From contig NW_027590150.1 of the NCBI RefSeq assembly GCF_964213995.1, positions 372,001 through 436,000 of the forward strand: a DNA stretch of 64,000 nt, read 5' to 3'. Positions within the stretch are counted from its first letter, which is position 1; each line of letters opens with the position of its first letter. This DNA is from Mustelus asterias. Lineage: Eukaryota. Shown piece after piece: positions 1-64,000 of this stretch. The position numbers and the translations under genes are program-made. The notes below the pieces were generated by a model. It made no database searches. It was not told where the DNA came from and saw only the letters and a program-made list of their open reading frames with translations.

Positions 1-61
1 CCTACTTCTTGGTGCTCTCTTGAGTGGGAACAGTTTCTGCCTATTTACTCTGTCCATACTC

Positions 62-356
62 ATTGCTCAATCCTAATTGCCCTTTTACTGAATGGTTTGC
101 TGGACCATTTAAAGACCCACATCGCTGTGGATCTGGAGTCACATGTGGAATATACCGGGTAAGGGTGGCAGATTTCCTTCCCTAAAGGACAAGAGTTTTT
201 TATGACAATCGGCAATGGTTTCATTAAAAGTTTATTTCCGGATTTTTTTGTTATTGAATTCAAATTCCACCAGCTGCCCTGGTGGGATTTGAACCCAGGT
301 CCCCAGAACATGACTTTGGGTTTCTGGATTACTTGTTCAATATTACTTCGCCACTG
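62..356 (-). mobile_element. Second SINE type (DeuSINE/SacSINE-like)
   Basis: GGTTCAAATCCC B-box then GGTGGAATTTGAATTC...CATGTGACTCCAGA; similar copies at ~9915, ~40370 and ~53165. Confidence 0.65.
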
Positions 357-529
357 GGTGCCCCTAAACTCATAAGAAATCTTACACCAGAAGCTTTGAC
401 CTGGATATCGAGCTCAGAGATTAGTATTTAACACGGTTTTTGCTTCTTCTCTCAGACAGCAGAAGGAAAGAAACCACAAGCTTGTTCTGTTTGACTGTTC
501 TACTTGTGGGTGTGACAAATTGAACTGTA

Positions 530-1722
530 ATAGAAAACATAGAAAACTACAGCACAAAACAGGCCCTTCGGCCCTACAAGTTGTGCCGAACATGTCTCTA
601 CCTTTTAGGCCTACCTATAACCCTCCATCCTATTAAATCCCATGTACTCATCCAGGAGTCTCTTAAAGGACCCTATTGAGTTCGCCTCCACCACCACCGA
701 CGGCAGCCGATTCCACTCACCCACCACCCTCTGTGTGAAAAACTTCCCCCTAACATCTCCCCTGTACCTACACCCCAGCACCTTAAACTTGTGTCCTCTC
801 GTAGCAGCCATTTCCACCCTGGGAAAAAGCCTCTGAGAGTCCACCCGATCTATGCCTCTCAACATCTTATACACCTCTATTAGGTCTCCTCTCATCCTAC
901 GTCTCTCCAAGGAGAAAAGCCCGAGCTCCCTCAGCCTATCCTCATAAGGCATGCCACTCAATCCAGGCAACATCCTTGTAAATCGCCTCTGCACCCTTTC
1001 AATCTTTTCCACATCCCTCCTGTAATGAGGCGACCAGAACTGAGCACAGTACTCCAAGTGGAGTCTGACGAGGGTCTCATATAGCTGCATCATTATCCCC
1101 GGACTCCCAAACTCAATCCCTTGATTGATAAAGGCCAGCACACCATACGCCTTCTTAACCACCTCCTCCACCTGTGGGGCCGATTTTAGAGTCCTATGGA
1201 CCCGGACCCCAAGGTCCTTCTGATCCTCTACCGTACTAAGAGTCTTTCCCTTTATATTGTACTCCTTCATCCCATTTGACCTGCCAAAATGGACCACTTC
1301 GCATTTTTCTGGGTTGAAGTCCATCTGCCACTTCTCTGCCCAGTCTTGCATCCTATCTATGTCCCTCTGTAACTTCTGACATCCCTCCAGACTATCCACA
1401 ACCCCACCAACCTTCGTGTCATCGGCAAACTTACCAACCCATCCCTCCGCTTCCTCATCCAGGTCATTTATGAAAATGACAAACAGCAAGGGTCCCAGAA
1501 CAGATCCCTGGGGCACACCACTGGTGACCGACCTCCATTTAGAAAAAGACCCATCGATACCCACTCTCTGCCTCCTTTGGGCAAGCCAGTTCTGGATCCA
1601 TCGGGCAGCAGCCCCTTGGATCCTGTGCCCTCTCACTTTTTCTAGAAGCCTTGCATGGGGGACCTTATCGAACGCCTTGCTGAAATCCATATAAACCACA
1701 TCTACCGCCTTCCCTTCGTCAG
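530..1722 (-). mobile_element. 5'-truncated CR1-clade LINE (RT C-terminus, 3' UTR and tail)
   Basis: ORF 611-1741 with [19 protein letters not shown] and KFADD motifs; short tandem tail at ~530-548. Confidence 0.93.
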
Positions 1723-2204
1723 TGTGTTTCACTTTACACACATCTGGAGTTCCTGTGAACCATCCATTGTAGAACGATATTGCAGAAGAAATCTGTTATT
1801 TTCTGGCTCAATTAACCCTTTTGGAATCTTGTTTATTAAAACTCCACCACACGTACTGCATGTGAGAGCCTTTGAACTGTTCTGATCTTTGCAATTGTCA
1901 TCGTTGATTTTGATGGCTCCTCTGGCATGCAAAAGCTCTACACCACCCGCTCCCCCATGGACACAAATCTCCCAATTGCTAAAGAAATTGACAGAGTTTG
2001 GGAAGATTGCAGTGTCAAACTCATCAGACTCTTTTGACAAATAGAATTTTTGTTGGGGAAGGTTGCACTTTTATGTTTTCAGGAAAGTGACGCCAGTGTG
2101 CCTTTAAGAAATGTATTTTTTAAAAACATGTTCTCCGCAGTTTGTAAGCAGCTTTATTTTATTGTGGCACTGGCTGCTTGCATAGATGTCCTTTTATTGC
2201 TGCT

Positions 2205-2320
2205 TAAATTTGGTGTCTCGTTGTAAGTGGTCCTTGAGTTTGATGTCATGGTGCCAGTGGTCTCTGGATTTGGTGCCTGGGTGTAACTGGTCCCTGGATT
2301 TGGTGTCTGAGTGTAAATGG
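2205..2320. repeat. 30-bp tandem repeat, about 4 copies
   Basis: TGGTCCCTGGATTTGGTGTCTGGGTGTAAC-like units. Confidence 0.75.
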
Positions 2321-2413
2321 TTGGATTTACTACTATTTACTGTGTATTCATGTCTCAGTGGAAACATTCTGTCCATACTTACCTGTCCATCCCATTTGAA
2401 GACCTGTATCCGA

Positions 2414-2667
2414 AGAATCATAGAATCCCCTACAGTGTAGAAGGAGACCATTCAGCCCATCGAGTCTGCACTGACTCTGCAAAAGAACATCTTACCCAGG
2501 CCCACCGCCAGCAACTCCACACGTTTACCCCGCTAATCCTCTAACCTGCACATCTTTTGACTGTGGGACGAAAGCAGAGCACCTGGAGAAAACCCCTAAA
2601 GTCACAGGTGGAATGTGCAAACTCCACACAGACAGTGAGGCAGCAGTGCTAACCACTGTACCACCCT
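2414..2667 (-). mobile_element. tRNA-derived SINE (HE1/V-SINE-like)
   Basis: Shared GTGTGGAGTTTGCAC / TTTCCTCCCACAGTC core with CR1-like tail, as in the other copies. Confidence 0.75.
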
Positions 2668-3359
2668 GTAGAGATGAACCTTTCTTTAGTTTGGGATTGC
2701 CGTGTGTAAATCCTCCTCTTCTAACCCCCCGTCAAAGGAGTTTCCGAAATCCATCCAGGATAGAAATTCACAACATTCTCTCCTCCTGCTCCAGCTTTGT
2801 CACCGGGATAATTCCCCTTGTGTCCACTCAGTAGCTTCTCATTTGGGATTTGCAGTTTACACAGCAGGTTTCCAGAGAATCTCTATCCACCCACCAAATC
2901 CATTCCTCCCGCCATCCCACCTTTTACCCATCATGGATCCGAGAGAGAAATGTCTGTTCATAGTCATGGCTGACACTGCGGATGCTCCAAACACAGGGCA
3001 GAACCAGGCCTGCCCACTGCTCTCCTGTGCTGTGGAAAGGGGATACTCTCAACCTTGGGGAATGCTGGGTTAAAAACACCACCACTGATGGTCCCAATTA
3101 AATGGTGACAGAACGCAGAGGAAGATGCAGGTTCAGAGCTCAGACAATGAGGAACTTTAGAAGCAGTATTTTTCTGGTGGGCTGTTGGAAGTAGTAGAGG
3201 TAATTCATTGGATGTTCTCAATCCTAAAGAAGCTCTATGAGTTGCTTACACTTGTTATTGGAAGTGAGGATGGAGGAAAGAGGGAATGGGCAGAGCATCT
3301 CAAAAACTCCTAACATATTGGAGATATAAAAAAAAATTGACACTCAGCTTAACATAAAG

Positions 3360-3612
3360 CTGATTTATTTAACTTTTAACCAGAAGATTAAAAACATACA
3401 ACTGGCCTGGAGTTTATCATCAGCAGTAGAAACAGACCCCAAAGAATGGGATTCAGTCCTGGCTGTGATTAAAAGTAAAATACAATCAATATAGTTATTT
3501 CTGAAATCACTGGATCTCAGCGGATGGGACGAATGAGTGACTCCCTTCCCACATTTAGAGGGAGTGAATATTCTCTCCTCAGTGTCAATGCACTGGTGTA
3601 CAGTGAGATGAG
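3360..3612 (-). pseudogene. Remnant of a C2H2 zinc-finger gene 3' end
   Basis: 3610-3510 translates HLTVHQCIDTEERIFTPSKCGKGVTHSSHPLR, a decayed HxxxHTGERPFxCxxCGKxF linker; AATAAA at 3369-3364. Confidence 0.65.
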
Positions 3613-4772
3613 GTTACCTAAACTCAGACCAAAATGACAACACTTGAATTGTCTCTAGTCTGTAGTTAAATACAATATTGGTCATCTCAAATTATCCCAT
3701 AGCACTCGCCTTAATTTGGAAATTTGTAATCTATTATCTGCTTATGTGAAATGCACCCCAGTCTCTTGGTTTCACCTCATGGTTTGCACCTCTGCTCTGG
3801 ATGTGTTCTCGATCTAGCTTGTGGCATGTCTGCCTTGTAAGTATTTCATCGGACGAAATATAGAGAGATTCACACTGTTAACCCACGCTGCAGCGACACT
3901 GATAGTTTTTTTAAGGGGCAGTGTAAATGAAACTATCTTCTGCCACACACTGTCCTGCATCGGCCTCTGATGAAACAGAGCCTTTGCTTTTTAGAATTAC
4001 CTGAAACTCGGTCAGTGACAGACCAGTTTATGAGTGAAATCACCGAGGTTCTCCTCATTCTTCACTCGCTCTGTCTCTGGATTTTATCATAAAAAGGCAG
4101 AGATGAAGGTGTCTTTATACGGATTGGCCACTGGGTGGCGCAGTGACTCTTTCACTGAACAGCCTTGAGTTCAAACACATCCCGCACAGGACTGGGGGAA
4201 CAGACATGTCTGGGAAAGAGGGGAAACCGTATAATATGGAATATGGGGCGGAGTTGATGGGCTTTGGAAAACGGAATTAAGCCAAGCCAGAGATGGTTAC
4301 ATTTTCATTCAATATTTATTTTAAAAATTCAGAGAATATTTTACAGCGACATTATTTTTTAAAGTTAGAAAAGTGAATTTAACGATCGAGCTTCACATTG
4401 AGAACACAACACATGCACAGGGAATCCGTCAATATTTGTACATCTGTTACATACACCAGAAAGAGAAAACAGGACCTTAATAGAAGGAGGAATTAACAAA
4501 TATGGAAATGGAATGAGAAAAGTTTCTTATTTATACATGATATTTAAACTATGGGGAAACTGTTAACCACAATTACATTATAACAAAAAATGCCTCGTAC
4601 TTTTCACTCTGAAAACTGAAATACCGTCTATGATTGTCTCAGTTACATATTCAGAATGATAAACTGAGAGAATTTTACTGATAGAGTCACCAAGAGCAGA
4701 TATTCTATTTGTGTCATACGGAGATCATAATAATCAGCTGAGGGAAATCTGCAGCATCCAAAATTCAACCCA

Positions 4773-4781
4773 TCACTTGAT
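4773..4781 (-). CDS. IGHM: IgM TM2 exon (IK*), giving cytoplasmic tail KIK
   Basis: Pyrimidine tract + CAG then ATC AAG TGA, 140 nt after TM1; equivalent to the KVK tail. A candidate AATAAA lies at 4320-4315. Confidence 0.85.
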   Translation of the reverse strand: MK

Positions 4782-4921
4782 CTGTAAAAGAAAGATACAA
4801 TAATGAAGCAGATGTTGATGATGCGGGACATTAAAGTTAGAGTTTTTAATCAGTGGAACATTGAGAGATTTTTCAAATCCATTCTGTCAGTTTGATATGT
4901 GAGTGCATTCAATCATCTCAC

Positions 4922-5049
4922 CTTCACCAGAGTGACCGCAGTGCTGTAGAAAATGCTCAGGAAGAACAGGACAATGAATGTGGAAGCCGTTGTCCAGATG
5001 TTACTGTTATCATCCTCATTGTCTTCAATCCAGATGCGGTCGGTGGAGT
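4922..5049 (-). CDS. IGHM: IgM TM1 exon (DSTDRIWIEDNEDDNSNIWTTASTFIVLFFLSIFYSTAVTLVK)
   Basis: TAG acceptor 5052-5050, GTGAG donor at 4921; acidic spacer plus the conserved WTTASTF...LS.FYST BCR transmembrane motif. Confidence 0.97.
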
Positions 5050-5619
5050 CTAGGGGACGGAGACCAGGATATGAAATTAGATTACTTTATTTATCCAGGT
5101 AATCTTATTGTTATTTTTCTTTTCCCCGTTCTCCTTTTTAAACTGTTCATTTATTCTTGAACCTAATTTTCAATGTATACCGACTCTTAAGCTCAGTAAC
5201 CGATCTCCGTAACTATTTTCACACCTGATCTTTATTGACATTCCTTGGACAGTCCATGTCAAAAAGCACTGAAGATGTTTAATTGAAAATCAGTTGATTT
5301 TTTGACAATTCGGAACTATCCCTTATTGAAGAATATTATCACTGATATCGAGGAACGTTCACTGATCAATGATTGTTTTCACAGATGGTTACTGATCTGT
5401 AAACTGTGAATGTTGTTGTTTAAGAGTTGGGATGTAATTTCCGATCTGCGCTTCTTTATGGTGGAAATGTTTAGTAGATCGTGAGCTTAATTCAGTTTCT
5501 CAGCGTGTTTATCTGTTCATTGTACATTGGGATAATAAATCTGTGGATATCTCCATTAAAAAGTCACGTTTAAATTATACTTTCATCATTTGCCTACCGT
5601 TTGTATTGAAGATTTTGCA

Positions 5620-6633
5620 TTTGTGTGCGTGTGCATGAGCATCTCGTGCTCTGCATTAATCTTTGGCTCTGAGTTAATATGTGATTATGAGTGTTAATGT
5701 GCGCGTACATTTGCCAGTGATTGTTGATTTGTGTAGTTGGGTGTCTGCATCTGTGCGCATATTTTATTCTTTTGTCATTGTGTATATATGACTCTATTAT
5801 TGTGTGAAGTCTATGAATATATATTAATGCCACTCTTAATGCGTGCACATGTGTTTATGCCTATTGCTATGTGTTAATTTCTGTCACTCTAATAATGTTT
5901 GTTTCCCTTTCTGTGCAGTTGCCGGCGTTGGACTGGGGTCGGCACAGTAAGTAGTCTCACAACACCAGGTTAAAGTCCAACAGGTTTATTTGGTTGCACG
6001 AGCTTTCGCAGCGTTGTCCCTTCATCAGGTGACTACTTACTGTTTCCCTTTCTGTGTGCGTCTGTGTGCACGCCTGTTGACATGTCAGTGTATGTATACA
6101 CGTGTTGACATTCTTTATAATGGTGCGTTGATGTATATTTGTGTTTCGATGTGCAGTAATGTGTGCTATGGTGTTCTGTTCTATGAGCATGTTAATGTTT
6201 GCGTCTACATGTTTGTGTGTAAATGTTTTGCTGTCTGTTCTTCTATATGCAGTCTGGTGATTTGTTTATATGTATTTTCATATATGTTTGTGAATGTGTA
6301 TAACATTGTGTGTCTTTATATCTATATTCCTATCAGCGTGAACGTGTGCTAATATATGTATTTATTTGAGTCCAAGTATGTGCTTGTGTATTGATGTGGG
6401 TCTGCATGCGTGTGTATCTGTCTGTATTGTGTCTATGCATGTATGTGTTTGTGTTTGGGTCTGTACCTACTCACGTATGTGTATGTGTATGTACTTGTGT
6501 GTTTCATGTGTACATGTGTGCGTTTGTACATATTTGATTATGTGTGTGTATGTTGTTGTTTTAGTGTCTGTTTGTACAAGAGCGCGTGTCTATGTGTTCG
6601 TATGTGTGTGTGCGTGTGTATGTGTGCGTGTGC

Positions 6634-6669
<36 letters not shown>

Positions 6670-7152
6670 ATGGGTGTGTCCCTATGTATATTTGTGTACG
6701 GATGTGTTTGGGTATGGGTGTATTTTTGTGTGGGTGTATTTGTGTAAGTGTGTATTTTTGTTTGTGCATGCGTTGCCCATGAGTGCATTTGTGTGTGCAT
6801 TCTTGTTTCTCTGCATGTGTGTTCGTCTGTGCAAGTATTGCGTGTACCTATGGTGTGTGAAAGTGTATCTGTTGTGTATTTGTGTGTTTCTGTGTCTGTA
6901 TTTGAATGTGCCTGTCCCTATTTCTGTATATGTATGTGTGTGGGGGTATGTGCATGCGTTTGTGTGTGTATATTTACATGTGTCTTTCTGTATTTGTGTG
7001 CATATGTGTGAGTATGTGTATTTGTGTGTGTAGTTGTGCATTTGTGTCGATGTGTGTGTGTGTGTATGTGTGTGAGTGTGAGTGTGTGTGTGTGCGCTTA
7101 TGTGTGTATTTATAATTGTGACAGTTTTGTGGAGTATTGTCAGTGTGTGTAT
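5620..7152. repeat. Degenerate (TG)n-rich low-complexity tract
   Basis: GT/AT dinucleotide runs with a pure (GT)n(GA)n core at ~6600-6668. Confidence 0.95.
5916..6040 (-). mobile_element. Short Penelope-like insertion with a minimal hammerhead motif and 16-bp TSD
   Basis: TGTTTCCCTTTCTGTG at 5900-5915 and 6041-6056; minus strand CAC-CTGATGA-AGGGACAACGCTGC-GAAA-GCTC-GTG. Confidence 0.8.
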
Positions 7153-8212
7153 TTTTTAGCTGTTGCTCCAAGTTTCACCGCAATCATTAACTGAAAATGA
7201 TCCAAACAATACGAATAATGGCGCATATTTTCAATGTTTTGCTGTATGAATGTAGTTTATGTGAGTGGCACGGTGATATCAGGAGAACGAATGAAATCAT
7301 TCATTGATGCATCTCAGAAACATCAGGGACAGAACAGTGAAAACCGGGGAAGATTCAATCATTTGTTTCAATTTGCATTATGGGAAATCAATGCCAGGAC
7401 ATGATTAACAGGAACAAGAGTGCAGAAACATTTTTAAATTATGTTGCATAAGTATATATGCATCACATTGATTAAGATAATGATACTTCAAACTCTGCAG
7501 CAAATAAACCGGAAGCTAATTTGTACGGTTGGCAACTGGGTTCTTCTAGTAGAGAGCTGGTCCCTTCCAAACACGTTACTTGCGAAGAGGGAGGAGAGTG
7601 AGCTCATAATTTCCCTCTCTCTACCCGGTGAAGCAATGTGCCTGATGGTTCTAACCACTGAGGAGGTGGAGGTACAGTGGATTAAATAATGCCATTCCTC
7701 CTCTTTTCATTGAGGAAGTGATGGTACATGGGTTAGCTACTGCTCTCCCCTCTCTTTGTTGGGTGAGTAGGAATCCGGTATGTTCACAATTTCACTCTCC
7801 CCTCTCTCTGATGGGGGGATTGTTGCCCCATGTTTCTGTGTGACCCTCACTTCAGTTCCCAGTGGGTGTGGTGCAGCAGCTTAAAGCTGACATCAATGGT
7901 AAAGGCATGGACAACGAGAGAAGCAGGAACACCGAGATCTAAATTGTGTTTGTTTGTCAGAAATGTTCAAATTGTCAGATTTCTCCTCAGTGGGAGGAAA
8001 GTCGGTGAAGATATTTTGCAGAATACTGTAATGAAAGTGCTCTACTCTGTCTCTAACACAGGGTGTATCTGAGCTGGGTGCACTGGTTCAACAAGGCTTG
8101 GGCCCGAGACGTGAAAATACCTGACTCAAACCAAAGATACATAGTGGAAGTAAAATTGAAAACCAATCAATTAAGCAATTGGGTATTTCATTTATCGTTG
8201 GAGGAAAAAGAT

Positions 8213-8227
8213 TTTATTCTTTTTATT
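8213..8227 (-). terminator. Secretory-form polyadenylation signals (2x AATAAA)
   Basis: TTTATT at 8213-8218 and 8222-8227, about 30 nt after the stop codon. Confidence 0.8.
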
Positions 8228-8254
8228 GAAGTTTTTAATGTAACCGAGTGATTC

Positions 8255-8646
8255 TCATTGACATGAATTAACGGTGTCCATCAGTGCAAGGGAAATGTTC
8301 ACAAAACTGGGTTTACCGCTGGATTTGTCAACTGTTCTGTTGATGATCTTCAAGGGGATGGCTTCATGTCCCACCACACAGGAGTAAGAAGCACCGCTGG
8401 ACCATTCCTCTGCTGCAATGGATAACAGGCTGTACATGAAGAAGGAGCTATTCCCGCTCTCCGCGACCACCTCGGTGTTCTTATAGTTCCCAGGATTCAC
8501 CGGCTTGTCGTTGACGGTCCACTTGACGAAGATCTCTCGAGGGGAGAAACGTCTCACTAAGCAGCTGAGGGAGACGAATCTCTGAGCGGAGACTTCTTCT
8601 GCCGAGGGCAGGAGGACAGAGACGAACGGTTCCCGCGGATTTGGAT
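8255..8646 (-). CDS. IGHM: IgM Cmu4 exon plus secretory tailpiece (...[40 protein letters not shown])
   Basis: CAG acceptor 8649-8647; tailpiece has the NIS sequon and penultimate Cys; internal G/GTAAAC donor at 8317/8316 for the membrane form. Confidence 0.97.
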
Positions 8647-9153
8647 CTGCAGAAAATGTACAATAAATGTCAATAAACTGGAGAATTCCGGAGAGAATGT
8701 AACCACTGGCTCGATATCAGAAAAATGTGCTTCGTTTCGATTTTAAATGTTTCCATTTTTGACTTCCAGCTTGGAGCAGAGGTGAACACAATTATTTTCT
8801 CAAATAACTCAGGGGGCTGGACTGGGAAGTTTCAGAAATTTTACAGCACAGAATCAGGCTCTTCGGCCTGATTCCAACTGATCGGCTTTATTTTTGGTTT
8901 TCTGGTTTTTATGCTCCACATCAGGCTCCTCCCTCATTATTCGATCTAAACCCAATAACATCGCCTTCAGTTCACTTTTCATTCATCAACACATCAAATT
9001 TCCCCGTAAAAATATCTACAATCCCCAGTTTTTAGTTAGTGGAGTTTGCACTCAGGGGAGACCATTAATGCACTGAATACTGAATATTGACCAGTCCACT
9101 TACACTGGAAATAGACACAGTGACGCATTTATTGCTTCAATCTCTCAGCTCAC

Positions 9154-9462
9154 CTGTTTCCTTGTGGATGGATTTTCTTAAAGGAGTCGGCAGATCCTGA
9201 TGGCTCACCACGCAGTCAAACACAGCCGCACTCAGCCAGGCTTGTGTCGAGATGTTTAAGTTGCTGACCACGCTGTCAGGATCCGCTCCAGGCTTTTCGG
9301 CAATCTCTGATTTCAAATACTTCCTGTCTCGGATCCAGGACACATTGACTCCATAAGGAGCATTAGAAATGATGCAGGTTAAGGTCACTGTTGCCTCCAG
9401 TAAGACCTGTTCAATTGGTGGTGGCTGTATCGTCACTGTGGTATCAGGGCACTGGGGAGGAT
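9154..9462 (-). CDS. IGHM: IgM Cmu3 exon ([30 protein letters not shown]...[11 protein letters not shown]...KET)
   Basis: CAG acceptor 9465-9463, GTGAG donor at 9153, 309 nt; HxDLPxP motif of Cmu3. Confidence 0.96.
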
Positions 9463-9914
9463 CTGTGAATGAAAAATGAAAATCAACCCTAGTTCCCTCT
9501 TCAGAAGCAGGACAGCAGTCTTCAGCCTGAAGGAGACGAAGTTGCCTTCGATATATCAACCTCTAACTATCACCTTTCAACCTCTATGGAGGATGGAAAA
9601 CCAGCCTGCTCTGTGAAATTATTCTCTTTTTGTTCAAGTATTTTAGCAGCGGTTTCATTCTCATGAATCAACATTGCAGTATTCCCCAACAAATATACCA
9701 TTCCTGAACTCAGGAACCAAGTACTGGCAGTTAGTTTATAAGTCGGGTGGATGCACTTCCCAATATTTTACCCCTATGCTGTGACCTGTGAAACAGTCCG
9801 ACACCGACTGTCTCTCCAAATCTTACCAGCTGTCTCAGGAAAAAGCTGACATCAAGACCACCTCGCTTACGATGTTACTTCAAAATGGAAGGGAACACTA
9901 TTTCAAGGGGAGGC

Positions 9915-10210
9915 AGTGCATGGTGGTGTTGCCAATGGGCTTGTAACCAAGGGCACGACTCTGGGGACACAGATTCGAATCTCACCACTGCAGATGGTGA
10001 AATTTGAATTTAGTAAAAATCTATCATTAAAAGTCAAATGATCATCATGAAGCCATTGTTGTAAAAACCCACCTGGTTCACGAATGCCCTTTAGAAAAGT
10101 AAATCTGCTGTCTTTATCTGGCCTGGCATGCATGTGACTCCAGATCCACAGCAATGTGGTTGACACTTAAGTGCCCTCAGGGATGGGAAATAAATGCACA
10201 TCTCATGAAG
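9915..10210 (+). mobile_element. Second SINE type (DeuSINE/SacSINE-like) in the Cmu2-Cmu3 intron
   Basis: Same core as 62-356 and 40370-40698. Confidence 0.65.
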
Positions 10211-10381
10211 GAATAACAAAAATTGCTGTTGTGATGAAATTCTGAATGGGGCACTGTCCCAATGCAGCAAACCACATGACAGCAAATTAGAAGTTGTTCT
10301 ATCTTTGTACTAACTTTAATAGATCCCTAATTTCGATTAACATCGGAATGGTATATTTTATCCTCGGTTTGAGTCTCTTAC

Positions 10382-10702
10382 CCAGAGATCCGCTGATGTT
10401 CTGACTCTGAGTGAATCCTTGATGAGTGACCTGGCAGGTATAGACCACTTTGCTGAACCATTCCTGAGCGGAGACTGTCAGCCGACTGCTGGCCGAGAAG
10501 TTCCCGTTCACTTCACAGGCGGGAGAGGTGACAATTCCTGAATCCATGAGTTGTCCATTCTTAAGCCACTTCACCGTCATTGACTTTGGCTGGAAATCGA
10601 TGATTGAACAGACGATGGTTGCAAATTTTCTGCTTGTGATTTCTTCACTGGAACTCACGGTGAGGATAACGCTTGGGCGGATAACGGTTGGGGGGATGTC
10701 GC
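10382..10702 (-). CDS. IGHM: IgM Cmu2 exon ([32 protein letters not shown]...YTCQVTH...SGSL)
   Basis: AAG acceptor before 10702, GTAAG donor at 10381, 321 nt in phase, C1-set motifs. Confidence 0.93.
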
Positions 10703-10799
10703 CTTTGACAAACACATGTTTTGACGTTACTTGAAGATTCAATTGACAACAATTAAAATTAGTTCTTTTATTTTAGCACCATAGCTGCCGATTTGAGAA

Positions 10800-11535
10800 T
10801 TATATTCATGGTTTGGTTGAATTGGCAGGGAAATGGCGAATGGATTTCAACCGTCAAAAGTGCCACACAATGCATTTGGGGAGGGAAAACAACGCAAGGC
10901 AATAAACTGGAATGTTAAGAGGGATTGAGGAAATGCAAGACTTTAGAGTGCATGTCCACAGGTCCTTGTAGATGGTAGGGCAGCTGGACAAGTTGATCAA
11001 GAAAGCATATCGGATTAGTTCCTCTGTTATGTGAGGGATTGAATACAAAAACAGTGGTGTAATGATGGAGCTGTATAAAACGCTAGTTAGGCCACGTTTG
11101 GAGTTTGCTGTACAGTTCTGGTCACCACGTTGCAGGAATGATGTAATGACTCTGAAGGGAGATGAGGCTGACAAGAATGTTGCCAGGGACTGAAAATTGC
11201 AGCCATGAGGCGTGATTGGACAGGCAGGAGTTTTTCTCCTTAGAAAAAGAGGAGGCTGAGGCGTGACGTAATTGTGGTTCACAAAATTATAAGGGATGTA
11301 GGCAGAAATAATTCATTCCCCAAGTGGATGGCTCAATTACCAGGGAGCATGGTCATTTAAAAGGTCATTACGTCTGCATCTCAGGTGCTTTAACCTGCAC
11401 GGCTACGGCGCAAGGGCTGGAAAATGGGCTCAAAATGTCAGGCTAGTTTATTTGTTCTCCCTTTTGGCCAGCACAGACAGGATGGGCTAAATGGCCTCAT
11501 TCTGCTCAGTAACAGTCCTGTTGTTCTTTGGTTCT
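10800..11535 (+). mobile_element. Degenerate CR1-like LINE fragment in the Cmu1-Cmu2 intron
   Basis: Decayed RT C-terminal coding (LYKTLVRPRLEFAVQFWSP) and CR1-type 3' UTR. Confidence 0.8.
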
Positions 11536-11676
11536 GAACAACTTTTCAGTCAGGAGACACTTACTTGGAGTTTGCATAATTCAATTTTTTTCAGAATGTT
11601 ACAGATCAGTTATAACTAAGGCCTTATATAGTTCAATCGGCGCGTTCCTGTCTTGCCCAAGTTCCACAACACTTAC

Positions 11677-11976
11677 ATTGCATTCCAATGCTCTTGACTG
11701 AGTCGCTGTGTCGAACCTCACAGTCGATTTTGCTGCACTCTCCCACTGACTGGGTGATGGTTAACTGGCTGCTCAAGGTGTAGGTTCCCTTCGTGTTTCT
11801 CACTGATGGATAAGTCTTAAATCCAGTGGCGATCAGCTGCCCATTTTTCTTCCAGGTCAGTTTGGAGACATCTGGAGAGTAGTCCATCGCCAAACAGCCG
11901 TAGGTGATGGAGCCAGCGGAGTTGTGTTGCTGACAGGAAGAGACGAGGCTGTAGAGAGTGGGCGGAGACGGTGTCG
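11677..11976 (-). CDS. IGHM: IgM Cmu1 exon ([15 protein letters not shown]...GCLAMDYSP...SIGMQ)
   Basis: CAG acceptor 11979-11977, GTAAGT donor at 11676, 300 nt open frame, C1-set Cys/Trp pattern. Confidence 0.95.
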
Positions 11977-12504
11977 CTGGGAAAGAACAGCCAATTGAAC
12001 AAGTTAGATTCTTACTTGCGTTTATTAATTAATCAAACATATTTATACAAGTAAGTTTCTATATTAGGTATAGCTCTTGGGGCTAAAGGGATCAATGGAT
12101 ATGGGTAGTAGGCGGGGTCAGGATATTGATGAGCCGTGATCAAAGTGAATGGTAGAACAGGGTCAAAGGGTCGAATGGCCTACTCCTGCTTCTATTTTCT
12201 ATGTTTCGACATCACGATTTGTCTAGAATTATGAACTTAACGTAATATTTCCCGGTTAAGACCTACATACACCTTTCAGCTTCTGTTACTCCTATCATTT
12301 GAGAATCGCCATCTTTGTAGAAACTCACATCACTGTCTCGACCTCTATCAGATTGGAAAGACAAAAACATTTTGATGTCATTGTAATGACATACCATTCA
12401 TTAGATTAACAGAGAAGTGTAAAGAGTTTCTCCATTACTTCAGGCACGAGCTATTTCTCAAACAACAGCACTTTGTGATGAAGAAGTTGTCTCTTCATTC
12501 ATAT

Positions 12505-12628
12505 CAGCCACTCACCTGATGAAAGAGCTCCAAAAGCTCACGATTCCAAATAAGCCTGTTGGAGTTCAACCTGGTGTTGTCAGACTCCTTACTGTGCCCA
12601 CCCCAACCTAACGTCGGCATCTCCACAT
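12505..12628 (+). mobile_element. Same short Penelope-like family, hammerhead core decayed
   Basis: CTGATGA at 12516-12522, GAAA mutated to AAAA; shared body CCAAATAA.CCTGTTGGA.TT.AACCTGGTGTTGT. Confidence 0.75.
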
Positions 12629-12954
12629 TGTAGTTTTGGATATTGCCTGTGTACAAACTAACTGATGCCCCTTCCTCTCTCCAACTCACTGCCTCTCACT
12701 CCACAAAACGAAGACTAGTGACTTTGCTTCAAAACTACCTTCGGAATGAATACTTACTGAATGACCAGGAAACTCTAAATGTGATTACAAATTCAAATAA
12801 TTGCAACATTGACTAATTGAAGGGTCAGACATTAATAGCAAGAGTTGGCCATTCGGGCCCTGAAGTCTCCTCCATTATTCACTGAGATTACAGATGATCT
12901 GGTTGTGGTGCTCGCTCTATTTTGCACATCCTCACTCCGCCCGTCGATCACCCA

Positions 12955-13660
12955 CTCTCTGCCCATTTTCCCCGACTCTCTGCCCTTTCCCCTGGCTCTC
13001 TGCTATTCCCTGTGGCTCTTTTCCCCTTTCACCCGGCTCTCCGCACTTCCACCTGGCTCTCTACACTTCCCTCCAGCTCTGCGCCCTCTCCCCCGGCTAT
13101 CTGCCCTTTCCCTCAGCTCCCTACCCTTTCCCCCGGATCTCTGCCCGGTGTCCCTGCTCCCTATCCACTTTCCCCTTTCCCCTGGCTCTCTGTCCTTTCC
13201 CCCGGCTCTCTGCCCTTTCCCCTTGACTCTCTGCCCTTTCCCCTGGGCTCTCTTGCCCTTTTCCTAGGCTCCCTGTCGTTTCCCCGGCGTCCCTGCCCTT
13301 ATTCCTGGCTCTCTCCCCGTTCGCTGGTCTCTCTGCCCTTTCCCCCATCTCTCTGCCCTTTCCACCGTCTCTCTGCCATTTCCCCTGGTTCTTTACCTTT
13401 CACCTGGCTCCCTGCCCTTTCTCCTGGCTCTCTACCCTTTCTCCTGGCTCTCTGCCCTTTCCCCCGGCTCCCTGCCCTTTCTCCTGGCTCTCTGCCCTTT
13501 CTCCTGGCTCTCTGCCCTTTCCCCCGGCTCTCTGCCCTGTTGCCCGGCTGTGTGCCCTTTCCCCAGGTTCTCTGCCCTCCCCCCCACCCCCTGCTCTCTG
13601 CCCTTTACCACGCCTCCTGTTCTCCCCGGCTCTTTGCCATTGTCCCTGGCCCTGAGCCCC
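12955..13660 (-). repeat. ~20-bp minisatellite, G-rich on the IgH sense strand (CCGGGGGAAAGGGCAGAGAG-like)
   Basis: Plus-strand units CTCTCTGCCCTTTC(C/T)CC(C/T)GG, most regular at 13400-13540; roughly 35 degenerate units. Confidence 0.92.
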
Positions 13661-13775
13661 CAGGGATTCCCTCCAGCTCTCTGCATTCGCAGGGCAGCTC
13701 CCACATTTGAACACCAAACTGCCGCTTGAGATCTTTCTTCTCTCTCGTTGCAGACCTCCACACATAGGTTTAGCA

Positions 13776-15352
13776 AGTGTGAGTGAGAGAATGTGAGTGC
13801 GTGAGGGTGAGTGATTGAAGGAGTGAGAGTGGATGAGTGATGGTGTGTGAGTGACGGAAAGTGGATAAGTGAGGGTGAGTGAATGAAATTCTTTGAGTGA
13901 GGATGAGTAATTGAGGGTGAGTGAGTAAGTGTGAGTGAGGGTGAGAGGGCGTGAGTACATGAGGGTGTGTGAGGGGGGGGTGAGTGAAGGTGGGTGAGTG
14001 AGTGTCGGTGAGCGAGAATGAATGAATGAGGGTGAGTGAGTGAGGATGCGTGAAGGTTAGCGAAGGTGGGTGAGTGAGAGCGAGTGAATGAGGGTGAGGG
14101 AGTGAATATGACTTAGTAAGTGAGGGTGAGAGAGTGAGTGAGTCAGGGTGTATTGTTAGGGGTGGTGTGTGAGAGTGCGTGAGGGAGAATGAATGCGGAT
14201 GGGTGGGTGAGTGAGGATGAGTGAGTGAAGGTGTTTGAGCGAGGATGAGTGATTGAGCATCTGTGAGTTAGGGTGGGTGAAGTTGAGTGATGGTGAGTAC
14301 GTGAGGGTGTGTGAGTGAATGTAGGTGCGTGAGTCTGAGTGAGTTTGAATGGGTCAGGTGGCGCAAGTGAAAGAGAGAGGATGATTGAGCTTGAGTGTGT
14401 GGGGGTGAGTCTGGGTGAGTGAGGGTCGGTAAGTGGGGAGAGTGAGTGAGGGTGAGTGAGAGTGAGTGAGACTGGATGAGTGAGGGTGGGTAAGTGCGGT
14501 GAGTGAGTGAGACCGAGCGAGTGAGGGTGGGTAAGTAGGGTGAGTGAATGAGGGTGAGTATGAGTGTTGGTGAGTGACTGAGGCTCTGAGTGAGTGACTG
14601 AGGGTTGGTGAGTGAGGTTGCGTGTGTGATGGTGTGTGAGTGTGGGTGGCTGAGTGACAGTGCGTGAATGAGGGTGAGTAAATGAGGGTGTCTGAGGGTG
14701 AGTGAGTGCGAGTGAGTGAATGCGGGTGTGTGAGTGAGGGTGTGAGAGTGAGTGAATGAGGGTGAATGAATGTGAGTGAGTAAGTGAGGGTGTGAGGATG
14801 AGTGACTCAGGATGTGTGATTGAGGTTGAATGAGTGAGGTTGAGTGAGGGTGTGTGAGTGAGTGTGGGTGAGTGAGTGAGGATGGGTGAGAGTGAGTGAG
14901 CGAATGTTTGTGAGTGAGTGAGGGTGTGAGGGTGAGTGACTCAGGGTGAATGAGGATCAGTGAGTTTCTGAGGGTGAGTGTGTGAGGGTGAGTATGTGAG
15001 GCTCAGTGTGTGANNNNNNNNNNNNNNNNNNNNNNNNNNNNNNNNNNNNNNNNNNNNNNNNNNNNNNNNNNNNNNNNNNNNNNNNNNNNNNNNNNNNNNN
15101 NNNNNNNNNNNNNNNNNNNNNNNNNNNNNNNNNNNNNNNNNNNNNNNNNNNNNNNNNNNNNNNNNNNNNNNGGATGAGTGAGCAAGGGAGAGTGAGTGGG
15201 GATGAGTGAGCGGGGATGAGTGAGTGGGGATGAGTGAGTGAGAGTGTGTCAGCGAAGGATGGTGGGTAAGTGAGGGTGAGTGAGTGAAGTTCTTTGAGTG
15301 AGGATGAGAGATTGAGGGTGAGTGAGGAAGTGTGGACGGGGGTGAGAGAGTC
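13776..15352. repeat. Degenerate (GAGT)n/GAGGGTGAGT array containing an assembly gap
   Basis: Continuous GTGAGT/GAGGGT motifs on both sides of the N run. Confidence 0.95.
15014..15171. other. Assembly gap (158 N)
   Basis: Run of N. Confidence 1.
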
Positions 15353-15689
15353 AGTGGGCCACCTCCACCTCTTCCTCTCCATCGATCTTTTCCCGATTGT
15401 CTCCATTGATCAGCTTTCTGTAACAGGGCTGTGTAAAGTCAGGCAGCAGTGTAGATCACCGGGCAGCTGGTTAATGTCGGTGTCTTTCTTTAAGAATCAC
15501 GTATCAGTTAATAAATAGACAGACTGAGGGAGCTGGAAGGGAAGCTTACAGCGAAAGCAGAATGGGTCGCACAGGAATCAAACAGCAAGTTTACACCAGT
15601 ATTGGGGAGCCAGGCGGCCTTGGTCTCAGCCAAGTCCCTTCTTACTTATTGTGTCTTTCTGTCCGGTGTAACACATGGAAATCTCTACT

Positions 15690-15920
15690 TCTGACCTCAT
15701 GTTGGATGGAATGTCTTTGATGAAGCAGTAGAAGATTGTTGGTCCCAGGACAATCCCCTGCCGAACTTTTGCAGTGAAATCAGAACTTAGATGTTTGACC
15801 TCCAACAACCAACACCATCTTGCTTTGTGCTAAGTATGACTCCGAACAGAGAAGAATTTCCCGCCGATTCTTATTGACTTGAGTTTTACTCGGGCTCCTC
15901 GATCCCATCCTCATTCAAAT
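15690..15920 (-). mobile_element. L2-like RT fragment
   Basis: VRQGIVLGPTIF decayed RT motif. Confidence 0.6.
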
Positions 15921-15944
15921 GCTACCGGGGGGTTGGGGGGCGGG

Positions 15945-16253
15945 GGGTGGCACGGTGATTAGCACTGCTGCCTTACAGTTCGATTCCCGACTTGGCTCAT
16001 TGTCTGTGTGGAGTTTGCAAGTTCACCCCGTGTCTGTTTGGGTTTCCTTCGGGTGCTCCTGTTTCCTCCCACATTCCAAAGATGTGCGGGTTCGGTGGAT
16101 TGGCCGTGCTAAATTGCCCCTTAGTGTCAGAGGGACTAGTTAGGGTAAATACATGTGGTTATGTGGATAGGGCTTTGGTGGGATTGCTGTTGGTGCAGAC
16201 TCGATGGGCTGAATGGCCCCCTTCTGCACTGTAGGATCCTATGCTTCTATTTA
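15945..16253 (+). mobile_element. tRNA-derived SINE (HE1/V-SINE-like)
   Basis: A-box TGGCACGGTG, B-box GTTCGATTCC, conserved core and tail. Confidence 0.8.
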
Positions 16254-16279
16254 TGATGTCAAGGACAATCACTCTGACT

Positions 16280-18182
16280 ATGTGAGATGGAAAGTGTGTG
16301 AGGGTGTTTGGATGTGTGAGAGAGAGAGAGAGGGTGGATGTATGTGTGAGGGTGCCTGTGTGTGATAGACTGTGTTTGCACGTGTGTGATACAGTGGGCT
16401 GTGTGTGCAAGAGGGGAGAGTGTGCGTGAGAGAAAGGGTGTGTGAGATAACGTGTGTGAGAGAGAGAATGTGTGATTGGAAAGTTATTCTTGGTGTGTGA
16501 GAGTGTGTCTCTTCTTGAAAGTGTGTGTGTGGGCAGTCTGTGTGAGAGAGTACTTCGGTGTGTGATTGAGTGTGTGTTTATGTGAAAAGGAGTGTGTCTA
16601 TATGAGATACACGGTATCTATGAAAGATAGTGTGTGTGCTTGAGGGAGGGTGTGTGTGTGTGTGTGGGAGAGAGTGTTGTGTTCATGTGAAAGACAGTGT
16701 GTGTGAGAGGGAGTGCCTATTGGAAAGCAAATTAATATGTTCATGAGTGTGTGAAAGTGTGCATGGGATTGTGTGTGAGTGAGAAAGATATGCGCAATGT
16801 GTGTGGGTGATAGAAGCAATGTGTTTGAGTGTGTGTGTGTGTGTGCGTGTGTCTGTGTGTCTGTGTGTGTGTGTGTGTGTGTGTGCGTATGTGAGACAGA
16901 GAGAGAGCATTTTTGTGCGAGAGAGACGTTGTGTATGGTTTATGTGTGTTAGAGTGTCAGACACATGAGTGTTTTGCACGTGTTTGAGAAAGTGGTCTGT
17001 GTGTACAAGAGGAGAGAGTGTGCGTGAGAGAAAGGATATGTGAGATAGAGAATGCGTGTGTGCGAGAGACAGTGTGTGTTTCAAGAGTTATTTTTTATGT
17101 GTGTGAGAGTATTTTTCTGTTCTTCAAAGTATATGTGTGTGCGTGTGTGTGCGTGCGTGGAGGGGCGGGGAGAGTGTGTGTGAGTGAGAAAAACTGTGAA
17201 CATTAGACAGAGTGGATGCGTGAGTGTGTGTGAGTGAAATAACGGTTGCGAGAACATGTGTCTGTGATAAGTGGCGTGTTTAAGAGAGATACATTGTGTA
17301 TACATGTGTGTTCATATGTGAGAGACGGAGAGACTGTGTGCGTGTGAGAGAGAGAGGGTGTTTGTGAGATACAGAGTTTGAGAGCGAGATTGTGCGTGTG
17401 TGAGACAATGTGTAAGGGAGTGAGCGTGTGAAAGAGAGAGAAAAATGTGCCTGTGTGAGATAATGCGTGTGCAAGTGTCCGTATGAGAGAGAGAGCGAGC
17501 ATGCAAATGAGTGTGAGATGGAGTGAGAGCACGGAAGAGGGAATGTGAGAGGGATAGTGCATGTGTGTGTGTGTGAGGGAAAATGTGTGCGCGAGACTGT
17601 GCTTATGTGAGAGACTGTGTCTGTGCGGAAGAGTGTGTGTTGAGTGCGTGCGTGAGTCTTTGCTTGTGAGAGAGTGTTTGTGAGAGAACCAGTGTGTGAG
17701 AGCAAGAATGTACAGGTGTGAGATAGTGTGTGCAAGAGATATAGAAATATATGCGTGTGCTTGAGAGAGAGAGAGAGAGATGCGTGTGTGCAAGAGGAAT
17801 TGTGAGAGCGTGTGTGAATAAATGTGAGACAGCTTGAGCGTGTGTGACAGAGTGTGGGAGAGAGAATGCATGTGAGAGTGCGTATGCGAGAGTGTGAGAC
17901 TGTGCTTATGTGAGAGTGTGTGGCTGTGCGTAAGAGAGAACGTGTGTCGGGGGTGTGCGTGTGAGTGCTTTTGTGTATGGTGGTATGAGAGACTGATTGA
18001 GAGAGCGAGAGTATGTATGTATTTGTATTTGAGAGAGTTTATGTGAGAGAGAGAATGTGTATGGGCGTGTGAGAGAGATCGGATGAGAGAGAAAGTAAGT
18101 GTGAATATGTATGTGGGCATGTGTGAGAGACTATGAGAATGTGTATGTGTGTATTTATGTGTGTGAGAGTGTGTGATGTGTG
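16280..18182. repeat. Degenerate (GT)n/(GA)n low-complexity tract
   Basis: Alternating GTGT and GAGA runs for 1.9 kb. Confidence 0.95.
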
Positions 18183-18379
18183 CAAGTCTCTATCTGGCTG
18201 ATTCAGACTGGAAAAACACCCTCACTTCACATACACACTCACCCACTCACACAGTAAATGGGAGTGACAAGTGAGCACAATACGGACCTCAGGCCAAGGG
18301 TTGGAAAAACATTTAAATCTTTCACAAGTCAGTTCACAATTGAATAATTTCCTCTTTCCTCAATGAGCGAAACTTGTAA

Positions 18380-18815
18380 AAACTCAAGAAATTTGACACA
18401 ATCCAGGACAAAGCCACCCACAAGATTACCCGCCCCCTCATTCACCCTATTCACTCTCTCTATCACTAACAAGCAGTGACAGTAGTGTGTATTTTATACA
18501 AGATGCACTGCAGCAACTCACCAAGACTCCAGAGAAAACACTGTCCAAACCCGCTGCCTTTACATCCTAACAAGCCAAGGGCAGCAGCCACATATGAACA
18601 CTATCACCTGCAAGCTCCCCTACAAGACACACACCATCTTGACTTGAAACAATATCTCAGTTCCTTCACAGTCGCTGGGTCAAAATCCTGGAACATCCTG
18701 CCTAACAGCACGGCGGATGGCTGCAGCATATGCACTGCAGTTATTCAAGGATACTTAATATCAATTCTTTCCCAAGGAACAATTATGTAGGGACATATTT
18801 AAAATTCTTGCTTTG
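18380..18815 (+). mobile_element. L2-like LINE 3' end
   Basis: Same sequence family as 29810-30035 and 44660-45080. Confidence 0.6.
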
Positions 18816-21800
18816 CAAGCGACTCTAAATTGCCTTTAGAAATTAAGAATAAGATGCAAACGAATTTGACCCTGCAACTGTTCTACTGAACAGGTCAGGG
18901 ACTGCTATAGTATAGAATACAATACAGTAAACCTCCCTTTGCATTTGCTCATCCAAAGTTCCCAAAGCCGGTATGTCACTGGTTAAAAATCAACCAAATC
19001 TCTTTCTACAGCCTGACGTTTCTGCTCTTCTAACTGTCACAATGTGCTTCAGGGATCTCATTTCTGAGACGCCGAGTCAAACATCAAGTCAACCTGTCAC
19101 GTTTCTCACAGGTACAAGTTTATTGAAGAAATAAATCAATTTTCACTCCCTGAAATACAGGGGAAGGAACCAAAAGATTTATAACCAGTCAGGCAGATTC
19201 TTGGTGCCAACACAGTGACCACGCGCACAGAAACAGAACAGACATAAACGGTGCAACAATCGAGTGCCCAGCAGATAGATCTGTTCAATCTGTCAATTTC
19301 ATTCAAATTGTTGGATTCTAATTGATCAATGGTCAACTTACAACAACAGAAAATCAATAACCTATTTTAAATTAAACTGATATTCATTTCAGAACTCCTT
19401 TCGACTTTTAATTATTTCTCTGTCTCACTTCTCGAAAACTATGTAAAAATGTAATTTTGCTGAAAATGAGCAATCAAAAATAACAGGTTCAGGACAGTTC
19501 AATGTCCCAAACAGAGATGCAGTGACACAGTCAGAATTAAACAAATCGGGAAACATTTACATTGAAAATCATGATCTGATTCGAGTTAATTTCTTAATTA
19601 AATAGAGTGAACAAAATAAGCAAGGCAAAACACTTTATCGAGCTGAGCATAGCTGAGTAAAGAAATGTTTTGTTTCTGAATTCATTTTCGATACAATTAA
19701 ATATTTTCTAAAACTAATTGTATTTTGCACGCCTGTACAGTATTCAGGTTCTTTTGTTTTAAATTAATCAGCATCAATATTATATTTTAAGTTATTGTTA
19801 ATTGTTAGTTAATTCTCCTGTCAGCTGATTTGTGCTCTAATAAAATGAGTTTTCAATCATTCAAAACGTGCTTCTGCCTTTAACATTGTTAAATAATTAG
19901 GTTACAATTAAGTCTTAGACAATGTTAAACAATAATTTCAAATTACTGAATGAAAACATTCAGACATCTGTCATTCATTTACTTAAATCTAATCACATTG
20001 TAATATTTTACTTTTCACGTTTACTACCAATGTCTTATTGTAACAGAGAAACGTGTTAAAAATGCGTACTTCTGAATTTGTATAGACTGTAACGGACTGG
20101 CAGTTTGAAATCAATAATACTGCTTCCTCGATTTAGTAATTTAGACCATCCATATAACTTAATTAGTGAACATATTGTTTAATTAAAGAAGATCTGAATT
20201 AAACAGTGCAAACACAAAGAGGACAATTGATTCAAATCTCCTCTAACACTAAAACATGGTGCAGAATATAAGTCCAGACTTTTTCTTCATTATAATATTT
20301 AATAAGAATTAAACATCAGGTTCAGATAGAATCAATTCTTCTATTCTGTCATTTATTCGTCCCATAATTCTAGCCTGAGTTCAGCAGTAAAGGGAGACAT
20401 TATGCTATTATTAAGTGCAGAGCTAATATTATCTTTATAATATTTATGATATTATAATATTTTTATATAAATTAATCTTTTTGAATTTCAAGTATTTACT
20501 TGTCAATTTCTAGCCAGTTTCTGTTGACACTTTACTACAATTTAAACACAATTTTGTGAACAATTACTTGAGTGTCAGCGAATTCCACCTGTCAGAAAAC
20601 TCTGTTCACGCTGTCAAATGTATTCAAACTGTTTGAATCTAATTGATCAAAGGTCAAATTACAACAACAACAAAAATGAAAAATTTTAAATTAACCTGAC
20701 GTTCCTTTCAAAACTCCCTTCGTCTTTTAACTATCTCTCCCTGTCTGTCTCAAATCCCGAAAACTGGGCAAAAATGTATTTTTTCCGAAAAAGAGCACCT
20801 CAAATATAACAGATTCAGGGTAGTGTAATGTCCCTAAGAGAGATACAGTGACACAGTATGTAATTCATGATGTATATTAATATGTAAGCATCAGTTAACA
20901 TGAATAAAATGCCCTAACATATATTTATTTTAATTTTCCGAAACCTGTTTGCTTTATCCCGACAAGAATTTTCATTTAGCCAGAAAACGTGTAACTGCTC
21001 AGTATTAATGAGTTGAAACAATACAAAAACAATTGAGAAACACCAAACCATTTCACAATTTTTTAGATGAGATTAGTAATTAATTATCTCGGTATCCAAT
21101 GACAAATTAGTTGGAAGAAATAATCTGGTTGCGACTTCACTGAAAAAAAATGTAAAAATCGGATACCAAAATTGCCAAAAAGAAACGTCTTATTGTGCAA
21201 AACACGTATTCCAGTGAATGCGAACTAATCTGGGATATAACGATTAATGCAAAGTATCTTGTTGAATTGAGCGCTGCGGTGGAAACAGCACGTTATCATT
21301 GAAGTCATTTCTGGAATTATCAATAAACATTTCCAGTCTGGAAAATTTTCTGGTCATGTTAGTGAAAAGCACAACAGAACTATTAAAGGGGATTAATGCT
21401 AAATTATATTAATATAAAATAATCTTAGGTGAATATGGAGTTATATTACCGATTAATAATTGTTTGGTTTATATTAACTTTGCAATTAAACTTGTTAATG
21501 AGAAGTTTGTGTTTGCAGCAACGACTTAGTTTCCGAATGAGCATTGTAAGTCATGATTTTTCGATAAAAGTCGAAAGGTTACTTTAATTTGTCAGCATTA
21601 GTTAACATTTATAAAAATGCTGTGATATCTTTATTTTAGTTTCTTTCCAAAACCTGCTCGTTTTCTCCCTCCAAGGATTTTCAAACTCAAAGATTGTTTG
21701 CATTCAACCAGAAAACGTCTAACCACTCAGTGCCACCGAGCTAAAACAATGCAGAAATAATGCCGAAACACCTAACCATTTCACAAATTTTAAACATTCA

Positions 21801-23062
21801 TAGTGGCTGAACCAGAGTCTCCTCAACAGAAACACACGAAAACACATCCATGAGGGAATGAATCAATTTCACGGAGAAGCAGCTCAATTATCCATTCAAC
21901 AGAACATTGCAAGAAAATCTCAATGTCGAATCTAGCAAACGAGCTCTTAACCAACTATTAAACTGAACAGAAATCTAGTATAATAGCAATAGCATTGCGA
22001 GGTGGTGGAATGTGTCCAACAAATTAGTATTGAAACTTTATCACATTTAATTCATATTGGGTCATGTTTCAAACATATTTAAACATTTGGATGGTAAAAG
22101 CTCCAGCCATCAAACGTCTCCGAGATTTAGCATTGCAGGTACCCCAAATTGCGAATGCAGTGACAAACTATGTTCTGAACGAGTGGCATAAACCGAACTT
22201 TAGTTTAACCTGCAATTATCACTTAAGATTTTAAAAATACAAACAGAATAAAGCCTGCCTGATTTCTGCCTGTAGTCATGCGTCAAGCAGTTGCAAACCC
22301 GCAGACTGTTCGTATTCAATCACAAAGCGTGTAACAGCTCAGTCTCACCGAGGGTTTAAGCAATGCAGAAACAATGCAGAAACACCCAACTATTTCACCA
22401 GCTTTACTTATTTAAAGTCATCCAGATACATAATCTCCTCACCAGAAAAAACGCATCACTGAGAGTCTGAACCCCGCTTCCTGCAGAAGCAGCTCAATTC
22501 TACAAACACTTTCAACAGATTCAAATGTAACATTGACAGAAATTTTTAATATAAATTCCAGCCAATCCGCCCATCACCAAAGTAATTAATGTTTAAAATA
22601 AGCAGAAATATTGCATAGCATCACCAGCATTGTGAGTGAGTGGAACATGTTCACTGGATTAATATAGACATTTTAGAACTTTTTTAAAATATTGGCTTAG
22701 ATTTCAAACACTTGTGCAGTAGATGGTACAACCCGCAGCCACTAGATGTCACCGAGATTAAACATGACCGAAACGCTGAATTGTTTAACAGACGTCAGGT
22801 TTTTAAAGTAACCCAGCCACACAGTAGCCTCAAAAGATAATCACAAAATCACAATAATTAGGGATTGAATCGCTCAGCAGCCTCTATTGTCAAGAAACAG
22901 CAGAATTCTAGAACCCCTTTGCAGCAGAATCACAGGAAACATTGTAAAAATTCACAATCCACCAAACCCACATTTAAGTAAACAAATTGATTATTAGTAT
23001 AGACAAAAATATAAAACAAAGACACATGTAAACCAATTATTCAATAAGTGCATCGCTCTTAC

Positions 23063-23110
23063 CTGCAGTCACCGTCACCATGGTTCCTTGTCCCCAGTAG
23101 TCGAAGTAGT
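23063..23110 (-). CDS. IGHJ: JH segment (YFDYWGQGTMVTVTA)
   Basis: WGxG motif, 48 nt, GTAAG donor at 23062. Confidence 0.98.
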
Positions 23111-23149
23111 CACAGTGTCACATTCCCTGGGCTGTGTCGTACAATAACC
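23111..23149 (+). promoter_or_regulatory. JH 23-RSS
   Basis: CACAGTG + 23 nt + ACAATAACC abutting the JH coding sequence. Confidence 0.95.
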
Positions 23150-23475
23150 GTCCCTGCACAAAATAGATACAAAACCACCATTATTTTAAATATTCACAAA
23201 CCCGAGGAAAAGCAAAGTCAATTAATGTTCATTAAATTATTATTGTATTTCTGGATACCATTCTCCATTCATAAATGACCCTAATGTTTTATATTTCACA
23301 GAGGAACACATGAACATGTTATTGATAAACACCAACCGATAATTGAGTAATTATCACAGATTTTCCATATTCATTCTTATCATGTGGTCAGTGCTGGACA
23401 TAATAATACTGTATTGTGATTAAAGTTGGAATTTAAAAGTGACACTGATCCAGCCTCAATCAATTAGTGCTGAGG

Positions 23476-23543
23476 GGTTTTTGCATTGACAGTAAATGTT
23501 GTGCCACCCAGTTATCACAGTGAGACACAGCATGACAAATACA
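23476..23543 (-). other. DH2 segment (coding 23504-23515, ATAACTGGGTGG) with 12-RSS on both sides
   Basis: CACAGTG(23516-23522)-12-ACAAATACA(23535-23543); CACAACA(23503-23497)-12-GCAAAAACC(23484-23476). Confidence 0.93.
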
Positions 23544-23853
23544 GCGGCAGATTATTAACTGTAAAATGCAGATAGGTCATTTCACTGCGATTTCAAAAGT
23601 CTGTTTCCATGTCGTTTAAGAGTGAGTCAGTGAGATATTTCAATTTTTACTGGTCATGATATTGATAAAGGGGATTAGAAACTTTTACACTCTCCGTGCA
23701 CATTCAGCATGTAAATCAATAACAATAAAGCTGAAGTATTTTATATCTTTTAAAAAAACAATGCTGCTTCTACCTATTATTTTATCTATTCCTCATTTTG
23801 TTGAGCATTCGGCAGTGGCACTGATCACATATTTAAGCAAAATCTTTTCCTGA

Positions 23854-23934
23854 GGTTTTTGTATGAGATTGTCGCTGTGCTAAGCATTGTGTCCCCCCGA
23901 TAGTGTCACAGTAACACACATCCACACAAAAACT
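23854..23934 (-). other. DH1 segment (coding 23892-23906, ACACTATCGGGGGGA) with 5' 12-RSS and 3' 22-RSS
   Basis: V-facing CACAGTA(23907-23913)-12-ACAAAAACT(23926-23934); J-facing CACAATG(23891-23885)-22-ACAAAAACC(23862-23854). Confidence 0.95.
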
Positions 23935-24281
23935 GCACTCATTCTGTTCAGTACTGCCGCTCAATATTCACTTCAAATGGACCATTAGTTCTGCTCTCAT
24001 TTAAAATGCAGGCAAAAGTTTATATAACACAATCTATCAGAAATATTAAAACGAGTAATATGTCCAGTGATGTACTTGCTGAAACTACAACAAATATAAA
24101 GTCAGTGAAAAGCTCACCCCGTTATAGTGGTGAGTTTGTTATATTTTACTGTTAAATGCTTTCTTTGTTACTTCTTTTAAACACGATTATGGTTCGGTTC
24201 TGACCACTGTCGTTAATATTACATTTAAAACAGATATTTACCTTCAGGTTATGATGGAAGTTGCTGAATTTCCTCTCGAGC

Positions 24282-24320
24282 TGTTCTTGTCCGGGTGCAG
24301 ACCTGGTTCCTCTCGCTGTG
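24282..24320 (-). promoter_or_regulatory. VH 23-RSS
   Basis: CACAGCG + 23 nt + ACAAGAACA. Confidence 0.95.
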
Positions 24321-24625
24321 GTCTCTTGCACAGTAATAGATGGCCGTGTCTTCAATCTTCAGGCTCTTCATGTCCAAAACGAAGGTGCTCTTTGAATTGT
24401 CTTTGGACGCAGTAAATCGATTCTTAATTCCTGGGGCGTAGTAGTTGCTGGATGAACTATAGTAGCTAACCAGCCACTCCAGGCCCTGCCCGGGAACCTG
24501 CCGGATCCAACCCATGTAGTTGCTGCCAAGAGTGAAACCGCTGGTTTTACAGGTCAGTTTCAGGGAGCCTCCTGGACGCCCGGTCTCTGCCTCAGGCTGA
24601 GTCAACACAACCTCCGACTGGACAC
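24321..24625 (-). CDS. IGHV: Germline VH exon ([26 protein letters not shown]...[12 protein letters not shown]...[11 protein letters not shown])
   Basis: CAG acceptor at 24628-24626; open frame with V-set Cys, WxRQxPG and DTAxYYC motifs; ends directly at an RSS heptamer. Confidence 0.98.
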
Positions 24626-24757
24626 CTGTAAAAGTAGATCAAAAAACCCGAGGATTAATCCTGGTGTAATGATTTTTTACTCTGGAATATTACAGAGATA
24701 GACTAAGACTGAGACAGTAACAGTGAGAGAATTGGACAATGAAAAAAAGCTACTCAC

Positions 24758-24803
24758 CGGATAAGAAAGTCAGCAACAAACTGAGAGAAATCGCCGACCT
24801 CAT
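24758..24803 (-). CDS. IGHV: IgH V leader exon (MRSAISLSLLLTFLS-G)
   Basis: 46-nt exon from ATG at 24803-24801 to a GTGAGT donor starting at 24757; hydrophobic signal peptide with the phase-1 intron typical of VH genes. Confidence 0.95.
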
Positions 24804-24894
24804 CCTTCTGGTAAATTGGGGGAAATGGTTGTGTCAGGAACTCAATGAACAAACCAGCTCCCGGACTGTTGGATTCCGGTCCCAGTGAGCGACA

Positions 24895-24985
24895 TTTAAA
24901 TACCCGGCAGAAGGGGGCGGCTTTCCAGGCGCCGCCTGTTGATTCCCTGCTGGAGGCGGCGACTGGACTCACGCCCCACCTTCCA
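24895..24985 (-). promoter_or_regulatory. VH promoter: TATA-like TATTTAAA with GC/CACCC boxes, no octamer
   Basis: TATTTAAA at 24902-24895, about 90 nt 5' of the ATG; GC-rich boxes upstream; no ATGCAAAT seen nearby, consistent with shark VH promoters. Confidence 0.65.
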
Positions 24986-26685
24986 CACTCCCAATAGAAT
25001 GGACTCCGAGATTTATAATAGACTAATATTAAAATGGACATTTTATCTGTGTCGGGACATTTGTTTGGCTGAATATGTCCACTATATTGTCTCCATTATT
25101 TCTGATGGCGATATTGCAGTTCATCATTTCTTTATTTAAATAACTAATTCCATTGTAAATATGGTGCTATTATTACCACGCCCCAAGAAGAACACAAATC
25201 TAAAAATGATGAAATAACATTTTTGGAAAATAAAGAGACCGCCAGTCTATGTTGCAACAATTCCGGGTCTCTGTCACATTACAATAATAAAGCATCATTT
25301 ATCAGAAGAATTGTTATCGATTTCTAATTAAATGCGGGGTATGAACAAAGTGATTCGATTTACAGTGTGGATGGCTATCACTGTACAATTTGGGTTTGGA
25401 GATGAGAAGAAACTCTCACACAATACAATATTTCTGCTTATATTTGTCAAACTACCGCAATCGCGAAGACAGCCCTTTGAAAATAATAAGAATCCCGCCC
25501 TCCTGATAATTAAATATTGAGGTGACAGAGAAACATAACATTAATATCGACTTTCGACAGAGAAGCTAATGAATCGGAACGGACACGGGGATCATTAAAG
25601 TCCTCCTTCAGCGTCCAGATCATTGCAGCTCACTCTATTGGCCACTGGCTGTCTAACATTCACTGGTAGTGGGAACACAGGATATCAGGACTTTGCGGCA
25701 CATTGCACAATATCACAAGATTAAATGTTTTATCTTCCATTGAATCAGGTTATGAACTGATCATTCCTCCACTCATTGGCAGCTATGAGAGGCACTCTTC
25801 AATAACAGAAATCAGATTATACTGTACAATGGAACACGGTGCAAATCAGGTACAAGAGACGCTGCTGTTTAAATGAGATACAGAACTTTCAGAATATTCC
25901 AGGAATTCCCGCTATTCATGTCAGTTTTATGATGTTCTCTTAATATTATTTCGAAGCATTTTCTGCCATTGTTCTGATCTCAATTGACTGGGGAATTGGA
26001 ACGATTAACATCTCTCTCTGTCATTTTATGAAGTGGTTAATAAACAGACTTTAATTATTGGAATGGCATTTACTTGGAAGTTATACAAATGAAAAAGCAT
26101 CTGGTCACTTTATTGTTTTGCGATACTATTTACTCACATAATGAACAGGACACTGAATGATAATATTTGATTAGAATGATTTCGATTTAAAATGTGTCTT
26201 TCTTGTGGGAATGAAACATTTATTCTTTAAATGGCTGAATCCCAATTTGTCCATTCAGGTTCACGCTAATCTGTCCCACGCAGTATTTGGCAACAATCCA
26301 GGCTGCTGTCAAATGCTCAAAGTTATTGACAGGAAGCATCTGGGGGTGTTTGTGCAGTAGATCAAAATATGTTTCCTCAGTATTGAACGCTAGGCTCCAA
26401 GCCAACTTAAAACCCTTCACGTTGTCAATCAGGCCTATTTATAAACAAATCTACCCAGCAACAGTACTAGAGGCACATTAATTTTCTAAAGTTGTAAATC
26501 TATATGAATTTTGCCCATCTCTAATGAAAGGAAAGTGATGCAGCTTCTCGGGCACCCTGTTAGCAACAATGATGATTTTTCCAACACATCAGGATATGGT
26601 GATAGATGGATAGAAAGAATTACAGGCAAACTGAGAGATGTCTCAGAGAGACAATACATGAACATACATGTTTGTATTTTCTTTC

Positions 26686-27768
26686 CATAAGACCATAAGA
26701 CCATAAGACATAGGAGCGGAAGTAAGGCCATTCGGCCCATCGAGTCCACTCCACCATTCAATCATGGTTGATTTCAACTCCATTTACCCGCTCTCTCCCC
26801 ATAGCCCTTAATTCCTCGAGAAATCAAGAATTTATCAATTTCTGTCTTGAAGACGCTCAACGTCTCGGCCTCCACAGCCCTCTGTGGCAATGAATTCCAC
26901 AGACCCACCACTCTCTGGCTGAAGAAATTTCTCCTCATCTCTGTTCTAAAGTGACTCCCTTTTATTCTAAGGCTGTGCCCCCGCGTCCTAGTCTCCCCTG
27001 TTAATGGAAACAACTTCCCTACGTCCATCCTATCTAAGCCGTTCATTATCTTGTAAGTTTCTATCAGATCTCCCCTCAACCTCCTAAACTCCAATGAATA
27101 TAATCCCACGATCCTCAGACGTTCATCGTATGTCAGGCCTACCATTCCTGGGATCATCCGTGTGAATCTCCGCTGGACCCGCTCCAGTGCCAGTATGTCC
27201 TTCCTGAGGTGTGGGGCCCAAAATTGCTCACAGTACTCCAAATGGGGCCTAACCAGTGCTTTATAAAGCCTCAGAAGTACATCCCTGCTTTTGTATTCCA
27301 AGCCTCTTGAGATAAATGACAACATTACATTTGCTTTCTTAATTACGGACTCAACCTGCAAGTTTACCTTTAGAGAATCCTGGACTAGGACTCCCAAGTC
27401 CCTTTGCACTTTAGCATTATGAATTTTGTCACCGTTTAGAAAATAGTCCATGCCTCTATTCTTTTTTCCAAAGTGTACGACCTCGCACTTGCCCACGTTG
27501 AATTTCATCAGCCACTTCTTGGACCACTCTCCTAAACTGTCTAAATCTTTCTGCAGCCTCCCCACCTCCTCAATACTACCTGCCCCTCCACCTATCTTTG
27601 TATCATCGGCAAACTTGGCCAGAATGCTCCCAGTCCCGTCATCTAGATCGTTAATATATAAAGAGAACAGCTGTGGCCCCAACACTGAACCCTGCGGGAC
27701 ACCACTTGTCACCGGTTGCCATTCTGAGAAAGAACCTTTTATCCCAACTCTCTGCCTTCTGTCTGACA
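26686..27768 (-). mobile_element. 5'-truncated CR1-clade LINE with (CCATAAGA)n tail
   Basis: Intact ORF 26774-27712 with RT motifs; absent from the paralogous block near 42300. Confidence 0.93.
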
Positions 27769-29017
27769 GCCTTTATCTTTCCATCGGATGTTTGGTTGGA
27801 AAGACCAGCACTTTTTGCCTGTCCCAAATTCCCTCGAATTGATGGTTTTCTCGACCACTTCTGAAGATATTAAAGAGTCAGCTATTTTGCTGTCTGCCTG
27901 GAGTCACATCTTTGTGAGACCAGGTAGCGATGGCAGATTTCCTCCATTGGGGAATTAGAGAGGTTCCAAAGGTCACCATTAGTATCTATTCCAGATTTAT
28001 TAATTGAATTAAAATTCCACCAGCTGCAATGCTCCGATTTAAATCCCTGTCCTCACATCATTGTCCTGGGCCTCTGGATCACTGGATCAATTAAATTAAT
28101 ATTATGTCAGAACCGACGCAAACAATAAATGTATTACTATGCTGATGTAGGAATGAATGACATTTGAATGAATGATAGTTGGATGAATGACAGTTTGATG
28201 CCTGAATATTTTGATTGAGGAATCAATGAATGGATTGATGGATGCATTGATAGATGGCATTGAAAGATGCTGTTCTACAATCCCATATTTATGCTTGGTT
28301 ATTTCATAAATTGAATCAGCTCCTTTATTAGATTTGTGTCAGTCTAATACCTCCAATTCTTCGAGAATGTCTGGGTGAAATCCATCCCGAGTTTATCGAG
28401 AGTTAGCAAGCTGATTCTCACGGAGAGAAGGACGAGATATTCCTGCGGCTCGGATGGTTCATTTCTCTGCTGATGCTGAATCTTCCTATCCAAGATAAAA
28501 AGGGTGAACATGATTAGTTTGAGGATGGAGGATTGTAATATTTGAAACATGTTGTTCTTTCACGTGCAACAAATCACTCAACATGCCCTCACCCAAATTA
28601 GTGAAGGTAACAGGGTGAAAAGTAAATAAGGTAGCCACAGAAATATTGTGAGACTCACTGGACAGTTACAAGTGTTACCTTACTTCTCAAAACAGTGTAA
28701 TAATGAATCGGGATTTAAAGATTCAGTAACTTCACATGAAGTACAGGTAGTTTCATTTATATCATCACCTTGAAAATCATCACACACACTCCAGCTATGT
28801 ATCAGGACTTTCTGTGTGATGATGAGGTGATTACTTGTCAATGAAGCGGCTGGATAGCTGTTCATTATCCTTGGTCTGAATTAGTTCCATTCCCCACTGA
28901 ATTCTGGGACAGATTTTATTCCTTTGTGACAAAAAGGACAATATAATGTCAATAAATGTTAATATCAATAAATCATACGAAACAAATTACATTTGTATGT
29001 TGTATAGAATGAAATAC

Positions 29018-29732
29018 TGAAAGCAAACAGAAAATGCTGGAAAATCGCAGCAGGTCTGACAGCATCTGTGGACATGATGCGCAGATGCCGGCGTTAGACT
29101 GGGGTAAACACAGTAAGAGTTCTAACAACACCAGGTTAAAGTCCAACAGGTTTATTTGGTAGCAAATGCCATTAGCCTTCGGAGCCCTGCTCCTTAGCTA
29201 ATGGCATTTGCTGCCAAATAAACCTGTTGGACTTTAACCTGGTGTTGTTAAAACTCTTACAGCATCTGTGGAGACAGAATAGAGCCTGAATGACGCTTCG
29301 GCAGAGTATTCCGGATGCGTTGGAGAGATCATCATTGTTTCTAACAAGGTGTCAGTGAAGCTCCATACCTTTCCTGTGAGATGGGAATAGTTTAAATAGT
29401 TACTGTTTAATGATGTACACTATTTCGAGCCACACATAAGTTACATCAATTCACATACTGATCCCAAATATCATAATCAACTTCTCCATCCTAACTAACC
29501 TAATCAATGCCTCAATCATTAACGATATCCTAAAAAAACTTCCTAATTCCTATCCACCCTCATTATTTCCCAATTTCATCATCCGCTTCAATTTCCTCCA
29601 AATAAAAAAGGGTCATCCTGACTCAAAACGTTGGCTCTATTCTCTCTCCACAGATGCTGTCAGGCCTGTTGGGATTTTCCAGAATTTATTGTTTTTGTTC
29701 AGTTTCCAGAATCCGTAGTATTTTGCTTTTTT
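29018..29732. mobile_element. Second Penelope-like family with inverted ends, host of the 29073 insertion
   Basis: 29030-29286 (minus the nested insert) is the inverse of ~29635-29685; same family as 39144-39371. Confidence 0.7.
29073..29258. mobile_element. Fold-back copy of the same family with a 14-bp TSD
   Basis: 64-bp inverted arms 29113-29176 and 29197-29260; ACAGCATCTGTGGA at 29059-29072 and 29259-29272. Confidence 0.85.
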
Positions 29733-30191
29733 TCAAAATGCTGAATATAATTGGTGAAATAATTGTTTATCTGTATGAATTGATGATAATTGGTGAATTG
29801 GAATAACCCCGCCTGGCAATTCCCCTCCAAGACGCCCATCAATCTGAATTGAACATATATTACCGTTCCTATACTGTCGCTGGTCGGAATCCATGAGCAC
29901 TCTCCCTTACAGCACCATGGAAGTACCTACACTGCAGGTTTTGCAGCGGTTCAAGAAGATGGCTCACTACCAACTTACCGAATCCAATTAGCAATGGGAA
30001 ATAAATGCTGGCCTAGACAGTGTCGCCCACCTTCCATAAAGTAATGTAAATATACTAATCTTTATGAATGAATGAGAACTGGTGAATGCATTTATTAAAT
30101 TGTGAATGGACGGTCATTGGTGAAAATAATTACTATTTTTCTGAACATTTATGACATTCTCCTTATCTGCTGGAAGATTTAAGGATTGAAG

Positions 30192-30487
30192 TTTATTTAT
30201 TAATGTCACAAGTAGGCTTACATAAACACTGCAATGAAGTTACTGTGAAAATCCCCGAGTTGCCACATTGCGGCGTCTGTTCGGGTACACTGAGGGAGAA
30301 TTTAGCTTGGCCAGTACACCTTACCTGCATGCCTTTTCGGACTGTGGGAGGAAACTGGACCACCCAGAGGAAATCCACACATACACGGAGAATATGCAGA
30401 CTCCGCACAGACACTGACCCAAGCTGGGAACCAAACCTGTGGCCCTGGCGCTGTGAGGCAACAGAGCTAATCTCTGTGCCACCATTC
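30192..30487 (-). mobile_element. tRNA-derived SINE (HE1/V-SINE-like, alternative tail)
   Basis: Same head and core; tail shared with the 49444, 53862 and 54843 copies. Confidence 0.8.
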
Positions 30488-31129
30488 CACAAGAGATGTA
30501 TGATTCAAATTCATCACACTTTTTGCAACGTAAGTCAATGTAAGAGAATGCTCCAGCTACAGACATATCTCAGTCATAGCATCACGGGAACGATCTTTGC
30601 TCGGGTCACACTTGAAACACATAATCTGCTTGCAGACCGGGTGTTCCTGATATGCAGTGTAGTGACTGTGTTCGAACATTTACTCCAGCCGACAACTTCT
30701 CCATTTTCCATATGTGTCCATTTCTTTAAGGTACTTTGGTCAATCTCGCTAAGACATTCAACACCGTCTGCACGGCAAGCAGTATAGGATTTTGGTGATA
30801 ACTGGCTCTACACCAATCTCCTAATATCCATTCATGATACAAAAACGATAACACACAATGACAAATGGTAGCTTAATGGGCAGCACTTGTGGCAGAACTA
30901 ACCTTTCATAAATTGTCCTCCTCAATCATCAGAAAAGGTGACATATGTAAAGAAAGCCAATCTGAATTGGATGCGTTTATTGTGTGTCCATCATGTACTG
31001 CAAATGGAAGGATCTAATTGATCATTTTGAAATTAATTTCTATAAAACATGATACATTTCACAAAACACACGGACACCAAATTGCACAATTTTTGTTCCG
31101 CCAGGATCACTCGATTCCAGAAATGATTT

Positions 31130-31930
31130 AAAATGAGTCCAAATATAGATAGAAATTTTAATTTAAAAGGTCAATTGAGAGTCCGTGCCTTTGACATCGA
31201 TGCAGCATTTGACGGCTTGCAGCATCAAGGAGCCGGAGCGAAACTGCAGTTAATGGGAATCAGGGGGAAACAATCCACTGGCTGGAGCACAAAGGAAGAT
31301 GGTTGTGGTTTTTAATGGTTAATCATCTCAGTCACAGGGCTTCAGGTTAGTGACCTAGCCCCAAGCTTCAGCCATCATTAAAGTTCATATGTGGGATGTT
31401 CACTGATGATTGAACAAAGTTTAGCACCAGTTCCGACTCCTCAGGTACTGACACAGTCTGCATCCATATGAAGCAAGACTTCGGAAGCATTCAGCCTTGG
31501 AATAATGAGTGATAAGTAACACTTATGCCACACAAGTGGCAGGCAATGACCCTCTCCAGTAAGGGAGATTCCAACCATCTCCCCTTCACACTAAGCAGCA
31601 TTACTAGCGCAGAATCCCTCACTATCAACATCCTGGACATTATACTTCGTGAAAATCTGAACTGGAACAGGCATTTAAATCATGTGGCTGCAACAGCAGG
31701 TCTGATGCCAGGAGTTCTGCGGCGAACAGCTCACCACCTGAATTCCCAAACCCTATCCATCATCGACAAGGCAAAAGTCAGGAGTATGAACAAAGAACAA
31801 AAAACAGTACAGCACATGAACAGGCCCTTCTGCCCACCAAGTCTGTTCCAACACAGATGATTGAATATTCTCTACTTGCCTAACTTGTGCCACTCAAAAA
31901 GCTCAATGCCATTCTGGAAAAAGTAGCTGT
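31130..31930 (+). mobile_element. Degenerate L2/CR1-superfamily LINE fragment, paralogous to ~48070-48850
   Basis: AFDIDAAFD RT motif remnant and decayed downstream coding. Confidence 0.7.
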
Positions 31931-32539
31931 CTCGAAGAACACCCCACCCACCAACCTCCCAAAGCTTGCCACCACATTCTCAAAGGAAATTAGGATTTGG
32001 AAACAAAAGTTGACTTCACATAAGTGACACCAAAATCTCATGAAACAGTTTTAAACATTTCATATCCCTGCTTATATTCAACTCGCCTCTGACCCTGTCT
32101 GTATTACACTAGGCTCTGCCTGGATCACATTCCATGAGGTCCTATCTAAGTTTTTTTCCTGCACTCTACTCAATTTGAGGTGTTCATATACGAGGCACAG
32201 ACCCTGTTAATATTATAATTTCTAAGTTATGGCTGCACTTAGCCAGTTCTCTTCTAATCTGACAAGAGGCCGTGTCTTAATTCTTACTGCCTCAGGACAT
32301 TTAACACTGTATACTAAACTGGAAATACTGTCTTCATGCATTACACATGGTACTGTCACATTTATTATACTAATAGTTCATTAGATTTTAATAGTTTAGG
32401 TCTTGCTTAAGTTAATGCTTCACCAGTCCATGTATTTGATTATTTAAGACTGTCATGTCTCCGTTTCATTGTACGTTGCAATACGTCCTAATAGCTGCTT
32501 TGTCCGAACCACAGTGTGTATCAGTCGAGGTCCTGCATC

Positions 32540-33800
32540 AACAATTACCACGAATAAAATGGGCTCTGTCTCAGTTTATATCATTCTAGGTACTGTATCA
32601 GTAATTATCACTAACACACTGGACTCTGTCTCAATTTAAACCGGTCTCAGTCCTGTATCAGTAGTGATTACTAATGCACTTGGCTCCATCTCAGTTCATA
32701 CAAGTCTCGCTCCAGTATCATTAATTACTCGGCTCTGTCTCAGTTCATATCGCTCAAGCTCCTATATCCAGTGAAACTGCACTAAAACACTATCTCCGTT
32801 TGCTTTTCCTTGACAATGTCATAAATATTTTTTTAATGTTTCTGTCATGGGGTGGTGGGTGTTATTGGAAATACCAGTATTTGATATTTGACCATCCCCA
32901 CTTGGCAGTCGGCACTAACTCATTTCTATTTTATTGGATCAGGCCCCTGTTTATATTAAAATACAGTCTGGCTCTGTTATCTGCTAGACCTGAACTCAGT
33001 TTATATTGCACTGGATACTCTCTCTGGATATTTAATATTTGATACTGACCCTGTATATATTTCACTAGACTGTGTCAGTGTTATTCCTGCACTTAACTAT
33101 GTCTCTGTTTGAGTTATGTCTGTATTACTACACGGTTCTGCGAGAAGAAGAGATAATATATTGGGATAAAAACATTGCTATCAGGCAGGATCCAGAAACG
33201 GGCAGTATTGGATCGACAGTATTTGGTTGGTGCAGTCTTGGAGGGCCGACGGGCCTTTTCCTGTGCTGTAATTTTCTTTCTTTTTTGTTCTTTGTTGACA
33301 GTGCATGCTGCACAGGGCTTGGTATCCATTTTCAATGCAGTCAGTAGAAGTAGACTTCAGATATCTCTTCTTCTTTTCCAGTGCCCAAAACCTCATCAAG
33401 TTTGCACATGCAGAAGGATGCAGAGAATTGTGTTCCCCCAACCAATTTCATCATTACTGGCATTGACTGATTAAAAACTGAGACCATGTCCAATGCAATA
33501 TAAACGTGGACACGATCAATTGCAGAAATAAGATTGCATCTAGTTTGATACAAGCAGAGACAGATCTAAATTAATGTAAACAGAGACAACGTCTCGCTTA
33601 ATATAAACAGAAACATGGTGACGTATAATATAAACAGGGACAGCGTCTAATTTAGTATAAACAGACAAAACATCCAATTTAATATGAGTAGAGATAGGCA
33701 ATATAAAATTCTACGTGCAATATAAAAAGAGTTAAGGTCTAGTGAAAAATAAACAAAGGCATGGCCTCATAACATAAGCTGACACAGGGTAAATTTACTG
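32540..33800. repeat. Degenerate ~28-58 bp AT-rich tandem repeats in both orientations
   Basis: CTCTGTCTCAGTT.ATA units at 32565-32760 and AAACAGAGACA..GTCTA.TTTAATAT units at 33550-33700. Confidence 0.6.
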
Positions 33801-33849
33801 TAATATAAAGAGACTGCTTCAGTCCCCATGAAATTTGTAGAGACGGCCG

Positions 33850-34440
33850 ACTGTCCCATCAAAATCTTACAGGACAGGAGGAACATCGGGTTAGCTGCAG
33901 AATGCAAAGTTCCCTCTGCATTGCCAAATTAAACACTCCCAAGGCAGAAATAGCATGAGTTAGATACAAGTGAATCTCCCTCTACACTATCCAAATCAAA
34001 CATTCCCAGAACAGTATACTGTCTGGAAACAGAATGAAACTCCCTCTATAAAGTCTGCTCAAACAAAATGAAGGCAGAAAGAGTATGGACTCTCTTATAG
34101 GTACAACCTCTTCTGCACTCTTCCTTTAGAGATTCGGGAGGCAGGTTTACATTAGTGTTAGTTACAGGGGAAAGACCGTCTACACAGTTCCATAAAACAC
34201 ACCCAGGTCAGGTACAGCAGAGATTAGATACGGATTAAATCTTCCTTGACAAAGTCATATCAAACATTCAAAAGGCAGGTACAGTGAGTTTAGATGCAGA
34301 GTAAATATTCCTCGACACTGTCCAGTCAAATACTCCAAGGACAGGGACAGCACCGGCTAAATATAGGGAAAGATCCTTCGATACTGCCACATCGAATCCT
34401 TACCACTCGGTACATCTCTGTTAGATACAAAAAAAAATGT
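33850..34440 (+). repeat. Degenerate ~65-bp tandem repeat (GTTAGATACAGAGTAAAGCTCCCTCTACACTGTCCCATCAAACACTCCCAGG...)
   Basis: About 8 decayed units; shorter paralogous array at ~51070-51360. Confidence 0.75.
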
Positions 34441-35339
34441 CTCAAGCATTTCAAGATCACAGGATGCTCAAGAGATCTTTTAGAGTAAATCTCACTCACG
34501 GATCCAATTTATTGAATTACATTCTTTTAGAAGCCTATAACTCTGGCTGAGAGAATACATTGGGCAGACACTGACTTTAAACTGTGGAGTGAAGACGATG
34601 AACCATCGTGGAGAGACAAGATACAAAACCAGAAAGGAGAAAGACAGAGAAAGAGATGAAACACAGGAAATTTCTACGAACACATTTGCCGTGTTATTAT
34701 ATTTCGGGATGAGAGGAATTATTTCCTAATTCTGAACATAGATATCATCAAGATGTTTTTCTTCACATAACTGATGAATAAATAATGTTGAAAAACAATC
34801 ATTACTGGAATCCGTTGATTGATTTGCATGGTTGTCTCTATTTCTGTGCTGTGTTCGTGGGGAAATATTTGTTGTGTTTTTGTCAGTCAACAATCTAATT
34901 TGGAATTTCTATTTTTGTATTTATTTACATAAACACCTCACTGGTTACAACGAAATGTCCATGACAGCAAAACCAGATAAACCGTCACTTATTGATAAGT
35001 TTCAACTCAAAGTAGAGGTTTATTTTAAGAATATTAACAGTTGGTTCAAAATGAATAGAAATGTTTTGAACATTCATTACACCAGTTGTATTTAATTAAA
35101 AGAAAATGAAAAATTCCATTTCAGAATTAGTTCTGTAAGTTCTGATGTCACAATTAATAAAGCATCTGTGAACACGCAGATATTAATTTGATTGAGGATT
35201 TAATCTGTTTAAACTAGCCAAGTTAAAAAAAAGAAACAGATCTGATGTCTGAAGTATTCCTGTCACAAATAGTGATCACACTCACACTCAGGGAAGAATA
35301 AAAAATCCAGTGTGGTTATCAATGAGAGATACAAGGAGC

Positions 35340-35812
35340 TTTGCTGCCTCACAGCGACAGGGAAGCGGGTTCGATTCCAACCTCGGGTGACTGTGTGTGG
35401 TTTTCACATTCTACCCATATCCATGTGAGTTTCCCCCAAGTGCACCAGTTTACTTTCACAGTCCAAGGATGTGCAGGTTAGGTGGATTGGCTATGATAAA
35501 TTGCCCCTTAGCGTCCAATGATGTGCAACTTAGAATCATAGAATCCCTACAGTGCAGAAGGAGATCATTCAGTTCATCAAGTCTGCACCAGCTATCCAGC
35601 AAAGCATCCTTCCCACGCCCAAGGTGGATTGTCTGTGCTAAATTTCCTGTTAGTGTCCAATGATGTGTAGGTTTGAGGGATTGGCCTGTGAATATGTGTT
35701 GTTGTCGGGATAGGGTGAAGGCTGGGCCCAGGTAGGATGCTGTGCTGGAGAACCACTGCAGACTGGCTGGACCGTATGGCCTCCTTTCGAACTGTAGGGA
35801 TTCTATGATTTT
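35340..35812 (+). mobile_element. Composite HE1-like SINE with internal duplication and inverted tail piece
   Basis: Core segment repeated at ~35480-35530 and ~35622-35670; inverted tail at ~35532-35590. Confidence 0.7.
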
Positions 35813-35967
35813 ATGCTGCTATTATCAGGCACAACTTTCATTTTGGTGTAACTTGCATTTATAGAACACTTTACCCGACCTCATGTCGTCCCAACGTTCT
35901 TAAAGCTCACTGATGTATATTTGCTGAATTTAGTCACTGCTGTAATGTTGGAAATATAGCAGGTAAT

Positions 35968-38600
35968 AGGGCCGATCGTCGAGGGGGATCTGCACACTGA
36001 GGTAATATGGGCTGAGGTTAGAAATAGGAAAGGAGCGGTCACGTTGTTAGGAGTTTACTATAGGCCCCCAAATAGTAATAGAGATGTGGAGGAAGAAATT
36101 GCTAAGCAGATTATGGATATGTGTGGGGGTCACAGGGTAGTTGTCATGGCGGACTTCAACTTTCCGAATGTTGATTGGAACCTTTGTAGGTCAAATAGTT
36201 CGGATGGGGCAGTTTTTGTCCAGTGTGTGCAGGAGGGTTTCCTGACACAATATGTGGATAGGCCGACAAGAGGTGAGGCCACATTGGATTTGGTACTGGG
36301 AAATGAACCGGGCCAAGTGTTAGATTTGGTTGTGGGAGAGCACTTTGGAGATAGTGACCACAATTCTGTTTCTTTTGTGATTGCAATGGAGAGGGATAGG
36401 GCCGTATGGCAGGGCAAGGTTTACAATTGGGGGAGAGGTAATTATGATGCGATTAGGCAAGAATTAGGGGGCATAAGTTGGGAACACAAACTGTCAGGGA
36501 AAGGAACTAATGAAAAGTGGAACTTTTTCAAGGAACAAATACTGGGTGTCCTTGATAGGTATGTCCCTGTCAGGCAGGGAGGAAATGGCCGAGTGAGGGA
36601 ACCATGGTTCACGAAAGAGGTGGAATGTCTTGTGAAAAGGAAGAGGGAAGCTTATGTGGGGATGAGGAAACAACGTTCAGATGGCTCGATTGAGGGTTAC
36701 AAGTTAGCAAGGAATGAGCTGAAAAAGGGGCTTAGGAGAGCTAGAAGGGGTCATGAGAAGTCCTTGGCGGGTCGGATCAAGGAAAACCCCAAGGCTTTTT
36801 ACTCTTATGTGAGGAATAAAAGAATGACCAGGGTGAGGTTAGGGCTGGTCAAGGACAGTAGTGGGAACTGGTGTATGGAGTCAGTAGAGATAGGCGAGGT
36901 GATGAATGAATACTTTTCTTCAGTGTTCACCAAGGAGAGGGGCCATGTTTTTGAGGAAGAGAAGGTGTTACAGGCTTATAGGCTGGAGGAAATAGATGTT
37001 CGGAGGGAGGATGTCCTGGCAGTTTTGAATAGACTGAAGTTCGAAATGTCCCCTGGGCCTGATGAAACATATCCTAGGATTCTTTGGGAGGCAAGGGATG
37101 AGATTGCAGAGCCTTTGGCTTTGATCTTTGTGTCCTCACTGTCCACGGGGATGGTGCCAGAGGACTGGAGAATGGCGAATGTTGTTCCTCTGTTTAAGAA
37201 TGGGAATAGAAATGACCCTGGTAATTATAGAACGTTAGTCTGACTTCGGTGGTTGGTAAATTGATGGAAAAGGTCCTTAGGGATGGGATTTACGACCATT
37301 TAGAAAGATGCGGATTAATCCAGGATAGTCAGCACGGATTCGTGAAGGGCAAGTCGTGCCTCACAAATTTGATTGAATTTCTTGAGGAGGTAACTAAGTG
37401 TGTTGATGAAGTTAGGGCAGTTGATGTCATATACATGGATTTTAGTAAGGCATTTGATAAGGTCCCCCATGGTCGGCTTATGATGAAAGTGAGGAGCTGT
37501 GGGATAGAGGGAAAGTTGGCCGATTGGATAGGTAACTGGCTGTCTGATCAAAGACAGAGGGTGGTGGTGGATGGAACATTTTCGGACTGGAGGCAGGTTG
37601 CTAGCGGAGTGCCACAGGGATCAGTGCTTGGTTCTCTGCTCTTTGTGATTTTTATTAATGACTTAGAGGAGGGGGCTGAAGGGTGGATCAGTAAATTTGC
37701 TGATGACATCAAGATTGGTGGAGTAGTGGATGAGGTGGAGGGCTGTTGTAGGCTGCAAAGAGACATAGATGAGATGCAAAGCTGGGCTGAAAAATGGCAA
37801 ATGGAGTTTAACCCTGATAAATATGAGGTGATTCATTTTGTTAGGACTAATTTAAATGTGGATTTCAGGGTCGAAGGTAGGGTTCTGAAGACTGTGGAGG
37901 AACAGAGAGATCTTGGGGTCCATATCCACAGATCTCTAAAGGTTGCCACTCAAGTGGATAGAGCTGTGAAGAAGGTCTATAGTGTGTTCGCTTTTATTAA
38001 CAGGGGGTTGGAGTTTAAGAGCCGTGGGGCTATGCTGCAACTGTACAGGACCTTGCTGAGACCACATTTGGAATATTGTGTGCAATTCTGGTCACCTCAC
38101 TATAAGAAGGATGTGGAAGCGCTGGAAAGAGTGCAGAGGAGATTTACCAGGATGCTGCCTGGTTTGGAGGGTAGGTCTTATGAGGAAAGGTTGAAGGAGC
38201 TCGGGCTGTTCTCTCTGGAGCGGAGGAGGCTGAGGGGAGACTTAATAGAGGTTTATAAAATGATGAAGGGGATAGATAGAGTGAACGTTCAAAGACTATT
38301 TCCTCGGGTGGATGGAGCAATTACAAGGGGGCATAACTATAGGGTTCGTGGTGGGAGATATAGGAAGGATATCAGATGTAGGTTCTTTACGCAGAGAGTG
38401 GTTGTGGTGCGGAATGGACTGCCTGCAGTGATAGTGAAGTCAGACACTTTAGGAACATTTAAGCGGTTATTGGATAGGCACATGGAGCGCACCAGGATGA
38501 TAGAGAGTGGGATAGCTTGATCTTGGTTTCAGATAAAGCACGGCACAACATCGCGGGCCGAAGGGCCTGTTCTGTGCTGTACTGTTCTATGTTCTATGTA
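35968..38600 (+). mobile_element. CR1-clade LINE ORF2 (partial endonuclease + RT) with a frameshift near 37230
   Basis: ORFs 36044-37243 (ADFN, LDLV, SDH endonuclease motifs) and 37249-38520 (RT) in different frames; (TTCTATG)n tail; empty site in the duplicate at ~52665. Confidence 0.95.
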
Positions 38601-39095
38601 ATTTGCATAAACTTGCTCCAACAAACCGAGATATGATAAATGGCCAGTAAATTTGCGATTTTATTTGAAGAATGAGGATTTGGGTAGGATATTGGGCAGA
38701 ACAGCCTTGCCCTTCATAATTATATCAAGAGATTTTGCATCCTGGCATCGATTAAAATGTGAATCTGGTTCTGTCTCTGCTGATGCCCATTGAGATGCTG
38801 AGTAGCACTTTTGTTGTTTTAGTATTAGACTTCCGAAATCTGCAGCACTTTGCACTGCTTTTATTGAATCTCTGGATGTGAGCATCACTGACAAAGCCAA
38901 CAGTAATTGTCCCTACTGAGAAGGCGATTGTGAGCCACCTCGTTGAAACCTGCCCTCACGATGATTTTCTGTTTGACTTTCCATAGCAGCTTTGATACAA
39001 CTGGATGGCTTGCTTGGCAATTTCATCGGTGGCGAAGAGTTATTTTCATCACCGTGGAACTGGAGTCGATGTAGGACAGACAGGGGAAAGTTGGG

Positions 39096-39618
39096 AATCT
39101 TCGGTTTTCATGTTATTTCCAAAGAGACGACGTTGTTTGAAGTATAAAAGCAAATTACTGCGGATCCTGGAATTGAAACCATAAGAATAAATGCTGGTAA
39201 ATCTCAGCAGGCCTGGTAATATCTGTAAGGAGAGCTAAGAGCTGACGTTTCGAGTCCAGATGGCCCTTTGAAAAAGCTTCGACAAAGGGTCATCTGTGCT
39301 CGAAACGTCAGCTCTTCTTTCTCCTTACAGATGATGCCAGACTTGCTGAGATTTTCCAGCATTTTCTCTTTACGTTGTTTTAAGTGTCTTTGGGCGGAGT
39401 AAATTGATTCTGAATCCCTGGGGCGGAGGAATTGTAGGTTGATCCAAATCTATCCTACTGAAGAAGACACTATAAACGTTGTCCAGGGACCTGTGGGACC
39501 CGAACCACCCAGTTGCTGCCAATATTCAACGCGTTGGCCTTACAGCTCAGTCTCAGGGAGCCTCAGAGACGCCCGGTTTCTGCCTCTGGCTGAGTGAACA
39601 TAACCTCCGATTCGATAC
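39096..39618 (-). pseudogene. IGHV: Degenerate, 3'-truncated VH pseudogene interrupted by an insertion
   Basis: Reads [48 protein letters not shown]...APGIQNQFTPPKDT*; collinear with 24625-24350. Acceptor mutated to CAA, several stops, no YYC or RSS. Leader-intron remnant at ~39972-40063 matches ~24638-24729. Confidence 0.9.
39144..39371. mobile_element. Palindromic Penelope-like element with a 14-bp TSD, inside the pseudo-VH
   Basis: Inverted arms ~39190-39270 and ~39283-39365; ACGTTGTTT(G/T)AAGT at 39130-39143 and 39372-39385; GGGTC...CTCGAAACGTC hammerhead-like half. Confidence 0.8.
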
Positions 39619-39634
39619 TTGTAAAAATATAAAG

Positions 39635-39975
39635 AAAACAATGAAAACGAAAGGCCACACACCCCGAACATACTCTCTCACCTTTTTACATCGGGAACAA
39701 GATACAAAAGTATTAGGACACGGACAAACCGAAAACAAAATCGCTTCTTTCCTGCTGCAATCAGACTTTTGAATGAACCTTCCTCTCATTAAGTTGATCT
39801 TTCTCTATACCCTAGCTATGACTACAACACTACATTCTGCACTCGCTCGTTTCCATCTCTATGTACGGTATGCTTTCTCTGTATAGTGCGCAAGAAACAA
39901 TAATTTTCATTGTGTACTAATATGCACGCCAATAATAAATCAAATGAAACCAAACCAAATCAAATCAAATAAATC
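39635..39975 (+). mobile_element. Rex-Babar-like LINE 3' end inserted in the pseudo-VH intron
   Basis: RTNRKQNRFFPAAIRLLN-type C-terminus and (AATCA)n tail; splits sequence that is contiguous at ~24635. Confidence 0.7.
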
Positions 39976-40369
39976 AAAAACCCTGCGGATTATTCCCGAT
40001 GAATTGATTGCTGACACTGCGACATTCCAGAGATAGGCTAACATTGAGACAGTAACAGTGAGATCCATTGTCACGTCTCTGCTAGTCCAAGAGGTGAAAT
40101 TGCATTTGAGCCTCTGTTATAGAAAAAAAAACAATTTCATTGTAAATTAAGTCCCTTCATTTATCCACCCCTCCACAAGGGAATAGACATAAAGAAGATG
40201 ACATTAACTTATCAGGGTAAAGATGTCAATCTGATTTGCAATAATTCTGTGTCTCTAGCACATTGCATCAAAAATATAATTCATTAAAGGAATTATTATC
40301 GATTTATTGTATTTCTGGTGTGGATAGCTATCACTGTAACTTGGGACTGGATATAAGAAGAAAGGAATA

Positions 40370-40698
40370 CAATGGCCTAGTGTTTTTATCGCGAGACAAT
40401 TAATCCACAAACTCAACTAATGGCCTCAGGATCCGGCTTCGAGTCCCGCCACGGCAGATGGTGGAATTTAAATTCAGTAAAAACATCTGGAATCAAGAAT
40501 CTACTTATGACCATGATATCATTGCCGATTGTGTAAAAACCTATCTGGTTCACTAATGTCTTTTAGGGAAGGGAATCTGCTGTCCTTACTTGGTCTGGCC
40601 TACATGTGATTCCAGAGCCACAACAATGTGGTTAGCTCTCAACTGCCCTCGGATAAGAGGTGGGCCATAAATGCTGATCGTTCAGCGGCACCCATGTC
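40370..40698 (+). mobile_element. Second SINE type (DeuSINE/SacSINE-like)
   Basis: GGCAGATGGTGGAATTT...CTGGTTCACTAATGTC...GGCCTACATGTGA core. Confidence 0.7.
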
Positions 40699-41007
40699 CA
40701 TAGAATCCCTACAGAGCAGAAGGAGGCCATTTGGCCTATCAGGCCCGCACCGACACCATTCTCTCCCAGGCCCTATACCCATCACCCCACGTATATTCCC
40801 TGCTAATTCCCTTGACACTATGGGACAATTTATCATCGCCAATCAGCCTAAGCAGCACATCCTTGGATCGTATGAGTAAATAGGCAGACAATTGGAGAAT
40901 GTGCATGCTCCACAGAGACAGTGACTCCACACAGACCCAAACCGGTAATTGAACCCGGGTACGTGGCGCTGTGAGGCAGAAGTGCTAACAACTATGCCAC
41001 TGTGCCT
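40699..41007 (-). mobile_element. HE1-like SINE
   Basis: tRNA-like head at ~41007-40945, core and tail. Confidence 0.75.
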
Positions 41008-43687
41008 CCCACGAATGAATTCAAAAAAGAAAATCCTCATATGATACAGTATTACACTTTATATTTCTCCAACAGCTCCTTAACCCTGTGACAATTAGCG
41101 GTGAACGAAACCTGGTTGGCTTATAATTAATTGAGCTGGCAGAGAAAAAAAATTGAAATCGACTATTGACAGAATTGAATAAATCAGGACGGACACAGCG
41201 ATCAGGAAAGTTCTCCGTCAGCATCCAAATCATTGTAGCTCATCTTATTGACCACCGGCTGTCTCACATTCACTGGTAGTGGGAGCACAGGGCATCAGGA
41301 CTTTGCAGCATATTGCACAATATCACAAGAGTAAATGCTTTATCTTCCACAGAACCAGGTTATGAACTGGACATTTCTTCACAGATTGGCAGCTCTGAGA
41401 GGCACTGTTAAATAATCAAAATCAAATTATGCTGCACATTAGAACATGGTACTACTCAGGTACAAGAGACGTTGCCTTTCTAATGAGGGGCAGAAGACTG
41501 AGAATATTCCAGGAATCCGCGCTGTTCAAGGCAATTATATGACTTTATTTTACTTTTAATTATTTTCATTTTTGGGCCATTACACTGATCTCATTGGACT
41601 GAGGGATTGGGGACATCAAAATCTCTTTCCTGCACTTCATTGAAGTTGCTCACAAAGTGGCTTTAATTGTTGGAAGGACATTTATTTGTAAGTCATACAA
41701 ATGAAATAGCACCCAGCCAATTGACTCGTTCCCGATACTGTTTAATCACATAATCAACAGTGCATTCATTAAAAGTATTTGCTTGGAATGAATACCATTT
41801 AAAACGTGTCTTTCTTGTGGGAATCAGACATTTATTGCATAACTGGCTAAGTCCCATTTTATCCTTACATATTAACGTTAATCTGTCCACGCAGTGTTTG
41901 GCAGCGGTCCAACCTGCTGCCAAATATCCGAAAATATTTACAGGAAGCATCTGAGGGTGTTTGTTCAGAAACTCAAAGATCTGTTTCCTCAGTACTGAGC
42001 GCTTGGCTGCAAGCCAACTTCAAACTCTCAGCATTGTCAATGGGGCCTATTTATAAATAAATCTGCCCAGCAACAGTACTGGAGGCAACTTAATTATTTT
42101 TAATGTTGTAAACCTGTATGAATGTTTCCCATTTCTTTGGAAAAGAAAGTTTCCATCTTCTCTGGCTCCTTGTTAGCAACAATGACGATCTCTCCAACAC
42201 AACAAAGCACTGTGATCGATGGATAGTAATAAATACAGGCAGATTGTGAGAGTTGATTCAGAGAGGTGATATATCTTATACTGCATAAACATGTCTGCTT
42301 GTGCTTTATTTCACTTGATTCTTCCATGGGACGTGGGAGTCTCTGGAAAGACCAACATTTGTTTCCTGTGCATAATTTATTTTCAACTGAGCGGTGTGCT
42401 AGGGCATTTCGGAAGGCATTGCCCAGTTACACATATTGCTGCCTGTCTGTAGTCACACCCTGGTGAGACCAAGTAGGGATGGCAGATTTCCTTGATTGGG
42501 GAATCAGAGAGGTTTATCTGGTCGCTGTAAGTATGAATCCAGATTTATTGATTGAAATCAAATTCCACCAGCTGCCATGGTCCGATGTAATCTCGTGTTC
42601 CCTCATCACTGGCTTGGGCTTCTGGATTACTGCTCCACTGGCATTAATATTACGCCACCATCGACACAAGAAATAAATAAATGCCTGTGTTGACGCAGGG
42701 ATGAACGATAGTTGGATACCTGAATGTTTTCATTGAGGAATCAGTGAATGGACTGATGGATGCGACGATAGCTGGTCCTGAAATTTGTTGTTCTACATTC
42801 GCTTACTTGTGTTTTACTACTTCAAAAATCGAATCTAGTCCTTTATTACAATTGTGTCAGTCTACAACCTTTAATCCTTCCAGATTTTCTGGGTGAAATC
42901 CATCCCCGGGATATCGGGAACACATGAATTGAACCTCACTAAGATTAGTCTGATTTTTCCCCATGTTGGTGGTAAATCTTCAAATCCAAAATGGAAAGAG
43001 GGAACATGATTAGGTTGATGAGGGAGGATTGTAATATTTGGAACATGTGGCCTTTCCAGTGCAACAAAATCACTCAACAGATCATCACCCAAATTAGTGA
43101 AGCCTAATAAATAAATAATGTGGCAACGAAAATATTGTGTAACTCACTGGACAGCTTGAAGTTTTGAATTACTTTCCAGAACTGTGTAAAAATGAATCGG
43201 GATTTTTAAGCTCCTATAAATTCATATTAGATACAGATACTTTCAGTTATACAGCCATTATAAAAATGGTCACACATTCCAGTTATTTATCAGGAGTTTC
43301 TGTGTGATGATGAGGTGATTACTTGTAATAAAGCGTAGAGGCTGCTGGGTAGCTGCTACTATTTGGTCTGATTTAAATCAATTTCCCACTGAATTCTGAG
43401 GCAGATTTGATTCTTTCGTGACAGAAAGGCGAATGCTGTCTCAATACATTTGAATCTCAATGAATTGTACTAAATAAACTGAAATTATATTCGCATCAAA
43501 TAAAATACTGACAATAATTGGTGAAATATTAATTAATTTTTGTGAATTGAAGATTATTGGTAATATTAGCGCCAGGCAATGACCACCTCCAAAAAGGGAG
43601 AATCTACCCATTGCTCCTTGTCACTCAATGATATTATGATACTGAATCACCCACTATAAACATCGTCGGTGTTACCAATGGCTAACA

Positions 43688-44511
43688 AGAATATAAGAAC
43701 ATAAGAAGTAGGAGCAGGAGTAGGCCATCTAGCCCCACGAGCCTGCCCCGCCATTCAATAAAACCATGGCTGATCTGATAGTGTGTTCCACTTACCCGCC
43801 CGCTCCCCATAACCCTTAATTCCCTTATTGATCAGAAATCTATCTACCTGTGACTTAAACATATTGAACGAGGTAGCCTCCACTGCTTCAATGGGCAGAG
43901 AATTCATTCCAAAGATTCACTACCCTCTGAGAGAAGAAGTTCCTCCTCAACTCTGTTCTAAACTTATTTTGAGGCTGTGTCCTCTCGTTCTTGTTTCCTT
44001 TCTAAGTGGAAAGAATCTCTCTGCCTCTACCCTGTCTAGTCCGTTCATTATCTTATATGTCTCTATAAGATCTCTCCTCAGCCTTCTAAACTCCAATGAG
44101 TACAGGCCCAATCTACTCAATCTCTCCTCATAAGCTAACCCCCTCATCTCCGGTATCAACCTGGTGAACCTTCTCTGTACTCCCTCCAAGGCCAATATAT
44201 CCTTCCGCAAATAAGGGGACCAAAATTGCACACAGCACTCTAGTTGCGGCCTCACCAGTACATTGTACAATTGTAGCAGGACCTGCCTGCTTTTATACTC
44301 CATCCCCTTCGCGATAAAGGCCAACATTCCATTTGCCTTCTTGATCACCTGCTGCACCTGCACTCTGATTTTTTCCGATTCATGCACAAGGACCCACAGG
44401 TCTCTCTGCACAGTAGCATGTTGTAATTTTTCATCATATAAATAAGAGTCCATTTTACTATTATTGCTTCCAAAGTGGATAACCTCACACTTGTCAACGT
44501 TATATTCCATC
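43688..44511 (-). mobile_element. CR1-clade LINE 3' fragment nested in an L2-like remnant
   Basis: ORF 43947-44510; (TAAGAACA)-type tail; L2-like sequence on both sides (~43570-43680 and ~44515-45080). Confidence 0.88.
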
Positions 44512-46164
44512 CAGCTCCGGTTGGAAAATCAGGTCAGCCTGCTGTGAGTAACCCACCTCCAGACTCCCCAAACCTGTGCACCAACTACACGACATAAGTC
44601 AGGAGAGTAAAAGGGTTCTTTCCACTTGCTTGAATAAGTGGAGCTCAAACAACATTCAAGAATCTTCATACCATTCAGGAATAAGCTGCCGGCTTGACTG
44701 GCATAGAATTTGAAAATGCTCACTCCCTCCACCACAGAGAGCAGTATGATGTACCATTTACAAGTTTCACTTCCGAAACTCACCAAGACTCCTTAGGCAG
44801 CAACTTCCAACCACACGACAGTTACCATCTGGAAGGACAGGAGTAACAGTTACCAGGGAATATCACCTATAAATTCCCCTCCAAATCAGTCATATACCTG
44901 ACTTGTAAACATATCGTCCTTCCTACACTGTCGCTGGATTGAAATCCTAGAACAGCACAGTGTGGGTACCGACACCACAGGTTCTGCAGCAATTCAAGCA
45001 GTTAGCTCATCACCAGCTTACTAAGGGCAATTAGGTATAGGCAATAAATGCTGACTTAGCCAGCAACACCCATGTCCCTTGAATTAAAACTTAAATGCAT
45101 TAATGTTTATGAATGGATGATAACTTGTGAACAAAATTGTGCAACTTTGTGAATGGATGGCAATTGGTGAAAATAAATACCAACTTTCTGAACATTTATG
45201 ACCTTCTCTTTCTCTGCCAGGAGATAGGTTCCGTTCCACAGGAGATTCATGATTCAAAAGCATCACACTATCCGAAGACAAGGTCGACAGAAGAGGCGGC
45301 AACATCTGCAGCTGTATCTCAATCATAGCATCACGGGAAAGGCCTTTGATAGGATTACAATTTTGTTACTCGTCTGCTTGAAGACCGGGATTAACCTGAA
45401 GCACAGTGTTGTGGTTGTGTTGGAAGATATACGTATCATAACCATACTTTCGTGAATCGCAAGAAGATATTCGACACTCGCATCAGAGCAGAGACTGCAA
45501 GATTTGGGGGAACTAGGCTCTCCACCAAAAAGTCCTCGGTCTCATTCATGACACACAAAACGACAATCTACAACCACAACTGATAGCGTCATGGGCAACA
45601 CTTGTAGTTGAATCAATCTCTCAAAAGTTGTCCCCCTCAGTCATCAACAAATTTGACATATGCAAAAGAAACCAAACTGAAATGAATGTGTTTATTGTGT
45701 TTCTAACTTCTATTGTAAATGGAAGGATGCCGGTTATCATTGTGACGTTGATTTGTAAACAATATGACATTTTTCCGACAACGCACGCAGAGGCACACAC
45801 ATATATTCTCTCTTGTTCTCATTCTGTCCCACAAATTGTCTCCCTTTCATACGCACGTACACGTACAGAAATAGAAACACACACACACACTTTCCTTCAA
45901 CTTAACACTCCATCTTGGCTTCCGAGGAATCACCTCATCATCACACAGAAACTCCTGATAAATAACTGGAATGTGTGACCAACTATCTTTCAGATGGAAC
46001 GATGAACAAATAAACTTTCCCCAACGCCATGTTTGCTGAGCTGGACGTTAAAGGTCCCATGGTCTCCAACAGCGCCCTGGTCAACATCCCTCCTTTTAAC
46101 CAAAATGAACAAAAATGCATTACCATGGATTGAGCTATTTTGATCTGATGCTGATCTGGCAACA

Positions 46165-46975
46165 TCGGAACATAGCCGCAGGAGTAGGCCATTCAGCTCC
46201 TCGAACTCGCCTCGCCATTCAATAAGTTCATGGCTGATCTGTGGCCGAATACATGTACCTTCCCTCGGCCCATGTTGATACCCCTGTTCAATAAAAGAAA
46301 ATCGATCTCAGACTTCAATCTAACAATTGAACCAGCACCCACCGGCGTCTGCGGAAGAGAGTTCCAAACATCCATCTCTCTCTGCGTGTACAAATTCTTT
46401 CTATTAACTCTCCTGAACGGCCTGTCCCTATTTTTTAAAACTATGGCCCTTTATTCTCGAACTTTCAACGTGTGGAAACACTTTATCTTTATCTACCTTC
46501 CCTGTAAATATTTCATAGATTTCTATCAGAGCAGCCCTCAACCTTCTGAATTCGAGAGAAAAAGTCTTAATTTGTCTGATCTCTCCTCGCAACTTGCGTT
46601 GAACTCCCTCCAGAGCCAACATCTTTCCAAAGATTTGTTGCCCATGCCTGCTCACAGTACTCTTTTTGTGGTGTAACAAAGATTTTCACAATTGCAGTAC
46701 AACATCTGCATCCCTATACTCCAGTCCTTTGGGAATGAAGGCCAGCATTCCATTGGCCTTAATGTCTATTTTCTGCATCAGTTCGTGGCATTTTGAGAAA
46801 CTATGCGCCTGAAGGCCCAAATCTCGTTGGGCATCCACTAAATTTAATTTTGTGCCTTCTAAAAATACCTTGATCTATCATTTGGACATTTGACTTTTTA
46901 TGCCATTATCTAAGCCATTAATGAATACTGTCAATAATTGAGGCCCCAAGACAGATTCCTGCGGGACACCACTTA
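46165..46975 (-). mobile_element. Old degenerate CR1-like LINE fragment
   Basis: Broken RT C-terminal motifs (LEGVQR, FSLEFRRLR) and 3' UTR. Confidence 0.75.
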
Positions 46976-47399
46976 AGCTGCATGATTCAGCAACGTACGT
47001 GTACAATTCGTTGCACCTTACAATTTGGCACCTTCCGCAGAAGGGGATGTGGTATTACATTAATGGATGTGAATTCGTGGTACATTCATATCATAGATCA
47101 TACCTAACAGCGATATTTTCACAGTAACTGTAATTACAGAGTTTTGCCAGCAGATGGAAATGAAATCTTGATGGGTTACATTACATGACGCAATGAATGC
47201 CGCAATAAATACTACACTGGACCCTGTATCTGTTCATTTTGAATTGACCTCCATATGTATCTATTTAGAATGGGCACAGTCTCTGATTATACTACATTAT
47301 ATTATATGGCACCCTGTTTAAACTAATATTGCACCAGTACATGTCAATGTATACATCACACAATCACTCTGATCCGAATATTTCCAGGAAGGATCAAAC

Positions 47400-49230
47400 T
47401 TTGCAGTTCTGCCGCATGCAGTCCTGAATGGTCGTGGACATTAATACAATTAACCGCCGCAGGAGCCTCAAATAAAACCCACATTCTTAATGATGTGGGA
47501 CCTCAGCAAAGGGTAAAGAAACAAAACTGAAACAATTGCTACCATCTCCAGCCGGAAGTGCCGAGAAGATGTTCCATCTCAGCCTCCTCCTGAGGTCCCC
47601 AGCATCACAGATGCCTGTTTCCAAGCAGTTCAATTCATTTCACAGTATAATATTGGAACAGGAATAGGCCATTCAGCCCCTGGAGCCCGCTCCGCCACGC
47701 AATATGTTCATGATTGATCTGTGGCCTAACACTGAGCTGAAGGCTTTGGACACTGCAAAGGTTATTGGTCCTGACAATATTTCAGCAATAATAATGACGA
47801 TTTGTGCTCTGGAGCTAGCTGCGCCCCAGCCAATCTATTCAAGTATATACATCACGGTCACATACCCAACAGTATGGAAAATTGGCAGACATGTCCTGTC
47901 ACGAAAAGCAGGGAAAATCCAATCCGGCCAATTATCGCCCAATGCGTCCTCACTCGATCAACGTAATAGAAAGTATCAAGGATCATCCGATCAGCAATAA
48001 TAATAATCCGCTCAATGATGCTCTCTCTGGGTCCCACTAGGGGCACGCGGTTCCAGAAATCATTTGAACTTAGTCCAAATATAGTAGAAATAGCTGATTT
48101 AATAAGGTAAGGTGAGAGTGCCTGCCCTCGACAATAACGCAGCACTTGACTGATTATGGCATCAATAAGCCCGAGCGAAGCTGCAGTCAATGGGGATCCG
48201 GGGGTAAACATTCCACTGGCTTCAGTCAAACCGAACATAGAGTAAGATGGTTGTGGTTGTTGAAAGCCAATCATCTGAGTCACAGGGCTTTGCTGCAGGA
48301 AGTCCTCAGGATAGTGTGCTCGGCCTAATCTTCACCCTTCATTGGAAGGTCAGAAGTGGGATGTTCACTAATGATTGCACAGTGTTCAGCACATTTGCGA
48401 CTCCTCAGATACTGAAGCAGTCCGTGTCCATATGCAGCAAGACTTAGAACACATTCAGGCTTTTCTGAGGATTAGAGAATAACATTCACGCCACACAAGT
48501 GGCAGGCAATGACCTTCTGCAAGTAAGAGAGATTCCAAACATCTCCCTTTGACACTAAATGGCATGACGACGGCTGAAACCCCCACTATCATCATTCTGT
48601 GAATTACCGTTGATTAAAAACTGAACTAGGCAGCCATGTAAAAAATATTGCGACAAGGACATGTCAGACGCTGGGAATTTTGTGTTGAGTCACTCACCCC
48701 TTGACTTCTCAAACCCTCTCCATCATGTACAGAGCAAAGGTCAGGAGTCTGATTGAATGTTCTCCACTTGTCTGACGTGTGACCCTGAAGCAACACCCAA
48801 ATATCTCGAAACCACCCAGCAAAAAGCAGGTTGCTCGATGAACGCCCCACACACCACTTTAAGCATTCACTCTCTGCATCACAGATGTACAACTCCAGTA
48901 GTGTGAACTATACACAACTTGGAGAGCGGCAACATAATCCTTCGATAGCACCTTCCAAACACATTCATTCTGATACTTAAAACGACAAGGGCAGCAGATG
49001 CACGAGAACACAATTACCTGCAAGTGCCCATAAAACCCACACGCCATCTTGACTGTATATTTCAGTGTCAATGGATGAAAACCTTGTAACTCCCTTCCTG
49101 TCAGCACTGTGCGTGTATTTACTCTGTGGAATTCAATGGCTCGAGAAGAGTGCTCACCACTACATTCTCAAAGGGAAAAACGAAGTGGCAACAAATGCTA
49201 CTTTACCAGTGACACAAAAATCTCATAAAA
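47400..49230 (+). mobile_element. Degenerate L2/CR1-superfamily LINE
   Basis: LKALDTAK..GPDNI and AGSPQDSVLG remnants followed by a 3' UTR-like segment. Confidence 0.7.
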
Positions 49231-49443
49231 TAACTTTAAACATATCATATCTCTGCTTATATTCAATTAACCCCCATTTCTGTTTGTATTGAAATAGGCC
49301 ATGTCTCGATCACATTACAACATGTCTTATCTCCGTTATTTCCCTACTCGGCTCATTATCAGTTGTTCCGACAAGAAGCCAAGGCCCTACTTCGACGATA
49401 GTTTCTGAGTTATGACTGTGCTGAACTATGTTTCAGTTAATAC

Positions 49444-49745
49444 GGGCGGCACGGTGGCACAATAGTTATCACTGCTGCCTGATAGCACCAGGGACCCGGT
49501 TTCAATTCCCAGCTATGGTGACTGTCTGTGTGTCGTCTGCATGTTCTCCCTGTGTCTGGGTGGGTTTCATCCGGGTCCTCCGGTTTCCTCCCACAGTCCG
49601 AAGGACGTGCTGTTTAGGTGCATTTTGGCCATGCTAAATTCTCCCCTAAATTCTACCCGAACAGGCGACTAGGGGATTTTCACAGTAACTTAATTGCAGT
49701 GTTGATGTAAGCCTACTTGTGACACTAACAAATAAGCTTTAAAAC
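49444..49745 (+). mobile_element. HE1-like SINE
   Basis: GGGCGGCACGGTGGCAC head, B-box-like motif and core. Confidence 0.8.
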
Positions 49746-49894
49746 TTTAATCTGGCTGTGTCTCAATTCCTACTGCATCACAGCATTTATCTGTGTATAC
49801 TAAACTGAAACAACATTCTTACATTACAAATGTTTCGGTCACAGTATTTGCTTGAATAGTTCATTATCAAATTAACTCGATCTTGTTTTAGTTA

Positions 49895-50348
49895 GAACTT
49901 GCCGTATGAGGAACGTTTGAGGACTCTGGGTCTGTACTCGATGGAGTTAAGAAGAATGGGGGGGTAGATCTTATTGAAACTTGCAGGATACTGCGAGGGC
50001 TGGATAGAGTGAACATGGAGAGGATGTTTCCCCTCGTAGGAAAAGCTAGAACCAGAGGGCACAACCTCACGCTAAAGGGGTGATCCTTTAAAACAGAGAT
50101 GAGGAAAAATGTCTTCAGCCAGAGAGTGGTGAATCTGTGGAATTCTTTGCCATAGCAGGCTGTGGAGGCCAAGTCATTGAGTGTCTTTAAGATAGAGTTA
50201 GATAGGTTCTTGATTGATAAAGGGATCAGGGGTTATGGGCAAAAGGCAGGAGAATGAAGATCAGAAAAGTATCAGCCATGATTGAATGGCGGAGCAGTCT
50301 CGATGGGCCGAGTGGCCCATTTCTGCTACTATGTCTTATGGTATGGTC
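49895..50348 (+). mobile_element. CR1-clade LINE 3' end
   Basis: YEERLRTLGLYS... coding remnant, 3' UTR hairpin and tail. Confidence 0.85.
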
Positions 50349-52204
50349 TTAATGCTGCATCAGTCCATGTATGTGTTGATTTCATCCTGACTCTGCCTAC
50401 ATTTAATGCGACCAGGTCACTGTTATTAATGCACTAGATTATGCCTCTGTTCGAATTATGGTCGCATTACTCTACGGTTCTGTGAGGAGGAGAGATAATA
50501 CAATACATAAATATGCTGTGCTAAAAACATCTGTATTCAGCAGGATCCTGAAACAGAAACTATTGGATCGACAGTGCATCCAGCGCAGGGTTTGATATCT
50601 ACTTGCAATGCAGTCAGCAGAATTGCATTTCAGATATCACTTCTTCCAGTGCCCAAGACCAGTCTCCATCCCAGAGAGTTGTGTCTGTCGGAGGATGCAG
50701 AGAAATGTGTTCCCCCAGCCACTTTTCACATTATTGCACCTTGTCTAGCGCAGTAATAACTGAGTCCGTGCCCAATATAAAATGAAAGTGGACATAGTGA
50801 AGTGCAGAACGAAGACCGCTTCCAGTTTAGTACAGAGACAGGTCTACATTAATAGAAGCAGAGTCACTGTCGAGCTTTATGTAAACAGAGATATGGTGAC
50901 GTGTAATATAAACAGAGACAGCATCTAGTTTAGTATAAACAGAGAGCACATCTAGTGTAATATGAACAGAGACAGAACGTTCTTTTATATAAACTGACAC
51001 AGAGATTAGTTAATTTAACATCAGCAGACCTGGATCACAGACGAGTGCATTATAGAGACAGGGCCTAGTGTCCCATCAACCATTCCAAGGACAGGTGTAG
51101 CATGTGTTTAGGTACCGAATGTTAAGCTCCCTTCACATTGCAACATTAAACACTCCCAAGGCAGGTGTAGCACGGGATAGATACGAAGTGAATCTCCATC
51201 TCCACTGTCCTAATCATACATTCCCAGAAAATGTAGGCTGTTTAGAAACAGTAAAACTCTCTCTACTCTGTCCATTGAAACAATTGGGTGGCCGGGACAG
51301 GACGAGTTAGATCCAGGGAATGACCAATATACATTTTGGAGAAAAGCTCCCTCGATACATTCCAATTAATTGAACTAGACCCATTTAGTTAGAAGCCTAT
51401 TGATATGGCTGAGAGAATACATTAGCTGGAGTTTGACTTGATGTTGTTGACAATGACCTGTCGTGGAGAGACAAAACAAGACACAGAATCAGATAGCAGA
51501 AAAACAGAGAGAAAAAGCACAAGAAATCTCCACAAATATATTTGCCGTGGCATTATATTTCGAGATTGGAGGGAATCTTTCCTACTTTTGAATACAGAGA
51601 TGATCATAGCCTTTTTTGCACATATAGCCGATGAAGAAAAATGTCCAAAAAACATTCACGACTGGAATCCGTTGATTTATATGCATGTTTGTCTATTTCT
51701 GTGCTGTGTTGATGGGGAAATTTTTGTTGTCTTTTTCTCAATCAATAAATTTATTCTAGGATTGCTACTTCTCTGTTTACTTACACAAACACCTCACTGG
51801 TTAGAATGAAGTATCACGGCAGCAAAACCAGATAAACAGTCACTTATTGATTCGTTTCAACTCAAAATAACGGTTTAATTTAAGTATATTGACAATTGGT
51901 TCAAAATGAATAGAAACTTTGTGAATACCCATTAGAACAGATGCTATTTAATTCAAATAAAGAGATACATTCTAATCAAAAATTTGTTCAGAGTATTCTG
52001 ATGTCACAATAAATGAAACATAGTTGAACAGGCTGGTATTCCACCGAATGTCAATTTGATTGATGATTTAATCTACTTAAACTGGACAAGTTAAGACATC
52101 AGGCAGCGGAATGAATACAATCACATTAATCTCAGAGCTCTCAACATATCAAATCTTGCATTTTCTAATGTTAATATTTAGAAAGAACTTGCATTGAGTT
52201 TATG

Positions 52205-52566
52205 GAAACATAGAAGCCCGACAGTGCAGAAGGTGGCCATTCAGCCCGTCGAGTCTGCACCGACAAAAATCCCATGCAGGCCCTATCCCCGCAACCCAAC
52301 ATATTTACCCTGTTAATCTCGCTCACCTGCATATCCTGGGGCACTAAGGGGCAATTTAGCATGGCCTATCAACCTAACCCGTACATCTTTGCACTGTGGG
52401 AGGAAACCGGAGCACCGGAGGAAACCCTCGCAGACATGTGGAAGAATGTGCGAGCTCCACACAGACAGTGACCCAAGCCGGGAATCGAACCACGGCTCTA
52501 GAGATGTAAGGCAGCAGTGCTAACCACTGTGCCACAGTGCTGCCTCACTGTGCCACCGTGTCGCCC
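52205..52566 (-). mobile_element. HE1-like SINE with duplicated 5' end
   Basis: Full head, core and tail; CACTGTGCCAC occurs twice at ~52525-52556. Confidence 0.8.
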
Positions 52567-53164
52567 ACGTTTTTATAACGGTTTCCCCGACCTCAGGTCG
52601 CCCCAAAGCATTTAAAACTCTCTGATGTATTTTCGCTTAATTTATTCACTACTTGGGAATACAGCAAATATCTGGGGCACAGCAGCCTCCCACAAACCGA
52701 GATGTGATAAAGGAACAGCAATTTTGTGATTTTAGTTGAAGAATGAATGGCCCAGGATACTGGGGAGAACAGCCCTGTTCTACAGAATTATATCATCGAG
52801 ATTTTGCATTCTGCCATCGGCCTGAAATGAGAATCCGTTTCACTCTCTGCTGATACCCACTGATCAACCGTTTTTGTTGTTTTTCTGTCAGATTTCTGGA
52901 ACCGCACTGTGTGCACTGTTTTATTCATTCTCTGGATATGGGCATCACTGACAAAGTCAGCATTAATTGCCCATCCTGAGAAGGCTGACCTGAGCCACCT
53001 TTTTGAAAATAATTGCCCACTGGTCGATTTTATTTGTGTTTGAATTTCTGCAGCAGCTTTGAAACACCTGAATGGCTATTTCGGAAATCTCAGAGGCATT
53101 TAAGTGACAGCTTCATCACTGTGGAACTGGAGTCACATGTAGGACAGACAGGGTAAACACACTC

Positions 53165-53475
53165 TTTTTTATTCATTCGTGGGACTTGGGCGTCACTGGC
53201 TGACGAGCATTCTTTGCCCATCCTTAGTTGCACTTGGAGGGCAGTTGAGAGTCAACCACATTGCTGTGCCTCTGGAGTCACATGTAGGTCAGACAAGTTA
53301 AGGACGGTAGATTTCTTTCCCTCAAGGGGCATTAGCGAATCAGATGGGTTTTTGCAAAAATTAACAATGGTCTCAGTCATCAATAGATTCTTAGTTCCAG
53401 ATATTTTTTATTGAATTCAAATTCCACGATCTGCCGTGGTGGGATTTGAACCCAGGTCCTCAGAACATTAGCTGA
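53165..53475 (-). mobile_element. Second SINE type (DeuSINE/SacSINE-like)
   Basis: Reverse copy of the same core. Confidence 0.68.
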
Positions 53476-53861
53476 ACATTAGGTAGATAGAAACTAGGAG
53501 TCGAAGTCGGCCATTCGAACCTGATCCGTCATTCATCATGATCATGGATAGTTTTCTATCTCCAGGCCACATTGTTGCATTCTGTCCACACCCCTCGATA
53601 GCATTAAAATTTAATCACAAATCTATTTTTTTCTTGAATATATGCAGCGACATGGCATCCACAGTCATCTGTGCGAGATCACTCCGCAGGTTCACTAGCC
53701 TCTGAAGTGAAGAGCGCTTTCCCCATTTATATCCTAAATTGGCTACCCTGTGTCTTGAAACTGCATCCCTGGTTTGAGACTCCCTAACCAGCGAAAACAT
53801 CTTTCCTTCATCTAGCCTGTCCAGTCCTGTTATACTTTATTCATTCATAATGTATATTTAT

Positions 53862-54145
53862 TATTTGTGTCACCGGTAGGCATACATTAATACTGCAATG
53901 AAGTTACTGTGAAAATGCCCTACTGTCACACTCCAGCCCCTACTCAGGTGCGCTGAGCGAAAATTTAGCATGGTCAACGCACCTAACCAACACGTCTTTC
54001 AGACTGTTGGAGGAAACTGCAGCACCCGAAGGAAACCCATGCAGACACGGGGAGAATGCAGACTCTGCACAGACAGTGGCCCAAGCTGGGAATCATATCC
54101 GAGTCCCTGGCGCTATGAGGCCCGCCACTATGCCACTGTGCCACC
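53862..54145 (-). mobile_element. HE1-like SINE
   Basis: Family similarity to 30192-30487. Confidence 0.75.
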
Positions 54146-54233
54146 CTCGTTTTATATGTTTTATACGTTTCAGTCACAATTTTATATGTTTCGATCAGAT
54201 GCCCTCTCATCCTTCTAAATTCAAGTGAATACA

Positions 54234-54358
54234 TGAGGTGGAAATACCAGCGTTGGAATGGGGTGAACACAGTAAGTCGTCTCACAACACCAGGTTAAAG
54301 TCCAACAGGTTTATTTGGAATCACGAGCTTTCAGAGCACCGCTCCTTCATCAGGTGAG
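54234..54358 (-). mobile_element. Short Penelope-like insertion with a 13-bp TSD
   Basis: TCAAGTGAATACA at 54221-54233 and 54359-54371; inserted in a CR1 remnant. Confidence 0.85.
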
Positions 54359-54360
54359 TC
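54318..54360 (-). ncRNA. Minimal type I hammerhead ribozyme motif
   Basis: GACTCAC-CTGATGA-A-GGAGC-GGT-GCTCT-GAAA-GC-TC-GTGATTC: stem I, core, stem II, palindromic AGCT in place of stem III, and UH site. Confidence 0.72.
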
Positions 54361-54842
54361 AAGTGAATACAGGCCCAGTCGAATCAACCTAACCTCCTAG
54401 GACAGTCCCACCAATTCCGGTATCAGTTGTAGTGCCCACAGACCCTTTCTTATTTTCCGAGATCAGAACTACACGCACTACACGGGGCATGGTCCTAGGA
54501 AGGCCCGGCATAACTGCAGTAAGGCTTCCGTAATTCTGAACTCAAATCTTCGTGCAGAGAAGGCCTTCCTAATTGCTTGCTGTGCATGCCTCTCCAATTT
54601 TATTGACTGGTGTACAAGGACACGCAGATCCATTTCTACGTCACACTTCCAAATATATGTTGCGTTCTGCTTTACACACCAGTATATAACTGCACATTTA
54701 GTCACCCTGTACTGCATCTGCCACGTGTTCACCCATTCACTCAACTTGTCCAGATCCTCCACACAGCTCACAATTACGCCCAGTTATATATCGCCAACCC
54801 TTTTGAAAATGTTACATTTGATTCCCTCATCCAGATCCCACA

Positions 54843-55120
54843 GTTGTACAGTGCGAGGGACCTGGGTTCGATTCCCAGCTTGGGTCACTGTCTGTACGAA
54901 GCCTGCACATTCTCCCCGTGTCTATATGGATTTCTTCTGGGTGCTCCGGTTTCCTCCCACAGTCTGAAAGATGTTCTGGCTATGTGCATTAGCTACGCCA
55001 TGCTAAATTCTCCCTCAGTGTACCCGAACAGGCGCTGGAATATGGCGACTCGGGGATTTTCACAGTAACTTCATTGCAGTGTTAACGTAAGCCGACTTGT
55101 GACGAATTAATAAATTAAAA
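54843..55120 (+). mobile_element. HE1-like SINE
   Basis: B-box GGTTCGATTCCC, core and tail. Confidence 0.78.
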
Positions 55121-57379
55121 AAGTTGGGATCTGGGGTACCCCACGAGTCGCTGACTCCCACTCGGAAAATGACCCATTTATTTCCACTCTCTTGTTTCTT
55201 ATCTGTCAATGAATTCCATACCTATGCCAATACATTAACTCCATTTCACGCGCTTTAATTTGGCCTCCTGATATTTTATGAAGAAGCATCTCAAATGTCT
55301 TCTTGAAGTGCAAATACACCATGTACACTGGTCCCACCTTGCCTATCCCATTATTTGCATCTTCAAAGAACGCAAGTAGGTTTGTTAAGAATGACGTCTT
55401 TATTAAGCCCGTGCTGGGTTCATCAAATTCCGTTAATGCTTTCCACATGTTTTGCTATCATGTCTTTTATAAGTTTCTAACATCTTCGATGATACTAAAG
55501 TCAGGCTGTAATTCATCATTTTTACTCTCCCTTCCTTTGTGTACATTGAGGTTACATTTGTCACTCTCCAATCTGTAGGAACTGTTCCAGAGTTTATAGA
55601 AGATTGGAAGGTGACCACCAATGTATCCAATATTTTCAGGGCCATTTCCTTTCATACTCTGGGATGTAGATTATCAGGCCCTAGTGATTGATCAGCATTT
55701 AACCCGATTAATTTCCCCAGTACGATTTTCGTACTAATATTGGTTTTCAACAATGCCGCCTTCCAACTAGCCCCTTGGTTCCCTAACATTTCTGGGAGGA
55801 TATGTGTGTCCTCTTTTGTGAAGGTGGTGTAAAACTTTGTGTTCTATTCACCCAACATTTCTTTGTTCCCCATTATAGTTTCCCTGGATTCTGACTGTAA
55901 GGTACTACATTTGTCTTTACTAATCTTTGTCTCTTCAGATATTCATAGAAGCTTTTGCAATTAGTTTCTATGTTCCCTGCTATTTTACTCTCATACTCTA
56001 TTTCCCCCCCCCCCCCCCCCCCCCCCGATCATTTGGTCTTCTTTTGTTGAATTCTAAAACGGTCCTAAACCTCAGGTTTGTTGCTTCTTCTGGTAATTTT
56101 ATATATCTTAGAACTAAGAAGTAAAATTTCCTCTCCTGAAAGACATTCGAGAAGAAGATGAGCTTTGGCGACATAAGATTTTCACAGTAACTTCATTACA
56201 TAGTGAATGTAAGCCTACTTGTGACGAATAAATACACTTTAAACCTTTAAACTTTAAATACACATGATGTTTGTTTCAGCATAATCAATTAAGTGAATTG
56301 AAATTCTCAGCTGCCAGGGTGGAATTGGAACTCCTGTCCCCAGAGCATTACTTCAAGCTTCTGGAATGCTAGCTTAAAAATGATATTGCTATACCACCCC
56401 TTAGACTGAAATATCATCACAACTAATAATTGAATAACTGAACATTCAGCACTGGGTCACAGGTTGGATCACGAGCTCAGGTGTCTGTTGTGGGAATTGA
56501 ACACATTACCGTTTGACTCAAAACTTATGCGGATTCCACTGAGATTAGACTGTTAACTGGTCATAATTGGACATTCAGCTCAGTGTGCCCACAGTCTGAA
56601 ATCTGTGTCCAATAATACACTATACAAAGTTTATTTATTACTCACAAGTAAGGCTTACATTAACACTGCAATTACGTTACTGTGAAATTTCTCTAGTCGC
56701 CACAGTCCAGCGGCTGTTCGGGTCAATGCACCTAAACAGCGCGTATTTCCGAATGTGGGAGGAAAATTGAGTAACCGAAGGAAACCCACGCAGACACGTA
56801 GGTTACATTTATAGAATAAATTCATTTGTAATGAATTTGTAGTTTGTAATTTGAAATTTCCAAATTTGGAATTTGGAATTTGTAATGGCCTAGTGTAGCA
56901 GAACGAGAGAAATGACCGAATGTAGTATGAATTTATGCTACATTCGGTCATTTCTCTCGTTATACTACACTCGTTATGAGGCCATCCCTCTATTTATGCT
57001 GCATTAGGTCCTCTCAATTAGTACGAGAGTAGACCACGGATCTGTTTCTATTACATTTGATCCCATCTCTTTTTATATTACACAGATTTTTTCTCTTTAC
57101 ATTACATCAGAGACTGTCTCTGTTAATTCAACATACGACTATGTATATGTTGTTGGCATTTAATTGTCAGAAGCAAGTCTTCTCCCAGCCTGGAATCTTA
57201 TGCTGACATAATGACAATGATTAATGGGATTCCATCCAAAAGTTCCATCAATTCCTAAAATGACATCGGGAAGCACGCGAGGTAGAAGGTCATATCGATC
57301 TTGACGTTAATCATGCATGAGCTGCACTATCAGAACAGCTGAAAGCTGAGTTTGGTTCCCTTAGAGCTGAGCAGTTTAC

Positions 57380-57810
57380 AAAGAACAAATAAAGAACAAA
57401 GAAAAATACAGCATAGGAACAGGCCCTACGGCCCTCCAAGTCTGCACCGATCATGTGTTCCTAACTAGACCATCCGTTTGTATCCCTCTATTCCCCGTCT
57501 GTTCATGTGGCTATCTAGATAAGTCTTAAATGATCCTAGCGTGTCTGTCTCAACCACCTTGCTTGGTAGTGCATCCCAGGCCCCCACCACCCTCTGTGTA
57601 AAAAACGTCCCCTGCATATCTGTATTGAACCTTGTCCCCTTACCTTGAACTTGTGACCCCTTGTGTTTGTCATTTCTGACCTGGGAAAAAGCTTCCAACT
57701 GTTCACCCTATCTATGCCCTTCATAATTTTATAAACTTCTATTAGGTCGCCCCTCAACCTCCGTCTTTCCAGGGAGAACAACCCTAGTTTACTCAATCTC
57801 ACCTCATCGC
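57380..57810 (-). mobile_element. CR1-clade LINE 3' end
   Basis: LGLFSLERRRLRGDLIEVYKIM motif and (AAAGAAC)n tail. Confidence 0.88.
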
Positions 57811-57811
57811 T

Positions 57812-60800
57812 ACATAAGAACATAAGAACATAAGAAATAGGAGTAGGAGTCGGCCATCTAGCCCCTCAAGCCTGCTCCGCCATTCAATGAGATCATGGCT
57901 GATCTGGTAGTGGGTTCAGTTCCACTTACCCGCCCGCTCCCCATAACCCTTAATTCCCTTAATGGTTAAAAATCTATCTATCTGTGACTTAAACACATTT
58001 AACGAGGTAGCCTCTACTGCTTCATTGGGCAGAGAATTCCAAAGATTCACTACCCTCTGGGAGAAGAAGTTCCTCCTCAACTCTGTTCTAAATTGACTCC
58101 CCCGTATTTTGAGGCTATGCCCCCTAGTTCTTGTTTCCTTAATAAGTGGAAATAACCTCGCTGCTTCTACCCTGTCTCGCCCCTTCATTATCTTATATGT
58201 CTCTATAAGATCTCCCCTCAACCTTCTAAACTCCAATGAGTACAGGCCCAGTCTACTCAATCTCTCTTCATAAGCTAACCCCCTCATCTCCGGAATCAAC
58301 CTGGTGAACCTTCTCTGTACCCCCGCCAAAGCTAATATATCATTTCTTAAATAAGGGGACGAAAGTTGTACACAGTATTCTAGGTCCTGCCTCACCAGTA
58401 CCCTATACAGCTGCAGCACGACCTCCCTGCTTTTATACTTCATCCCTCTCACGATAAAGGCCAACATTCCATTTGCCTTCTTGATTACCTGCTGCACCTG
58501 TAAACTGAGTTTTTGTGATTCATGCACAAGAACCCCAGGTCCCTCTGCACAGTACCATGTTGTAATTTTTCACCGTTTAAATAAAAGTCAATTTTACTAT
58601 TATTCCTTCCAAAGTGGATAACCTCACACTTACCAACGTTATACTCCATCTGCCAGATCCTTGCCCACTCACTTAACCTATCCAAATCTCTCTGCAGACT
58701 CTCTGTGTCCTCCACGCAATTTGCTTTCCCACTCATCTTTGTGTCATCCGCAAACTTTGTTACCCTACACTCGGTCCCCTCCTCCAGATCGTCTATGTAT
58801 ATGGTAAATAGTTGAGGCCCCAGCACCAATCCATGCGGCACGCCACTAGTCACTGATTGCCAACCGGAAAAGCACCAATTTATTCCGACTCTCTGCTTTC
58901 TGTTAGATAGCCAATCCTCAATCCACACTAATACTTTACCCCCAACTCCGTGTACCTTTATCTTACGCAGCAACCTTTTGTGAGGCACCTTATCGAATGC
59001 CTTCTGGAAATCTAAATACACCACATCCACCGGTTCCCCTCTGTCAACCGCACTCATTATATCCTCAACAAATTCCAGTAAAGTAGTCAAACATGACTTT
59101 CCCTTCATGAATCCATGCTGCGTCTGCTTGATTAAACCATTCTTTTCCAGTTGTCCTGCTATTTCTTCCTTAATGATAGATTCCAGCATTTTCCCAACTC
59201 CGGATGTTAAGCTAACCAGCCTGTAGTTACCTGTCTTTTGTCTACCTCCTTTTTTAAACAGTGGCGTTGCATTAGCTGTTTTCCAATCAGCTGGCACCTC
59301 CCCAGAGTCCAGTGAATTTTGATAACTTACAACTAATGCATTTGCTATTTCTTCTGCCGTTTCTTTTAGTACCCTGGGATGCATTCCATCTGGACCAGGG
59401 GACTTGTGTACCTTTAGTCCCATTAGCCGACCCAGCACTACCTCTTTAGTAATAGTGATCGTTTTAAGGTCCTCACACCCTACAGTCCCATGACCATCAA
59501 TTATTGGTAAGCTATTTGTGTCCTCCACTGTGAAGACCGACACAAAAACCTTGTTTAAGGCCTCGGCCATTTCCTCGTTTCCTATTATTAAATCCCCCTT
59601 CTCATCTTCTAAGGGACCAACATTTACTTTCGCCACTCTTTTCCGTTTTATATGTTTGTAAAAACTTTTACTATCAGTTTTTATATTTTGTGCCAGTTTA
59701 CTTTCATAATCTATCTTTCCTTTCTTTATTGCTTTCTTGGTAGCTTTTTGTTGTTTTTTAAAGCTTTCCCAATTTTCTAGTTCGCCACTAATTTTGGCCT
59801 CTCTGTATGCATTTGTTTTTAATTTGATACTCTCCTTTATTTCCTTGGTTATCCATGGCTGGTTATCCCTTTTCTTACATTCCTTCTTTTTCACTGGAAT
59901 ATATTTTTGCTGAGTCCTGAGAAAAATCTCCGTAAACATCCTCCACTGTTCCTCAACTGTCCCTCCAATTAGTCTGTGTTCCCAGGCTACATTAGCCAAC
60001 TCCGCCCTCATCCTTTTGTAATCCCCCTTGTTCAAGCAGAGGACACTGGTTTGGGACGCTACTTTCTCACCCTCCACCTGTATTAGAAATTCAACCATAT
60101 TGTGATCACTCATTCCAAGAGGATCCCTCACAAGGAGATCATTAATTTTACCTGTCTCATTACACAGGACCAGATCCAAGATAGCTTGCCCTCTTTTTAG
60201 GTCAAACCAAATAAACAAACTTAGATTAAGTCAGGACAAAGTAAAAGGGGCAGCTCCCCAAAAGGCGGGGGGGGGGGGGGGCGAGGAACAGCCAGAACAG
60301 AAATCAAAGTACAAAGGAAACTTAAAAAACATCAAATTAAAATGTGATTATTAGGGTCGATAACGCACCCCAACCCCTGCGGTGTCCAGCGGGCGCGGAA
60401 GGCATCAACCATGCCCGTGGACACCGCATGCTCCCTCTCCAGGGACACCCGGCCGCGAACGTAGCCACGGTAGAGGGGAAGACAGTCAGGATGGACGGCC
60501 CCCTCGATCGCCCGCTGCCTGGACCGATAAATGGCGCGTTCCGCCAGGCCCAGGAGCAGGTTCACGAGGAGGTCGCCATCCCGACACTCCCCTCTCCGCA
60601 CCGGGTGTCCGTAGATCAGGAGTGTGGGACTGAAGTGCAAACAGAACATCAATAAAAGGTTCTTTAGGAAAACATAAAGGGAGTGCAGCCGAAGACACAC
60701 AACATAGACATGGTCCACGGACTCCACAAGGCCACAGAAAGGGCAGTCTTCGGATCCCGTGAACCAGTGAATCCTACGGTTGTGCGGCACTGCTGCATGC

Positions 60801-60985
60801 ATCACCCTCCACCCCAGGTCCAAGATAGCTTGCTCCCTCAAAGGTTCTGTAACACACTGTTCGAGGAAACTATCGCGACAGCATTCTAAGAACCGCGTCC
60901 GACTTGAGTTGACCAATCAATATGGAGGGTAAAATCCCCCATGATTATTGCTGTTCCATTTTTACATGCATCTGTTATTTGTTTA
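57812..60985 (-). mobile_element. Long CR1-clade LINE ORF2 (EN-RT), frameshifted and interrupted by a Tx1-like fragment
   Basis: ORFs 58485-60218 and 57916-58527; endonuclease part (IIMGDF, FLEQ) resumes at 60814-60985; (ACATAAGA)n tail at ~57812. Confidence 0.93.
60194..60813 (-). mobile_element. 3' end of a Tx1/L1-clade LINE
   Basis: CPFCGLVESVDHVYVVC zinc knuckle typical of the L1/Tx1 ORF2 C-terminus; flanked by a ~20-bp duplication at 60170-60189 and 60814-60833. Confidence 0.82.
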
Positions 60986-61680
60986 ATACCCTCCATACCA
61001 GGCAACATCTTGGTAAACCTATTCTGCACTCTCTCCAAGTCCTTCTGATAGTGTGGCGACCAGAACTGGACGCAGAATTCCAAATGTGGCCCAACCAACG
61101 TTCTATATAACTGCAGCATCACATGCCAACTTCTGTACTCTATGCCCCGTCCAATAAAGACAAGCATGCCATATGCCTTCTTCGCCACCTTTTCCACCTG
61201 TGCTGCCACCTTTAAGGATCTGTGGACTTGCACACCCAGATCCCTCTGTGTGTCTATACTCCTGATGGTTCTGCCATTTATTGTATAGCTCCCCCCAGCA
61301 TTAGATCTACCGAAATGAATCACTTCACATTTATCTGGATTAACTTCCATCTGCCATTTCTCCGCCCCATTTTCCAGCCTATCTATATCCTGCTATATTC
61401 TCTGACAATGTTCATCACTGTCCGCAACTCCAGCAATCTTTGTGTCGTCCGCAAACTTACTAATCAGACCAGCAACATCTTCTTCCAAGTCATTTATATA
61501 TATCACAAACAGCAGAGGTCCCAGTACAGAGCCCTGCGGAACACCACTAGTCACAGACCTCCAATCAGAAAAAGACCCCTCCACTGCTACCCTCTGCCTT
61601 CTATGGCCAAGCCATTTCTGTACCCATCTAGCTAGTTCACCTTTGATCCCGTGTTCACCTTTGATCCCAATCTTTATGGG
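60985..61680 (-). mobile_element. CR1-clade RT internal fragment
   Basis: [10 protein letters not shown] and KFADD motifs in ORFs 61393-61749 and 60886-61350. Confidence 0.88.
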
Positions 61681-63062
61681 AGATTTAGTACAGAAGTTCA
61701 AAGTTATGAATGGGAATGTTTTACTCATTAGGAAGAAACTGTTACCCACTGGAAAGAGGCCAATACACAGAAGGAGCTGCTTTATACAAGACCATACTGC
61801 TATTTGTGCTGTACTGGACCCAGTCTTTAATTGAATGACAGTAGACCCTGTCTCTCTTCACGTTACATTCGGTCATTTCTCTCGTTTTGCTACACTAGGC
61901 CATCTCTCTATTTATGCTAGATTTGGTCCTGTCAATTATTACTAGAATAGACCACGGATCTGATTATATTACATCAGATCCCATCTCTTTTTATATTAAA
62001 CAGGATTTGTCTCTTTACATTACATCAGAACCTGTCTCTGTTAATCCAACATACGACCATGAATATGTTGCCTGTCGAGATATGATCAATCACGATATAA
62101 TATGGGTTTGCCTGTCCGGTACCAATCATTCTTGTTTCGAAGAGTCGGTTTATTTTTTTGCTAATATATATAAATAGCTGTGAGAAACGTCTAATTGCTC
62201 TGCTATCATGTGGGTAATATTTAGCGTGAACGTCATAACAATTTCTCAGTGATTAACCGGCATTGGGGACAAGTCAATATCTGAACAATCGTTCGGTGCT
62301 CGTTGCAATAACTTCAAGCAACCTCTGTTGTGATACATTTTATTAGTTGAATATTGTGTTGCACTGAGTCAATATGCCACAGAGTTTAGCGATAAAAATT
62401 GTTCGCCTATCTTATTTTATTTATACCATTCAACTGATATACTGACAGTGAGAGACAGAATTGTGTCCTCACAATATCGCCAGATGGGCTCCCACAGGCT
62501 AAATATCTGTCCATTCATTATTTGCTCATCTGTTTCAGAGAGAAACAAACCGAAATGGCCACAGAACAAGTGTTGACTGGTACGTTATGTTTGAATAGAA
62601 TTAAAAACATATATTTTCTGCAATTCGTATTGTTATCTTCAAAATTATTTTTCAGTTTGGGATGTGTTCATCTGTCGAGGCCCTAAGCTCTGTTATTCCC
62701 TCCCTAAATCTCGTTACTTCATATTCCTCGTCTAAATCAATCCATAAAACTATCACTTTTATTGGCCATCCTGTCAGTAACCTGATTAAATATCTCGTTG
62801 CTCATCAGGAAGATATTGCCGATGCATGGGTCTGAAAAAAAATGCTGAAACACTGAGCAGATCATTCATCATAAATGGAGTGGTATTAATGTGCATCTCT
62901 CTCTCTCTCTCCTTGTGTGTCTCTCTCTCTCCTTGTGTGTCTCTCTCTCCTTCCCTCTCTGTCACCCACATTTGGCGCAGTCATGTACAGTAATGCACTA
63001 GGCCATGCCTATTTATATGCTGCATGTGAGCATTTGCAATAGATCTTGGTGTCTGTTTACAT

Positions 63063-63394
63063 TAGAATCATAGAAACCCTACAGTGCAGAAAGAGGCCAT
63101 TTGGCCCAGCGAGGCTGCACCGACCACAATCCCACCCAGGCCTTACCCCCATAATTACCCGCTAATCCCTCTAACCTCCGCATCTCAGGACATTAAGGGG
63201 CAATTTTAGCATGGCCAATCAATCTAACCCGCACATCTTTGGACTGTGGGAGGAAACCGGAGCACCCGGAGGAAACCCATGCAGACACGAGGAGAATGTG
63301 CAAACTCCACACAGACAGTAACCCAAGCCGGCAATCGAACCCAGATCCCTGGAGCTGTGAAGCAGCAGTGCTAACCACTGTGCTACCGTGCCGC
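63063..63394 (-). mobile_element. HE1-like SINE, well preserved
   Basis: A and B boxes, core and (TTCTATGA) tail. Confidence 0.85.
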
Positions 63395-63493
63395 ACTAAA
63401 ATGACATCCGATCTATTCTCTCCACTGATCAAAGCTCTCTGCTTCGTCTCCCAGTCTCTTCCGTGCAGCTTCTATGAGCTAGATTTTGTTTTC

Positions 63494-63566
63494 AGATTCC
63501 AGTGAGAATTGAACTCGCGACCCCTGGTTTACAAAGCCAGTGCTTAAACCACTGAGCCATGGAGCC
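63494..63566 (-). pseudogene. tRNA-Thr(TGT) pseudogene
   Basis: GGCTCCATGGCTCAGTGGTTTAAGCACTGGCTTTGTAAACCAGGGGTCGCGAGTTCAATTCTCACTGGAATCT; 73 nt matching vertebrate tRNA-Thr(UGU), but with a C-A mismatch in each of the four stems and no T-run terminator. Confidence 0.85.
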
Positions 63567-64000
63567 AAATGCTGCTATTACTTTACTTTACATAATATGC
63601 CGCTTCATTTATTATTACATCACGACAATGCTACAAGTCATTATTTCTGAGTTTTTGTTCAGTCAAGAGGCCATTTCTGTTACACTCGGCTCCATCTCAG
63701 ATATTATTGCGCTAGGCTCTATGTCGTGCACTACTGAACCATCCGTGCCTCACCTTGTCTTATATATAAAGCAGACACTGTCTCAGCAATTGGTTTTCTA
63801 TAAAATGCGTCTGACAGATGGAAAGAAAGAAGGGGCGAGCGAGAAAAGATGGATATTAGCTTAAAAAACGTAATATATTTCGGTCGATGAAAGGGGTTCG
63901 AAGAATGCGTTTCGTCTTGTTAATAACTATTAGGTGTTGCGTGTAATATTTAATTGCTCTCGTATTGTCTGCAATATTTTGTTGAAAGTTTGGGATGCAA

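Follow-up and report, generated by a model that had tools for sequence, protein, structure and literature searches.

Introduction

Hammerhead ribozymes of Penelope-like elements (PLEs) were first published in 2014 (Cervera and De la Pena, PMC4209133). The minimal version described there is a type I motif made of CUGANGA plus one extra base, a 5-bp stem II, GAAA, a palindromic 15.2-16.2 without loop III, UH and a 4-bp stem I, and it resides mostly in dispersed single copies of truncated PLEs. One schistosome minimal hammerhead gave no cleavage as a monomer and weak cleavage as a dimer (PMC4209133). Endonuclease-positive PLEs are reported to insert as a unit of pLTR, an optional tail of 30-40 bp and an adjacent inverted, 5'-truncated copy (PMC8557442, PMC3846280, PMC2377424), and a CX2-5CxxC linker between RT and endonuclease is given as a feature of the Neptune/Nematis type (PMC8557442). 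Work on the Anolis carolinensis element Poseidon (PAc; Frangieh et al. 2024, PMC11167929) describes nicking by the GIY-YIG domain, RT initiation at two internal positions that delimit the tail, an insertion substrate of uncut, unprocessed RNA and a ribozyme assisted by protein. Animal non-LTR retrozymes, finally, are short, non-coding and pLTR-related, carry a type I hammerhead and larger TSDs, and form tandem repeats of 150-450 bp yielding circular RNAs (PMC7229834; bioRxiv 10.64898/2026.07.22.740005). How pLTRs are regenerated and what role the hammerhead plays are treated as open questions in this literature (PMC2377424, PMC8557442, PMC11167929).

The short shark unit analysed here shares every listed feature of the PLE minimal hammerhead, including its dispersal as truncated single copies; its UCAC/GUGA stem I is identical to that of the lamprey motif and its G-C palindrome is the one reported from turtle, the exception being a U at 11.1 (PMC4209133). 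Like endonuclease-positive PLE units it has target-site duplications (TSDs), a tail on the direct copy alone, inverted 5' pieces, a tail located at the ORF start and the Neptune/Nematis-typical CX2-5CxxC in linked ORFs, but here the last 125 bp remain, the ORF is absent at the focal site, and TSDs measure 13-16 bp compared with 8-10 bp in the rotifer examples of these sources. PAc likewise carries its hammerhead at the pLTR-ORF junction and has two 3' ends a tail apart and an uncut RNA template; however, its ORF begins at stem II and its RT starts 111-118 nt inside the ORF, whereas the ORF linked to the shark unit has its start at the outer 3' end, ~120 nt past the core, and the linker is that of a different clade. 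Unlike the tandem retrozymes, the shark unit occurs as dispersed monomers with a minimal ribozyme, and longer copies appear to continue into an ORF.

What is new is this shark family member; the literature already covers PLE minimal hammerheads with their dispersed and truncated copies, their tails and their inverted pieces. The available rows of the supplementary alignment of PMC4209133 include no shark, and the words "shark" and "Callorhinchus" are absent from that file; 5' ends clustering at stem I are not discussed in the available text of the same paper. We found no description of this shark family or of such a cluster in a literature search that left subscription papers and repeat databases outside its scope, and the family may well be catalogued already, e.g. 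in the supplements of bioRxiv 10.64898/2026.07.22.740005.

Genomic setting and insertion site

The window, i.e. the whole stretch of 64,000 nucleotides that was analysed, is an animal immunoglobulin heavy-chain locus of compact V-to-C layout, set among LINE fragments and SINE-like repeats. This layout indicates a shark, as do the shark proteins that are the nearest named relatives of the linked element (see below). An IgM-like cluster spans 4950-24640 on the minus strand (Table 1), and a second V-like stretch with 73% identity lies at 39378-39629. Long, patchy similarity (66-78%, same orientation) between 24391-35226 and 39378-52094 suggests that the surroundings of the V segment were duplicated long ago. 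The sole Rfam match at gathering level in the whole window is a tRNA-Thr(TGT)-like gene on the minus strand (63494-63566; ARAGORN and Rfam, 46.5 bits), which adjoins a SINE-like repeat and is either a true tRNA or a SINE head.

The focal insertion splits a decayed LINE fragment, which we take to be CR1-like, and is bounded by the 13-bp direct repeat TCAAGTGAATACA, whose two copies are 100% identical and separated by 125 bp. When the flanks were aligned separately to paralogous LINE fragments, both repeat copies fell on the same 13 bases (58232-58244; 44092-44104), which argues for a single target site duplicated at insertion, and the translated flanks form the two halves of a single LINE RT-region motif. 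Such repeats within 10 nt or less of both family ends have a chance expectation of ~8e-6, and this value together with the paralogue alignment excludes a chance origin. The perfect 13-bp TSD around a unit of ~125 bp, claimed in a preliminary description of this DNA, was thus borne out on two paralogues, and 54234-54358 is a real, short and old insertion of a PLE end piece. Its 5' edge (54358) lies 1 nt beyond the 4-bp stem I of the hammerhead, with the predicted cut 34 nt downstream of it, in agreement with the boundary at stem I proposed in that description. At the other end, minus-strand TG, the first two bases of the 54221-54233 TSD, completes the terminal ATG of the element (54234-54232). 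The focal copy contains no ORF, and no second hammerhead lies near it, the closest same-strand copy with a core being 48 kb distant.

Table 1. Positions of the features discussed in the text (coordinates of the window)
Feature	Position	Strand	Basis
Target-site duplication, element's 3' side	54221..54233	+	repeat and paralogue alignment
Target-site duplication, element's 5' side	54359..54371	+	repeat and paralogue alignment
125-bp insertion, almost certainly a PLE pLTR made up of hammerhead, ~50-nt conserved middle and tail	54234..54358	-	
~35-nt PLE tail, with its end at the position of the ORF start codon	54234..54268	-	missing from the inverted pieces of sister copies
Decayed LINE host fragment, split by the insertion	54179..54425	-	72-85% to LINE fragments at 27.0k, 44.0k and 58.2k
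Minimal type I hammerhead	54321..54357	-	sequence, fold, descriptor; consensus in the PMC4209133 supplement
Hammerhead stem I	54357-54354 with 54324-54321	-	
Hammerhead CUGAUGA	54353-54347	-	
Hammerhead bulged A, between positions 9 and 10.1	54346	-	
Hammerhead stem II	54345-54341 with 54337-54333	-	
Hammerhead GAAA	54332-54329	-	
Hammerhead palindromic AGCU (15.2-16.2; stem III possible solely between two copies)	54329-54326	-	
Hammerhead C17, UH cut site	54325; predicted cut 54325/54324	-	
U11.1 replacing the family's C (G-U, not G-C, at the stem II base; CpG position)	54333	-	
Sister copy 5.9k	5900..6056	-	16-bp TSD (5900-5915, 6041-6056), 125-bp insert
Sister copy 12.5k	12511..12626	+	96/116 identical to the focal copy
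Sister copy 29k, other subfamily	29059..29272	-	14-bp TSD (29059-29072, 29259-29272), 186-bp insert
V-set frame, IgM-like heavy-chain cluster	24252-24638	-	
Four C1-set frames, IgM-like heavy-chain cluster	8258-12028	-	
Transmembrane-like exon, IgM-like heavy-chain cluster	near 4980	-	

The hammerhead motif

The minus strand reads UCAC-CUGAUGA-A-GGAGC(GGU)GCUCU-GAAA-GC-UC-GUGA at 54357-54321, letter for letter as first described, and judged by its sequence the motif matches the published PLE minimal hammerhead consensus except for the U at 11.1 (PMC4209133). Calling it near-intact was appropriate in that the PLE-type, type I motif is complete, with a palindromic AGCU as stem III, and needs qualifying for one lesion, G10.1-U11.1. 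The U at 54333 probably reflects decay of a CpG position. A C at this site, which restores G10.1-C11.1, accounts for 65%, 69% and 37% of the contig depth summed over each of three public sequencing runs (X1, X6 and X10, see below) and is also found in two of the three sister copies by alignment (12.5k and 29k) and in one of two metagenome loci (L002, see below). Given that G-U or A-U at 10.1-11.1 is present in some published representatives (PMC4209133 supplement), G10.1-U11.1 is no proof of inactivity.

A descriptor of the minimal hammerhead, with stems I and II of at least 4 bp and a palindromic stem III, had the focal site as its sole match in the window and matched once in 2,688 null windows (dinucleotide model), a rarity that rules out a chance origin of the motif; a relaxed version gave seven matches in null windows. 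The hammerhead search envisaged earlier was thus successful with the descriptor, and Rfam on 53900-54700 returned no match at E up to 10. The MFE fold contains stems I and II at an ordinary, uninformative energy (z -0.70). Self-duplex formation of the AGCU 4-mer amounts to -2.5 kcal/mol, and in two-strand MFE folds the stem II arms were paired across copies and the double hammerhead was absent. Covariation of stem II had been named as a touchstone in the preliminary description; among the few alignable copies, i.e. the four window copies and the metagenome loci L001 and L002, no double-sided, compensatory change was found in stem I or II. Stem II arms are either unchanged or decayed and loops vary across this set, and stem I of L002 gains a U-A pair. 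CUGAUGA and GAAA showed no variants among the best 40 of 126 variants in public-run contigs.

Link to an autonomous element

The focal unit is almost certainly a lone pLTR of an endonuclease-positive PLE of the Neptune/Nematis type. A degenerate hammerhead pattern recovered two metagenome loci, L001 and L002, whose motif shares 92% identity with that of the focal copy over 37 nt. Their hammerhead adjoins a PLE-type RT fragment (63% to protein P0005) and an endonuclease frame; this frame itself had no Pfam match, and full-length ORFs of the RT + GIY-YIG type are among its relatives. For P0005, the best named relatives come from Heptranchias, Scyliorhinus and Mustelus and are annotated RT + endonuclease ORFs with DKG and CX2-5CxxC, and the linker was present in six of six proteins checked (DKG in five). 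Both metagenome loci are rearranged PLEs, with an inverted endonuclease-linker piece and the RT fragment on the opposite strand; their sequence downstream of the hammerhead is unlike the shark unit, and L002 ends in ATG ~134 nt past the core.

Further evidence came from predicted proteins, one of 319 of which matched the unit. In this protein (P0132, ENA), residues 22-43 are an antisense reading of the unit's 3' end, and residues 42-107 share 79% identity with the endonuclease C-terminus of an RT + GIY-YIG-type protein of Heptranchias perlo. If its frame represents contiguous DNA, as assumed for an ENA gene call, P0132 represents a pLTR in inverted orientation joined to a PLE that is truncated at its 5' end. 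The 15 proteins returned for P0132 included three further ENA frames with the same antisense unit reading, and an antisense peptide is common to five predicted proteins (P0132, P0326, P0328 and P0329 from ENA, P0331 from EukProt); in the four ENA frames it directly continues the stretch read from the 3' end of the unit. On the opposite strand, the codons of this peptide are compatible with the P0005 N-terminus at 13-17 of 22-27 positions, at a shift of 0, i.e. with Met1 on the unit's last codon, and with that of P0151 at 14-19 of 20-25 (shuffle means 6.4-8.1; 0 of 1000 shuffles as high). Over eight full-length ORFs, these two were positive, P0172 was weak (reached by 1-204 of 1000 shuffles) and five were negative. 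The start-codon compatibility of P0005 and P0151, together with the ATG ends of the focal and 29k copies, argues that the unit is a pLTR extending from hammerhead to start codon. Based on predicted proteins and the compatibility test, longer relatives would run from the unit's 3' end directly into the start of the RT + GIY-YIG ORF. The autonomous RT + GIY-YIG partner anticipated in the preliminary description has thereby been found, linked through predicted proteins and metagenome contigs and not at the focal locus, and no single DNA piece with the unit and an intact ORF was seen.

In the window, searches with eight named PLE proteins gave no match (tblastn, 1e-3), and a Pfam scan of 243 of the 287 stop-to-stop frames of at least 62 aa (34 low-complexity or N-poor frames filtered, 10 others omitted) found RT, endonuclease/phosphatase and Ig domains and no GIY-YIG; neither search revealed a PLE coding remnant. 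The 26-nt family motif had no match in metagenome and viral contigs, nor had a 22-nt part of it in prokaryote genomes. Relatives of P0005 were absent from viral contigs, and no protein matched the 5.9k copy when 40 residues of its sense frame were compared. PLE RT/endonuclease segments also occur inside annotated shark/turtle isoforms of cytochrome P450, epsin-2, a divergent kinase and TANGO2 (P0015, P0246, P0301, P0020, P0022), where they are either exonised PLE pieces or annotation artefacts.

Family copies in the window and in public runs

Three further family loci (5.9k, 12.5k and 29k) lie in the window, all four copies being monomers outside any tandem array. The 5.9k copy (95/111 aligned bases identical to the focal copy) has a direct part beginning at stem I, carries at its 5' end a short piece in inverted orientation, and has a broken stem II. 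Its insert (5916-6040) has sense orientation and sits between the transmembrane-like exon and the last constant exon, so that it would be part of the membrane-form pre-mRNA; ribozyme cleavage is unlikely there because stem II is broken. The 12.5k copy starts at the same base as the focal one, has a 5-nt deletion in stem II and an altered GAAA, and showed no flanking duplication within 45 nt. The insert of the 29k copy (95/114 aligned bases identical to the focal copy) combines a ~60-nt inverted, tail-less piece with a direct part that begins inside the hammerhead and, like the focal copy, ends in ATG at the ORF-start position; its TSD was verified on a paralogous repeat. TSDs of 13-16 bp thus surround three of the four copies, two of which (focal and 29k) passed the paralogue test, which supports the earlier view of a mobile family inserted by a retro-mechanism. 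Both inverted pieces (5.9k and 29k) start ~35-38 nt inward of the direct copy's 3' end, an offset that is the optional tail and inverted pLTR described for PLEs (PMC8557442, PMC3846280, PMC11167929). "Ribozyme-terminated", another term of the preliminary description, does not fit: in the RNA sense, the hammerhead occupies the 5' end, at which reverse transcription comes to a halt, and a tail leading to the ORF start codon forms the 3' end.

Contigs and reads of four of 21 public runs (X1, X6, X10, X21) were aligned to the 600-bp stretch 54130-54729. The hammerhead-unit family is very abundant in three of them, with 33,308 (X1), 26,523 (X6) and 74,714 (X10) matching contigs and a summed depth, reflecting abundance and not copy number, of 10-25 million inside the unit compared with tens to hundreds at 54430-54489. 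X21 contained just six reads of a diverged variant over 54270-54340 in 1,523 million letters, and the family is nearly absent or much diverged in this organism, in contrast to the organisms of the other three runs. X1 contigs span both junctions of the focal insertion with 1-3 differences, and an X10 contig spans the 5' junction at ~86% identity; the insertion is therefore old or common to paralogous loci. Over 54131-54422 in X1, junction-spanning contigs had a depth of 100-130 versus 22-30 for single-contig joints, and several paralogous Ig clusters may carry the focal insertion. Contigs of X1 and X6 that skip 139-142 nt were rejected as empty sites, for which a skip of 138 nt is expected; they may be other LINE copies.

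All five opposite-strand joints among the best 15 of 52 joints end at 54358-54361 (in 9, 5 and 13 contigs), 34-37 nt upstream of the predicted cut and with variable partners (54296-54323), in a comparison where the aligned reference carries family DNA just to 54359 and the joints are the best-supported ones. Joints also accumulate at 54316-54318, the departure point of another subfamily, and loose contig ends lie at 54268-54271, the inner boundary of the tail. The 5' junction cluster, 4-8 nt upstream of the catalytic core, is thus suggestive, the data being partial and biased. Loose ends beyond 54359 share their first few bases, so some copies extend further upstream. One joint in X10 represents a head-to-tail return of 80 nt in two contigs, and some tandems may exist elsewhere.

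These 5' joints, the start of three of the four window copies within 1 nt of each other at stem I, the 80-nt return and the very high abundance would also be compatible with a separate, non-autonomous SINE-/retrozyme-like family, in which a short pLTR-derived master (perhaps tandem) is transcribed alone and mobilised in trans by the PLE protein, the more so as pLTR-derived retrozymes, including a chondrichthyan one, have been reported (bioRxiv 10.64898/2026.07.22.740005). We consider such a master unlikely, given that the same sequence enters the PLE ORF start in longer copies, that some copies reach further upstream, that the window has no tandem array, and that non-LTR retrozymes are described as tandem repeats with mostly canonical hammerheads (PMC7229834). 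The "non-autonomous family" of the preliminary description accordingly gives way to the pLTR of an autonomous element, for which a short copy suffices, a separate master being less likely.

Insertion route

Our preferred explanation, with a probability of roughly three in four, is that the lone pLTR of an autonomous PLE inserted directly as a very short copy. We infer this route from the observed TSD, the anatomy of the family, the uncut hammerhead in its copies and the link to the ORF start. The GIY-YIG domain of the element would nick the target with a 13-nt stagger, and the RT would prime on the nick and begin at an internal position of the RNA, the outer one of two start sites, located at the ORF start codon; an inner site ~35 nt upstream would yield the tail-less pieces. 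The RT would then copy ~125 nt through the uncut hammerhead and halt just past stem I, and joining and repair would generate the TSD. In other copies, nascent DNA might fold back or restart at the inner site, resulting in inverted 5' pieces. The predicted motif of the parent element would most likely act on tandem transcripts, either by dimerising or assisted by a protein, and cutting would be dispensable for insertion. Dimer cleavage of PLE hammerheads has reportedly been studied by Lunse et al. At the focal site, the ribozyme is most likely inert, the copy being old and the G-C at the base of stem II lost.

As the focal copy and all three sisters retain sequence upstream of the predicted cut, which is what the unprocessed insertion substrate of PAc would lead one to expect (PMC11167929), their template was very probably uncleaved RNA. 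Templates of ribozyme-cut or circularised RNA, with the hammerhead itself setting the insertion boundary, have been proposed for PLEs (PMC4209133) and would agree with a boundary located at the ribozyme. However, a linear cut product would begin at 54324, downstream of where all four window copies and the listed joints end, and copying of a circle would run past stem I into downstream sequence; moreover, catalytic mutants had no effect on insertion in the one PLE tested (PMC11167929). We therefore regard a cut or circular template as highly improbable.

One pLTR between TSDs is likewise the predicted product of recombination between two direct pLTRs of a former full-length insertion, comparable to a solo LTR, and direct short insertion and pLTR recombination are indistinguishable from one copy. 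Solo pLTRs arising by recombination or deletion have been described, but those in the same source lack TSDs (PMC3846280). Recombination would furthermore require very many full-length insertions recombining over ~125 bp, and the usual PLE outcome is reported to be 5' truncation during insertion (PMC8557442, PMC8969392; bioRxiv 10.64898/2026.07.22.740005), making this origin rather improbable in our view.

Within the preferred route of direct short insertion, we tentatively consider that the 5' end of template RNA in the shark PLE family might be fixed at 4-8 nt upstream of the core, as either a transcription start or a processed end. Internal priming ~125 nt downstream would then produce a fixed-length run-off cDNA, like strong-stop DNA, that could integrate alone, fold back into inverted repeats or jump templates and thereby regenerate the pLTR. 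We hold this to be somewhat doubtful as yet.

Implications

The single locus carries little weight, as it is an old and probably inert end of a retroelement. The family, on the other hand, provides a natural and very large collection of PLE insertion junctions. The 5' cluster 4-8 nt upstream of the core perhaps marks where the template has its 5' end, and if the clustering upstream of stem I holds genome-wide, it would identify uncut RNA as the template in vivo and locate the start of this RNA. A fixed 5' end, if true, would explain both the defined 5' edge of pLTRs and the short, hammerhead-headed units that fill shark genomes.
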